Assembly: GCA_002269645.1 (NCBI GenBank)
Contig: NIVC01001252.1
Coordinates: forward strand, 154,975 to 218,974
Source of the DNA: Macrostomum lignano
Taxonomy: Eukaryota
Direction: 5' to 3'
DNA: 64,000 nucleotides
Shown here: positions 1 to 64,000 of the stretch, piece after piece
Layout of the letters: each line of letters begins with the position of its first letter
Position numbering within the stretch: position 1 is the stretch's first letter
Made by a program: the position numbers and the translations under genes
The notes under the pieces: model-generated
Database searches by the model: none
The model's input: only the letters and a program-made list of their open reading frames with translations
What the model was told of the DNA's origin: nothing

Positions 1-1376
1 AGGCTGATGAGTACGTCTAACAGGCTGATGAGTGTGTCTAACAGGCTGATGAGTGTGTCTAACAGGCTGATGAGTACGTCTAACAGGCTGATGAGTGTGT
101 CTAACAGGCTGATGAGTGTGTCTAACAGGCTGATGAGTGCGTCTAACAGGCTGATGAGTGTGTCTAACAGGGTGATGAGTGTGTCTAACTGGCTGATGAG
201 TGTGTCTAACAGGCTGATGAGTACGTCTAACAGGCTGATGAGTGTGTCTAACAGGCTGATGAGTGTGTCTAACAGGCTGATGAGTACGTCTAACAGGCTG
301 ATGAGTGTGTCTAACAGGCTGATGAGTGTGTCTAACAGGCTGATGAGTGCGTCTAACAGGCTGATGAGTGTGTCTAACAGGTTGATGAGTGTGTCTAACA
401 GGCTGATGAGTGTGTCTAACAGGTTGATGAGTGTGTCTAACAGGGTGATGAGTGTGTCTAACAGGTTGATGAGTGTGTCTAACAGGTTGATGAGTGTGTC
501 TAACAGGGTGATGAGTACGTCTAACAGGCTGATGAGTGTGTCTAACAGGTTGATGAGTACGTCTAACAGGCTGATGAGTGTGTCTAACAGGCTGATGAGT
601 GTGTCTAACAGGCTGATGAGTGTGTCTAACACGCTGATGAGTGTGTCTAACAGGCTGATGAGTGTGTCTAACAGGTTGATGAGTGTGTTTAACAGGCTGA
701 TGAGTGTGTCTAACAGGCTGATGAGTGTGTCTAACAGGTTGATGAGTGTGTCTAACAGGTTGATGAGTGTGTCTAACAGGCTGATGAGTGTGTCTAACAG
801 GTTGATGAGTGTGTCTAACAGGCTGATGAGTGTGTCTAACAGGTTGATGAGTGTGTCTAACAGGGTGATGAGTACGTCTAACAGGCTGATGAGTGTGTCT
901 AACAGATTGATGAGTGTGTCTAACAGGCTGATGAGTGTGTCTAACAGACTGATGAGTGTGTCTAACAGGCTGATGAGTGTGTCTAACACGCTGATGAGTG
1001 TGTCTAACAGGCTGATGAGTGTGTCTAACAGGTTGATGAGTGTGTCTAACAGGCTGATGAGTGCGTCTAACAGGCTGATGAGTGTGTCTAACAGGTTGAT
1101 GAGTGTGTCTAACAGGCTGATGAGTGTGTCTAACAGGTTGATGAGTGTGTCTAACAGGCTGATGAGTACGTCTAACAGGCTGATGAGTACGTCTAACAGG
1201 CTGATGAGTGTGTCTAACAGATTGATGAGTGTGTCTAACAGGGTGATGAGTGTGTCTAACAGGCTGATGAGTGTGTCTAACAGGTTGATGAGTGTGTCTA
1301 ACAGGCTGATGAGTACGTCTAACAGGCTGATGAGTGTGTCTAACAGGGTGATGAGTGTGTCTATCAGGCTGATGAG
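1..1376. repeat. 21-bp minisatellite (AGGCTGATGAGTGTGTCTAAC), about 65 copies, TRPC intron
   Basis: Direct tandem copies; source of the spurious (MSVSNRL)n ORF. Confidence 0.97.
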
Positions 1377-1408
1377 TCTCAAAACAGAGAAGGCAGTTCA
1401 GCACTCAC

Positions 1409-4076
1409 TCGCCCTGTGCTGCGTGTAAGCCGGTGTTTTCATTCCGTTAGTCCGAAGAATTTCCAGAAGCTCGAAGCGGAAGGCGGAGATGTCGCCCTTG
1501 ATCTCGTTCAGGTCGTCCTCCGTGACGCCCTGCCGTTCGTCCAGCCTCTGGCGCACCATCAGGTAGCGCTTGACCAGGTCACGCATCACCGTCTGGTAGC
1601 GAGCCTCGCGCTCGTTCACGCGCTTCACCACCTTCTGCAAAACGGGGTGGGGGGGCAGAAGGTTCGAAGAATGTTGGCTAGGTGATTGTGAATGGTTGCT
1701 AGGTGATTGTGAATGGTTGCTAGGTGATTGTGAATGGTTGCTAGGTGATTGTGAATGGTTGCTAGGTGATTGTGAATGGTTGCTAGGTGATTGTGAATGG
1801 TTGCTAGGTGATTGTGAATGGTTGCTAGGTGATTGTGAATGGTTGCTAGGTGATTGTGAATGGTTGCTAGGTGATTGTGAATGGTTGCTAGGTGATTGTG
1901 AATGGTTGCTAGGTTATTGTGAATGGTTGCTAGGTGATTGTGAATGGTTGCTAGGTGATTGTGACTGGTTCACTCTCGCTCTCACCCGGATGCTCTGCCA
2001 CTTGCTCCGCTGGTGCTGCTTCGAGCAGGAGCAGAGCCGCTCCTTCGTCCAAGTCGCAATGTACAGGAAGGACTTCGGACTCGGAATGATGTTGAATGGC
2101 ACTGGCAGGGTGCCGCCCTCCTCGAAGTAGCTGATCCACAGTTTGCTGCGCGCGAATTTCCACTCCGTGTCCGCTTGCGTCTGCGGGATGGCGGCGGGTT
2201 GAAGCTGCGATGCGTGAGGGGGGCAGAGAGAGGGGGGTAGCGGGAGGGTCAGAGAAAGAGGGGTAGCGGGAGGGTCAGAGAGAGAGGGGTAGCGGGAGGG
2301 TCAGAGAGAGAGAGGGGTAGCGAGAGGGTCAGAGAGAGAGGGGTAGCGGGAGGGTCAGAGAGAGAGGGGGTAGCGAGAGGGTCAGAGAGAGAGGGGGTAG
2401 CGAGAGGGTCAGAGAGAGAGGGGTAGCGGGAGGGTCAGAGAGAGGGTTGGTTGAAGGGCCAGGCAGGGGCAGGCGGGGCTAAACTGAAGCAGTATTTGAT
2501 TTGCCTGTATAGACCACAGTATCACAGACAAAGCAAGCAGAAAAAGCAACCCAGTTTCTCATCCGTATTAATTTTTTACTAAGTCAATAAAAAACCAATC
2601 TGCATTTTTACTGCACAAAATTGCTACCAGAGCCATTTTTTCTGTCTCACTGCTTCTTCTTCGCAAGCAGACTAACTGCGGAGTAGCGGAACGGCAGACT
2701 CGGCTTGTAGCGGGCTGTGCGAACTGCGGTTTCTGCCGTGCTACTGGAGGGTCAATCGAGCAACTTTCTAGCAAGCCAACTCACTACAGATCTATTCCAC
2801 CCTTTCACCAATCCACCCACTCTTTCACCAACCCGCCTACTCTTTCATCAACCCACCCACTCTTTCACCAACCCACCCACTCTTTCACCAACCCGCCACT
2901 CTTTCACCAACCCACCCACTCACTACAGATCTATTCCACTCTTTCACCAACCCACCCACTCACTACAGATCTATTCCACTCTTTCACCAACCCACCCACT
3001 CACTACAGATCTATTCCACTCTTTCACCAACCCACCCACTCTTTCACCAACCCGCCACTCTTTCACCAACCCACCCACTCTTTCACCAACCCGCCACTCT
3101 TTCACCAACCCGCCACTCTTTCACCAAACCGCCACTCTTTCACCAACCCACCCACTCTTTCACCAACCCGCCACTCTTTCACCAGCCCGCCACTCTTTCA
3201 CCAACCCACCCACTCTTTCACCAACCCGCCTACTCTTTCACCAACCCACCCACTCACTACAGATCTATTCCACTCTTTCACCAACCCACCCGCTTCTCTA
3301 CCAACCCACCCGCTCCTCTACCAACCCACCCGCTCCTCTACCAACCCACCCACTCCTCTACCAACCCACCCACTCCTTCACCAACCCACCCACTCTTTCA
3401 CCAACCCACCCTCCTCTTTACCAACCCACCCGCTCCTCTACCAACCCACCCACTCCTTCACCAACCCACCCACTCCTTCACCAACCCACCCGCTCCTCTA
3501 CCAACCCACCCACTTCTCTACCAACCCACCCACTCCTTCACCAACCCACCCACTTCTCTACCAACCCACCCACTCCTTCACCAACCCACCCACTTCTCTA
3601 CCAACCCACCCACTCCTTCACCAACCCACCCACTTCTCTACCAACCCACCCACTCCTTCACCAACCCACCCACTTCTCTACCAACCCACCCACTCCTTCA
3701 CCAACCCACCCACTTCTCTACCAACCCACCCACTCCTTCACCAACTCACCCACTCCTTCACTAACCCACCCACTCCTTCAGTGAGCATACTTTAAGCATC
3801 TCAAAAGTCCCAATCGAGAACAGCAAAGGCAGCGGACTCACTGCAATGGACTCATAGCTGCAGTTCATCATAGCGATTAGCATATTCAGCAGCACAACAA
3901 ACGTTATCGCTGAGAAGACGCCGTACATTAGTTTGCCTGAAATTTCGAAGATTACGAGTAGTTTTAAAATTATTACGTAATTCAGTTTTATTCATTCTGT
4001 ATCTCAGCTGCTGCAAAATAAACCCAAGGCATCCAAATCTCAGTTCTTGGGGTTAAAATGTTTTGCTTCATTGCTT

Positions 4077-4139
<63 letters not shown>

Positions 4140-7100
4140 TCTCTCTCTCTCTCTCTCTGCCCCTTATCTATCTGGCACTGGAAACCCAAAGCGAACCGGG
4201 GGCGGCTGGGGTGCTAGCATGAAAATTTCGCCATTTCAACACCGAATAATACGGCTACAACCCCCCCCCCCCCTACAGCCCTGCGCCACCGACCATATTA
4301 GTTGGAAATTTGATAAATACACAGATATCAACCAGCGGAAAAGGAAAACTGGTCTTGAAAGACGCCAACAAGAAATTTCCTCTAGTAGATTATATTTTAA
4401 TAATTTCCTTGTACGAGCATTTTCTTTAGCGCGTAGGAAAGTCGGGAGTTGTTTGGTTTCAATATTTTTCCTGACTCTCAGAGATGCCTTCTGTCTGCCT
4501 CGGCTGTCTGTCTGCTCTGGCCGTTGCGACCTTCATCGCATCGCACCTGCAGCTCACTGCGGCGGTGAGTGTATGGCTGTGGTTCATATTCACAGCCTGT
4601 TTATTATATCTGGAGTTAAAGCAGAGATTTAGAATGGATTGCTAGTCTAGAGCTTACCTGGATAAAGGATTAGAATGGATTGCTAATCTATAGTCTACAT
4701 GGATAAAGGAATAGAATGGATTGCTAATCTATAGCCTACATGGATAAAGGAATAGAATGGATTGCTAATCTATAGGCTACATGAATAAAGGAATAGAATG
4801 GATTGCTAATCTATAGCCTACATGAATAAAGGAATAGAATGGATTGCTAATCTATAGGCTACATGGATAAAGGAATAGAATGGATTGCTAATCTATAGGC
4901 TACACGGATAAAGGAATAGAATGGATTGCTAATCTATAGCCTACATGAATAAAGGAATAGAATGGATTGCTAATCTATAGCCTACATGAATAAAGGATTA
5001 TGATGGATTGCTAATCTACTTCCCGCGGACATTCGAACAGAACACAAAGTTTTTTGTGCGGCTGGACCACTATGAGAACTACAATAACCAGCTGCAAGTC
5101 CATGCCCGGTGCGACAGCGGCAACGTCTGCGACCCCGCATTTGTCATTCGAGTCAGCGGCAGCTGGTGAGAATGCAACCTGTCTACTTTTAGTAGAAAGT
5201 TCTGTGCAAAATTTATAAGAATTATTTTTTGTGTAAAAGTAATTTGAAATTAATAACAGATTACAAGAATCCTTTACACAGAAAAAAGAGAATCGCTACT
5301 TTATCTCACCTAGAGAATCGCTCCTATAAGAATCTCACCTAGAGAATCGCCCCTATAAGAATCTCACCTAGAGAATCGCCCCTATAAGAATCTCACCTAG
5401 AGAATCGCTCCTATAAGAATCTCACCTAGAGAATCGCCCCTATAAGAATCTCACCTAGAGAATCGCCCCTATAAGAATCTCACCTAGAGAATCGCCCCTA
5501 TAAGAATCTCACCTAGAGAATCGCTCCTATAAGAATCTCACCTAGAGAATCGCCCCTATAAGAATCTCACCTAGAGTATCGCTCGTATTAGAATCTCACC
5601 TAGAGAATCTCTCCTTTAAGAATCTCACCCAAGAGAATCGCCCCTATAAGAATCTCACCCAAGAGAATCGCCCCTATAAGAATCTCACCCAAGAGAATCG
5701 CCCCTATAAGAATCTCACCCAAGAGAATCGCCCCTATAAGAATCTCACCCAAGAGAATCGCCCCTATAAGAATCTCACCCAAGAGAATCGCCCCTATAAG
5801 AATCTCACCCAAGAGAATCGCCCCTATAAGAATCTCACCCAAGAGAATCGCCCCTATAAGAATCTCACCCAAGAGAATCGCCTCTATTAGAATCTCACCC
5901 AAGAGAATCGCTCGTATTAGAATCTCACCCAAGAGAATCGCCCCTATAAGAATCTCACCCAAGAGAATCGCCCCTATAAGAATCTCACCCAAACTTGATC
6001 CTCAAGGGGCCGGAGCGACGCGGCATCGGACTGCATCTCCAACAAAATGCAGATCACATTCGGTGATAAAATTGGTACAAATCTGACCAATCCTCTGCAT
6101 TTCGTTGAGCAACCATCTCTGGTAATAAATCAATTCATATTTCATCTCGATAAAAACACAGTACAATATGAATTTTGATATTTTCTTAATTGTTTCAGCA
6201 TCCCGTGTTAATTCATGTCTGGATCAAGGACTGCTACATGGACAGAGCCATGGACGACATTGGCGAGTTTCACGCGCAAATAGCGCAGCTTCCCAGACCA
6301 TTTTTATTCACGGATTGGGTCGACTTTAGCGACTCGGAGCGAACGAAATCGATCGAATTGACGCCATCGCTAAACACCCCGCTATCGACCAAGTGAGCCT
6401 TGAGCTGGTGCTACTTATCTGTGTTCGAGTGGGTTTATTGGTTTACCAAAGTATCAGTTTATTGATTTATCAGTTGATAAGTTGATAAGTTTATCATTCT
6501 ATCAGTTTATCGGTCTTATCAGTTTATCGGTCTATCAGTTTATCATTCTATCAGTTTATCGGTCTTATCAGTTTATCGGTCTATCAGTTTATCATTCTAT
6601 CAGTTTATCAGTTTCTCAGTCTATCACTTTATCAGTTTATCAGCTTATCAGTTTATCAGCTTATCAGTTTATCAGCTTATCAGTTTATCAGCTTATCAGT
6701 TTATCAGCTTATCAGTTTATCAGCTTATCAGTTTATCAGCTTATCAGTTTATCAGCTTATCAGTTTATCAGCTTATCAGTTTATCAGCTTATCAGTTTAT
6801 CAGCTTATCAGTTTATCAGCTTATCAGTTTATCAGCTTATCAGTTTATCAGCTTATCAGTTTATCAGCTTATCAGTTTATCAGCTTATCAACTTGATAAA
6901 CCGACTGCTTCACCCCCTCAGGCTGCGAGTCACAGTATGGCGCCAATGTGAGCAGTTTTATTACGGCCAGGATTGCTCAAAATTCTGCCGACCCCTGCCG
7001 GGCCTGAGCTGCCACCCGGAGACTGGGGAGATGCTGAACTGCAGGGGATCCGTGTGCAACACCGGGATGGCAGCGCCCGCCACTTCTGGGCCCGCTGCAG

Positions 7101-10100
7101 CTCAGCAAACTGCTGAACCAGTGGGCGTCGCTGTGCAGTCCGACGTTAAAAAGCAGAAGGTGCTGCTTCATATCGTTTCATTTTTATGAATTGGGAGTGA
7201 CGGATAGAGTGACAGTTTGAGTGAAACTTAGTTAATGGTTAGAGTGAATCTAGAATGACCAATAGAGTGAATCTAGAAAGACCAAGAGTGAATCTAGAAT
7301 GACAGATAGAGTGGCAGATAGAGTGACAGATAGAGTGACAGATAGAGTGACAGATAGAGTGACAGATAGAGTGACAGATAGAGTGACAGATAGAGTGACA
7401 GCTAGAGTGACAGATAGAGTGACAGCTAGAGTGCTTTGGCCGATCATGTGAAGCTAGCATGGCAGACTAAATAGAAGCTCTCGAGTGCCGAATGCGATGA
7501 AGAAGGTATTGAAGAACTTTATTGAAATCCGCAGGCGCAGCAGGCCAATCTGACCCTGATAGTCACGCTGTCATGCTTGCTGGCCCTGACAACAGTCGCC
7601 GCTGCCTCCATTCTAGTCATCGTGCGCCGGTGTGTAAAGCCGAAAAAGTGAGTTGCCTCATACAGTTTGCTTTCGGTTGCTAATGGGTTCCAGTTATTAT
7701 CACAGGGAGTGAGTTGGCTGCAGGAGGGACTTGGGAAACAGGGAGTGAGGTGGGTGCATGAAAGGGGTGGGAAGAACAGGGAGTGAGGTGGGTGCATGAA
7801 AGGGGTGGGAGGAACAGGGAGTGAGGTGGGTGCATGAAAGGGGTGGGAAGAACAGGGAGTGAGGTGGGTGCATGAAAGTGGTGGGAAGAACAGGGAGTGA
7901 GGTGGGTGCATGAAAGGGGTGGGAGGAACAGGGAGTGAGGTGGGTGCAGGAGGGGGTTGGAGGAATAGGGAGTGAGGTGGGTGCAGGAGGGGGTTAGAGG
8001 AATAGGGAATGAGGTGGGTGCATGAAAGGGGTGGGACGAACAGGGAGTGAGGTGGGTGCAGGAGGGGGTTGGAGGAATAGGGAGTGAGGTGAGTTCATGA
8101 AGGGGTTGGGGGAACAGGGAATGAGGTGGGTGAAGGAGGGTTTGGAGGAACAGGGAGTGAGGTGGGTGAAGGAGGGTTTGGAGGAACAGGGAGTGAGGTG
8201 GGTGCATGAAGGGGTTGGAGGAACAGGTAGTGAGGTGGGTGCAGGAGGCGGTTGTGAGTTTTGCTCAATCAGGCCCTGAGCTGATCGAAGACCCAGCACA
8301 ATCTGTCTCTCTCCCCCATAAGGCGACCGAGCTGTCATAACCGGGCCCTGATCCCGCCCACGCACTCGATGGCTGTCGGCCTGCGAGACGCCGAGGCGGG
8401 CTCCGACCCGGCCTCTCCGCTGCAGCAGGACTTTGTCAACGGCTGCTACACCGTCCAGACGAGGCCGCTGCCGGCTCCCGGTGGCGTTGCCACTGCCACT
8501 GCAGTCGCCAGGGAGGCTCACCGCCCCGAATCGGACGTGTACGAAACCCCGGAGGAGCCTGCGCTGCTGTCCGGCGTGGCCGTCCCGCCGCCGCTGCCGG
8601 CCAGGGACAACCTGTCTGGGCAGTTCCAGCGAACTCCGCTATCAAGAAGCTTCAGCAAGCCGAATAAGTGATTGATGGAGATTTGGCAGACCGGCTGCTG
8701 AACCGGCTCGCTCGCATTGCATCATATTAGCGCTTCATTCAAAGATCGCGATGTACTTTTATGCTCAAATTTGATTGGGTGAATATTAGCGCTTAATTCA
8801 AAGATCGCGAGATACTTTTATTCTGGCATTGCATTGGATGAATATTAGCGCAACACTCAAAGATCACGATGTACTTTTATTCTGGCATTGCATTGGATGA
8901 ATATTAGCGCAACACTCAAAGATCACGATGTACTTTTATTCTGGCATTGCATTGGATGAATATTAGCGCTTAATTCAAAGATCACAATGCGCTTTTCAAA
9001 GTTCAATTTAAATTTCGGCCTTCAAATTTTATTTGCTGACAAATTGCTCATATTGATCATTGACCTTAGCTAATCAAAATTCGTTGGCCATTTTTCGTCA
9101 AGGTTAACTACTTTGTCTCGATTGTACTCTGAGTAGTCTGTTTATTTCATTCCATTCTTTCTTGTCAGCATTCGCCCCAGTAGTTAGTCGGTATGGTATA
9201 TGTACGTTGAAATATTAAAAAAAGGAATTTGATTGTTAACAAACCTGTGTACATATTCGATAATGATTTAAATTTACAGATTTCTCACAGCTTATTCTGA
9301 TTCTCACAAACTTCAACGAGTTTGATGTCAATAAGCTGTATTCTGTTAAGTAAGTATAGATTGGTTGCAGCTGTGTGCTCAGAACTCCTCTCGATAACTG
9401 AATCCATAAAAATAATAAAAAATTAAATCTGTTTATCAATGCAGGAAATGTCTATATCTATTGTTATTATTAATATTTTGTCAATAAATCTACTATGTGC
9501 ATATTGCAATATTTTAAATGCAATTTTTGTTTATAGATGCGTGCAGTGTTTATTGCATTCTCATATGCCATCGATGGTGCTTTTCTGTTTGTTAAAAGTA
9601 AAAAAAAACTTTTTGTCATTTGTGTTGCCCAAGTTATAAATTAGCAATCCATTCTATTCCTTTATCCGCGTAGGCTATAGATTAGCAATCCATTCTATTC
9701 CTTTATCCGCGTAGGCTATAGATTAGCAATCCATTCTATTCCTTTATCCGCGTAGGCTATAGATTAGCAATCCATTCTATTCCTTTATCCGCGTAGGCTA
9801 TAGATTAGCAATCCATTCTATTCCTTTATTCATGTAGCCTATAGATTAGCAATCCATTCTATTCCTTTATCCGTGTAGGCTATAGATTAGCAATCCATTC
9901 TAATCCTTTATCCATGTAGGCTAGCAATCCATTATGTCCTTAAACTATGACGGCAATAAATGACTGATTCAAAATTGTACTTGTCAGTACATGAGTACAA
10001 AAAAACAAAGGAAAACTGACAGACCCACTTACCGACAAACTCCGTGAAGGAATGCTCATACTCCAGATCCGTGTTGGATAAGTCAATGAGGCCGTAGGTG

Positions 10101-13100
10101 GACCAATACAGAGTCTGGGTGATCTCGAACAAGCTGCAGCATGGATAGAGGTGGGTCAAAAACAGTATTTTAACACTCATCATGCACTACTGTTAGTAGA
10201 CGATTCTAAGTAGTGTCAGAAAGTTCTCAGAATGCTTTCGAAGACACGACTTGAAAGCAAATTTGGGGTTTGCCAAAAATTCTCCGAGCGCAGCTGATTC
10301 TGCAAGAAGATTGTCTGCAGGGGGGGGGGCAGAGAGAAGCTGGGAAACAGAGAGATGAAGAGGCCCAGATAAAAGTGGCTTCTGGGGGGCTTTTTCGAAG
10401 CCTACCACCTCTTCTTCTCTCCAGAGTCATGGAGACCGGGAACCAGAACCTGGATTACCGACCCCTACCTGGACCTTCATCATTCTAAAGATGGAATTTA
10501 TTATAACTTTTGGTTTTGTTTGAAACAATTTCTTTCAAATTTGGGTCTCATTGTTAAGTCTAGGAGGTGGGGGTCGGCGAACTCCGGCCCGCGGCCTGTG
10601 GGCCTCTCTATCCGGCCCTCGGATCCTTTGAAATTTTACAATAGCAATCCGGCCCGCTCAAGGTTTGTGTCTCTTCTCAGCTCTCTTATCTCTTATCTTA
10701 TCTCCTCTCCTCTCCTCTCCTCTCCTCTCCTCTCCTCTCCTCTCCTCTCTTCTCCTCTCCTCTCTTCTCCTCTCTTCTCTTCTCCTCTCCTCTCCTCTCC
10801 TCTCCTCTCCTCTCCTCTCCTCTCCTCTCCTCTCCTTTCCTCTCCTCTCCTCTCCTCTCCTCTCCTCTCCTCTCCTCTCCTCTCCTCTCCTCCCTCCTCC
10901 TCTCCTCTCCTCTCCTCTCCTCTCCTCTCCTCTCCTCTCTCCTCCTCTCCTCCCTCCTTTCCTCTCTCCTCCTCTCTCCTCTCTCCTCCTCCCACTGTCA
11001 CGCAGCCATGAGCTAGATTTGCATTTGGCATTTGAGTTTCCCATCCCTGTGCTAGACTCTCGACACAAAATGTAAACAACAACCGTTTGTCGGTACATTA
11101 AGGAACTGCGGTCAAACCTGAAACTATCTGAAAGTGGGGATTAATTTAGGGAAAAGTGTTTCTTGGCCTCCATGGCCTGCGGGCTCGCCGGTAAACTTAG
11201 AATTTGTCACAGCTTCAACGCATACAGAAGTTTCCCTGCCGTTGGTTGTTTGCAGTGGCCACAGAGGCAGCCGCAGACCCACTGCAACCACGCGGAACAC
11301 ACGCAGCGCAAGGACTGGGGGTGTTGATAGACAAAAAGTTCACTACCGCAGCCTGCAGAATCTCCTTCTTTCTCCTCTGCTAGCAGCAGATTTTCAACAA
11401 ATTCTCTTCCGCTAAACAGCCGCCCAGCTGGACGGGAAAAGTGCTAATCTGTCACGACATTTATGAGAGCATCATCAATAGCCGAAATGGAAGAATTTGG
11501 GAAATTATCCCTCCTTTTTCGATTCCTAATATAGTGATTTTCAATACATATCGGAAGTGCCCCAGGGAAGAGTTTGAGACTTGGAAACCGCTTGGGAACA
11601 ACGGTGACTGCCAATACTGTTAATAACCTGATGTTCTCTTTACCAATTGGAGGGAAATTTGTTTGGTGATTGCGTCTGATGTTCGCACTCTTATTCATCT
11701 CCCTCTCCCTCTCCCTCTCCCTCTCCCTCTCCTCTCCTTCTCCCTCTCCCTCTCCCTCTCCCTCTCCCTCTCGCTCTCCCCCCTCTCTCTCTCCCTCTCT
11801 GTCTACCTCCCTCTACCTCTCCTTCTCCCTCTTCACCTCCCTCTCCCTCTCCCTCTCCCTCTCCCTCTCCCTCTCCCTCTTCACCTCCCTCTCCCTCTTC
11901 ACCTCCCTCTCCCTCTCCATCTCCCTCTCCCTCTCCCTCTCCCTCTCCCTCTCCCTCTCCCTCTCCCTCTTCACCTCCCTCTCCCTCTTCACCTCCCTCT
12001 CCCTCTCCCTCTTCACCTCCCTCTCCCTCTTCACCTCCCTCTCCCTCTCCCTCTTCACCTCCCTCTCCCTCTTCACCTCCCTCTCCCTCTCCCTCTTCAC
12101 CTCCCTCTCCCTCTTCACCTCCCTCTCCCTCTTCACCTCCCTCTCCCTCTCCCTCTCCGTCTACCTCCCTCTCCCTCTCTCTCCCCCTCTCCCTCTTCAT
12201 CTCCCTTTTCCTCTGCCTCTCCGTCTACCCCTTCCTTTCCCTTTCCCTCTGCCTCTTCCTTTTCATCTCCCTCTCCCTCTCCTCTCCCCCTGGATCTCTC
12301 TCCCTCTTCCTCTCCGCAATCTCCTTCTCCATCTCCCTGATGAAACCTTCCACTCCACCTGCATCTCACTCCCCCCAAAGGCTCACTTTGAGAAGGTGCG
12401 GCCTCTCGTGACGCAGTACTGATACTTCTCCAGATCGGAGCCGGTGATGCCGAAGCCCAGTTTCACATCTTTACAATACTTGTTCCTCTCGTACGCATAG
12501 AACCAATAGAGCTGGTTGAAGCCGCAAGCGAAGCTGCTGAGCACTAGCACAACTACAAATAGAAATTTGAGTATGTCCGACAGCATCCGGCCTAATGAGA
12601 TCTGCAGCGGGCCCAGGTGCGGGTTCACCGTGAAGATGTACACCAATTTGAGCATGGAGAATATGTTGGCCGTGGCGAACAGGCACTCAGAGATCAGGGT
12701 GGGGTCGTACGCGTCCCAGTACTGTCGGTGAATATTAGCCAGGTTGCCGTCCTGCCGCACCTGCCAACGGCCGTTTTAATAGGGATGGCTTCGAATGAGA
12801 TTCCAACGGTTAGCTGAGGCTTGGTGACAGGCTTTAAGAGAGAGAGAGAGAGAGAGAGTAGAATAGCTAGTGTGTGGGGAAAATGCAGATTGGGGGAAAG
12901 AGAGTGAGAAGTAGAGAGTGAAAGAAGAGGGGAAGGGGAAGAGAGGTAGGAGATAGGGAGCGAGTGAGAGGGAGAGGGTGAGAGGGGAGGGTGAGAGGGA
13001 GAGGGTGAAAGGGAGAGGGTGAGAGGGAGAGGGTGAGAGGGAGAGGGTGAGGGAGAGGGTGAGAGGGAGAAGGTGAGAGGGAGAGGGTGAGGGTGAGAGG

Positions 13101-16100
13101 GTGAGAGGGATAGGGTGAGAGGGAGCGGGTGAGAGGGAGAGGGTGAGAGGGAGAGAGTGAGAGGGAGAGGGTGAGAGGGAGAGGGTGAGAGGGATAGGGT
13201 GAGAGGGAGCGGGTGAGAGGGAGAGGGTGAGAGGGAGAGGGTGAGGGTGAGAGGGTGAGAGGGATAGGGTGAGAGGGAGCGGGTGAGAGGGAGAGGGTGA
13301 GAGGGAGAGGGTGAGAGGGAGAGGGTGAGAGGGAGAGGGTGAGAGGGAGAGGGTGAGAGGGAGAGGGTGAGAGGGAGAGGGTGAGAGGGAGAGAGTGAGA
13401 GGGAGAGGGTGAGAGGGTGAGGGTGAGAGGGTGAGAGGGATAGGGTGAGAGGGAGCGGGTGAGAGGGAGAGGGTGAGAGGGAGAGGGTGAGAGGGAGAGA
13501 GTGAGAGGGAGAGGGTGAGAGGGAGAGGGTGAGAGGGAGAGAGTGAGAGAGAGAGGGTGAGAGGGAGAGGGTGAGAGGGAGAGGGTGAGAGGGAGAGGGT
13601 GAGAGGGAGAGAGTGAGAGGGAGAGGGTGAGAGGGAGAGAAGCGAGTAGAGACAAGAAGAGAAAGGGGGGAGAGCAATCAGTCATTCTGGTGCACGCAGT
13701 GAGAGCACAGCATTGGCAGCACTCTACAAACAGAAGCAGTCTGCTGCACAACAGACCCGGTACCAGGCGACGCCCCTCAGCGTGATGGTGGCAATGTAGA
13801 GCGCATTGGTGGCGAAGTCCAGCAGGTTCCACATGTCGGTAACATAAGCCTTGGCGCCCTCGTTCCACAGCTGCTTGATCTCCTGCCAGACAAAGCCTGC
13901 GGGTGGCGGGAGTAAGCGCGCGTATCTGCAGGGGGCGCACACTGTTGCTTTGTCCTTAAATAAATACTTTAAAACACTTGTTTTGTTCAAGATGGTCAGC
14001 TGATACCCTTGCCAAGAAGCTTAGCAGTATCATGACCCTGGTGAAACTGAAAAAATCTAAATTAGCCAAAATTAGTTTGACAGGCTAGGGGGGTCAAAAA
14101 AGGGGTGGGTTGACCACCAGAAAAAATTCTATAGATTCGCCTCCGTTTTATATAATTTTAACTTACGCTCGTAGTTTTAAAAAAACTCAATGAAATGCCA
14201 AAATACTTTGTGAACAAGTCGATAGGTTTAGTTGCTTTCACAAGCTCAAAACTTCTCAAACTCAAATCTTCTCAAGCTTAAATCTTCTCATACTCAAATC
14301 TTCTCAAGCTCAAATCTTCTCAAGCTCGAAACTTCTCAAGCTCAAATCTTCTCAAGCTCAAATCTTCTCAAGCTCGAAACTTCTCAAGCTCAAATCTTCT
14401 CAAGCTCGAAACTTCTCAAGCTCGAAACTTCTCAAGCTCAAATCTTCTCAAGCTCGAAACTTCTCAAGCTCGAAACTTCTCAAGCTCAAAACTTCTCAAG
14501 CTCGAAATTTCTCAAGCTCGAAAGTTCTCAAGTTCGAGTCTTTACATCGCTGAAAAGTACAGTCCGAATACAGTAACTTTGGCTGCTTCCATCTGCCAGT
14601 GAAAAATTTGCGCCAATATTTTACGAGCGACGCGCACCCGCTTCCATTCTGCTCCATCATAAATATTTGGCTTCTCAGACTGACAGATCCATCTGCCATC
14701 TTTTAAAAACCATGATTGATTCGATTCAATAAATAACTTATTTCACTTTATTCGATTTATAATTTCCATACAGCCTTCCGCTGGTAATGCTTCGCTTATT
14801 CCAACATTTTCTTCTTGAGAATTTTCCTGCGTGTCGGATATCGAATAATTAATTGCCATGGGAATCGGCCGAGACGGAATGGCCAGAAATGAATCAAAGA
14901 TAGAGAGATGGAGGCTGGGATTTAAAAATCGCCAAAAATAGGGAACGCACGCCCGCTGGGAGAGAGAAAACTATCGACTGCTAGCAATCCAACTTCTGAC
15001 TTTCTGGGAAATGAGAATTAAAAGTGATTATCGCCGACGGCGCCTGGATGAAGGGGGTTTAGAGGGAAGGGATCAACAGGCTGGGGGCTTGGGGAGAGGA
15101 AGCGAGCACGGATTTTACCCTTGAGATTCTCTGGCGACCCAGTGAGGATTAAACAGAGCCAACTGCAGTCGGCTTTTATAGAGATTTAAACTCCGCAGGG
15201 TTCCTGTTTATTTCCATGGGTATGCGATGGCGAAATAGATTGCTGGGATTCTCCTCTCTTCACCCCCTCTGGCCCCTCCCGCAGTCTCTTCACCCCCTCT
15301 GGCCTCTCCCACAGTCTTCACCCCCTCTGGCCTCTCCCACAGTCTCTTCACCCCCTCTGGCCCCTCCCGCAGTCTCTTCACCCCCTCTGGCCTCTCCCAC
15401 AGTCTCTTCACCCCCTCTGGCCTCTCCCACAGTCTCTTTACCCCCTCTGGCCTTTCCCACAGTCTCTTCACCCCCTCTGGCCCCTCCCGCAGTCTCTTCA
15501 CCCCCTCTGGCCTCTCCCACAGTCTCTTCACCCCCTCTGGCCTCTCCCACAGTCTCTTCACCCCCTCTGGCCCCTCCCACAGTCTCTTCACCCCCTCTGG
15601 CCCCTCCCGCAGTCTCTTCACCCCCTCTGGCCTCTCCCACAGTCTCTTCACCCCCTCTGGCCTCTCCCACAGTCTCTTCACCCCCTCTGGCCTCTCCCAC
15701 AGTCTCTTCACCCCCTCTGGCCCCTCCCGCAGTCTCTTCACCCCCTCTGGCCTCTCCCACAGTCTCTTTACCCCCTCTGGCCCCTCCCGCAGTCTCTTCA
15801 CCCCCTCTGGCCTCTCCCACAGTCTCTTTACCCCCTCTGGCCTTTCCCACAGTCTCTTCACCCCCTCTGGCCTCTCCCACAGTCTCTTTACCCCCTCTGG
15901 CCCCTCTTGCAGTCTCTCTACCCCATCTGGCCGCTCCCCTCCCCAACCTTCCTCCTCTCTCTCCCCTCGATCCCACACCAGCCCCAGTCTCCTGCTCAGC
16001 AAATTGAATTTCTCCTATTTCTTTAAGCCACTTTCCCCTCAGATTTCTCCCGTTTCACTTGACCGCCAGCTTCTCCTCCCAGCGCCTTTTCTTACCCCAA

Positions 16101-16683
16101 AGTTTGCCAGTGCATTTAAACTCCACATTAATTGGAAGCAGAAAGGCGTTCCTTCCTTTTAATTTTAAGCTCGCTTGTGTGCTGTCCTCCTCCGCCAGTG
16201 TTTCTTCCGCTGTAGAGAATAGGCTAAGGGAGGCTTTTTTAGTTGAAGGCCTTTGGTCGAATTTTTTTTGGTCGGTTTTGGGGGAGTTCAGGAGAGGAGA
16301 CGGGACAGAGGAGAGAGCAAGTGGAGCGAAACAGAAGAAGTCTTGAGTAGTAAATCCGGCGCATTCTCCCTCGCCTGCTTAACTCAGATACCCGTACGAA
16401 ACGGACAGAAAATGCAGCTCTCGTGTCGCCTGGGTGGTTAACTTTCAAGCCCCCCCCTGCCGCCTGCTCAGCCAATAATTGCCGAAAATTTTATTGCCTC
16501 TGAATTGACTTTTTATATGCTACAGTGCTGTAAGACCTACAGAAGAACTCTGCTGACAATAAGCTGAAACTGGGGTTGATGTTCCTTTCTTCAATTTCCT
16601 TCACTTCTCTCTCTTCATCAGGGAATTCGGGCAGATGAAAGCTCTCGCCCCTATGTTTTCTTTACACATTTCCTTACCTCTCT

Positions 16684-16757
<74 letters not shown>

Positions 16758-19700
16758 TTTCCCTCTACTTCTCTCTCTCTCTCTCCATCTCCCTCTACTT
16801 CTCACTCTCTCCATTTCCCCTCTACTCCTCTCTCTCTGTTTCCCCTCTACTTCTCTTTCTCTTTTTCCCCTCTACTTCTCTCTCTCCGTTTCCCCTCTAC
16901 TTCTCTCTCTCTCTATTTCCCCTCTACTTCTCTCTCTCCGTTTCCCCTCTACTTCTCTCTCTCTATTTCCTCTCTACTTCTCTCCCTCTATCTCACCTCT
17001 ACTCTCTCCGTCTTTTTCTTAACTCTCTCCCTCTCTACCGCTATATCTTAACTTGTAATTTTCAGCCTCCTAAAGCCGCTGAATAACCGGGCAGGATTGC
17101 ACAGCGGACCGACCATCACTAAAAGTCTGACTTGGCCCCATCTCCTAATAGAGAACTGCGGTTGCTAGCAGGACAGGCCGGCAGGCGAGCCTTCAGGCTA
17201 CGCCGGGGATCCGGGATCAATCCATGCCGTCTCCCCCCCCCATATTCCCGACGTAGCGGCCTGAACTCGCCCCAAAACTGACATATACTATCAAAATCTC
17301 CATTCCGACAAATGAGAATTCCCAGGCTCATATTCTCCCTGCCTGCCAGCTGGCTGTGTGCATTGCTAGAGGAGCCCCGAGGGCTGAATGAGAGAGTGAT
17401 GGGGGAAGAGTGGGTGCGAACGGGACCGACTTCTCTCTCTCTCTCTCTCTTTCTCTTGCTCAAGCACTTGTGAATAAGAGCATAATCCCATGACCGACAG
17501 AGAGAGAGAGAGAGAGAGAAAAGTATGGAGAATCAGGATTGTTAAACAGCCTCAATCCTGAGTCCATATTGATTTGGATTTGGCCTGATAGAGTTTAAAT
17601 TGGAGCGAATGAGAATGAGCATCTCTTCCTGTAGAACAGCCGGGCCAGTCGGGCAACTCACCCATCACGTAGGTGACGATGATGAGCTCCACTGCCGAGG
17701 GCCCGGCGCCTCTCTCCTTCATTTTCAACTCCATAGTGTCGAATAGGAGGTCCTCGACTCGAATCGCGGCCAAAACCAGAAAACCTAATTTCAGGTGTTA
17801 TTGAGGGGAAATTGATTGCACTAACCAATAAAATAATAATAGTAGCAATAATTGATTGCACCTGCCCCAATTAGGCCAGATGTGCAACCGACAGCTCAGC
17901 CGCAGCTATTGCGCGGCGCATCTGAGGGCTGAGTACGGCTGTTCAGTCCAAGGACTGGGGGGTCGCCACACACAGCCTCAATTACCCCAGCTAATGCTGG
18001 CACCTATTTTACAGCTGGGTGAACTGAAGCAATGCAGAGTTAAGTGTCTTGCTCAAGGACACAATTTGTTCCGAGTGAGTCGAGAATCGAACCCCCGACC
18101 TTTCAGTCGTGAGTCCGATGCTCTAACCACTAGGCTACAACCCTAGTAAAGAAACAAGGAGTAAAGTAATATACAGGTTAAAATTATTAATAACCAAAAA
18201 TATAGAGGCCAAACATTAGGGAAGGTCAAAGAAGGTCAGTAGCCCCCCCCTCAGACTGAAAATGGTTAGTCACGTGACGCTAAAATATTGATTTGCTAAT
18301 ACAAATACAAATCTAACAGGACAAAACACACGGAGCCGGTCCTCACCCAGAAACAGCAGGTAGGAGGCGCTGTGACAGATGAACTTTATGAAGGGCTTCC
18401 GCATTTTCTGGCCCATCTCGGAATGCGGCGCCAGCAGGTACATGAACGCCAGAGCGGGGAAAATCCCGGCAAAGGTGGCAATCATGCCCATCTGCAGGAT
18501 CAGGTGCTTGCGCCGGAAGCCGGGCAGACCGTCGTACCACAGCGCCGCCAGCAGCTGCTGGCAGTGCGGATGAGCCACGAACTGAGGGATCGGGTTTTGT
18601 GGCGGAGTTATTGGCGACACTCAAGTTGGCACCCACCTGACACTTAAGTTGGCACCCACCTGACACTTAAGTTGGCACCAACCTGACACTTAAGTTGGCA
18701 CCCACCTGACACTTAAGTTGGCACCCACCTGACACTTAAGTTGGCACCCACCTGACACTTAAGTTGGCACCCACCTGACACTTAAGTTGGCGCCCACCTG
18801 ACACTCAAGTTGGCACCCACCTGACACTTAAGTTGGCACCCACCTGACACTCAAGTTGGCACCCACCTGACACTCAAATTGGCGCCCACCTGACACTAAA
18901 ATTGGCACCCACCTGACACTCAAATTAGCACCCACCTGACACTCAAATTGGCACCCACCTGACACTCAAATTGGCACCCACCTGACACTCAAATTGGCAC
19001 CCACCTGACACTCAAGTTGGCACCCACCTGACACTAAAATTGGCACCCACCTGACACTCAAGTTGGCACCCACCTGACACTCAAGTTGGCACCCACCTGA
19101 CACTCAGGTTGGCACCTACCTGACAATCAATTTGGCACCCATCTGACACTCAAATTGGCACCCACCTGACACTCAAGTTGGCACCCACCTGACACTCAAG
19201 TTGGCACCCAACTGACACTCAAGTTGGCACCCACCTGACACTCAAATTGGCGCCCACCTGACACTCAAGATGGCACCCACCTGACACTCAAATTGGCACC
19301 CACCTGACACTCAAGTTGGCACCCACCTGACACTAAAATTGGCACCCACCTGACACTCAAGTTGGCACCCACCTGACACTCAAGTTGGCACCCACCTGAC
19401 ACTCAGGTTGGCACCTACCTGACACTTAGGTTGGCACCTACCTGACAATCAATTTGGCACTCCCTGACACTCACGCGCCATGCTGGCATCCCTAGCTGGA
19501 GTTGGCGCCCCTAGCAAGATTATTCACTCCAGCTTCCACATCCCCATCTCCTTGTCTCAGTCCAGATTACTTATAAGCCCACTTATGAGCCAACAGAGTG
19601 CTTCAACTCCGTATATGGATGGGACAAGCGGAGACGCTGTTTACGCTCCATCTCCATCTCCATCTCCATCTTCCTGTTGACGATTGGTCCAATTTGGTCA

Positions 19701-22700
19701 ACAGGCGCGCTAAACAGCTCCACCGACAATCGCGGTTGTAAAGCCTCAGGTAAATGGGATTTATTGTACTATAAGTACAAATTATTGCCGCAGGCTGGGG
19801 TAAACTGGGTTTGGGCCTTTTAGGGCCAATTGGGGGCAGTCAAGTCAGGCTTTTTGCCTCAAGGGCCAACTGCTGCAGCTAGTCAGGCTCCTGGCTTCTA
19901 GTAGGCGAAATAGAAGATGATAGGCTAAGACTTTTGGAGACAGCTGACTGCCTGCCCCCCCCCCCGATATCTGCGGCTGGTTGCTGCGGGGTGGGGAGTG
20001 CACACATCAGTCAGAGCAGGCTGCCTTGTCTGGTGAAGGCATCTGTCACAGTTAACTCTCCTCTCCTCTCTCCTCTCCCTCCGTTCCTAATATTCGCATT
20101 TTCAAGAAGATAAAAGACCAGACCAGCGCCCAACCCCCCCCCCCCCACGGCTCGACTTGAATATGATGAAGCCATATATTCAATAGCTCGTATAATATTG
20201 TATATGAGATATGCATAATCTATATTAACATACAGTGGTTTCAAGACCCGCTGTCACTCCGCTAGACAGATAATGAAAAAATCGAGAATAAGGAGGAGAG
20301 AGAGAGAGAGAGGAGAAGAGTGACAGCGGCTGAGCTGTGTGTCAATACAGAAGCCCCTGACAGGCGGGCACACGGTTAGGCTGGGCACTGATATTGGGGA
20401 AAAAATTGCCACAAGATGGCACCTATGTACCATTAAACTACTGCCTTTCTGTAGTTCAGAAAGCCCACTCATTAAAATTCATGTGCCTATCTTTGTGTAC
20501 AATCTGTGTACAATTGCTCTCATTAATTGCTCTCGTTAATAAGACAAGCAGAAATTTTTAGCAAGTGACAGACTTAATGTATACTTGTACAAAAAAGAGT
20601 ACAAGATTACAAGAAGTTTATTTAGGTTAATGTTTGTGTAGTATTATTGCTTGTTTTACTTGTTAACTAGCTTGTAAGTTAGTAAGTTAAATAATTTTAC
20701 GATTTCTAACATTACAAATTGTTTACATTTAAATACTCAGAAACAGCATGGGTTTTATAGAAAAATTTCGAAATAACTATATTCTTTTTGTGTAGCAAGT
20801 TCCTCAAATATTAACCAGAACTACATGCATTTCTGCAATAATATTGCAAGGTACGCTCGTATTAGCATATAAAGTAGCAAAAGTATGAAAGCTTTCTACA
20901 GTACGGGAGCTTGCAAAAATTTTAGTATTTTAAATTTATAGGGTCCTTTGAATACTACTTTACTGTAAGACTAACAACCACTGCCATTTCTTTTACCAGT
21001 AAAGCAGAAAACCGAGTTACCGGGATTAAATGTGGTGGCTGTTGTAAGCAACCACGGCGCGCAAAAGATTTTGGCCAAACTCAGCATGGTGCGCTGGCAG
21101 GCTGTACCGTGACCACGTTTTGGCAAAATCAGAGTGAACACTCTCCACTGCTTGCTCGCTGCAGCTGCCAAGCGCTTGCCCTGTCCGCCGGCAGAACTCT
21201 CCAACATGGCAAAAGACAACGTGAACTTTTGGGGTGACAGGTAAGCTTAAGCTCATGTAGGCCAGTCGAAAATTCTCAATTGCCTCTTCAAAGTCTGCCG
21301 CCAATTCGGTTCCAAAGGCGCTGCTGACCAGCCGATCGAACGCCATCAGACACGCCCCGTACGGCTGTAATGGTGGAGGCAGATCAGCGTGAAGCTGCGG
21401 TGATTTGCGGAGCAGCTGGCGGCAGGCGTTTCCTTCCATCATGCCACCTCTGTAATCAGCTCGAATAATGCCATGCTGATGAGCCCACTCGAACGCGCGA
21501 TTCGCACCCCAAGCTTCGTTGAGCTTGTCCAGCAGTCGGTTGCTGACTCCAAGGAGCAGGTGCAGCTCAGGTGGCGGCAGAAGCATCAAAACTTCTTTGT
21601 CATCATCGCCTGGTAGCAGTGGCATGTTGACACAGTTTTTAAAGTTCTTTGCCTTTGCACGAACTTGGCCAGCTGCTTGAAACTGCTGAGCAAACTGCCG
21701 AATTCTCCCAAGAGTTCTTGGCACACCATTTTCTGTAAGAGGAGCCAGAGCTTCGCAATAGGGGCACGGATGTGTACAGGAATGAGGTTGCAGTCCGCAG
21801 ATGATGTTTGCAACTTTCATATCTGCAGTGACTGGGATTTGAAGTTCGTTGACAGCGATCGCCTCTAGCAGAGCCTGAATATTTCCGTAAGTCTCAGGAA
21901 CGTCGTTGACGATCGCAAGCAACAGGATCTTCTTGACACCCGTGTCACAGAATTTCCTGCTGTTGGCTCCTCGAGTTCCGATTTCGGGTTTTGCGTTAGA
22001 GCCAATTATCGAAACGCAAACTTTAAAAAATCCGCCGCCACCATCGAGACCCAGCAGACAGTGAAAATCATTGAAACTGCGTTGCTGAGCAACATGTGCA
22101 ATGAGTTTGACCGAGTCGTTGCAGACAACAGTCGGGCGGCAAATAGTGTCGGCTGTTGCGGCAGTCGAGGTCAGCTCCGAGAACTGGAGATTCTGGATGT
22201 CGAAGTAATCCTCTAATGCTCGATTTTGCTGTACCAAAATTTTCTTCAAGTTTGACTCGACTGCACGAGATGAGCTCGCGCCAGCACGAAGCACTTGAGC
22301 AGCCTGTAGCACTTGATTGTTGCTCAGATTCAGAGTTGTTTTCAAGTGCATCATAGTGTCCGTCCTCGTTGGAGGAAAGCTCGCACTGCTGTTTTGAGCA
22401 ACATGCACAGCAACTCGAATCGGATGGCCGCCTCGATGTCTGGCCAGAGTGATCGAATTCGAATCCGCCGTCGACCCACCCGTCTTTTCGGCAATGCAGT
22501 TGCTGGCCAGCATCTCCCTTGTCCTTGGGCTGACTGTTTGCTCAATGTTAGTCACCTTAGCTGTCGAGTTGCATTTGTGCTGTTTGCCACGCCCAACTGG
22601 AGAATGACAGTATGAGCAGGAAAGCACAGCCGTTGCTCCTTCAGCTGGTGCTGGGGATCTTTCGCGTGGTCGACCAGGTGGGGCTCGAGCAGGACCTGTT

Positions 22701-25700
22701 GTGTAAGGCGTCTTTGGATCGCTGCCTTTGTGGTGATTGCCACGAGCCATTTCGCACAGTTGGCAGTTGCAATCCGGTCTGCTTCTGGTGGCTGGAGGCA
22801 GACTCTTCATGTCGGCTATTATCTTCTCGTAATCTGGTCGCGGTGGCAGAGCACGAGGCGTCAGACTTCTTAGTGACGATAAAACGCGCCTGCAGCCCTG
22901 GCAAACTCCTTCAGGTAGAAAGTGCCGCACTGCCTCGTAGTCCTGGAACAAGTCGGCTGCCACGGATTCGAAATTAGAGCAAGAAGAAATCAGCGCAGAA
23001 GCTCGTCTCAAGCAGAGCAGGCACAAACTTTGCCTGTTCTCGTTATGAGTTTTTTTTGTCGTTGGCATTGTAGACAGTACAAGCTATGCAAACAACTCTT
23101 TCAGTTCAGGCACTCGCTTGTTTTAGATCAAATAGAACTAGATCAAACCTTTATAAGTAAATTGAGCAGTATGATAACCAAGTTAACGCACCTGGCAGAA
23201 ATATTACAAAGCAATTATAGATAAGATACTACTGTGTTATTACTATTGATAAATTCCTCTTTATGACTGCAATTATAAGGCATAAGCTACCTGTGGTGCA
23301 GCGTTTTATTGCTCAAGCAGATATGGGGCAATATTTACTCCCAAAGTCCTTTGTGGTCTATTCATAATTATCATCTGATTAGCAAAAATTCTATTAGAGC
23401 AATAAAATATTTTGTTTTAAAGTGTACCGAAACATATAGTGCCATACACAGCAAAGATAGGCACATGAATTTTAATGAGTGGGCTTTCCAAACTACAGAA
23501 AGGCAGTAGTTTAATGGCACATAGGTGCCGTCTTGTGGCAATTTTTTCCTCAATATCAGTGCCCAGCCTAACCGTGGGCAGTGTCCCCCAGCTACCGTTC
23601 AGGCTGGGCTCATCTTCGTGTATTGAGAGCGCGCAAACTCTCACGCAAATTCCTTCCAGATCTGTAGCCGAATCAATCCAATCAGTCCTGTCAATCTAAT
23701 CAACCTGTCAATCCAATATAAATGTCAATCTAATCAACCTGTCAATCCAATCAAACTGTCAATCCAATCAAACTGTCAATCTATTCAAACTGTCAATCTA
23801 ACCAAACTGTCAATATATTCAAACTGTCAATCTAATCAAACTGTCAATCCAATCAAACTGTCAATCCAATCAAACTGTCAATCCAATCAAACTGTCAATC
23901 TAATCAAACTGTCAATCTAATCAAACTGTCAATCTAATCAAACTGTCAATCCAATCAAACTGTCAATCCAATCAAACTGTCAATCTAATCAAACTGTCAA
24001 TCCAATCAAACTGTCAATCTATTCAAACTGTCAATCTAATCAAACTGTCAATCTAATCAAACTGTCAATCTAATCAAACTGTCAATCTAATCAAACTGTC
24101 AATCTAATCAAACTGTCAATCTAATCAAACTGTCAATCTAATCAAACTGTCAATCTAATCAAACTGTCAATCTAATCAAACTGTCAATCTAATCAATCTG
24201 TCAATCTAATCAACCTGTCAATCTAATCAAACCTGTCAATCTAATCAAACTGCCAATCTATCAACAATGTCACAAGAGACAAAGAGTTGAAATTCAAGAA
24301 AACTAACAAGCTTTATCTTAATTTTATCGCAACAATTAGAATACTTAATCCGCAGCATCTGAAAAGTGCAGCGACAAAGGAAATCGAACCCCAGACCTTC
24401 AGAGGCGCTCTATCAATTTGAATCCGCTCTCCGACTCTGAACGAGACGGGCAGCAAAAAGAGAGGAAAAGTAGCATATAATTAGGAGGCGGAATCGCTCA
24501 TAATTATTTAAATTGGCGCCGGGATGCAAATTGGAGGGGATTTTTTTCCGGAGCTGGAGGGGAAGAAAGCGAGGACGGAAGCGAATTCCTTGGGACAGCC
24601 GCGCAGTTCTGATTGCAACGCTGCTCCATCAGTCCAAATCCTACAGCCTCCGACTCGACTTCCCTTTTTCGGCCAGTGCAAAGGGTTGTGCAGAAAATTG
24701 CCGAGGAGCAAAGAGTAGCCACTGACTGAGGCTGCAGGCTGGCATAATAAATCGCTTCATCTTGGACTTTGGGATGCTGGAGACTGGAATACAGCAAACA
24801 GTACAGTTTCCTAAGGCAGCCTACGACTGCTCAATCATATTCTTCAGGTCAGAGGTCAAAAGAGTACAAGCTCGCGATAAAAGTGCTAATACGAGCACAG
24901 TTTATCTGTACGCTTCTGGGAAAGAATATAAATATGTAAATATTTTATTAAAAACATAGACCGAATGTATGAGCATTCTTGAGCCCTAACCCTAATCCTC
25001 AGTACCCTCCAAACCCTCTGCCCTACACATTCTACATGCACTCCACAGCCTCCGTACACTCCTGACCTTGAATGCTCTCTTCACCCCTATACCCTCCGCA
25101 CCCTCTGCACCCTCCGCACCCTCCGCTTCCATGGCTCATCATCGCGGATCCTCACCTTCTTCTGCTTGTATTTAATCGCCAGCTTCAATCTGGACAGAGT
25201 CATCCGTTCTTCATCAGTCTCTTCCAGCGCCTTCTCGTTCACCTTGTGGCCGCTCTGGCCGATGTCCTGGTTGAGCACGATAGCCAGCTCAGCGGAACTG
25301 CGGGTCTGCTCCAGCAGGGCGGAGGCGTACTCCTGGCACTTGGCGGCCAACTGCTCGTACTCGCTCTTGAACTCGTTCTCCAGCCTCCCTAGTCGCTTCA
25401 TCTCCCAGCTGAGCTCGAAGGCGGTCAGAATTGGATCCTTGCTAGACAGGCAGATCAAGGAGGGACTCGCCAGGGCTTTGTAGGCGTTGATTCGCGACTT
25501 GGAGTGCCGCAGGCTGTCCTCCTTCTGCGCCAGCACGCACTCGTCGCAGGCGCAGCGCAGCTCGTGCGGCTTGGGCACGCGGTCGCCGCGGTCCAGCAGG
25601 ATCTTCAGGATCTCGTAGTTGTCGATATGAGCGGCCAGGATGATGGGCGTGATGTCCGGGGTGAAGCTGCTGGACGGCACCGCGCCCATGGGGCCCTGCA

Positions 25701-28700
25701 GGTTGAAGTGCAAACCAATGCCGAATTTGATGTGCAAAGTCGAAAAATTGAATTTTTATTCTGCGGCCTTTAATACCAATCTACCTTGCCTAACTACCTG
25801 CCTAACTACCTGCCTATCTACCTGCCTACCTGCCTGTCTACCTGCCTACCAGCCTATCTGCCTGTCTACCTTCCTGCCTACCTGCCTGTCTACCTGCCTA
25901 CCAGCCTATCTGCCTGTCTACCTTCCTGCCTACCTGCCTGTCTACCTGCCTACCAGCCTATCTGCCTGTCTACCTTCCTGCCTACCTGCCTGTCTACCTG
26001 CCTACCAGCCTATCTGCCTGTCTACCTTCCTGCCTACCTGCCTGTCTACCTGCCTACCAGCCTATCTGCCTGTCTACCTTCCTGCCTACCTGCCTTTTTA
26101 CCTGCCTACCAGCCTATCTGCCTGTCTACCTTCCTGCCTACCTGCCTGTCTACTTGCCTACCAGCCTATCTGCCTGTCTACCTTCCTGCCTACCTGCCTG
26201 TCTACCTGCCTACCAGCCTATCTGCCTGTTTACCCGCCTACCAGCCTATCTGCCTGTCTACCTGCCTGTATACCCGCCTGTCTATCTGCCTGTCTACCCG
26301 TCTACCAGCCTATCTGCCTGTCTACCTGCCTGTCTACCTGCCTGTCTATCTGCCTGTCTACCCGTCTACCAGCCTATCTGCCTGTCTATCTGCCTGTCTA
26401 CCTGCCTGTCTACCTGCCTGTCTACCTGCCTGTCTACCCGCCTACCAGCCTATCTGCCTGTCTACCTGCCTGTCTACCCGCCTACCAGCCTATCTGCCTG
26501 TCTACCTGCCTGTCTACCTGTCTACCTTCCTACTTGGCTGTCTACCTGCTTGCCAACCTACCTCATCTACCAACCCACCTGTTTATAAATCTACCTACCT
26601 TCCTTCCCTTCATTCCTTAATTCCTTCATTCCCTAATCTGCCTCCAGAAATCACCACAAGCAGGGTTTTGTAAAGCAGTGTGCTAAAAACTAACATGCAA
26701 AAAATTGCAATCCAAAACCCTTTCAATTCAAACCATTGATAGCGGCGCATTTTTGTACGCAGCAAAATCGCGGTTGCTGCTATGCATGCAGGCTGGTTAC
26801 GAAATACAAAAAAAGTTTGGTGGCGGCGGCAAGGGGGATTCCAACGCTGGGCTGTCCTCATTTCCGTTTAGCACAGCGGGAGGGGAGAGAGGGGAGAGAC
26901 GAGCCTGAAGGACCGCCCGATTCCCCCAGCACTCGATATAATGAGGAACAAATTGGCTGTCGGTCAGCAAATAAAATTGGCTGCCAAAATCGCGAGCAGC
27001 AGAAGCAGAGCTGGCAGGTCCGGCGGCTTCGCGTGACCGGGCGGTTGCGGCTCGACGCCAAAAATGGAAAGAAGAGAGAGAGGGAAGGAGGGAGGGAGAC
27101 CGGGTTGAAAAGATAATCTGGATAGCAAGATTTTTATGCGTTCAAGAGGGTAAAGTGCGGGAGAGACCGACTCGATGACAGGTTTTTAGAAACTGGGAAT
27201 TAGTGATTGGAAATTATAGACAGGGACTCGGGAATGGGGACTTATAGACAGGGACTCGGGAACAGGGACTAATAGACAGGGACTCGGGAACAGGGACTAA
27301 TAGACAGGGACTCGGGAATGGGGACTTATAGACAGGGACTCGGGAACAGGGACTAATAGACAGGGACTCGGGAACAGGGACTAATAGACAGGGACTCGGG
27401 AACAGGGACTAATAGACAGGGACTCGGGAACAGGGACTAATAGACAGGGACTCGGGAACAGGGACTTATAAATAGGGACTCAAAAACAGGTGCTTAGCAG
27501 AGACAAAAAACAGTTGAACTTAAAAAAAGCCGCAAGCACCGCTGTTGCCAGGGCCCCATTCTCCAGAACAAAAGCAACAAATATAATTTGAGCACTGCTC
27601 TCGGCAACCGCGTGCCAGAGTCAGGGTGCAAGCCAACTGCACACAGACCGTCTCTTCCATTCTCTGCTGCAGAAACAGCATTGAGGGAGTGGCCATGCCG
27701 CACGTGGGTAGCAATTGACCCTGATAAATGGAATTACGAGTTCGGCATCATTAGCCTTGTTATTAGCGTCACTCTGTAGCATCATTAGCCTTGCATCATT
27801 AGCCTTGCTATTAGCCTGACTCTGTAGCATCATTAGCCTTGCTATTAGCCTCACTCTGTAGCATCATTAGCGTTGCTATTAGCCTCACTCTGTAGCATCA
27901 TTAGCCTTGCATCATTAGCCTTGCTATTAGCCTGACTCTGTAGCATCATTAGCCTTGCTATTAGCCTCACTCTGTAGCATCATTAGCGTTGCTATTAGCC
28001 TCACTCTGTAGCATCATTAGCCTTGCATCATTAGCCTTGCTATTAGCCTGACTCTGTAGCATCATTAGCCTTGCATCATTAGCCTTGCTATTAGCCTGAC
28101 TCTGTAGCATCATTAGCCTTGCTATTAGCCTCACTCTGTAGCATCATTAGCCTTGCATCATTAGCCTTGCTATTAGCGTCACTCTGTAGCATCATTAGCC
28201 TTGCATCATTAGCCTTGCTATTAGCCTGACTCTGTAGCATCATTAGCCTTGCTATTAGCCTCACTCTGTAGCATCATTAGATTTGCTATTAGCCTCACTC
28301 TGTAGCATCATTAGCGTTGCTATTAGCGTCATTCCATAGCTTTCCTCAGTAGCCCTCGCATCCTCAGCATTAGCATCATATCCTAGGGGTTAAAGTTGGC
28401 GGACAAGCAGGCAGAGAAACTGACTGATGATGGGAAAACAGCCCTCCCCAAACTATGCATTGGATCGATGCAGACAATTTTCATATGGACCTGTGATTAA
28501 TTCGCAAGGCTGGAAATACTTCAGACTCTGGGCAGAGGGACAAATGTCGCTTCTGCCTAAGTAATTAAAACTGGACGCGTATGCACTTTTCAGCGGATTA
28601 AAAAGGTAGAGGAAGACAAGATAGAGTACACAATGAACTTTAGAACTCCACTATATTGCCACTGAGAGACCAGGTGTTCAATGTAAAATTCTGTGAAGGG

Positions 28701-29260
28701 AAATGGCCACCCAATTTAAGATCAGTTTTGTACGCAAAAAATTGATTTGCCATGGGAGTTTTAGCCGGCTGCTGCTTCTAGAGAGAGACGAAAACAGTCG
28801 GATAGAGAGAGATGAAGGAAACTGCTCAAGCGTGCTCAAGAGTGCCAGCTGCAGAGCTGTAGGACTTCGGAAGCTGGAATTTTACTGGGGGAGTTCGGTT
28901 CTGCCACTGCTCTCCTGCCATCCCTGTGGGAGGGTCGGCAACTGTTGCATCGCTTCGGTTCCTCGTCAATTCGCGCATTTGTTCCCACAGATCGAAGGCA
29001 GCGGAGGCCCACTGGAATTTGCCATAGCCGCCTCTACTCGACAGAACAACTGACTGACTGACTGACTGACTGACTGACTGACTGACTGACTGACTGACTG
29101 ACTGACTGACTGACTGACTGACTGACTGACTGACTGACTGACTGACTGACTGACTGACTGACTGACTGACTGACTGACTGACTGACTGACTGACTGACTG
29201 ACTGACTGACTGACTGACTGACTGACTGACTGACTGACTGACTGACTGACTGACTGACTG

Positions 29261-29322
<62 letters not shown>

Positions 29323-30520
29323 CCTAAATAACTAACACACTAACGAACGAACTAACGAACGAACGAACAAAATGCTTGTGTAAATCTTCCTTTCGTGAGT
29401 TGCCTATGCAAGCAGCTTCCTCAAATTTGCAAAAAGCCACGGAGCTCAACCAGACTCCCAGCTTCATCCGGCTCGCAGTCACGAAATTTCCGGGATGCAC
29501 CGTGACTCTGAGGCTGCGCTACAATCACTACAACTAAAACGTCTAAATTACAATTAAAACGTCTGCAGGCACTGCCCGTTACAGACCAGTGGAGGATAGA
29601 AATTCATTAATCCAGAGGCCCAGAGTCTATATTCAAAATTCATAAGCTGGATCATATTGTTGTTTTTTAACCCCGAATTAAAAAACTTCCACCGTCTACC
29701 TCAATTATGCTTATAAAACTCGCGTAAATCTGGCAACACTTTTAATAGTCAAAATTAACAATTTCGCTGACCCCTGGGCGCATACAAGCACGCGCCAATA
29801 CTGTACGCAGGCACACACACACACGCTCACACAGGATGTACAGTGACTTTCTAATCATCAGGCATGTACACTATCTGTGCCTTGGGGGGGGGGGGGGTTG
29901 GCCCTCATGGGACCACCACCACTCGGCCAGATGAATCAGACGCGTTTACCGCCTCGTGCATCCTGCTGTAGGTGACAGAAAACTAAAAAAAAACATGCCA
30001 AGAAACTCACCGGAGCCTGCGGCTTCTTCTGCTGCTTCTCCGCCTGGGCGTGCAGCAGCATCTCCACGGCAACAACGTTCTCTTCCTGGATGGCGTGCAG
30101 CAGGGCGTCGCCCAACTCCAAGAAGCCGAAGCTGAGCAGCATCTCCAGCAGTTCGATGTGCTCAAACTCGATGGCGATTAGCACAGCCGATCGACCGAGC
30201 GAATCCACGCAGTTGACGTTGACGCTCAGCGTTTCGGCGTTTTCAACGTACTGCCGCACGCTGGTCATGTCGCCCATCTCCACTGAAAGCAGGTAGCGCC
30301 GCTCGTTCGAGTTCAAATCGACGTCCTTCTGCAGCAGGCCGCTGCCGCCGCCCATGCCGCCGCCTCCGCAGCTTCCGAGGCCGTCCAGTCCGCAGCCAAC
30401 GCCACCGCCGCCGCCGCCGCCGCCGCTGCCGCCTCCGCTGCACTGATCGATGCCCAGGTCCTCCATCATCTGGTACAGCTGGCGGCCTCGCTCGGCGTCG
30501 ATGGAGCCCGGACTGCTCAT
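1409..30520 (-). CDS. TRPC: TRPC (canonical transient receptor potential, trp-gamma-like) cation channel; 10 coding exons, 3' end beyond the left edge of the window
   Basis: Exons in transcript order: 30520-30011, 25695-25156, 18581-18347, 17784-17662, 13896-13757, 12760-12387, 10133-10033, 3936-3842, 2180-1986, 1634-1409. All have AG/GT boundaries and matching phases (about 846 codons). Motifs: ankyrin repeats ([25 protein letters not shown]), TRP_2 region ([35 protein letters not shown]), [12 protein letters not shown]4-S5 ([11 protein letters not shown]), pore helix (TLYWSTYGL), S6 (LLNMLIAMM), TRP box [11 protein letters not shown]-terminal coiled coil (RDLVKRY...[18 protein letters not shown]). 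Confidence 0.96.
1670..1965. repeat. 21-bp minisatellite (AGGTGATTGTGAATGGTTGCT) filling TRPC intron 1635-1985
   Basis: About 13 tandem copies. Confidence 0.95.
2225..2445. repeat. GA-rich ~27-bp minisatellite (GGGGTAGCGGGAGGGTCAGAGAGAGA)
   Basis: About 8 tandem copies with variable GA run. Confidence 0.85.
2780..3780. repeat. 20-bp C-rich minisatellite (CCAACCCACCCACTCTTTCA and variants)
   Basis: About 1 kb tandem array next to the TRPC exon 3842 donor. Confidence 0.93.
4484..8671 (+). CDS. Delta/Serrate-like DSL-domain single-pass membrane protein, 404 aa, no EGF repeats; nested antisense in TRPC intron 3937-10032
   Basis: Exons 4484-4564, 5041-5165, 6007-6121, 6199-6392, 6922-7159, 7535-7647 and 8323-8671 sum to 1215 nt, and every splice phase matches. 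Order: signal peptide ([27 protein letters not shown]); MNNL/C2-like region ([10 protein letters not shown]...CDPAFVIRV...TNPLHF...VLIHVWIKD); DSL motif [16 protein letters not shown]...[17 protein letters not shown]; TM helix [25 protein letters not shown] followed by RRCVKPKK; Pro/Tyr-containing tail. Confidence 0.85.
4630..5017 (+). repeat. 41-bp minisatellite (GGATTGCTAATCTATAGCCTACATGAATAAAGGAATAGAAT), about 9 copies
   Basis: Tandem array; same unit as 9642-9932 in opposite orientation. Confidence 0.93.
5305..5991. repeat. 29/30-bp minisatellite (AATCTCACCCAAGAGAATCGCCCCTATAAG)
   Basis: About 23 copies; unit switches from 29 to 30 bp at about 5620. Confidence 0.93.
6462..6896. repeat. 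TATCAGTT/TATCAGCT 16-bp array
   Basis: Tandem array in DSL-gene intron 4. Confidence 0.9.
7245..7432. repeat. 12-bp repeat (GAGTGACAGATA)
   Basis: Tandem copies in DSL-gene intron 5. Confidence 0.88.
7740..8245. repeat. 38-bp G-rich minisatellite (GGGAGTGAGGTGGGTGCATGAAAGGGGTGGGAAGAACA)
   Basis: About 13 copies in DSL-gene intron 6. Confidence 0.9.
8722..8995. repeat. 59-bp tandem repeat just downstream of the DSL-gene stop codon
   Basis: About 5 copies of ATATTAGCGC...CAAAGATC.CGA...TACTTTTAT...GCATTG. Confidence 0.8.
9642..9932 (-). repeat. 41-bp minisatellite, inverted partner of 4630-5017, about 7 copies
   Basis: ATTAGCAATCCATTCTATTCCTTTATCCGCGTAGGCTATAG is the reverse complement of the 4630 unit, apart from minor variants. 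Confidence 0.93.
10700..10990. repeat. (TCTCC)n microsatellite
   Basis: Direct inspection. Confidence 0.95.
11698..12345. repeat. (CTCTCC)n / CTTCACCTCC polypyrimidine array
   Basis: Direct inspection. Confidence 0.93.
12895..13665. repeat. 14-bp polypurine array (GAGAGGGAGAGGGT)
   Basis: Direct inspection. Confidence 0.93.
14240..14535. repeat. 16-bp array (TCTCAAGCTCAAATCT / TCTCAAGCTCGAAACT)
   Basis: About 18 copies of two alternating variants. Confidence 0.9.
15255..15925. repeat. 30-bp minisatellite (CCCCCTCTGGCCTCTCCCACAGTCTCTTCA)
   Basis: About 22 copies. Confidence 0.93.
16680..17040. repeat. (CT)n and degenerate CCCTCTACTTCTCTCT array
   Basis: Direct inspection. Confidence 0.88.
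17890..18143 (-). mobile_element. tRNA-derived SINE in TRPC intron
   Basis: On the minus strand: Pol III A box TAGCCTAGTGG (18137-18127) and B box GGTTCGATTC (18093-18084). These are followed by a non-tRNA body, TGTGTCCTTGAGCAAGACACTTAAC...TCACCCAGCTGTAAA, a motif common in conserved-core metazoan SINEs. The 3' boundary is approximate. Confidence 0.7.
18612..19475. repeat. 23-bp minisatellite (AAGTTGGCACCCACCTGACACTC)
   Basis: About 37 copies starting about 30 nt from the TRPC exon 18581 acceptor. Confidence 0.94.
20371..23576 (-). mobile_element. Full-length Chapaev-type (CMC/Transib-related) DNA transposon in TRPC intron
   Basis: 125-bp near-identical TIRs at 20371-20495 and 23452-23576, with CACGGTTAGG...CCTAACCGTG termini. 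4-bp target-site duplication GGCA at 20367-20370 and 23577-23580. Single internal transposase ORF. Confidence 0.92.
21026..23068 (-). CDS. Chapaev DDE transposase, 680 aa, uninterrupted
   Basis: N-terminal Chapa-like zinc finger: H-x7-C-x2-C...P-x3-C-x2-C...C-x-C-x2-C. Further Zn motif CSYC...GRGKQHKC. Catalytic motifs [22 protein letters not shown]...[44 protein letters not shown]. Confidence 0.9.
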   Translation of the reverse strand: MPTTKKTHNENRQSLCLLCLRRASALISSCSNFESVAADLFQDYEAVRHFLPEGVCQGCRRVLSSLRSLTPRALPPRPDYEKIIADMKSLPPATRSRPDCNCQLCEMARGNHHKGSDPKTPYTTGPARAPPGRPRERSPAPAEGATAVLSCSYCHSPVGRGKQHKCNSTAKVTNIEQTVSPRTREMLASNCIAEKTGGSTADSNSITLARHRGGHPIRVAVHVAQNSSASFPPTRTDTMMHLKTTLNLSNNQVLQAAQVLRAGASSSRAVESNLKKILVQQNRALEDYFDIQNLQFSELTSTAATADTICRPTVVCNDSVKLIAHVAQQRSFNDFHCLLGLDGGGGFFKVCVSIIGSNAKPEIGTRGANSRKFCDTGVKKILLLAIVNDVPETYGNIQALLEAIAVNELQIPVTADMKVANIICGLQPHSCTHPCPYCEALAPLTENGVPRTLGRIRQFAQQFQAAGQVRAKAKNFKNCVNMPLLPGDDDKEVLMLLPPPELHLLLGVSNRLLDKLNEAWGANRAFEWAHQHGIIRADYRGGMMEGNACRQLLRKSPQLHADLPPPLQPYGACLMAFDRLVSSAFGTELAADFEEAIENFRLAYMSLSLPVTPKVHVVFCHVGEFCRRTGQALGSCSEQAVESVHSDFAKTWSRYSLPAHHAEFGQNLLRAVVAYNSHHI
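23690..24260. repeat. 17-bp minisatellite (TCAATCTAATCAAACTG)
   Basis: About 33 copies. Confidence 0.93.
25780..26570. repeat. CCTGCCTGTCTA-type degenerate minisatellite
   Basis: Direct inspection; source of the (LPAY/CLST)n ORFs. Confidence 0.92.
27215..27480. repeat. 28-bp minisatellite (GACAGGGACTCGGGAACAGGGACTAATA)
   Basis: About 9 copies. Confidence 0.9.
27745..28335. repeat. Composite minisatellite of CATCATTAGCCTTG and CTATTAGCCTCACTCTGTAG subunits
   Basis: Two related subunits alternate in varying order. Confidence 0.88.
29050..29370. repeat. Compound tetranucleotide microsatellite (CTGA)n-(CTAA)n-(CGAA)n
   Basis: Direct inspection. Confidence 0.95.
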
Positions 30521-30879
30521 GACTGCAGCAAACTGCTCAAACTATGGCAGTGGGCCAGGCCTGCGGACCTGAGAGGGCAGGCGGTGGGGGGGGGTGGCGG
30601 CTGGGGCCTCAGCTGTCTGGATGCCACGCCTCTCAATTGTCAAGAGTCTGAATGTAACAGTTGCAGAATGGCACTGGGGCTGCAGTCAGCGGCTGGAAGA
30701 GCTTCACTGAGAGGCAGAAATTTGACGGCGCGCAACAGACAATGGAGAGAGAAAAATAAAGTTGAGTCGCGCTCAAATCATCCCCTGCCAGCCTGGCTTG
30801 CTGTGCTTCTGTTCTGCCCGCTTTCACTGACGGCTTTCACTGCAGAGTATTGATTTACTCAGCCTAGTCACGAATGGGC

Positions 30880-31178
<299 letters not shown>

Positions 31179-32029
31179 GAGGGACTGAAAGCAGGTAGCG
31201 GGCAGTGGGCAGCTGCACAGGAAAGCGAAGTCATCGAGGCTACGCAGGGATGGCTGTGCAGCGGCGGTGTTTTGGGATCAGAAATCACAGCCAGTGGGGA
31301 GGGGGGATTGCAGTCAGCCGCCAGAGATCCGGGAGAAGGCGGCCGCGCCAAGCCAGCTGCGGGCAACGGCAACGCACTGGGCGGGAAGCTGCACAGAAAT
31401 AGAAACGATGGAGCTACTGGAATCGAATCCGGGAAGCTGATGGGGGAGGGTAGGATGAAGGGGAAGGGAAACACTGGAAGTACGGCTGGCTGTTGCAAAT
31501 TCTAATTAGCATTTCTGCCCAGAGATTCACTGGCAACCCCGGGGGAGGGGGGGTGGCCAGCCATCCAACAAGAAAACATTGGGGCGACGGCTGGCGCAGC
31601 GCAAAAATCACGTCGCAAATGGTTACGGGCAGGCGTGTCGTGTCGGCTTCAATAAAGAAATTGCGCGTATTGGAATGCGGCGCTATTTGGTTGACGCGGA
31701 GAGACACTGGCGGAGGTGGTCACGGGGACCCAGGTGTGACTTCCAGGACTTGAGGGTTAGGGGTGGGAAGAGGCTTATCTCTGCTGGATTTAGGTGAAAA
31801 TAGTCTGCAGAGCTGCTGAACATGTCATGATAGTGTTTATCTTGATAAGCATCCCATCTCCCTACCCAGGCAGTCATGAACAATATCTGGGAATAATTTC
31901 CTCTGCTGGTACCCGGCAATGACTGCTTCGAAATTGACTATTATAGGATCAGGAAATGTTAAAGGTGAGAAAATGGCTTGCATGGATAGAGAAGCTATGG
32001 ATTAAGCTATGGATTAGATTGGATTGGAT

Positions 32030-32485
32030 TGGGAGGCAGCGGCGCCCACTGGAGCCTCATGGGAGGCAGCGGCGCCCGCTGAAGCTCCGTGGGAGGCAGC
32101 GGCGCCCACTGGAGCCTCATGGGAAACAGCGGCTAGCGGCGCCCACTGAAGCTCCGTGGGAGGCAGCGGCGCCCGCTGAAGCTCCGTGGGAGGCAGCGGC
32201 GCCCACTGAAGCTCCGTGGGAGGCAGCGGCGCCCACTGGAGTCTCATTGGAAACAGCGGCTAGCGGCGCCCACTGAAGCTCCGTGGGAGGCAGCGGCGCC
32301 CCACTGAAGCTCCGTGGGAGGCAGCGGCGCCCTGCTGAAGCTCCGTGGGAGGCAGCGGCGCCCGCTGAAGCTCCGTGGGAGGCAGCGGCTAGCGGCGCCC
32401 CGCTGAAGCTCCGTGGGAGGCAGCGGCTAGCGGCGCCCCGCTGAAGCTTTGTGGGAGGCAGCGGCGCCCGCTGAAGCTCCGTGGA
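32030..32485. repeat. ~30-bp GC-rich minisatellite (GGGAGGCAGCGGCGCCCGCTGAAGCTCCGT)
   Basis: About 14 copies. Confidence 0.9.
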
Positions 32486-33229
32486 AGGTCCCCCTAACTG
32501 AGCAAAGCATTACCTGGACCAGCGCTCGAGCGCATCAACTCAGAGCGACAGGAGTAAAGTCAGCAACAGACTGGCATGCCTCCTTGATCTGAACTCGGTA
32601 GTCCTCTCCGGCTGTCCTCTCGTCCTTGCCAATAACTCGATATTGATTGACTGACAGTTTTATAATGACGATCCCGATCCGCCTTGGCCAACGTCTTCTG
32701 TCTCTAGCTCTCTCTCTCTCTCTCTTGGTCTCTCTTACTCTCTTTTTCAACTATACGCTTAATCGTCTCTTATTCGTTCCTATATTATACTGTCTAGTGG
32801 CGGGCCAAATCCCCTCTAAAGCTTTTTGTCTCTTTGGAAATTTTTAGCCGCTGCTGCTGACTCGCCTTGGCAAAGAACGGGCGCAGCTGCCCCTCCCGCT
32901 CTCTCTCTCTCTCTTCGCTGATCTGTGCACCCCGACGCACAAGGGTGGGTTGGTCAGTGTTGGCGACCAATGGCAAATCTGGACTGCAATACGGTAACCT
33001 CATTGGCTTACTATTCACTGTTTTAGTTTATTCAATGCCACCTCCCTCCCCACTTCTGACTGGCAGGTTTCAGTTTCTCTGTTCTGTGCTGGGCCTTCTG
33101 TTCAATCCTCGCTGCGGATCACTTGGACCCGGCTTATTTGTCTGGCGTCCTTTCGAATCGGGGAGATGCAGACGGCAGACAGGAGTGCAAGGGAGAGGAG
33201 AAATGGGAAGCGGAAAGATGGGGGAGACG

Positions 33230-36030
33230 GTGCATGGGAGAAGGTGGAGAGGAGAGGGTGGAGAGGAGAGGGTGGAGAGGAGATGGTGGAGAGGAGAGGG
33301 TGGAGAGGACAGGGTGGAGAGGAGAGGGTGAAGAGGAGAGGGTGGAGAGGAGAGGGTGGAGAGGAGAGGGTGGAGAGGAGAGGGTGGAGAGGAGAGGGTG
33401 GAGAGGAGAGGGTGGAGAGGAGAGGGTGGAGAGGAGAGGGTGGAGAGGAGAGGGTGGAGAGGAGAGGGTGAAGAGGAGAGGGTGGAGAGGAGAGGGTGGA
33501 GAGGAGAGGGTGGAGAGGAGAGGGTGGAGAGGAGAGGGTGGAGAGGAGAGGGTGGAGAGGAGAGGGTGGAGAGGAGAGGGTGGAGAGGAGAGGGTGGAAA
33601 GGAGAGGGTGGAGAGGAGACGGTGGAGAGGACAGGGTGGAGAGGAGAGGATGAAGAGGAGAGGGTGGAGAGGAGAGGGTGGAGAGGAGAGGGTGGAGAGG
33701 AGATGGTGGAAAGGAGAGGGTGGAGAGGAGATGGCGGAGAGGAGAGGGTGGAGAGGAGATGGCGGAAAGGAGAGGGTGGAGAGGAGAGGTTGGAGAGGAG
33801 ACGGTGGAGAGGAGAGGTTGGAGAGGAGAGGGTGGAGAGGAGAGGTTGGAGAGGAGAGGGTGGAGAGGAGAGGGTGGAGAGGAGATGGCGGAAAGGAGAG
33901 GGTGGAGAGGAGAGGTTGGAGAGGAGAGGGTGGAGAGGAGAGGGTGGAGAGGAGAGGGTGGAGAGGAGAGGGTGGAGAAGAGATGGCGGAAAGGAGAGGT
34001 TGGAGAGGAGAGGTTGGAGAGGAGAGGTTGGAGAGGAGAGGGTGGAGAGGAGAGGGTGGAGAGGAGAGGGTGGAGAGGAGAGGGTGGAGAGGAGAGGGTG
34101 GAGAGGAGAGGGTGGAGAGGAGAGGGTGGAGAGGAGAGGGTGGAGAGGAGATGGTGGAGAGGAGATGGTGGAGAGGACAGGGTGGAGAGGAGAGGGTGAA
34201 GAGGAGAGGGTGGAGAGGAGAGGGTGGAGAGGAGAGGGTGGAGAGGAGAGGGTGGAGAGGAGAGGGTGGAGAGGAGAGGGTGGAGAGGAGAGGGTGGAGA
34301 GGAGAGGGTGGAAAGGAGAGGGTGGAGAGGAGAGGGTGGAGAGGAGAGGGTGGAAAGGAGAGGGTGGAGAGGACAGGGTGGAGAGGAGAGGGTGGAGAGG
34401 AGAGGGTGGAGAGGAGAGGGTGGAGAGAAGAGGGTGGAGAGGAGAGGGTGGAGAGGAGAGGGTGGAGAGGAGAGGGTGGAGAGGAGAGGGTGAAGAGGAG
34501 AGGGTGAAGAGGAGAGGGTGGAGAGGAGAGGGTGGAGAGGAGAGGGTGGAGAGGAGAGGGTGGAGAGGAGAGGGTGGAGAGGAGAGGGTGGAAAGGAGAG
34601 GGTGGAGAGGAGACGGTGGAGAGGACAGGGTGGAGAGGAGAGGATGAAGAGGAGAGGGTGGAGAGGAGAGGGTGGAGAGGAGAGGGTGGAGAGGAGATGG
34701 TGGAAAGGAGAGGGTGGAGAGGAGATGGCGGAGAGGAGAGGGTGGAGAGGAGATGGCGGAAAGGAGAGGGTGGAGAGGAGAGGTTGGAGAGGAGAGGGTG
34801 GAGAGGAGAGGTTGGAGAGGAGAGGGTGGAGAGGAGAGGTTGAAGAGGAGAGGGTGGAGAGGAGAGGGTGGAGAGGAGAGGGTGGAGAGGAGAGGGTGGA
34901 GAGGAGATGGCGGAAAGGAGAGGGTGGAGAGGAGAGGTTGGAGAGGAGAGGGTGGAGAGGAGAGGGTGAAGAGGAGAGGGTGGAGAGGAGAGGGTGGAGA
35001 AGAGATGGCGGAAAGGAGAGGTTGGAGAGGAGAGGTTGGAGAGGAGAGGTTGGAGAGGAGAGGGTGGAGAGGAGAGGGTGGAGAGGAGAGGGTGGAGAGG
35101 AGAGGGTGGAGAGGAGAGGGTGGAGAGGAGAGGGTGGAGAGGAGAGGGTGGAGAGGAGAGGGTGGAGAGGAGATGGTGGAGAGGAGATGGTGGAGAGGAC
35201 AGGGTGGAGAGGAGAGGGTGAAGAGGAGAGGGTGGAGAGGAGAGGGTGGAGAGGAGAGGGTGGAGAGGAGAGGGTGGAGAGGAGAGGTTGGAGAGGAGAG
35301 GGTGGAGAGGAGAGGGTGGAGAGGAGAGGGTGGAAAGGAGAGGGTGGAGAGGAGACGGTGGAGAGGACAGGGTGGAGAGGAGAGGATGAAGAGGAGAGGG
35401 TGGAGAGGAGAGGGTGGAGAGGAGAGGGTGGAGAGGAGATGGTGGAAAGGAGAGGGTGGAGAGGAGATGGCGGAGAGGAGAGGGTGGAGAGGAGATGGCG
35501 GAAAGGAGAGGGTGGAGAGGAGAGGTTGGAGAGGAGAGGGTGGAGAGGAGAGGTTGGAGAGGAGAGGGTGGAGAGGAGATGGTGGAGAGGAGATGGCGGA
35601 AAGGAGAGGGTGGAGAGGAGAGGTTGGAGAGGAGAGGGTGGAGAGGAGAGGGTGGAGAGGAGAGGGTGGAGAGGAGAGGGTGGAGAAGAGATGGCGGAAA
35701 GGAGAGGTTGGAGAGGAGAGGTTGGAGAGGAGAGGGTGGAGAGGAGAGGGTGGAGAGGAGAGGGTGGAGAGGAGAGGGTGGAGAGGAGAGGGTGGAGAGG
35801 AGAGGGTGGAGAGGAGAGGGTGGAGAGGAGATGGCGGAAAGGAGAGGGTAGAGAGGAGATGGCGGAAAGGAGAGGGTGGAGAGGAGAGGTTGGAGAGGAG
35901 AGGGTGGAGAGGAGATGGTGGAGAGGAGAGGGTGGAGAGGAGAGGGTGGAGAGGAGATGGTGGAGAGGAGACGGTGGAGAGGAGATGGTGGAGAGGAGAT
36001 GGTGGAGAGGAGACGGTGGAGAGGAGACGG
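33230..36030. repeat. 2.8-kb polypurine 14-bp satellite (GGAGAGGAGAGGGT) with higher-order repeats
   Basis: About 200 units; diagnostic variant blocks recur at about 33590, 34590 and 35330. Confidence 0.96.
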
Positions 36031-37224
36031 TGCAGAGATCGTGAAGGATGAGTGAGGAGAGAGTGAATTGAATTCCAGACGGGGGGCATACTAGATGTAG
36101 TGGCGAAATTGAAAGCCAGTTCACCCGAATCAATAGGGTGCTGGATAAACGCCCAGTCCAATTTGTAATGATTGATTTCCTAGAAGCAGACGCAGGGTCC
36201 GCTTCTGTTAGGGCAGACTTTGGTAATATAATAACTAAACTCCGTTGGTTGAGGCTCTCGCTGTCTAACTGTAAATATCTTTGCTTGATTCTGCGACCGA
36301 CCGTCTGCAGGAGTCTCGGGACTAAGTATACGTGGAGAGCATCTCATAATATCTGTTGCTGTTCACCTCAGTCTCCCCTCAGACCGGTTGCGGCTTCCTT
36401 CCTCTGCTTATCGCTGATCTCACCACTCCCCGCCCTCATATCCCTGATCCGCGCCCAGCGGCTGGAGACTCGGCCCAAGCGGGCGGATTCTACAGTCCCA
36501 AGGGACTGTCGAACCGGCCTGCTACGAGTAATAAATCACTGGCTGATGGAGGCCGGGATTCAGCAGTTACGGATGCCGGGAGACTTTGAAATTGAAAACG
36601 AATCAGTTTTTTCTAGAAAACACCCCCTTAATTTTCTTAGTTAAGCGCTGATGCACTGGTGCACGAATCGCGAATTTCTGTGTGCTGTTCAAGTGCACAT
36701 TTATGAAAATACCACCCAGAGACGGAGTGGCCGGCCCTAATACTCTCTCTTAATTAGCAGCCTAAAGGTGGGACGCAAAATGAATGCGCAGCGCATGGTT
36801 TATGGCATCCGGCATAGATGCTGCGCCTTCGATAGTCGCCGGTGTGCGCGGACAATTTTTTCTTGCTTTTGAATTTGCTTTTGTAATCCAGTGCAACCTT
36901 TTGTACAACCTTGGGGGAGCGCGCGAGAGAGATTTGAAGAGAGGCAAGAGGGGGGATTTCGATTAAACAATGTTTGTATCCCACTCTGGAATTTTAAAAA
37001 TCATGTCAGGCTGAGATCCCAAGGTAGACTATTGCTGGGGATTAGACGTCCTGGAATATCGATTGATGAATGACATCCTTCTAAATCCGATTAGAAAAGA
37101 AAGGCTTATAATTGGGCAAGAGATTACAGAATTCATCAATCATTATTTTGTAGAATACGGGTGTAATTAAAAGGCCTAATCTGATGTCTTTGATAGAGGG
37201 GTGGGCGTTGGGTTCTGCTGCAGT

Positions 37225-37550
37225 CGGGGGACTGGGTGAGGGAGGAAAGTGGAGTGAGGTGGGGCGAGGGATGAAAGCGGAGTGAGGTGGAGTGAGGGAT
37301 GAAAGCGGAGTGAGGTGGGTGTAGGATCTACTGCAGTCGGGGGCCTGGGTGAGGGATGAAAGCGGAGTGAGGTGGGTGTAGGGGCTACTGCAGTCGGGGG
37401 CCTGGGTGAGGGATGAAAGCGGAGTGAGGTGGGTGTAGGGGCTACTGCAGTCGGGGGCCTGGATGAGGGAGGAAAGCGGAGTGAGGTGGGTGTAGGGGCT
37501 ACTGCAGTAGGGGGCCTGGGTGACGGAGAAAAGCGGAGTGAGGTGGGTGT
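37225..37550. repeat. 57-bp G-rich minisatellite containing GGAGTGAGGTGGGTG
   Basis: About 5 copies. Confidence 0.88.
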
Positions 37551-37859
37551 TACCACTAGGGCAGACAGTTCTGGTCGCATTAGTCAGGAAGAAAGAGGAA
37601 GGAAGAAGGTAGAACAGATGTAAAAGCAAAGCTGAAACCGCGTTGACCGTGAGGGTGTTTGCGCAGGTCACAGCGACAGGGCTTTATCTCGTATCCGAAT
37701 AAAATGTCAAATTTGGAACGACAGTTCTCTGCAGCATGACGTCTGTCTCACTTCTCCTTTCACGGTCACTTAATTCCGCTAGCTCTCTATTGATGTTAGC
37801 TTTTGTGTTCTGTCATTTTAATCACGTTACATATGCGTCCCACGTTTCACATAGTCATT

Positions 37860-38154
<295 letters not shown>

Positions 38155-39614
38155 GCAATTGCATCAGACTGCCAGCTTTGTCTGTCCTACCTTGAATTCG
38201 AAATCACTATCGTTGTGCAGCCCACGGCCTTGTCGGGTCAGCTGAAACTGTGAGCAGCACTCGTAAAAAGAATCGATTGTCTTTTATACCTCAACGCGGC
38301 ATGAAACCAAGTCAAGCCGCCAGTGGAGTGTCAGCCCCTTTGCCAGTTCGGCCTCCATCTGAAAATATACTCTGATCAGAATGGGGCGTTTCCTTTTTCC
38401 CAGGCCGGCGAGAAATCATCTGCAGTGTCTGCGATGCGAAATCCGCTTAGACACGCCGATCTGTTTCTCTGACCAGTCATTTCCTCGGCTGTGGTTTGTG
38501 TAATACGATCCCCATAAGAGTCTCTTTCGCCATCAAGCACTTGCGTGGATTACCTACAGCTCGCGGGAAGCGGCTTAGTCGAGGCTGCTTTTACATTTAG
38601 CACCAGAGTTTCAAGGCGAATTCGCCATATATTGGGATTTTTAGTTTTCAGTCGTTGAAAGCGTTGTTACAGCAGCACATGGATGACACTGATCTATTTT
38701 GCTGCTCATAATATGTCTGGTTTGAAAGTATTCTATAGTTAGTGCATCTCAGGTTTTGAACACTTGATATGGCCAAATATTAACTACAAAAGACTCAAAT
38801 AGCATTAAGTTTCGCATATGGTCTATCAAATTCTCAGCATAAAGATACGAAGTACATGTAGATGTGCTCGTATCTTTCTTCAGGTTGAGACAAACAAAAT
38901 CCTATATTGAAATTGCAATACATTTGTTTCCATTTGAGTTATTAGTATCCAAAATTGAATCTGTGCCCGCGGTGCCCTATATAACATACCGAACAAATCA
39001 TGATATGCACTTCTTTCCATAAGTGTCATATACTTTTTATCTTGACATGCAATAAAAATAAGATGTCTTCAGATATTATTACAAAAACATTGCCAAAGGC
39101 TTTTAGGAACCATGAATTATGAAGATCACCTTTCGTGAAATATTCTTTGTTGCGCAATCAAAAGGTTACCACCAGCGGCTTAAAATTTAATTGAAGTATA
39201 GATTGGCTTAAATATATATTTAAGATATCTTAAATATAAAGAAACATATATAATCTAAATGTGTCACTAGAAATTTAAAGACTATTGTATCAATATCATT
39301 ATATCAGTTTTACCCTTGTTGTTATACTAAAATCGGTTCTAATGAAAATAGATCTATTTCAATATTGGAAACGAAGAGAGCTTTTTTGAAGGCACAATAA
39401 AAGTATACAAGAATTGCGCCGCCGGCTGCTTGCGTCTTTTTGCTCGAATAGGGCTATCCTTAATAATAGATAAATAAGAGTTCCGGTTCATTAAATCCTG
39501 AACCTGAACTTTTATTGCTTTTCCCACAGTCACTTGTTCGTAGTTTTATAAAAAAATACTTCATCATTGTGCATTAATTTCGGTTGTCTTCTCACTGAAA
39601 TCGAAAAACTAAAT

Positions 39615-42600
39615 ATGGATTTCAGCTTGGATGATGCTAACCATCTTCAAGTTTTAGGTGAAATTATCCAACGCGAATTAGAGAAAATTGATATCGAAGG
39701 ACTGATTAGAGATAGAAACCTAGTAGGCCAGGATGCCAATGAATTGCTAGGCAGTGATCTTTTTAGTCATGATTTTCATGACCATGTGCACACCGAGACA
39801 ACAAGACCCAAAGGAAGACTTGAAGCTGAACTTGTTTCAAATAAAGAAGTTCAAAACATTGTTGAAGAAGTGAAGGATAAAGTATTGTCGCAAATGAACC
39901 TGTCTGCATCTAATCCACAAATAAAAGAAGTGCAGGGCAAAACATGTAAGTATAACATCTTTCAAAATTTGTTACTTGTACCAGTGCCATACTTGCATTT
40001 ATTTTATTATAATAATTCAAGGGAAGTTTTAGTTAGGCTATATTATTGATTATAGGCCCCTATACTTAAAAGCCTAAGCAGGTATTTGTGTATATCAAGT
40101 AGAATGTTATTATAAAATATTATTTTTTTGCTTTTCTAACCATTTTAACAGCTTTTTAAATTAAAATTCAGGTATTATTTAAAATATAAGAATAAATATT
40201 ATTATCTTTTATATTTTATGCCTTCATTGATTATTATTTATGATAAAAATAACTTATAGAATAGTTAACTTTTATTCTAATTAAATAAAAAGGGGGCAGC
40301 GAGGCAGGTCACTTAGCCATTAAAAACGGCTAAAGCCCACTTGTTTTACCAAATAGATTCTAAATTAAAAAAATTGTGTCTTTTAATTTTATAAAAAGTT
40401 GTAAAAAATTATATGGCATATATTTAAAAATAACAAATAGCCAAATAAAATATATATGAATGCATTTTGAAGATTGTAAATAATGTTTGATTTATTTATG
40501 ATTTTTAAATGTTTGTTATAGTTTTTTGAAGAAAAAAATTAAATTGATAGAATAATAAATATACACAAAATTTTTAATAATCTAATTTAAGTATTAATAT
40601 TAGATTAGTAAATTTATATGATCCAAGCTATAATAATATATAATTATTAATATCATTACTTATAACTATAATGTATAGTATAAAAGGCCAATTTAATACT
40701 ACAAAGAAAGTAGTAAATAAGTAAACCAAGTGTATTTGACATTTTTTAACTGAGTTATAGTAATTCTATATATAAGCAAAATGAATTTGAAGAAACTAAT
40801 ATCAAAACTGCTGACTTTCCTAAAAAATGGTTGGAAATCTATAAAATCTGGTGTTTCCTGATCTGGCTTGAATAAATAAGTGAATATTTGCAAGACAGCC
40901 ATTGTCATCTCTGGTGCAATGACTTTAGAGCAAAATTGCCCCACAACCAGCGCTGACGGCAATTCTGCCCCATTCTGCTGACTCACTGAGCACTCTGCCA
41001 TGTACTCTACCATTAGGCTGCAGACATGTACTCTCTCTGTGCCTTGGGGGTTGTCCCTCATAAATTCAAATCGCATGACAATTAATATGGCCACGCATCT
41101 CTTGTAGGTATACAGCCTTCATTTATTTTTACTCAATGTGTTCCCTGAATCCGCAGACGAGGCGGTGGCCAACGGCCTCTCCCGCGGGGCAGTCTTCCTA
41201 GCGCTCGAGGTGCACGAAGGCCGCGCCTTTGTCGGCTTGGGCGTCGGCGACTCCGACGATGAAGCCGCTCAGATGAGCCTCCACCTGGCTTTCGGGCCGG
41301 GCGGCCAGCGGTTTCACTCCCGGCAATTTGCCTGCGTCAGCAATCCCAAAATTGGCGAGACATTCTACATTGAGCTGGCCAAGCCCGGGCTGGGCGATGC
41401 CTCTCTGCTGGGCCTGTCCGACCCGCTGCACCTGGTGCTGCTGCGGCACGACTCTGGCGAACACCGTCAGCTGGTCAGCAGTACAGAATTCGACTGGCGG
41501 CCCCTGCTGTGCGAGGCCTCCTTGGCTATGCGGCGCAGCGTCCGGCTCAATGGGGTTGGCGCCGAGGCGCAGGTGTCCGCCGGCCTGCTTGATGTCACTG
41601 CAAGGCTGCTGTACAGCGGGACGAGACAGGTGAGCGGCTGTAAATCTAGGAAGAGGGCTGGTTGCTAAGGGGATCTGGCAAGAGAGTTGGTTACTAAGGA
41701 GGTCTGGCAAGAGAGTTTGTTGCTAAGGCGATCTGGCAAGAGAATTGGTTGCTAAGGCGATCTCGCCAGAGAGTTGTTGCTTAAAAGATCTGGCCAGAGA
41801 GTTGGTTGCTAAGGGGATCTGGCTAGCGAGTTGGTTGCTAAGGAGATCTCGCCAGAGAGTTGGTTGCTTAAGAGATCTGGCCAAAGAGTTGGTTGCTAAG
41901 GTGATCTCTCCAAAGAGTTGGTTGCGGTTGCTAAGGGGATCTGGCAAGAGAGTTGGTTGCTAAGGGGATCTGGCCAGAGAGTTGGTTGCTAAGGGAATCA
42001 CGGGAAGATAATTTCTGAAGGATCTGAAGAGTTGGTTGCTAAGATCTGGGAAATTGGTTGCTAAGGTCTGGGAAGTTGGTTTCTAAGGTCTGGGAAGTTG
42101 GTTCCTAAGAGAATATGCATAAGTTAGTCGCTGATTATCCAAACCCAGATTGACAGGTTCAGCCCGGATCTGGTGCAGCAGCAGCTGGCCATGGAGCGCG
42201 GCAGGCGCGAGAACTCCGAGCGCCTATTTGTGCTCTACGCCAGCCAGTGGTGGAGCGAGTACTGCGCCGCCCGCGCGGCCAACGCCGACCGCCTAGTGAA
42301 GATATTCGCCAAAGACGAGTGCGGCCGGGACCGCCCGGTCTTCGAACTGGTCAAGCCGCTGCGCGCCGGCCGCCTCATCGAGTCGCCGCGGCACGCCGCC
42401 AGATTCGTCGCCTGCCTGCAGTACGAGCGGGCGGCTGCGCTGGGTTGCGGCCTGGCCGACATGTGGTGCAGCCGGCACGCTTTCTTGGCCAGGGGCCGCG
42501 GCGACACCGGCGACCACGCCGCCCTGCTCTGCTCGCTGCTGTTGGGCTTCGGCCTCGACGCCTACGTGGCGTTCGGCGCCAAAGCCCCGGCTTCCAGCTC

Positions 42601-44441
42601 TGGTGCTAACGCGGCCTCCGGCAGCCCGGTGGCCTGGGTGGTGACGCTCAGCCAGCTGGGCAGTTCGGCCGAACCGGCTTCTGTACACTTTTGGGACCCC
42701 GTCAATGGGCAGCGCTTTTTGCACAGGTAGGATGGCGCTTTCAGCCGACTGCAGCTCTTAATTATTGAATAGTTGGTTCTTAATTAGTCAAGCACCACCT
42801 CACTCCGCCAATTCTTCCTCCATACACTGAGTGCTCGCCGATTGGCTGACCCTGCCCCACTCCTTCTCTCATTGGTTGGCAGCCCACCCCACTCCGCCAA
42901 TTCTTTCTGCATACACTGAGTGCGCACGGATTGGCTGACCCTGCCGCACTCTTATTTCATAGTAAAAATTCTAAAACTAGTATTCAAATTTCAGCGGTCA
43001 GCAGCAGTCGCAGCATCCCTACACCCGCATCGGCTGCCTGTTCAATCACCGGTCATTCTACGCCAACAATCAGGCCAGTGACGCGGTCGCCTCCTGCCGC
43101 TTCGACTTGGACGATTCCGCCAGATGGAAGCCGATGAGCGAGGAGGCGATCGGGGCGGCTTTGACTGGCGGTCCGACGCCGCCCGGTTGCTTAGCAACTC
43201 TGAGCGCCCCGCTATTGGACGCGGTGCGCGAGTCAAACCAATTCGAGCTGCGCCTGCGCGCCGCGGTGGCCGAACGGCGCGAAGCCGACGGTCTGGGCGC
43301 CACGCAGTGGGACGAAGAGCTCAGCTTCTGCCTGACCGGCGCCCTGGCCGGCTACGAGCAGGAACGCCTGCACGGAGTCGCCTTCGCCAACGAGGAATTC
43401 CAGGCCGCTATGAATCGTCTGGTGCCAGACGGGCACACCTTCCGGGGCTACCCGCTGCAGGTGCGTTCGGGCTCGCTTTTGCCGCCGAAAATGTGTGTCC
43501 ATATTTATCTATTTATGTGTCAGGAGTGACTAGAATGTGTCAGGAGTGACTAGAATGTGTCAGGAGTTACTAGAATGTGTCAGGAGTGACTAGAATGTGT
43601 CAGGAGTTACTAGAATGTGTCAGGAGTGACTAGAATGTGTCAGGAGTGACTAGAATGTGTCAGGAGTGACTAGAATGTGTCAGGAGTGACTAGAATGTGT
43701 CAGGAGTGACTAGAATGTGTCAGGAGTGACTAGAATGTGTCAGGAGTGACTAGAATGTGTCAGGAGTGACTAGAATGTGTCAGGAGTGACTAGAATGTAT
43801 CAGAAGTGAATAGAATGTGTCAGGAGTGACTAGAATGTATCAGGAGTGACTAGAATGTGTCAGAAGTGACTAGAATGTGTCAGTAGTGACTAGAATATGT
43901 CAGAAGTGACTAGAATATGTCAGAAGTGACTAGAATGTGTCAGGAGTGACTAGAATGTATCAGAAGTGACTGAATGTGTCAGGAGTGACTAGAATGTGTC
44001 AGGAGTGACTAGAATGTGTCAGGAGTGACTAGAATGTGTCAGGAGTGACTAGAATGTGTCAGGAGTGACTAGAATATGTCAGAAGTGACTAGAATGTGTC
44101 AGAAGTGACTAGAATGTGTCAGGAGTGACTAGAATATGTCAGAAGTGACTAGAATGTGTCAGGAGTGACTGGAATGTGTCAGGAGTGACTAGAATGTGTC
44201 AGGAGTGACTGGAATGTGTCAGGAGTGACTAGACCATTAATCGATCGCCCTAATCCAGGTTCTGCACCGGGACCCGCGCCGGGCCCTGGCCGCTGCTCTC
44301 CGGTCGCCGGTCGGCCGGGAGGTGGTGTTCTGTCGCGGTGACCGGGTGCGGCTGTGCGCCCGGGCTCGGGTGGTGTGTTACGCTGAGTCAGCCTGCGCCA
44401 CCTGGCTCATGATCGGCTGCACCTATCAGGCCGCGTTGTGA
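39615..44441 (+). CDS. CEP76: Centrosomal protein 76; 5 exons
   Basis: Exons 39615-39945, 41157-41629, 42149-42726, 42995-43460 and 44259-44441, all phases consistent. Matches recalled CEP76 motifs: N-terminal LGEIIQRELEKIDIEGLIRD (cf. LKQLIHQQLSKMDVHGRIRE), C2 domain (FLALEVHEGRAF...SDPLHLVLL), ERLFVLYASQWW, RLVKIFAKDE, KPLRAGRL, GDTGDHAALLCSLLLGFG, IGCLFNH, WKPMSEEAI, VPDGHTFRGYP, ESACATWLM. Exon 1 is less certain than exons 2-5. Confidence 0.92.
41655..42110. repeat. ~29-bp minisatellite (GAGAGTTGGTTGCTAAGGGGATCTGGCAA) in CEP76 intron 2
   Basis: Degenerate tandem copies filling the intron. Confidence 0.87.
43515..44232. repeat. 20-bp minisatellite (GTCAGGAGTGACTAGAATGT) in CEP76 intron 4
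   Basis: About 36 copies. Confidence 0.95.
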
Positions 44442-44844
44442 GTGCTTGATGTGCTGCTTGATCTACGAGTTCAGCTAACAATCTGTAGAGCTGCTCATTC
44501 ACTCATGTTATTTATCCACCTAAATCTGTTGTGATTTGCTGCACATGAAGGGCCGGCCACTTGTGTGCAAAAATTCAGAACAGCATCCGACTTTTAATCG
44601 AGTTTAATTGAATCTGACCAATTAGAAGTACATTTTTTCATGCAACAAAATGTACTTTTTTTCAAGTACTCCTTTCTTATTCATATTTTTTCTATTGTTT
44701 CTCAATATAATATTCCACTATTTCTGTGAAATACATGTTACGGTTAGTTTTTCTTATTGTTTAGTTTTTTTAGCCATGCAGTTTAGGGCAGAAGATCTGA
44801 TGAAATAAAATATATTGTCTCACTTTTAACTTTTTTTAATCATT

Positions 44845-45750
44845 GCTGATGATTTCTGATGATTGCTGATGATTGCTGATGATTGCTGATGATTGCTGAT
44901 GACTGCTGATGATTGCTGATGATCCAAGGGTTGCTGATGATCCAAGGGTTGCTGATGATCCAAGGGTTGCTGATGATCCAAGGGTTGCTGATGATCCAAG
45001 GGTTGCTGATGATCCAAGGGTTGCTGATGATCCAAGGGTTGCTGATGATCCAAGGGTTGCTGATGATCCAAGGGTTGCTGATGATCCAAGGGTTGCTGAT
45101 GATCCAAGGGTTGCTGATGATCCAAGGGTTGCTGATGATCCAAGGGTTGCTGATGATCCAAGGGTTGCTGATGATCCAAGGGTTGCTGATGATCCAAGGG
45201 TTGCTGATGATCCAAGGGTTGCTGATGATCCAAGGGTTGCTGATGATCCAAGGGTTGCTGATGATCCAAGGGTTGCTGATGATCCAAGGGTTGCTGATGA
45301 TCCAAGGGTTGCTGATGATCCAAGGGTTGCTGATGATCCAAGGGTTGCTGATGATCCAAGGGTTGCTGATGATCCAAGGGTTGCTGATGATCCAAGGGTT
45401 GCTGATGATCCAAGGGTTGCTGATGATCCAAGGGTTGCTGATGATCCAAGGGTTGCTGATGATCCAAGGGTTGCTGATGATCCAAGGGTTGCTGAAAGGT
45501 TGCTGATGATCCAAGGGTTGCTGAAAGGTTGCTGATGATCCAAGGGTTGCTGAAAGGTTGCTGATGATCCAAGGGTTGCTGATGATCCAAGGGTTGCTGA
45601 AAGGTTGCTGATGATCCAAGGGTTGCTGATGATCCAAGGGTTGCTAAAAGGTTGCTGATGATCCAAGGGTTGCTAAAAGGTTGCTGATGATCCAAGGGTT
45701 GCTAAAAGGTTGCTGATGATCCAAGGGTTGCTAAAAGGTTGCTGATGATC
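44845..45750. repeat. 18-bp minisatellite (GATGATCCAAGGGTTGCT)
   Basis: About 45 units, preceded by GATGATTGCT repeats. Confidence 0.95.
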
Positions 45751-46249
45751 CCAGCTGTAAAGGCTCAATTAATAGCGAATGGAAAAAGCTCAGGCTTCCA
45801 CTTAGCCTTGCGTGCTATTATATATTGTGGTTGATCGATTTGCAATACGATGTACATATAGCCAGAAGGGCCGAAGCTCAAGCCGATTGGCTGCAGAAGA
45901 GAGAAGAACTGAATGGGGTGGGGGTTGGAAGGGTTAAGTTGGCTAGCGGGAGAGAGAGTACATTGAACAGCGGGGCTGACAAGAGCGCGCAGCGCACGGG
46001 GACGGCTCACACCAGCCTTTGGTCTTTACTATTGATAAACCTTGAATAAGATGATCCTAAACACCCAACAATCAAGTCATTCAGTAACAACGACAACAGC
46101 GAAATACGCTGACGGATCAAACCTAGACAGTCCTAACAGCATCACAGGGCCCGTCTCAGGGCTTCGGTGGTAGCAGAACCCGCCGCAATGCATACGGAAT
46201 GCGGGGCGCCGGCGTTCGCTAGCAGGCCAGTCGACGAAAGTATGCGTTT

Positions 46250-46752
46250 GTCCGCGCCGGTAGGATGCCTGCTGCGTCAGTATTCTTCAGCTGTTGTCCG
46301 CGCCGGTAGGATGCCTGCTGCGTCAGTATTCTTCAGCTGTTGTCCGCGCCGGTAGGATGCCTGCTGCGTCAGTATTCTTCAGCTGTTGTCCGCGCCGGTA
46401 GGATGCCTGCTGCGTCAGTATTCTTCAGCTGTTGTCCGCGCCGGTAGGATGCCTGCTGCGTCAGTATTCTTCAGCTGTTGTCCGCGCCGGTAGGATGCCT
46501 GCTGCGTCAGTATTCTTCAGCTGTTGTCCGCGCCGGTAGGATGCCTGCTGCGTCAGTATTCTTCAGCTGTTGTCCGCGCCGGTAGGATGCCTGCTGCGTC
46601 AGTATTCTTCAGCTGTTGTCCGCGCCGGTAGGATGCCTGCTGCGTCAGTATTCTTCAGCTGTTGTCCGCGCCGGTAGGATGCCTGCTGCGTCAGTATTCT
46701 TCAGCTGTTGTCCGCGCCGGTAGGATGCTTGCTGCGTCAGTATTCTTCAGCT
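46250..46752. repeat. 46-bp perfect minisatellite (TCCGCGCCGGTAGGATGCCTGCTGCGTCAGTATTCTTCAGCTGTTG)
   Basis: About 11 nearly identical contiguous copies, no spacers. Confidence 0.94.
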
Positions 46753-47318
46753 GGCATTTTGCTCTGAATATTCTGACGTTTGAAGTTATTGCATATTTTA
46801 AATGCTCTTTCTTGCGCGCATGCTGTATCGACAACGTTAAAAAATATTGATACCTTCTGATACGCTGGTACATCCCATATACGGACCGACAGTTCCTCAA
46901 GTCCCGACAGTGATAAAACTACTGGTTCCAACGGGCTTGGTTAGGTAAACTGCCAGCCCCTATCTGTGAGAGCTTAAAAAGTGCTCATACGTGGAAATTT
47001 TCAAGCTAACAGCTATTGACAGGCAGTTGGACAGTATGAAATTTCCCATGCAGTGCACTTTTGCTTCTGTTGACTGCTGCAAAGATATCGCAAAATTGAT
47101 TGAAACAAAATCAATTGGTACAGAAGAAAATATCGATAACGGCTTTTGACAGCTCTGACAGGCCGTGAGCGGCATGACAGTCCGAGACCGCGTCACCTAC
47201 AGCGCCACCAGCGGCACCATAAATGAGAGCCCAGCGACCGAGCCCGAGACCCAATCAGCAACTCGACCCAGCAGCCAGTCTCAAGAAGCCAGCAACCAAA
47301 GCACCCAGCTCAGCAGCC

Positions 47319-47606
47319 ATGTACAAGCTCGTCTGTCTGTTCGCTCTCGTGGCCTTCGCCGCCGCCGCCTACACTCCGGAGCAGAAGAACGAGGTCGTGA
47401 ACGACATCATTCACGAGGTCGTTCCCGTGATCAGCATCGACACCAACTGCCTGCTGCAGAACGGCATCGACTCCGTGAACTGCCTGATCTCAAACGTTGC
47501 CTCCTGCTACTTCGCCCACGGCACCAACATCAGCCAGCTGGCCGGCTGCCTGGCCAACAAGTGCGGCGGCAGCGCCATCCAGATCATCAGCTGCATCAAG
47601 CTGTAA
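47319..47606 (+). CDS. Small secreted cysteine-containing protein, 95 aa, intronless, unknown family
   Basis: Clear signal peptide MYKLVCLFALVAFAAAA and six mature-region cysteines. Strongly GC3-biased codons like the host exons. TATA-like CATAAAT at 47218 and AATAAA at 47660. Confidence 0.8.
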   Translation: MYKLVCLFALVAFAAAAYTPEQKNEVVNDIIHEVVPVISIDTNCLLQNGIDSVNCLISNVASCYFAHGTNISQLAGCLANKCGGSAIQIISCIKL

Positions 47607-48665
47607 CTGCTCTGTATGTCAGAGTGATTCGAAAGAAATATTTTATCTGAAGGCACGTTAAATAAATGACAGCAGATTAAAAGCTACCAAAATCGCTTTG
47701 GCAAAGCATACGCTCGAATTTTAATTGCTTCATTTACTTTGTGTTTACTAAGTGGAAGTGTTGACGATAAAATAATTGAGGTGTAGAGTGTCAACTTACT
47801 GTACTTCCTGTAGTCAGGACGACTCGTATAGACTGAAGTACTTGTGTCGTTATTGAATGCACATTAGTCTCTCACTTAACGCGTTGTGGACGCACTTTTA
47901 TCGGATATAATCGCTCATGAATTTCTGCTTCCAGTCATTCTACTGTTAGTAGCACGATTTGAAGTCTTCTTCAATTTATTTCATCCTTTGTCATGATTTT
48001 AGCGAAGCCTCAGTCCCCAGTTCGCTGCGACTTGTCCCTCCCGTCTCTGTATTATTGCGAGCAAATCATAAAATTTGGCCTGGATTTCAACAAACTGGTT
48101 CAGCCAATCGCAATCGACGTGTTCCGGTATAACAAGTCGCGAGCCAGCTTGGCGACTATTAAAATCTTGTTGATTGGACTCGACCGCAGGGACATCAGGG
48201 GTCATGGCACTTCATCTGGGAACGCCCCGCCTTTACTCAGGACAGGCTCACCTACGTCGGCCCAAACCCGGACCTCTCCGACGTTTTCGGGCTCGAGAAT
48301 ATTTGCCAGCTCGTCCGCTACCTAAGAGTTGCCGGGCAAGCGACTATCCACCTTCTGGACTCTCCGGAGGGGGGTCGCGCCGCCCCAAATTGCTGTAGAA
48401 TCGAATAGGGTCACGGCGCTAGAGTCTGACGATCTACTGTGTACCCACGTGCAGTATGCTAAATAAATCTGTTTCTTGCAAAAACAAATATTGTTTTTGT
48501 CATGCTATTAACTCATGTCATGCTACTCTTAACTCCTAAATCCTTAAGAGTGTCCCAACTCCTAGCTCCTAGCTGGCTTTTCTGTGCTATAGAATCAAGA
48601 GTAAATTTTAAGAGCTAGGAGGCTCCTTAAAGACGTTGGGATACTCCTTGGTGAATTTAGGAGAC

Positions 48666-51600
48666 TGTGGCGGCCAGACTGGTGCGCCGTTGAGAGCGGG
48701 GCCCGCCTGTACACAGGCCCCTGCACGCCTGGCTGCTGGGGAGTTTTTCCCAGCCAGCCAGTTCGCTCTGACTCACACCTCCCTATTCTCTCAAGTATAA
48801 AGACTATGCTTAAACAAATATACACAAGATCTTTTGCTCGCTTGCTGCTTTTCAAGCTTCCACTCGCAAGCCGCTTCATTGGTGAGCCCTACGCAGCCAT
48901 TTCGTGCAATGGCCCAACAAACCGACTCTGCTGTGTCCCTAAAGCTGCCCACGTTTTGGGCGGCCCAGCCTCGAGCCTGGTTCATCCAGGCCGAAGCTCA
49001 GTTCACCCTGAGAGGCATCACTCAGGACGATACCAAGTACGCCCATCTGGTCGCAGCTCTTGACCAGCAGACAGCAGAGCGCCTGCTCGATGTGCTCGAG
49101 GCTCCTCCGGAGGCGAACAAGTACGCTCAGCTGAAGGAGCGCCTCAACAGCACTTTCGATTTGACTCCTCAGCAGCATGTCTGGCCTTGGTGACCGGCGG
49201 CCTTCCGAGCTGATGGACGAGATGCTCGCCCTGCTGGGGAATCACCGCCCCTGCCTGCTATTCGAGGAGCTGTTCCGCCAGCAGCTGCCACCGGAAGTAC
49301 GCATGGCCATGACAACCGTCAGTTTCGCGGACCCCCGGGCAGCAGCGCAGGAGGCAGACAAGCTCTGGGCCAGCCGGCCGCAGCTGGTGGCGGCCTCCGT
49401 CCAGCAGCCGGCGGTAGAGCCGGCCCAGCAAGCCCAGCCGGCAGTCTTTGCGGCCAGCAAGGGCGCCAGACAGAGACGGCCCCAGCAGCACCGCCCGGAC
49501 GACGGCCTGTGTTTCTTTCACCGTCGTTTCGGTGCGAAAGCCCGCCGCTGTGAGCTCCCGTGCAGTTTCCAGGGAAACGGGCAGGCCGGCCGTCAGTGAA
49601 TAGCTCGACGGCCGGCAACAGCAGCAGCCTGCTCCTCATCCCGGATGTGCAGACGGGCCGGCGTTTTTCTGGTCGACACCGGCGCCGAGGTCAGCATTTT
49701 CCCCGTCGCTGGTTCCGACGCCCGCCTGCACTCGCCAGGCCCGCCGCTTTTCGCAGCCAACGGCAGCCTCATCCGAACCTTCGGCACCCGCCAGCTCACG
49801 TTGGACCTCGGCATCCGGCGCTGCTCCTGGCCGTTCCTTCTGGCCGAGGTCTCCCGCCCGCTGATCGGCGCCGACTTCCTGCGGCACCACGGCCTGCTGG
49901 TGGACCTGCCGCACCGGCGCCTCCTGGACGCCCGCTCGCTCGCCAGCGTGCACCTGCTGGACGGCGCGGGGCCCGGACTGCAACTCGCCGCAGCCGCCGC
50001 TGCGGACCCGTACAGCCAGCTGTTGGCCGAGTTCCCCGCCCTCACCGAGCCCAGTTTCCAGCGGGCTGAGCCACGACACGGGGTGGAGCACCACATCCCG
50101 ACGCAGGGCCCGCCGGTCCATGCGCGCCCTCGCCGCCTGCCGCCGGACAAGCTGGCGGTGGCCAAGGAGGAGTTCCGGCTCCTGGAGCAGCTCGGCATCG
50201 TTCGCCGGTCCAACAGCCCTTGGTCCTCGCCGTTGCATATGGTCCCAAAAGCCTCCGGTGGCTGGCGGCCCTGCGGCGATTTCAGACGGCTAAACGACGC
50301 CACGGTGCCCGACCGCTACCCGGTGCCGCACATCCAGGACTTCTCAGTGCGCCTAGCCGGCTGCTCGGTCTTCTCCAAGATCGACCTGGTTCATGGCTAC
50401 CACCAGGTGCCCGTGGCCGCAGCCGACGTGCCCAAGACCGCCGTGACCACCCCGTTCGGCCTCTTCGAGTTCCTGCGAATGCCATTCGGTCTCAAGAACG
50501 CTGCCCAGGCCTTCCAGCGGTTGGTGGACTCCGTCTGCCAAGACCTGGACTTTGTCTTCGCCTACATCGACGACTTCCTTGTCGCTAGCCGCAGCCCGCA
50601 GCAGCACCTGGAGCACCTGCGGACGCTTTTCCAGCGCCTGGCGGACAACGGCCTCATCGTCAACCCGGCCAAGTGCGAGTTCGGCCGCAGCGAGATCGAC
50701 TTCCTCGGCCACCGGATCAGCGCCCAGGGAGCCGTGCCGCTGCCCGCCAAAGTCGATGCCATCGCCGGATTCGCACCGCCAGCCACCGTCAGGGCCTGGA
50801 GGAGTTCGCCGGCATGGTGAATTTCTACCACCGCTTCGTGCCGCGCGCCGCCCAGCTGCTGTGCCCCATCCACGCGGCCATGGCCGGCAAGGAGAAGTTC
50901 GTCCGGTGGACGCCCGAGCTGACCGCCGCTTTCGACGGAGCGAAGCGGGCGCTGGCCTCCGCCGCCATGCTGGCACATCCGCGGCCAGACGCGCCCATCG
51001 CCCTCACCGTCGACGCCTCCGATACCGCAGTCCGCGCCGCGCTCGAGCAGCGGGTTGGCAGCGCCTGGCAGCCGCTCGCCTTCTTCAGCCGGCAGCTGCG
51101 CCCGCCCGAGCAGAAGTACAGCGCGTTCGACCGCGAGCTGCTCGCCCTGTACCTGGCGGTCCGGCACTTTCGCTATTTCCTGGAGGGCCGCGCATTCACC
51201 GCTTTCACGGACCACAAGCCGCTGGTCGCCGCCATGTCCAAGATGTCCGACCCGTGGTCCGCCCGGCAGCAGCGCCACCTGGCCTACGTGTCCGAGTTCA
51301 CCACGGACATCCAGCACGTGGCGGGCAAGGACAACTCGGTCGCAGACGCGCTGTCCCGCTGCACCGTCTCTTCCGTGCAGCCCCGGCTGCTCCCCGGCGT
51401 GGATTTCGCGTCCATGGCCCAGGCGCAGGCGGCCGATGCGGCCAGTCAGGCAGACGCCAGCCTGAGCAGCCTCCAACTTGAGCCGCTGCAGCTCAGCCCC
51501 GGTGTCGCCCTGCTCTGCGACATCTCCACGGGACGGCCGCGCCCGTTGGTGCCGCCGAATTTCAGACGCCCCGTCTTCGACGCCATCCACGGCCTCGCCC

Positions 51601-52989
51601 ACCCGTCCGTCCGCAGCACGCGGCGCCTCGTGGCCGCCAAGTTCGTGTGGGCCGGCATGAACAAGGACGTTAGCCGGTGGGCCCGGTCCTGTGTCGCCTG
51701 CCAGACGGCCAAGGTGCACCGGCACGTCGCCGCCCCGGTTGGCAATATCCGCGTCCCGGACCAGCGCTTCGCCCACGTGCACGTCGACCTGGTGGGGCCG
51801 CTGCCGCCTTCACAAGGCTTCACGCATCTGCTGACCATTGTGGACCGTTTCACCCGGTGGCCGGAGGCGATCCTGATGACCGACACCTCCGCGGCCGCAT
51901 GCGCCTCCGCCTTCATCGCCCACTGGATCGCCAGGTTTGGAGTGCCAAGCGACATCGCCTCGGACCGCTGTTCGCAGTTCACGTCGCAGCTGTGGTCCAA
52001 CGTCTCACAGCTCCTCGGAATGCAGCTCCACCGGACAACGGCTTTCCATCCGCAGGCGAACGGGCTGGTCGAGCGTTTCCACCGGCAGCTGAAGTCCTCC
52101 CTCATGGCGCGACTGGCCGGACCAGCCTGGGTCAGCGAGCTACCCTGAGTGCTGCTCGGCATCCGGACGGCCCCAAGGAGGACCTGCCGGCATCGTCGGC
52201 CGAGCTGGTCTACGGTGCGCCCCTCTGCGTGCCTGGCGAGTGCCTGCAGCCCAGCCCGCCGGCCGGCGACCATGACCAGTTCCTCGCCCGGCTCCGCGGT
52301 GCCGTCCAGGCATTCCGGCCGACTCCGACGTCCCGTCACGGCAGCCGCCCCACAGCTTGGCCGGCCGCCCTCGACGCCTGCCAGTTCGTTTTCGTCCGGC
52401 GCGACGGCCACCGCCCTCCGCTGCAGCGACCTTACGACGGCCCGTTCAAGGTCCTCGAGCGGGACGCCAAAGCATTCCTGCTGGACCTGGGCACTCGCCG
52501 CGACCGGGTGTCAGTGGAGAGGCTGAAGCCAGCCGTCATCGACGCGGTCGACCCGTTCCCGACGCCGGCCCTGCGACCGAGAGGCCGCCCGCCGCGGCTG
52601 CCCGCTGAGCCGCCCCCAGCGCACTCTGCCGCCGACCCCGCCTCTTCAGCTGGCGACATTCCGCCGGCGGCCCAACGCACTGCTGCTTTCCCCAGCCGCC
52701 CACTGCCACCCCGCCGGTGCCGTCCGAGCCCGGCGGCCTTGGCCGAATAGCTTGGTGCTGGGGGGGGGGAGCTCTGTGGCGGCCAGACTGGTGCGCCGTT
52801 GAGAGCGGGGCCCGCCTGTACACACAGGCCCCTGCACGCCTGGCTGCTGGGGAGTTTTTCCCAGCCAGCCAGTTCGCTCTGACTCACACCTCCCTATTCT
52901 CTCAAGTATAAAGACTATGCTTAAACAAATATACACAAGATCTTTTGCTCGCTTGCTGCTTTTCAAGCTTCCACTCGCAAGCCGCTTCA
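48666..52989 (+). mobile_element. Full-length Ty3/Gypsy LTR retrotransposon (CsRn1/Boudicca-like gag), defective copy
   Basis: TG...CA LTRs at 48666-48878 and 52775-52989, identical except for a 2-bp CA indel. 4-bp TSD AGAC. PBS TGGTGAGCCC immediately after the 5' LTR (resembles a tRNA-Trp-type PBS). G-run PPT before the 3' LTR. Confidence 0.96.
48908..52750 (+). pseudogene. Gypsy gag-pol (gag, protease, RT, RNase H, integrase) with frameshifts and a premature stop
   Basis: Gag AVSLKLPTFW...WFIQAEAQF and CFFHRRFGAKARRC; protease [10 protein letters not shown]; [25 protein letters not shown]; RNase H LTVDASD, YSAFDRELLA, FTDHKPL; integrase HGLAH...CVAC, HVDLVGPLP, SDRCSQF, GLVERFHR. Frame breaks near 49175, 49665, 50795 and 52175, and an in-frame TGA at 52146. 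Confidence 0.92.
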
Positions 52990-53201
52990 AGACCTCATTA
53001 AGGTTTGTCGCGTGCTATAGAATAAGGAGCGGAGCGTAGGAGCTAGGAGCTAGGAATTGCCGTTTAGGAGTGAGTTTTAGGAGTGCGTGTCCTATAGAAG
53101 GAGCGAAACTCATTTCTAGCTCCTAACTCCTAGTTAAGACTTCAAAGGGCCAAATTTCACTCTTAGGTTATAGTAGGATCGTGTGATTCGTTTCTTTTTT
53201 C

Positions 53202-53522
53202 ATGTTTTCGGACAGTGAGCTAGGCTCGGACGATGAGGGAGCTAATGATCGACGACGACCCAGACAATTTAAGCAGAGGATTAACTTTTTTGAAGAATAT
53301 AATACTGTGTCACGATTTCGGCTCAATGAGAATCAACTCGCTAGCCTGACGAATCGAATTCGAAATCGAATTGAACACCGAACACGTTGTAACTATGCTT
53401 TAAGTGCCGAGCAGCAAGTGAGGCTTTCGATTCGTTTTTTGGCCAAAGGAGCAGACTATAGAACGATTGGAGATGCACATGGAGTCTCAAAAAGTAGTGT
53501 TTTCTACGCTTCATCACTTTAA
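53202..53522 (+). pseudogene. Truncated Harbinger/HARBI1-like transposase (N-terminal HTH region only)
   Basis: RRPRQFKQR...SRFRL...TRCNYALSAEQQVRLSIRFLAKGADYRTIGDAHGVSKSSV matches the Harbinger N-terminal pattern (ALS...L.ALRF.ATG....GD..G.S.S.V). It stops before the DDE domain. Confidence 0.7.
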
Positions 53523-53924
53523 CAAACGCAACTTTTTGGTTTGCTTGCATTGTTTGAATTCACGAATTGCTCCTATAGTTACTCCTTAAGGTGCGTACAT
53601 TTAGGAGTTTAATATAGCACGCAGATTGGCAGACTCCTTAGCCAATCGCCTTACACTCCTTAGAACTCCTCCTCACTCCTATGCTGCACTCCTTAAAACA
53701 ACTCCTAGCTCCTAACTCTTGATTCTTGAACTCTATAGCACACAAAATCGATTCGCTCCTTGCTAGGAGCACTCCTGACTCCTAACTCCTTACTCTTTGC
53801 TCTTAAATCTATAGCACGGGCCCCTGGGGACATCAAAACGGAACGGCCAATAGGGTTCTATGGCCCAGCACTTGAATCAACTCGAGACAGCAAGCCATAG
53901 ACAACTTAATTTGTCATGCCATAT

Positions 53925-54392
53925 GGAACGATGAGCCAAAATAGAAGGAACGGTGAGCCAAAATAGAAGGAACGGTGAGCCAAAATAGAAAGAACGGTGA
54001 GCCAAAATAGAAGGAACGGTGAGCCAAAATAGAAGGAACGGTGAGCCAAAATAGAAGGAACGGTGAGCCAAAATAGAAGGAACGGTGAGCCAAAATAGAA
54101 GGAACGGTGAGCCAAAATAGAAGGAACGGTGAGCCAAAATAGAAGGAACGGTGAGCCAAAATAGAAGGAACGGTGAGCCAAAATAGAAGGAACGGTGAGC
54201 CAAAATAGAAGGAACGGTGAGCCAAAATAGAAGGAACGGTGAGCCAAAATAGAAGGAACGGTGAGCCAAAATAGAAGGAACGGTGAGCCAAAATAGAAGG
54301 AACGGTGAGCCAAAATAGAAGGAACGATGAGCCAAAATAGAAGGAACGGTGAGCCAAAATAGAAGGAACGGTGAGCCAAAATAGAAGGAACG
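53925..54392. repeat. 22-bp minisatellite (GTGAGCCAAAATAGAAGGAACG) expanded from the inner left TIR of the Tc1-like element
   Basis: About 21 copies; one inverted copy lies in the right TIR at about 54999-55027. Confidence 0.93.
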
Positions 54393-54464
54393 ATTTGAGC
54401 TTTTCACAGAGGCAAGACGCTTTTGTTTTCTAACGATTCGTGGAGCTAAGTTACGGTCGTATAA

Positions 54465-54930
54465 ATGGCACCGCAAATTTCTGTACGCGATCGACAGCGT
54501 ATCATAGCCGCCTTGCACCGTGGACTGTCGATGACGGATGTTTCAGTTTTGTTAGGACTATCCGAAACTTCTGTTCACCGCATTCGGTCAACATTCGAAC
54601 AAGCCAGCAGATTGGAAGCTTTGCCTCGTGGAGGACGCAAGGAAGAAAGCTGCAAAATGGACGCAGAGATGCAATTTTTTGCAACAAGAGGTGCAGCTAA
54701 ATCCCTTTCTAACGCTAAATTCAATGGCTGAGAAGCTGGTTGGAAGCTTTCCTGTCAGGAAAGCCGCACGTGAGCCTTAAAACAATTGATCGAGCAATGG
54801 ATGGTTTGCTCTTTACGATCAAACTTCCTACCAAGGGGACGGATGTGCGCCAAAACACCAACCGAGTCGAAAGCCTCGACGCCAGAAGCGAATACGCTAA
54901 CGAAGTGTTGACCTTTTTATATTTGATGGT
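54465..54930 (+). pseudogene. Tc1/IS630-family transposase DNA-binding region, stop/frameshift at ~54730, DDE domain absent
   Basis: RQRIIAALHRGLSMTDVSVLLGLSETSVHRIRSTFEQ...LPRGGRK is an HTH followed by the PRGG motif. A second frame then gives VSLKTIDRAMDGLLFTIK...RQNTNRVESLDARSEYA. Confidence 0.65.
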
Positions 54931-55152
54931 TTCAATTTGTGACTTAAAATGTGCTTCATTAATGTCTGTTTTTATTGTTTCTGTAAATAAAACTCAAACC
55001 GTTTCTTCTATTCCGGCTCATCGTTCCGATATGCATGACAAATCGAGTTGTCTATGGCTTGCTTTACCCGAGTCAATTCAAGCACTTGGCTATAGAATTC
55101 TATGGGCCGTTCCGTTTTGCATGCCCGCTGTTACACATAGCACGACAAAAGC

Positions 55153-56259
55153 CAGTGTTGGGCAAGTTACTCTGAAAAAGTAACTTCCGGTTAAGTCACT
55201 TCCGGTTCCAAGGAAAGTAACTTCCGGCACTTGTTCCGGTACCGGTACTTTTAAAGAAAAGTAACTTCCGGTACTTCCGTTACCGGTCTTTTCTAATTTT
55301 AAAGAACTGCCAATTAAAAAGTACTTAAACATGTCTTCGTGAAAAAACAAAAACATGTGTTGGTCTGGAGTTCAACATGATGTTATTTCTCAAATAAAGA
55401 TGCTAGCTCGTACATAATGTTTTTTGTTATTAATATTTGAGTGAATAAATAACACCTTTGCAAAACAAAAATTAACTGTACACCAGGACGATTTGCATAA
55501 AAAATTTGGAGGCTGATTTTCAAATATTGATGCTGACTCTTGAGAAAAATGTATGGAGATAATTTTTGTCCAATATATGCGTCACAATGATCAGTGTAGA
55601 ATACTTCAGGTGACTCAGTTTGTGTGGGCCATTCTCTTGTCGCCCTACTTATATATAGTATTGTGCTTGTATAGTATTGTACTTTTACAGTACTGTAATT
55701 ATACTTTTGTAGTGCTGACTCATTTAGAATCAATAATAATATTCTGGGAGTCTTAGAAATGCCAGTTAACAGTTAACAAAAAGATACCGGACAACAAATT
55801 ATGGCTGGAATTTGATAGATGGACCAATGCGCAAGACTTCAAAATAAATTGATGATAGTGTCTGCGCTGCAATTAGAAAATGAAAATTAGCCTCAAAAGA
55901 GTTAAAACTCAAAACCTTCTTAGAATGCATCACTCGTGTCGTCCTGCACGAACATCGAAATGAAGAAATCGGCCTTCAAAAGATGTTCCACGAATCACGA
56001 GTGTAGCGTCCTGGACCCTGGTGTACTGCTAGTTATGCTTGTTAGAAAGCTTGCGAAGGAGTTGTTATTTAGTGCTAAATTGACTGTTTGGCACCTAAAA
56101 TTTCATGTTTAAGTACCGGATGACCGGACTTATCAAAAAGTAACTTCCGTTACCGAAGTCCGGCATTCTAAAAAAAGAACCGGAAAAAAGTGCCGCTTTA
56201 AAAAAAAGTAACTTCCGGTACTAAAAGTGCCGGAAGTGCCGGAACTTTGCCCAACACTG
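55153..56259. mobile_element. MITE-like non-autonomous DNA transposon (hAT-like termini)
   Basis: TIRs CAGTGTTGGGCAA(A)GTT / AACTTTGCCCAACACTG. Multiple sub-terminal AGTAACTTCCGG repeats at both ends. Flanking direct repeat CAAAAGC at 55146-55152 and 56260-56266. No coding capacity. Confidence 0.8.
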
Positions 56260-56479
56260 CAAAAGCAATATTTTAGCAGTCCTAAGCCTGCCGAAACGAG
56301 GGTGAAAGCAACGATGTCTGCCGCCAGCAAAAGTTGTCTATGGCCCCAAGTGGGCACAAAGAAACTATGTGTATATTTTGAGCTAATATTAGCATTAACA
56401 TGAGATATTAACATTAACATGAGATAAACATTAGATAAATAGTCCATTGACAAGTCTTTCGATTTCTCACGCGGTATAC

Positions 56480-56900
56480 CTTCTGACCTTAGTTTGATTG
56501 ATTAAAGTTAAACTGAACGAAGAACAGGCGTAGATAGGAGTTGAGATACCTCACTGGCATATTCTCGATGTGATCAGGTAAATTCTCCGCGCGTAGAAAC
56601 TTTTCGTTTGCGAATATACAATTCAGTTTGCTTAATCGTCGACTTCCGTTTACTTTCTTGCTCCACATGATGTAGGCCAGCTTCTTCTTCTTCGGTCAAT
56701 TCACGAAACAGGTTTCCAACGTGATCGTCCGGCGTAGGATTGCGTAGTTCCTCATCAATTAGCCTCTCTTGCTCATCCGTCAGCCCTGTCCATTGACCGA
56801 TTCTGTCGACATGGTCCCGAGGATCGAGATGCGTGATGAAATCGAGCTCATCTGAGCTCAATCCACTAATTTCGTCTTCGCGTATTGAAGAATAACGCAG
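56480..56900 (-). pseudogene. Degenerate Crypton/DUF3504-like tyrosine-recombinase transposon fragment
   Basis: FRELTEEEEAGLHHVEQESKRKSTIKQTELYIRK, then after a frameshift FLRAENLPDHIENMPVRYLNSYLRLFFVQ. This resembles the N-terminal part of Crypton-A proteins (RF..LSEEE...KNT.K.T...F...IE.....L...L..F.V). Recognised from memory, not from a search. Confidence 0.5.
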
Positions 56901-57640
56901 CATATTCGACAAACAGTAAAGGAATAAAAACACGATGAATTTTTCTTTCTAACATGACTTCAACATGAATTAATATGACAGGTCTCGAGTGCTTAGGCCA
57001 TAGAAAAGTCAAGAAGAAGCGGGCGAGAAATGAAGCCAATAGCTTACTTCAAATGGAATTGGACCATAGAATGGATTCAGCGGGCGTGAAATGGCATTTT
57101 TCGCCCGCTTCGTTGGCAGGCTTAGATTGGCTACAATATAATATAGTTAGGCTGTTGAGGGCAGAAATGAGCGAAACAGACGAGGCGCGATACTCTACAC
57201 TGAATACTGCTAGGCATTCAGTGTAGAGAAAAGAAATATTGACTGCTGATAAGATCAGAAGCAGAGAAAAGAAGCAGTATGGTGTGCAGGGAACGTCATC
57301 AAAGTGACTGGAAACGTACGAGCTTTACTCTGGAACAGTTTGAAACTAAAGCATTTAATTTTTTGTATGTAGGATATAAGCTGACATGACGGATGCTACT
57401 CAACAAGCAATGCAATGGAAGAAAAAAATTTTCCAACTCTCATTGGAGAAAGTAATAAAAATAAATACGTACCTGCTGTACACGCTGGAAGGCATAATAA
57501 AAGAGTATGCAGGAGTCTGTAGACACTTGCGGCCACTTCAGATCAGTTGCGCTTCCCGAGCGCTCCTTTGCACACCATTGCTATATGGTTGTGGCAGATA
57601 CAGGCTTCACTTTACTGAGCAAATAGTGGTAACTACCGAC

Positions 57641-58306
57641 ATGGCCAGTGCTCCCGAGATCAGGAATGATACTCAGCTGGCAGTGAAGTGCAGCTCGCTA
57701 ATTAGCGCCAATGCCGAGCAGTCAGAAACTGCAATGAACATCTTCCTCAATGAGCAGGAGGTAACCGGCCTGAGGGATCTTCTGAACCGGAAGGAGGACA
57801 TCAAGTACATCAGCATTTGTCGGACCACCAACGGGTATCCGCACGTCTGCCTGCGCATGCTGTTCATGCTGGCTGAGCTGGAAATCGGCCTGAGAAATGC
57901 AGGCGCTTCAACTGAGGTCGTGGAGTTCGGCATGCGGCGCTTTCTTGATCTCTCTGGTGGAAAGAAGATCCCGATGGTGAGGCCGGAAGTGATTCTTGAG
58001 GAGGCCTCGCGAGCGGGTGTGAATGAGAACAACGTTCAGCTTCGGCGACAGAACCTGAGGCGGGCGATCGACAGCGGCCTGGGCCGGTCGACCTTTCTGA
58101 GTCAGACAGTTGTTTCGAGTAACGACGGAGAGATTTCTACCCACCTTAATCGCACCTCCATCGAGGCCAGCTCAGGCTCGCCGCCAGGCACTTTACCTAG
58201 ACAGCCGACTTCAGCCGTTGTGCCTGCCGCCAGTTCGGAAGAAGCTGTCGATTCAAGCAGGGAAGCAGACGCCGGCGAACCGGGACGCTTTATAACTCGC
58301 TTGTAA
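57641..58306 (+). CDS. Hypothetical protein, about 221 aa from the ATG at 57641 (ORF open from 57386)
   Basis: Non-repetitive ORF with plausible globular composition and a Ser/Pro-rich C-terminus. No recognisable domain. It may be an exon of a larger gene or TE-derived. Confidence 0.45.
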   Translation: MASAPEIRNDTQLAVKCSSLISANAEQSETAMNIFLNEQEVTGLRDLLNRKEDIKYISICRTTNGYPHVCLRMLFMLAELEIGLRNAGASTEVVEFGMRRFLDLSGGKKIPMVRPEVILEEASRAGVNENNVQLRRQNLRRAIDSGLGRSTFLSQTVVSSNDGEISTHLNRTSIEASSGSPPGTLPRQPTSAVVPAASSEEAVDSSREADAGEPGRFITRL

Positions 58307-59447
58307 ACCCAGCCGCTTTTATAAGGGAACTGGGTCTCTGCAACGACTGGTTTATCTACATGTACCGGTAGGTGTTTACGATTAGCAACCTCTTCTGCAG
58401 GTGTAACAGAAAACAGTTTGAAGCTCGTTGGAAAACGTTGCACAAATAGTTTCATGTATACATAGCAACCAAATTTTAAATTACGAGTATTGCTGTGAGC
58501 TGGATTACGAGCGTATTGTCATGTAACTCACTCTGCCTGTTCGCCTTGTCTATTCCCTAGTGATAAAACTTGCGGATACTATCAGTAGCTTATCTCCGCT
58601 AGCATAGACAACGGAATTCTTCAATTGGTATCAGTGCCCCCGTTTTCATTTGGCTTCCTAAGCTCCATTAGAAAGTGTTGCAACACGTAGTCCCACTCTA
58701 ATTTTGTCCAGTTGTTGTCAATATTATATCCTTGATGTTGTTCCGAGCACGTAGCTGTAGTCTACGGTGAAGTATACTTTTGTGGCGTTGCTGCTAAACA
58801 CCCAGTGCAATTTTTTTTGTTTTCAGTTTGTTGTTATTTGGTTTTGGAATTGGTGAAGGGCCCTGGATAGAGCTAGACAGGTCTCACGCTGCTTGCAGGA
58901 GTTAAGAAGAATCGAAGGCCTGCGGGCAGTTTTTTGCTAGCAGCTACGGATTCGCATTGAGTTTTACGAGTCTGCTGCGTCTAACAAATGCAGATGTGAG
59001 ACGGCCTACTCTCAACTGTTTTCTTCTCAGCATTCTTCTTCTTCAGCTCACTGCAGCTGCAGCAGATGTATTTCTGCGGCACGAGAGACAAATACTGCCA
59101 AAAGTATTTCAGTATACAAACTCTCGGTAATCCCAATGGAGCCGAGAAGCAAATATTTCTGGAAATGGGTTGGCATCTCTTCATCTAGTAAAAATAGAGA
59201 ATGAGGAAGCCTAGGAATTTCCAACCATGATGTGCAAAAGTCTTCCCAGAGGCAGTTTCTGCAACAATAGCCAGATGAACTTTTTGCCATCCTCATCCAC
59301 CATTATTTTAACTGAAGCTATTTTTAGCCTTTTAGAAACTCATATTCCTGCTTTCCCGGAAATTCCAATGCTAATGAGATGATTAGGTGCATAAAAGGAG
59401 CTAATCTTTTGCTAATCCAAGCAACTAGTCAAGACAATATACTTGCC

Positions 59448-60935
59448 ATGTACTCTCGGCTATCTGCGCTTCTTCCTGTGCTGCTGCTCGCTGGCGCTGC
59501 TGACGCAACGTTGCCGTCGTGGCACCGGACGGTCAGTGTGGCTCACAGAATCGCCAGCCAGGTGAAGCGTACTGGACCCGCTAGGTGCTTCTGCAGGAAT
59601 CTCAGCCAGCTGGCTCGGAAGAACCTCCTGGACGCGGCTGGCCATCTGCAGGACTTCAGGGATCGCCTGGCGGCCAGCAACCGCCTCAGGGGCAAGTCGC
59701 TGGATCGCCAGGTGAAACAGTTCGAAGCCGCGCTGTTGCTGAAAATTGACGCCCTGCTGCTCACCGGCAACGGCACCGGAGCTGGTGACTTCCTGCGGTG
59801 CCACTTCCGCCGGATCAAAGCGACTGCGCTGCTGATGGCGCAGGTGAGGCTGCAAGAGATGGCGGAAGCCGAGCAGCTCTGGTGAGTCTTGCTGGGACTG
59901 AGTCCGTTTTTATCCTCAACTCTGATTGTCCCTATCGTCCAGATCCACCCAGCTCTTCACTGACATGTCTATGGCAGCCTAATAGCCCTAGCCTAATCCG
60001 CCTAGCACCTTATCCAACTCTGTGCTTATCCAACTCTGTGCTTATCCAACTCTGTGCTTATCCAACTCTGTGCTTATCCAACTCTGTGCTTATCCAACTC
60101 TGTGCTTATCCAACTCTGTGCTTATCCAACTCTGTGCTTATCCAACTCTGTGCTTATCCAACTCTGTGCTTATCCAACTCTGTGCTTATCCAACTCTGTG
60201 CTTATCCAACTCTGTGCTTATCCAACTCTGTGCTTATCCAACTCTGTGCTTATCCAACTCTGTGCTTATCCAACTCTGTGCTTATCCAACTCTGTGCTTA
60301 TCCAACTCTGTGCTTATCCAACTCTGTGCTTATCCAACTCTGTGCTTATCCAACTCTGTGCTTATCCAACTCTGTGCTTATCCAACTCTGTGCTTATCCA
60401 ACTCTGTGCTTATCCAACTCTGTGCTTATCCAACTCTGTGCTTATCCAACTCTGTGCTTATCCAACTCTGTGCTTATCCAACTCTGTGCTTATCCAACTC
60501 TGTGCTTATCCAACTCTGTGCTTATCCAACTCTGTGCTTATCCAACTCTGTGCTTATCCAACTCTGTGCTTATCCAACTCTGTGCTTATCCAACTCTGTG
60601 CTTATCCAACTCTGTCAAACCACATTTTTCGATTCAGGCGGCAGCTCAGTCATCACCTGGCTGAAGCGCAGTCGCATCTGAAGCCCGGCCTGCAGCGAAT
60701 GTACATCCTGATGGCGCTGAGAGATGCTAGCTCCCAGCTCGGCCACAGAAGCTCGGTGATGCAGCTCGAGTCGGAGGCTGAGGCACTCGCGACGGCTTCC
60801 CGCAGCTGGCTCAGCCCTGTGCCTCGTGCCGACAGGGAGTTCCGGTACTTTCGGGACCTGGCGACTGCTCAGACGCTACTGCGACTCGTTGATGAGGCAG
60901 CGGAAGGCTTGACTGACCCAGCCGTTTGTCCGTAG
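59448..60935 (+). CDS. Secreted, predicted alpha-helical protein, 243 aa, 2 exons, unknown family
   Basis: Exon 1 at 59448-59881 (signal peptide MYSRLSALLPVLLLAGAADA, donor TG|GTGAG) joins in phase to exon 2 at 60638-60935 (TTCAG|G). Host-like GC-rich codons. Confidence 0.72.
60008..60615. repeat. 16-bp perfect minisatellite (CTTATCCAACTCTGTG)
   Basis: About 38 copies in the intron of the 243-aa secreted gene. Confidence 0.96.
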
Positions 60936-61799
60936 GCTCTTCTGCCAACAAAATCAACATTGATTGGAACATTGAATTTGCAGATACTCGTACTTATTCA
61001 GATCAAAAATGATTATTTATTTTTTGCTTGGTGCGAGCATAGCTTCTTCTTCTCTAGTCAACATAGTGCTAGGCTTCTATTCTCAGGTTTTTTTTCTCGA
61101 TTGTTTCCTCTCTATTTAGCCGAAAGTCTCGAGATTGTTTATAAAGCCTTATTTTTTATTTAGTGATTTGTCAAGCATTTTATGAAGAGTTTTTCTTCGA
61201 TTAGACTTGTTTTTTTTCCTTGTAACCCACTGCTCACCCATCACTATTCTGAAATTCCAATTAAGCTGCTTAGCGCGTCACTTTTGTTTTTAATTCAATT
61301 TGAACGATAACAAATTTTATTTTCCTGGAGCAGTTTTACCTTGTTTGCGTTTTAGATTGCCAAATTTTATGCTGTTTAGGTCTGTCTGTTATTTTATGTG
61401 ATGGGTTATATAAAATACTATATTATTTAACTATATTAAGCCATACTTTAATACTTTAATATAGTATACATACTACAAGCTGTTGAAGCCCGCAGATTTT
61501 AAACCCGTTGAATTCCAATTCCCGGGCTATTTTTGCATGCATTCTAAAATCTGAAGTCACACTCAAACAAAAACTTGCTAATAGTTTGGATGGATACAGG
61601 TAAGCAAACTTGAAGTAAATAGTAAAAAAGTTTATATAGAAAGAAACAAACCGAATCTAAGACTACGCAAAAACTTACAGAATCAGGACAGTAATCTCAC
61701 ACAATAATTTTTAGGTAAGGAGATAAGATTATTTTGTAGCTTTTAAGTAAAATGAAGAAGCGATAGCCATTGCTGCCACCCCCCAATCAGCTGGCAAGG

Positions 61800-62175
61800 C
61801 ATGTGGCGCCCCTTACCAGCACGCTTGGCGCCCCCCTCCCTTACCAGCACGCTTGGCGCCCCCTTCTTACCAGCAGGCTTGGCGCCCCTTACCAGCAGGC
61901 TTGGCGCCAACCTTACCAGCAGGCTTGGCGCCCCCCCCTTACCAGCAGGCTTGGCGCCCCCACCCCGCTTACCGCAGCTCAGGCTTGGCGCCCCTTACCA
62001 GCAGGCTTGGCGCCCCCTTACCAGCAGGCTTGGCGCCAACCTTACCAGCAGGCTTGGCCGCCCCCCCCTTACCAGCAGGCTTGGCGCCCCCTTACCAGCA
62101 GGCTTGGCGCCAACCTTACCAGCAGGCTTGGCGCCCCCCCCCCCTTACCAGCAGGCTTGGCGCCCCCTTACCAGC
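61800..62175. repeat. ~22-bp GC-rich minisatellite (GGCTTGGCGCCCCCTTACCAGCA)
   Basis: About 15 copies with variable C-run. Confidence 0.9.
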
Positions 62176-63224
62176 ACGCCCAATCATAAATCCAGGCTAC
62201 ACCCCTGGTCTAAAACTAAGTGACAGGATATTTTACTCAGGACAGGATATTTAGAGAAAGCAAAAAAGTACGCAAGGCATCAGCCCTTGCTTGAACAAAA
62301 AGGCAGAGGCCCGATGGAATAATTGAAATTCTGTGAATGAACACAGATTGTCACGATTGTTGCCTCAATCACATTCGAAGAGAGTTGCTTGACGATTAGA
62401 CTGGTTGCTGAGTCGCAGAGGCTCAGAAACCATTTTTTACCTCAAGGGCCTGCTGGGTCTGATGAGAGTGGAACGGAGAGGTAATAGAAGATAAGAGATG
62501 AGAGATGGAGAGCGGAAAGAGGAGAAGGGGAGAAGAAAAAGATAGGAAAGAGGAGAGAGGAAAGGGAGAAAAGAGAGGAGAGAAGAAAAGAATGAAAACA
62601 GACACCAAACTTTGAGCAGACGGGATTGCTATTGTAAAGTTTCAAAGCACTCGAGGGCGGATAGCGCGGCAAGAACTAAATGGAAACTGTTGGCGCCAGC
62701 TGCTGATTCCAATGAGCTGTGGTCTGGGAATTAAATCAAATTTTCGGTAAAAAAGCTATATTTAGCTTGCATTTAAATAATGAACTTTTGTCATTAACTG
62801 TCAGAAAAGGTCGACAAAGTGCTTCGGCCTTTGAAGCACAGCCATTTGATATTTGAAATCCGACGAATAAAACTACATGAAGTGACAACTCTTATCGGCA
62901 GCCCTCGCACTCTTGCTGAATACCCGCTGAACGGGTCCGTCGCCACTAGTGAAAATTCGTTCCAAACTGTTTCACTCGTGTCGATAAGGCCAAGGGGATT
63001 GAATTAGTTGCATAATCTCCAGCCACACGTGAACTACACGAACTTCTTACGCCATGCAGGCACGACGTGCTATACGGTTCAACATGACCCCAGCCAGTTA
63101 GAATGACAAAGTCCCCAGCGATCCCACCAGTATTTATAACCAAATTGTTTGCTACCGAGAGTCCAAGACAAGAGTCGAAACATCTCCGCGCGGTTCCATA
63201 TAAAGAAATCCTTTGGAAAGAAGT

Positions 63225-63935
63225 ATGAGCTTGAAGCTTCGATTGGTTCTGCGCGGTCTTCATCCTGACCTGCTGCTCCCTGAGTCAGGGTCACCACACC
63301 GATTGATCAGGAGCAAATCAAGCAGAGCTCAAGAAGTACCTCTGAAGCTGAACTCGATCCAAGACACTGGACAACAATCGCTCGACAGGATCTCAAGACG
63401 GCCACCGAAGTATTCAACCAGAGGACTGACTACAGGGCCAAGAATGCCATTCTCTTCCTCGGAGACGGAATGGGCATCACATCCGTCACAGCTGGGCGCA
63501 TCCTTAAAGGCAGCTTGACGGAAAAAGCGGCGAAGAGGCAACGCTGGAATTTGAGAAGTTCCCTCACACAGGCCTGTCAAAGACGTACAACACTGACATG
63601 CAGACTCCGGACAGCGCGGGGACCGCCACTGCCTACCTGTGTGGAGTGAAGGCAAAGTTTGTACGATGGCATGAACGAACTCGTGACAACAAGCAACTGC
63701 ACATCCCAGCTCAAGGAGCGCTACGTCAACTCATTCTTGACTGAAGCCCAGCAGCTCGGCAAAGTCGGTCGGCATCCGTCACCACAACGAGAATCACGCA
63801 TGCAACGCCGGGTGCGGCGTACTCGCATACATCTTCACGAAACTGGGAGGATGACACCGACAGGAACGAGGATGTTGAGGATGAGTCCGTGCGATGGATG
63901 TGCCCGACATTGCCCAACAGCTGGTAGACAATGCT
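63225..63935 (+). pseudogene. ALPL: Alkaline phosphatase 5' portion with several single-base frameshifts (pseudogene or assembly errors)
   Basis: Pieced across frames: [62 protein letters not shown] (catalytic Ser motif), GIVTTTRITHATPGAAYSH..RNWEDD, PDIAQQLV. Frame breaks near 63510, 63660, 63770 and 63895, plus in the signal-peptide region. Confidence 0.85.
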
Positions 63936-64000
63936 ATTAATTTTACTGTCATCTTTGGTGGTGGTGCACTAAAATTTCTGCCTAATACTGAGACAACTTT

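What the first reader, a model, noticed from the sequence alone, without database searches (positions are those of the whole stretch)
4484..8671. Hidden EGF-less Delta-like (DSL) membrane protein gene nested antisense inside a TRPC intron
Seen: seven exons, mostly missed or fragmented in the ORF track, splice in phase into a 404-aa protein. Its layout is signal peptide, MNNL/C2-like region, DSL, a short Ala/Pro stalk, TM helix and cytoplasmic tail. All six DSL cysteines are present. The C3-C4 loop is shortened (RPLPGLS, lacking the RDD-FGH motif), and the C5-C6 segment (RGSV) lacks the conserved GW-G. Known: Delta/Serrate ligands carry several EGF repeats between DSL and TM, and even nematode DSL ligands keep at least one. 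Seen: the tail has Tyr motifs ([14 protein letters not shown]) and PPPLPAR, with no C-terminal PDZ motif. Inference: this may be a non-canonical Notch ligand, a cis-inhibitor or decoy, or a DSL-fold receptor that signals into its own cell through SH2/SH3 partners.
Basis: partly seen in the sequence, partly recalled or inferred. Interest (0 to 1): 0.8.

Follow-up and report, generated by a model that had tools for sequence, protein, structure and literature searches.

The report
EGF-less Delta-like gene in a flatworm
The seven-exon gene is real and encodes a flatworm (Macrostomum lignano) membrane protein descended from the Notch ligand Delta that has lost all its EGF repeats, but it is already in GenBank, proteins of this layout are known elsewhere, and its function is untested.

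Summary
Seven GT-AG exons (4484-8671, + strand) splice in frame into a 404-aa type I membrane protein. It lies antisense inside an intron of a TRPC channel gene. The window is Macrostomum lignano.

The gene is not hidden. The protein is identical to GenBank PAA70297.1 (Mlig019093g1), which UniProt names 'DSL domain-containing protein'. That annotation was built from assembled RNA-seq transcripts.

Two further genomic copies are intact, with dN/dS of about 0.3. A 36%-identical paralogue (Mlig006308g1) is also EGF-less.

The whole ectodomain is homologous to M. lignano's own EGF-bearing Delta-like protein (hhalign 98.9%). The first four introns sit at the same positions and phases in all three genes. 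So this is a lineage-specific Delta derivative that lost its EGF repeats.

Its DSL keeps six cysteines but only 2 of the 5 residues of the known Notch-binding face, and it scores below Pfam's cut-off. Three tail motifs (NxxY, VYExP, PPLPxR) are shared with the parental Delta-like protein.

EGF-less DSL proteins are already reported in a sponge (AmqDelta4) and in bivalves.

The most likely role is a weak or non-activating modulator of Notch signalling, as with DLL3. This is inferred, not shown.

The parts
4484..4564 (+). Exon 1: start codon and signal peptide (residues 1-27)
   Evidence: hydropathy. An AG preceded by a pyrimidine tract lies 2 nt upstream of the ATG.
5041..5165 (+). Exon 2: first strands of the C2/MNNL-like domain, including the conserved CDSGxxCDP
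   Evidence: The paralogue has an exon of the same length (125 nt) and the same end phase.
6007..6121 (+). Exon 3: C2/MNNL-like domain, middle part (conserved NPL)
6199..6392 (+). Exon 4: C2/MNNL-like domain, last part (conserved LPRPFL)
6922..7159 (+). Exon 5: last C2 strand, DSL domain (6947-7057, C181-C217) and Ala/Pro stalk
   Evidence: The stalk follows the DSL within this exon and no EGF is encoded.
7535..7647 (+). Exon 6: transmembrane helix and basic stop-transfer (residues 252-289)
   Evidence: AF2 helix 242-285
8323..8671 (+). Exon 7: cytoplasmic tail with NxxY (328-331), [10 protein letters not shown] (356-365), PPLPAR (378-383), and the stop codon
3937..10032 (-). Host intron of the TRPC gene, containing the whole DSL gene
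   Evidence: With the acceptor at 3937 the frame is kept only by a GC donor at 10032.
3842..3936 (-). TRPC exon encoding S6 ([31 protein letters not shown])
10033..10131 (-). TRPC exon encoding the pore region ([18 protein letters not shown]...FTEFV). The 5' end of this exon is approximate.
4630..8243 (.). Five separate minisatellite arrays in introns 1, 2, 4, 5 and 6: 4630-5018, 5303-5992, 6452-6890, 7240-7433, 7702-8243
   Evidence: Array lengths differ between genomic copies.

Best explanation
This is an expressed, selectively maintained Macrostomum lignano gene (Mlig019093g1). It encodes a type I membrane protein that descends from a flatworm Delta-like Notch ligand and has lost every EGF repeat. 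What remains is the ligand 'head' (an N-terminal C2/MNNL-like beta-sandwich plus a shortened DSL), about 35 residues of Ala/Pro stalk, a TM helix, and the ancestral Delta-like cytoplasmic tail with its NxxY, VYExP and PPLPxR docking motifs.

The DSL has lost three of the five residues of the Notch-binding face, and the EGF1-3 region that adds Notch contacts in Jagged-type ligands is gone. I therefore think it most likely acts as a weak or non-activating member of the ligand family. It would bind or compete at the Notch ligand-binding region, or act in cis, and tune signalling by the full-length Delta-like ligands, much as mammalian DLL3 does. Its trafficking would be driven by the inherited tail motifs.

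Shown: the gene structure, the descent from Delta, the loss of EGF, purifying selection, and motif conservation. Inferred: any Notch binding, cis-inhibition, and tail partners.

Confidence that it is a genuine EGF-less Delta derivative is about 0.9. Confidence in the Notch-modulator mechanism is about 0.4. The single figure given (0.5) is for the statement as a whole.
For: Identity and expression:
- The protein is identical to GenBank PAA70297.1.
- GenBank models for this assembly are transcriptome-derived (PMC5730564).

Descent from Delta:
- BLASTP against M. lignano Delta-like Mlig028312g1 (DSL plus EGFs by Pfam) gives 29% identity over residues 8-196, E=1e-15.
- hhalign of the EGF-less subfamily against Delta-like N-termini gives 98.9% probability, E=1.5e-17, over 185 columns.
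- A profile of the EGF-less subfamily alone hits only Notch-ligand DSLs in the PDB. Fly Delta scores E=2.3e-5, followed by Jagged-2, DLL4 and Jagged-1.
- Introns 1-4 share position and phase (0,2,0,2) in this gene, the paralogue and the EGF-bearing Delta-like gene.
- Foldseek on two low-confidence AF2 models returns only C2 domains plus Jagged1, Jagged2 and DLL1 C2-DSL structures.

Loss of EGF is real:
- Pfam finds no EGF at E<=10.
- No EGF-like cysteine pattern occurs in any frame of the host intron.
- The paralogue Mlig006308g1 is also EGF-less, and its DSL passes the Pfam cut-off at 26.7 bits.

Selection:
- Three copies are intact, with dN/dS 0.28-0.30 and binomial p of 8e-4 to 8e-3.

Tail inherited:
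- The invariant islands N328/Y331, R356-P365 and P378-R383 are shared with the paralogue.
- NPVY, YSYNEP and PPPLPPRP occur in the EGF-bearing Delta-like tail.

Degraded binding face:
- Of hJAG1 F199/R201/R203/D205/F207 (PMC3415683), only F193 and R195 remain.

Precedent for a divergent-DSL, non-activating ligand: DLL3 (PMC2171428).
Against: - No binding, expression-pattern or phenotype data exist. I found none of the gene IDs in searchable papers or in three supplement sets.
- Pfam MNNL gives no hit and DSL is below the gathering score.
- The AF2 models are low confidence (pLDDT 48-52), so the structural support is weak.
- With most of the binding face gone, the protein may not bind Notch at all.
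- Cytoplasmic lysines, needed for Mib1/Neuralized-type ligand activation, are few and not conserved: 5 here and 1 in the paralogue. This fits 'non-activating' but equally fits 'not in the pathway'.
- No orthologue outside M. lignano was found among 1.84 billion representative proteins, so conservation cannot be judged beyond this species.
Confidence: 0.5

Rival explanations
1. It is a Notch-independent surface receptor or adhesion molecule. The C2-DSL head has been re-used for another partner (lipid or protein). The protein signals into its own cell through phospho-Tyr (VYETP, NxxY) and Pro-rich (PPLPAR) motifs that recruit SH2, PTB and SH3 adaptors.
For: - Three of the five Notch-face residues are lost and the C5-C6 GWxG is missing.
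- The tail motifs are the most conserved part of an otherwise diverged tail.
- PxxPxR and pYxxP fit class II SH3 and Crk/Nck/Abl-type SH2 consensus motifs (established knowledge, not tested here).
- Notch-ligand C2 domains are known to bind lipid (PMC3888931 and PMC5538765, by title and abstract).
Against: - The same three tail motifs occur in the EGF-bearing Delta-like protein. They are therefore inherited ligand-tail features, not a new receptor module.
- No kinase, partner or phosphorylation evidence exists.
- The F-C-R-P part of the DSL face and the YYG motif are kept.
Confidence: 0.25
2. It is a fully functional, minimal trans-activating Notch ligand. C2 plus DSL carry the whole primary interface, as in the DLL4-Notch1 complex, so the EGF repeats are dispensable here.
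For: - In Delta-type ligands the Notch EGF11-12 contacts lie in the MNNL/C2 and DSL domains (established knowledge from the DLL4-Notch1 structure; 4xlw is among the hits).
- The EGF-less AmqDelta4 exists in a sponge.
- NxxY could drive endocytosis, and so the pulling force.
- The gene is under purifying selection.
Against: - The equivalents of R203, D205 and F207 are missing, and these residues are needed for both trans-activation and cis-inhibition in Jagged/Serrate (PMC3415683).
- DSL is below the Pfam cut-off.
- There are few cytoplasmic lysines for Mib1/Neuralized-dependent activation, and they are not conserved in the paralogue.
Confidence: 0.15
3. It is a decaying duplicate or transcribed relic with no function of its own, for example a truncated Delta copy that landed in a TRPC intron.
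For: - It is lineage-restricted.
- The DSL is degenerate.
- It sits in a repeat-filled intron.
Against: - Three copies keep an intact 404-codon ORF and all 12 splice sites, with dN/dS of about 0.3.
- A 36%-identical paralogue keeps the same architecture, cysteines and tail motifs at a different, non-nested locus.
- Transcript-based annotation exists.
Confidence: 0.05

Closest known systems
Macrostomum lignano Delta-like protein Mlig028312g1 (PAA91973.1, 548 aa)
   Same: - The signal peptide, C2/MNNL-like domain and DSL are homologous (29% identity over residues 8-196; hhalign 98.9%).
- Introns 1-4 are at the same positions and phases.
- The tail has NPxY, YxxEP and PPPLPxR in the same order.
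   Different: - It has about 5 EGF / Ca-binding EGF repeats between the DSL and the TM helix.
- Its C3-C4 loop is long, with an R-S-D...GH motif, and its DSL scores 39.6 bits.
- It has an intron inside the DSL that the window gene lacks.
Paralogue Mlig006308g1 (P0014, 421 aa, 'DSL domain-containing protein')
   Same: - The same EGF-less architecture.
- 36-41% identity in the ectodomain, with the same extra cysteines.
- Short DSL loops.
- Tail motifs NPAY, RPDSGVYEEP and PPLPAR.
- The same first four introns.
   Different: - A Ser/Thr-rich (mucin-like) stalk instead of an Ala/Pro stalk.
- Its DSL passes the Pfam cut-off at 26.7 bits.
- It keeps the intra-DSL intron.
- It is not nested in another called gene.
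AmqDelta4 of the sponge Amphimedon queenslandica
   Same: It is described as a membrane-bound Delta with MNNL, DSL and TM domains but no EGF repeats (PMC3482393; PMC10970066).
   Different: It is an independent lineage and no sequence relationship was tested here. Its DSL is reported as conserved, and its tail is unrelated as far as is known.
DSL-only / tandem-DSL genes of bivalves (PMC8166818) and the tandem-DSL protein P0010
   Same: - EGF-less DSL proteins.
- P0010 has short C3-C4 loops (FCEPVPGKYSC) that resemble [10 protein letters not shown] here.
   Different: - They have several DSL units in tandem.
- The 279-aa P0010 sequence consists almost entirely of the DSL repeats.
- The organism of P0010 is unknown.
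Mammalian DLL3
   Same: It is a Delta-family member with a divergent DSL. It does not activate Notch in trans and attenuates signalling cell-autonomously (PMC2171428). This is the functional analogy I favour.
   Different: DLL3 keeps six EGF repeats, so the analogy is functional only. No specific orthology exists.
C. elegans DSL-1 and other short nematode DSL ligands
   Same: They are reduced DSL ligands that lack a recognisable MNNL by profile and have minimal EGF content.
   Different: They keep at least one EGF (PMC3415683), and DSL-1 is secreted rather than membrane-anchored.

Membership tests
Delta/Serrate/LAG-2 (DSL) Notch ligands | Type I membrane protein with an N-terminal signal peptide and a single TM helix | tested here: met
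   Hydrophobic segments at residues 1-24 and 254-283, followed by RRCVKPKKR. AF2 predicts helices at 3-22 and 242-285.
Delta/Serrate/LAG-2 (DSL) Notch ligands | N-terminal MNNL domain recognised by Pfam PF07657 | tested here: not met
   No MNNL hit at E<=10. The EGF-bearing M. lignano Delta-like protein also has no MNNL hit at E<=1, so the profile is insensitive in this lineage.
Delta/Serrate/LAG-2 (DSL) Notch ligands | N-terminal C2-type beta-sandwich homologous to the ligand N-terminus | tested here: met
   - hhalign 98.9%, E=1.5e-17 over residues 21-213 against Delta-like N-termini.
- BLASTP E=1e-15.
- Shared intron positions and phases.
- Foldseek returns only C2 domains plus Jagged1, Jagged2 and DLL1, although the models are low confidence.
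Delta/Serrate/LAG-2 (DSL) Notch ligands | DSL domain: six cysteines and a match to the DSL profile (PF01414) | tested here: inconclusive
   - Six cysteines are present with the YYG and KFCRP motifs.
- Pfam gives 17.2 bits against a cut-off of 24.2 and matches only positions 1-16 of 46.
- The subfamily profile hits the fly Delta DSL at E=2.3e-5.
- The paralogue passes the cut-off at 26.7 bits.
- UniProt names the protein 'DSL domain-containing'.
Delta/Serrate/LAG-2 (DSL) Notch ligands | Conserved Notch-binding face of the DSL (hJAG1 F199, R201, R203, D205, F207) | tested here: not met
   Only F193 and R195 are retained. The R203 position is Leu, and the D205 and F207 positions fall in the 4-residue deletion of the C3-C4 loop.
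Delta/Serrate/LAG-2 (DSL) Notch ligands | EGF repeats (including DOS-type EGF1-2) between the DSL and the TM helix | tested here: not met
   - No EGF family at E<=10.
- The 36 residues between C217 and the TM helix contain no cysteine.
- No EGF-like cysteine pattern in any frame of window 3992-9934.
- The transcript-derived GenBank CDS is identical.
Delta/Serrate/LAG-2 (DSL) Notch ligands | Binds Notch EGF11-12 and activates or cis-inhibits the receptor | not testable with these tools
   This needs binding and reporter assays.
Delta/Serrate/LAG-2 (DSL) Notch ligands | Cytoplasmic tail with lysines and motifs for Mindbomb/Neuralized-dependent endocytosis | not tested
   There are five tail lysines (286, 288, 289, 401, 404) and one in the paralogue. 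No Mib1 or Neuralized motif model was available.
TRPC channels (host gene) | Ankyrin repeats, TRP_2 domain and a six-TM pore domain with TRPC-type sequence | tested here: met
   - Concatenated minus-strand exons hit TRPgamma at E=2.4e-92 and TRPC5/4 at about 1e-83.
- Pfam TRP_2 at 1e-29 and Ank_2 on the upstream exons.
- The other genomic copy has a called minus-strand Ion_trans gene spanning the DSL gene.

The most novel reading that the evidence does not exclude
The C2-DSL head without EGF repeats defines a Macrostomum-specific class of minimal Delta derivatives with one of two functions. Either they are self-sufficient minimal Notch ligands or cis-inhibitors, which would show that the EGF repeats are dispensable for ligand function. 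Or they have left the Notch pathway and act as receptors that signal through the conserved NxxY / VYExP / PPLPxR tail.
Probability: 0.2. Interest if true: 0.65.

Novelty: new member of a known kind. Interest (0 to 1): 0.35.

Why it matters
It is a natural experiment on what the EGF repeats of Notch ligands are for. A flatworm used as a stem-cell and regeneration model keeps, under purifying selection, two paralogous Delta derivatives that consist only of the C2-DSL head, a short stalk and the ancestral tail.

If they still act on Notch, they would define the minimal ligand or cis-inhibitor module. If they do not, they show how a ligand head can be re-used for another purpose.

M. lignano has transgenesis and RNAi, so either possibility can be tested directly.

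As a genome-scan result it is modest. The gene is already annotated, EGF-less DSL proteins have precedents, and nothing here shows a new mechanism.

Tried and rejected
- Pfam with the single protein gave only a sub-threshold partial DSL match and no MNNL.
- Word-indexed homologue searches found only M. lignano proteins. The third search, with an ectodomain profile, returned a single metagenomic protein, so no deep alignment could be built.
- The exhaustive HMMER search gave 7 hits. One of them, P0008, is a bacterial repeat protein that matches the tail by composition only, and I rejected it.
- P0002, P0007 and P0015 first looked like odd paralogues, including a 'DSL-less' one. They are older mis-predicted or frame-shifted models of the same two loci. 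The GenBank model P0014 restores the DSL.
- Two AlphaFold runs on 6-sequence alignments gave low confidence (pLDDT 48 and 52). Trimming to the ectodomain did not help.
- Expression data: the gene IDs were absent from the full text of the paper library and from the supplements of three M. lignano papers.
- A hidden EGF exon was rejected after a six-frame scan of the host intron.
- A pseudogene reading was rejected on the dN/dS values and the intact copies.

Full report
**1. What is in the sequence**

Window 4484-8671 on the + strand contains seven open segments. They join through canonical AG...GT boundaries at these coordinates:
- 4484-4564
- 5041-5165
- 6007-6121
- 6199-6392
- 6922-7159
- 7535-7647
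- 8323-8671

The joined sequence is 1215 nt, giving 404 codons plus a stop.

The protein has the following parts:
- an N-terminal hydrophobic signal sequence
- a region of about 150 residues rich in beta strands
- a six-cysteine DSL-like segment (C181, C190, C194, C202, C212, C217)
- a cysteine-free Ala/Pro stalk (residues 218-253)
- a TM helix (254-283) followed by RRCVKPKKR
- a 120-residue tail

**2. Origin and annotation status**

The protein is 100% identical to GenBank PAA70297.1, 'hypothetical protein BOX15_Mlig019093g1' of Macrostomum lignano. UniProt (A0A267FAX1) names it 'DSL domain-containing protein'.

Two further 404-aa copies, 97% identical, are annotated on other contigs of the same assembly: Mlig032942g1 and Mlig014464g1. 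This fits the known duplicated state of this genome.

The GenBank annotation of that assembly was produced only from RNA-seq-based, genome-guided transcript assemblies, with ORFs called by TransDecoder (PMC5730564). The identical CDS therefore means that a transcript with these six junctions, and without extra exons, was assembled.

So the gene is real and expressed, but it is not hidden in the public record. I could not map reads myself.

**3. Context**

Minus-strand open segments around the gene encode a TRPC channel:
- Concatenated, they hit Drosophila TRPgamma at E=2.4e-92 and TRPC5/TRPC4 at about 1e-83.
- Exons further upstream carry TRP_2 and ankyrin repeats.

The DSL gene lies wholly inside the intron between the pore exon (ending at 10033) and the S6 exon (starting at 3936). 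With that acceptor, the TRPC frame is kept only if the donor is GC at 10032 (GCAAGT), which makes this a probable GC-AG intron.

The same nesting is annotated in a second copy.

**4. Is it a Delta relative?**

The direct Pfam test is weak. DSL scores 17.2 bits against a cut-off of 24.2 and matches only the first 16 profile positions. There is no MNNL and no EGF.

Homology is nevertheless firm, on five lines of evidence:
- (a) The best PDB sequence hits are fly Delta and Jagged-1. A profile of the EGF-less subfamily alone hits only Notch-ligand DSLs, with fly Delta at E=2.3e-5.
- (b) An exhaustive search of 1.84 billion representatives finds M. lignano's own Delta-like protein, aligned over residues 8-197 at E=2e-5. 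Pairwise BLASTP to its GenBank model Mlig028312g1 gives 29% identity, E=1e-15. That protein has a Pfam-significant DSL and several EGF/EGF_CA repeats.
- (c) hhalign of the EGF-less subfamily against Delta-like N-termini gives 98.9% probability, E=1.5e-17, over 185 columns. That span covers the whole pre-DSL domain and the DSL.
- (d) Exact spliced alignment shows that the first four introns lie at homologous positions with the same phases (0, 2, 0, 2) in three genes: the window gene, its paralogue, and the EGF-bearing Delta-like gene.
- (e) Two AlphaFold models are low confidence (pLDDT 48 and 52). Foldseek against the PDB still returns only C2 domains and, as the multi-domain matches, Jagged-1 (5uk5, 4cbz), Jagged-2 (5mwf) and DLL1 (4xbm).

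I treat (e) as weak corroboration only.

**5. The EGF-less state is genuine and maintained**

- The 36 residues between the last DSL cysteine and the TM helix have no cysteine.
- No EGF-like cysteine pattern exists in any of the six frames of the host intron.
- A paralogue at another, non-nested locus (Mlig006308g1, 421 aa, 36-41% identical) has the same layout. Its stalk is Ser/Thr-rich and its DSL passes Pfam's cut-off.
- In that paralogue and in the EGF-bearing gene, a phase-1 intron splits the DSL between C5 and C6. In the paralogue the next exon runs straight into the stalk and TM helix, whereas in the Delta-like gene it runs into EGF1.
- The three near-identical copies all keep the ORF and the splice sites.
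- Pairwise dN/dS is 0.28-0.30, with a significant deficit of non-synonymous changes (p = 8e-4 to 8e-3). Introns are 90-96% identical, against 97.5% for exons.

**6. What the sequence says about mechanism**

The residues of the Jagged/Serrate DSL face needed for both trans-activation and cis-inhibition are F199, R201, R203, D205 and F207 (PMC3415683). Here only the first two are kept (F193, R195). The rest are replaced or removed by the shortened C3-C4 loop, and the GWxG before C6 is gone. The paralogue is similarly reduced.

A tandem-DSL protein of unknown origin (P0010) has very similar short loops (FCEPVPGKYSC), so this short-loop form of DSL recurs elsewhere.

In the tail, conservation between the paralogues is concentrated in three islands: N328-x-x-Y331, R356-P-x-S-x-V-Y-E-x-P365 and P378-P-L-P-A-R383. 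The EGF-bearing Delta-like tail has NPVY, YSYNEP and PPPLPPRP in the same order.

The tail is therefore inherited from the ligand ancestor rather than invented. From general knowledge, the motifs fit PTB (NxxY), SH2 (pYxxP) and class II SH3 (PxxPxR) ligands. That reading is inference.

Cytoplasmic lysines are few and not conserved.

**7. Most likely function**

Taken together, this is a Delta derivative that keeps the receptor-facing head and the ancestral trafficking and adaptor tail. It has a degraded Notch face and no EGF1-3. The best fit is a weak or non-activating modulator of Notch signalling. The functional analogy is DLL3, a divergent-DSL ligand that does not activate Notch and attenuates signalling in cis (PMC2171428). 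I give this about 0.4.

The rivals are:
- a Notch-independent receptor (0.25)
- a minimal but fully active ligand (0.15)
- a functionless relic (0.05)

**8. Novelty**

AmqDelta4 of Amphimedon lacks EGF repeats (PMC3482393; PMC10970066). A bivalve-specific clade of DSL-only and tandem-DSL genes has also been reported (PMC8166818).

I found no paper that mentions this gene. No orthologue outside M. lignano appeared in the searched databases.

It is thus an uncharacterised, lineage-restricted new member of a known kind (reduced Delta-like proteins). It is of moderate interest for the evolution of Notch ligands, and it is testable in a tractable flatworm.

Noticed in passing
window 4630-5018, 5303-5992, 6452-6890, 7240-7433, 7702-8243, 8724-8996: Every intron of the DSL gene except the 77-bp intron 3 carries its own unrelated minisatellite, with periods of 41, 30, 8/16, 12/24 and 38 bp. 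A 59-bp array lies just 3' of the stop. Array length differs between genomic copies: intron 1 is 476 bp here and 929 bp in L001.
   Followed up: partly
window 10023-10033 and 3936-3938 (minus strand): The TRPC intron that hosts the DSL gene keeps the reading frame only with a GC donor (G|GCAAGT at 10032). The nearby GT at 10024 would break the frame. This is a probable GC-AG intron.
   Followed up: partly
window 21026-23068 (minus strand): An intact, intronless 680-aa ORF lies inside another TRPC intron, on the same strand as TRPC. It has no Pfam hit and its N-terminus is Cys-rich. It may be a domesticated or mobile-element protein.
   Followed up: partly
window 49645-52148 (+ strand): An LTR-retrotransposon pol region with RVT_1, RT_RNaseH, Integrase_H2C2 and rve domains. 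It is split over two overlapping reading frames (49645-50820 and 50673-52148), so it is frameshifted. It sits in the most GC-rich part of the window (up to 0.69).
   Followed up: partly
window 41138-41668 and 42173-42730 (+ strand): Exons of a CEP76 homologue: the CEP76 C2 domain (E=3e-30) and the CEP76 peptidase-like domain (E=4e-20).
   Followed up: partly
window 33102-36161: A roughly 3-kb minisatellite with extreme strand asymmetry (GC skew 0.97 and AT skew 0.56 in 34001-36000). It produces spurious ORFs of up to 1019 aa on both strands.
   Followed up: no
window 4466-4486: A pyrimidine tract and an AG (tttttcctgactctcAG) end 2 nt before the ATG. This could be a spliced-leader trans-splice acceptor, since 39% of M. 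lignano genes are trans-spliced according to PMC5730564.
   Followed up: no
P0010 (ENA-derived protein, 279 aa; no locus fetched): A protein made of six tandem DSL units. Five have the same short C3-C4 loop type (FCEPVPGKYSC) as the window protein, and only the last has the canonical RDDEFGH loop. The source organism is unknown.
   Followed up: partly
P0002, P0007, P0015 (UniProt entries from the older M. lignano assembly): These are older gene models of the same two loci. They are frame-shifted or skip the DSL exon, and they carry misleading automatic names ('VASt domain-containing', 'CUB domain-containing').
   Followed up: yes
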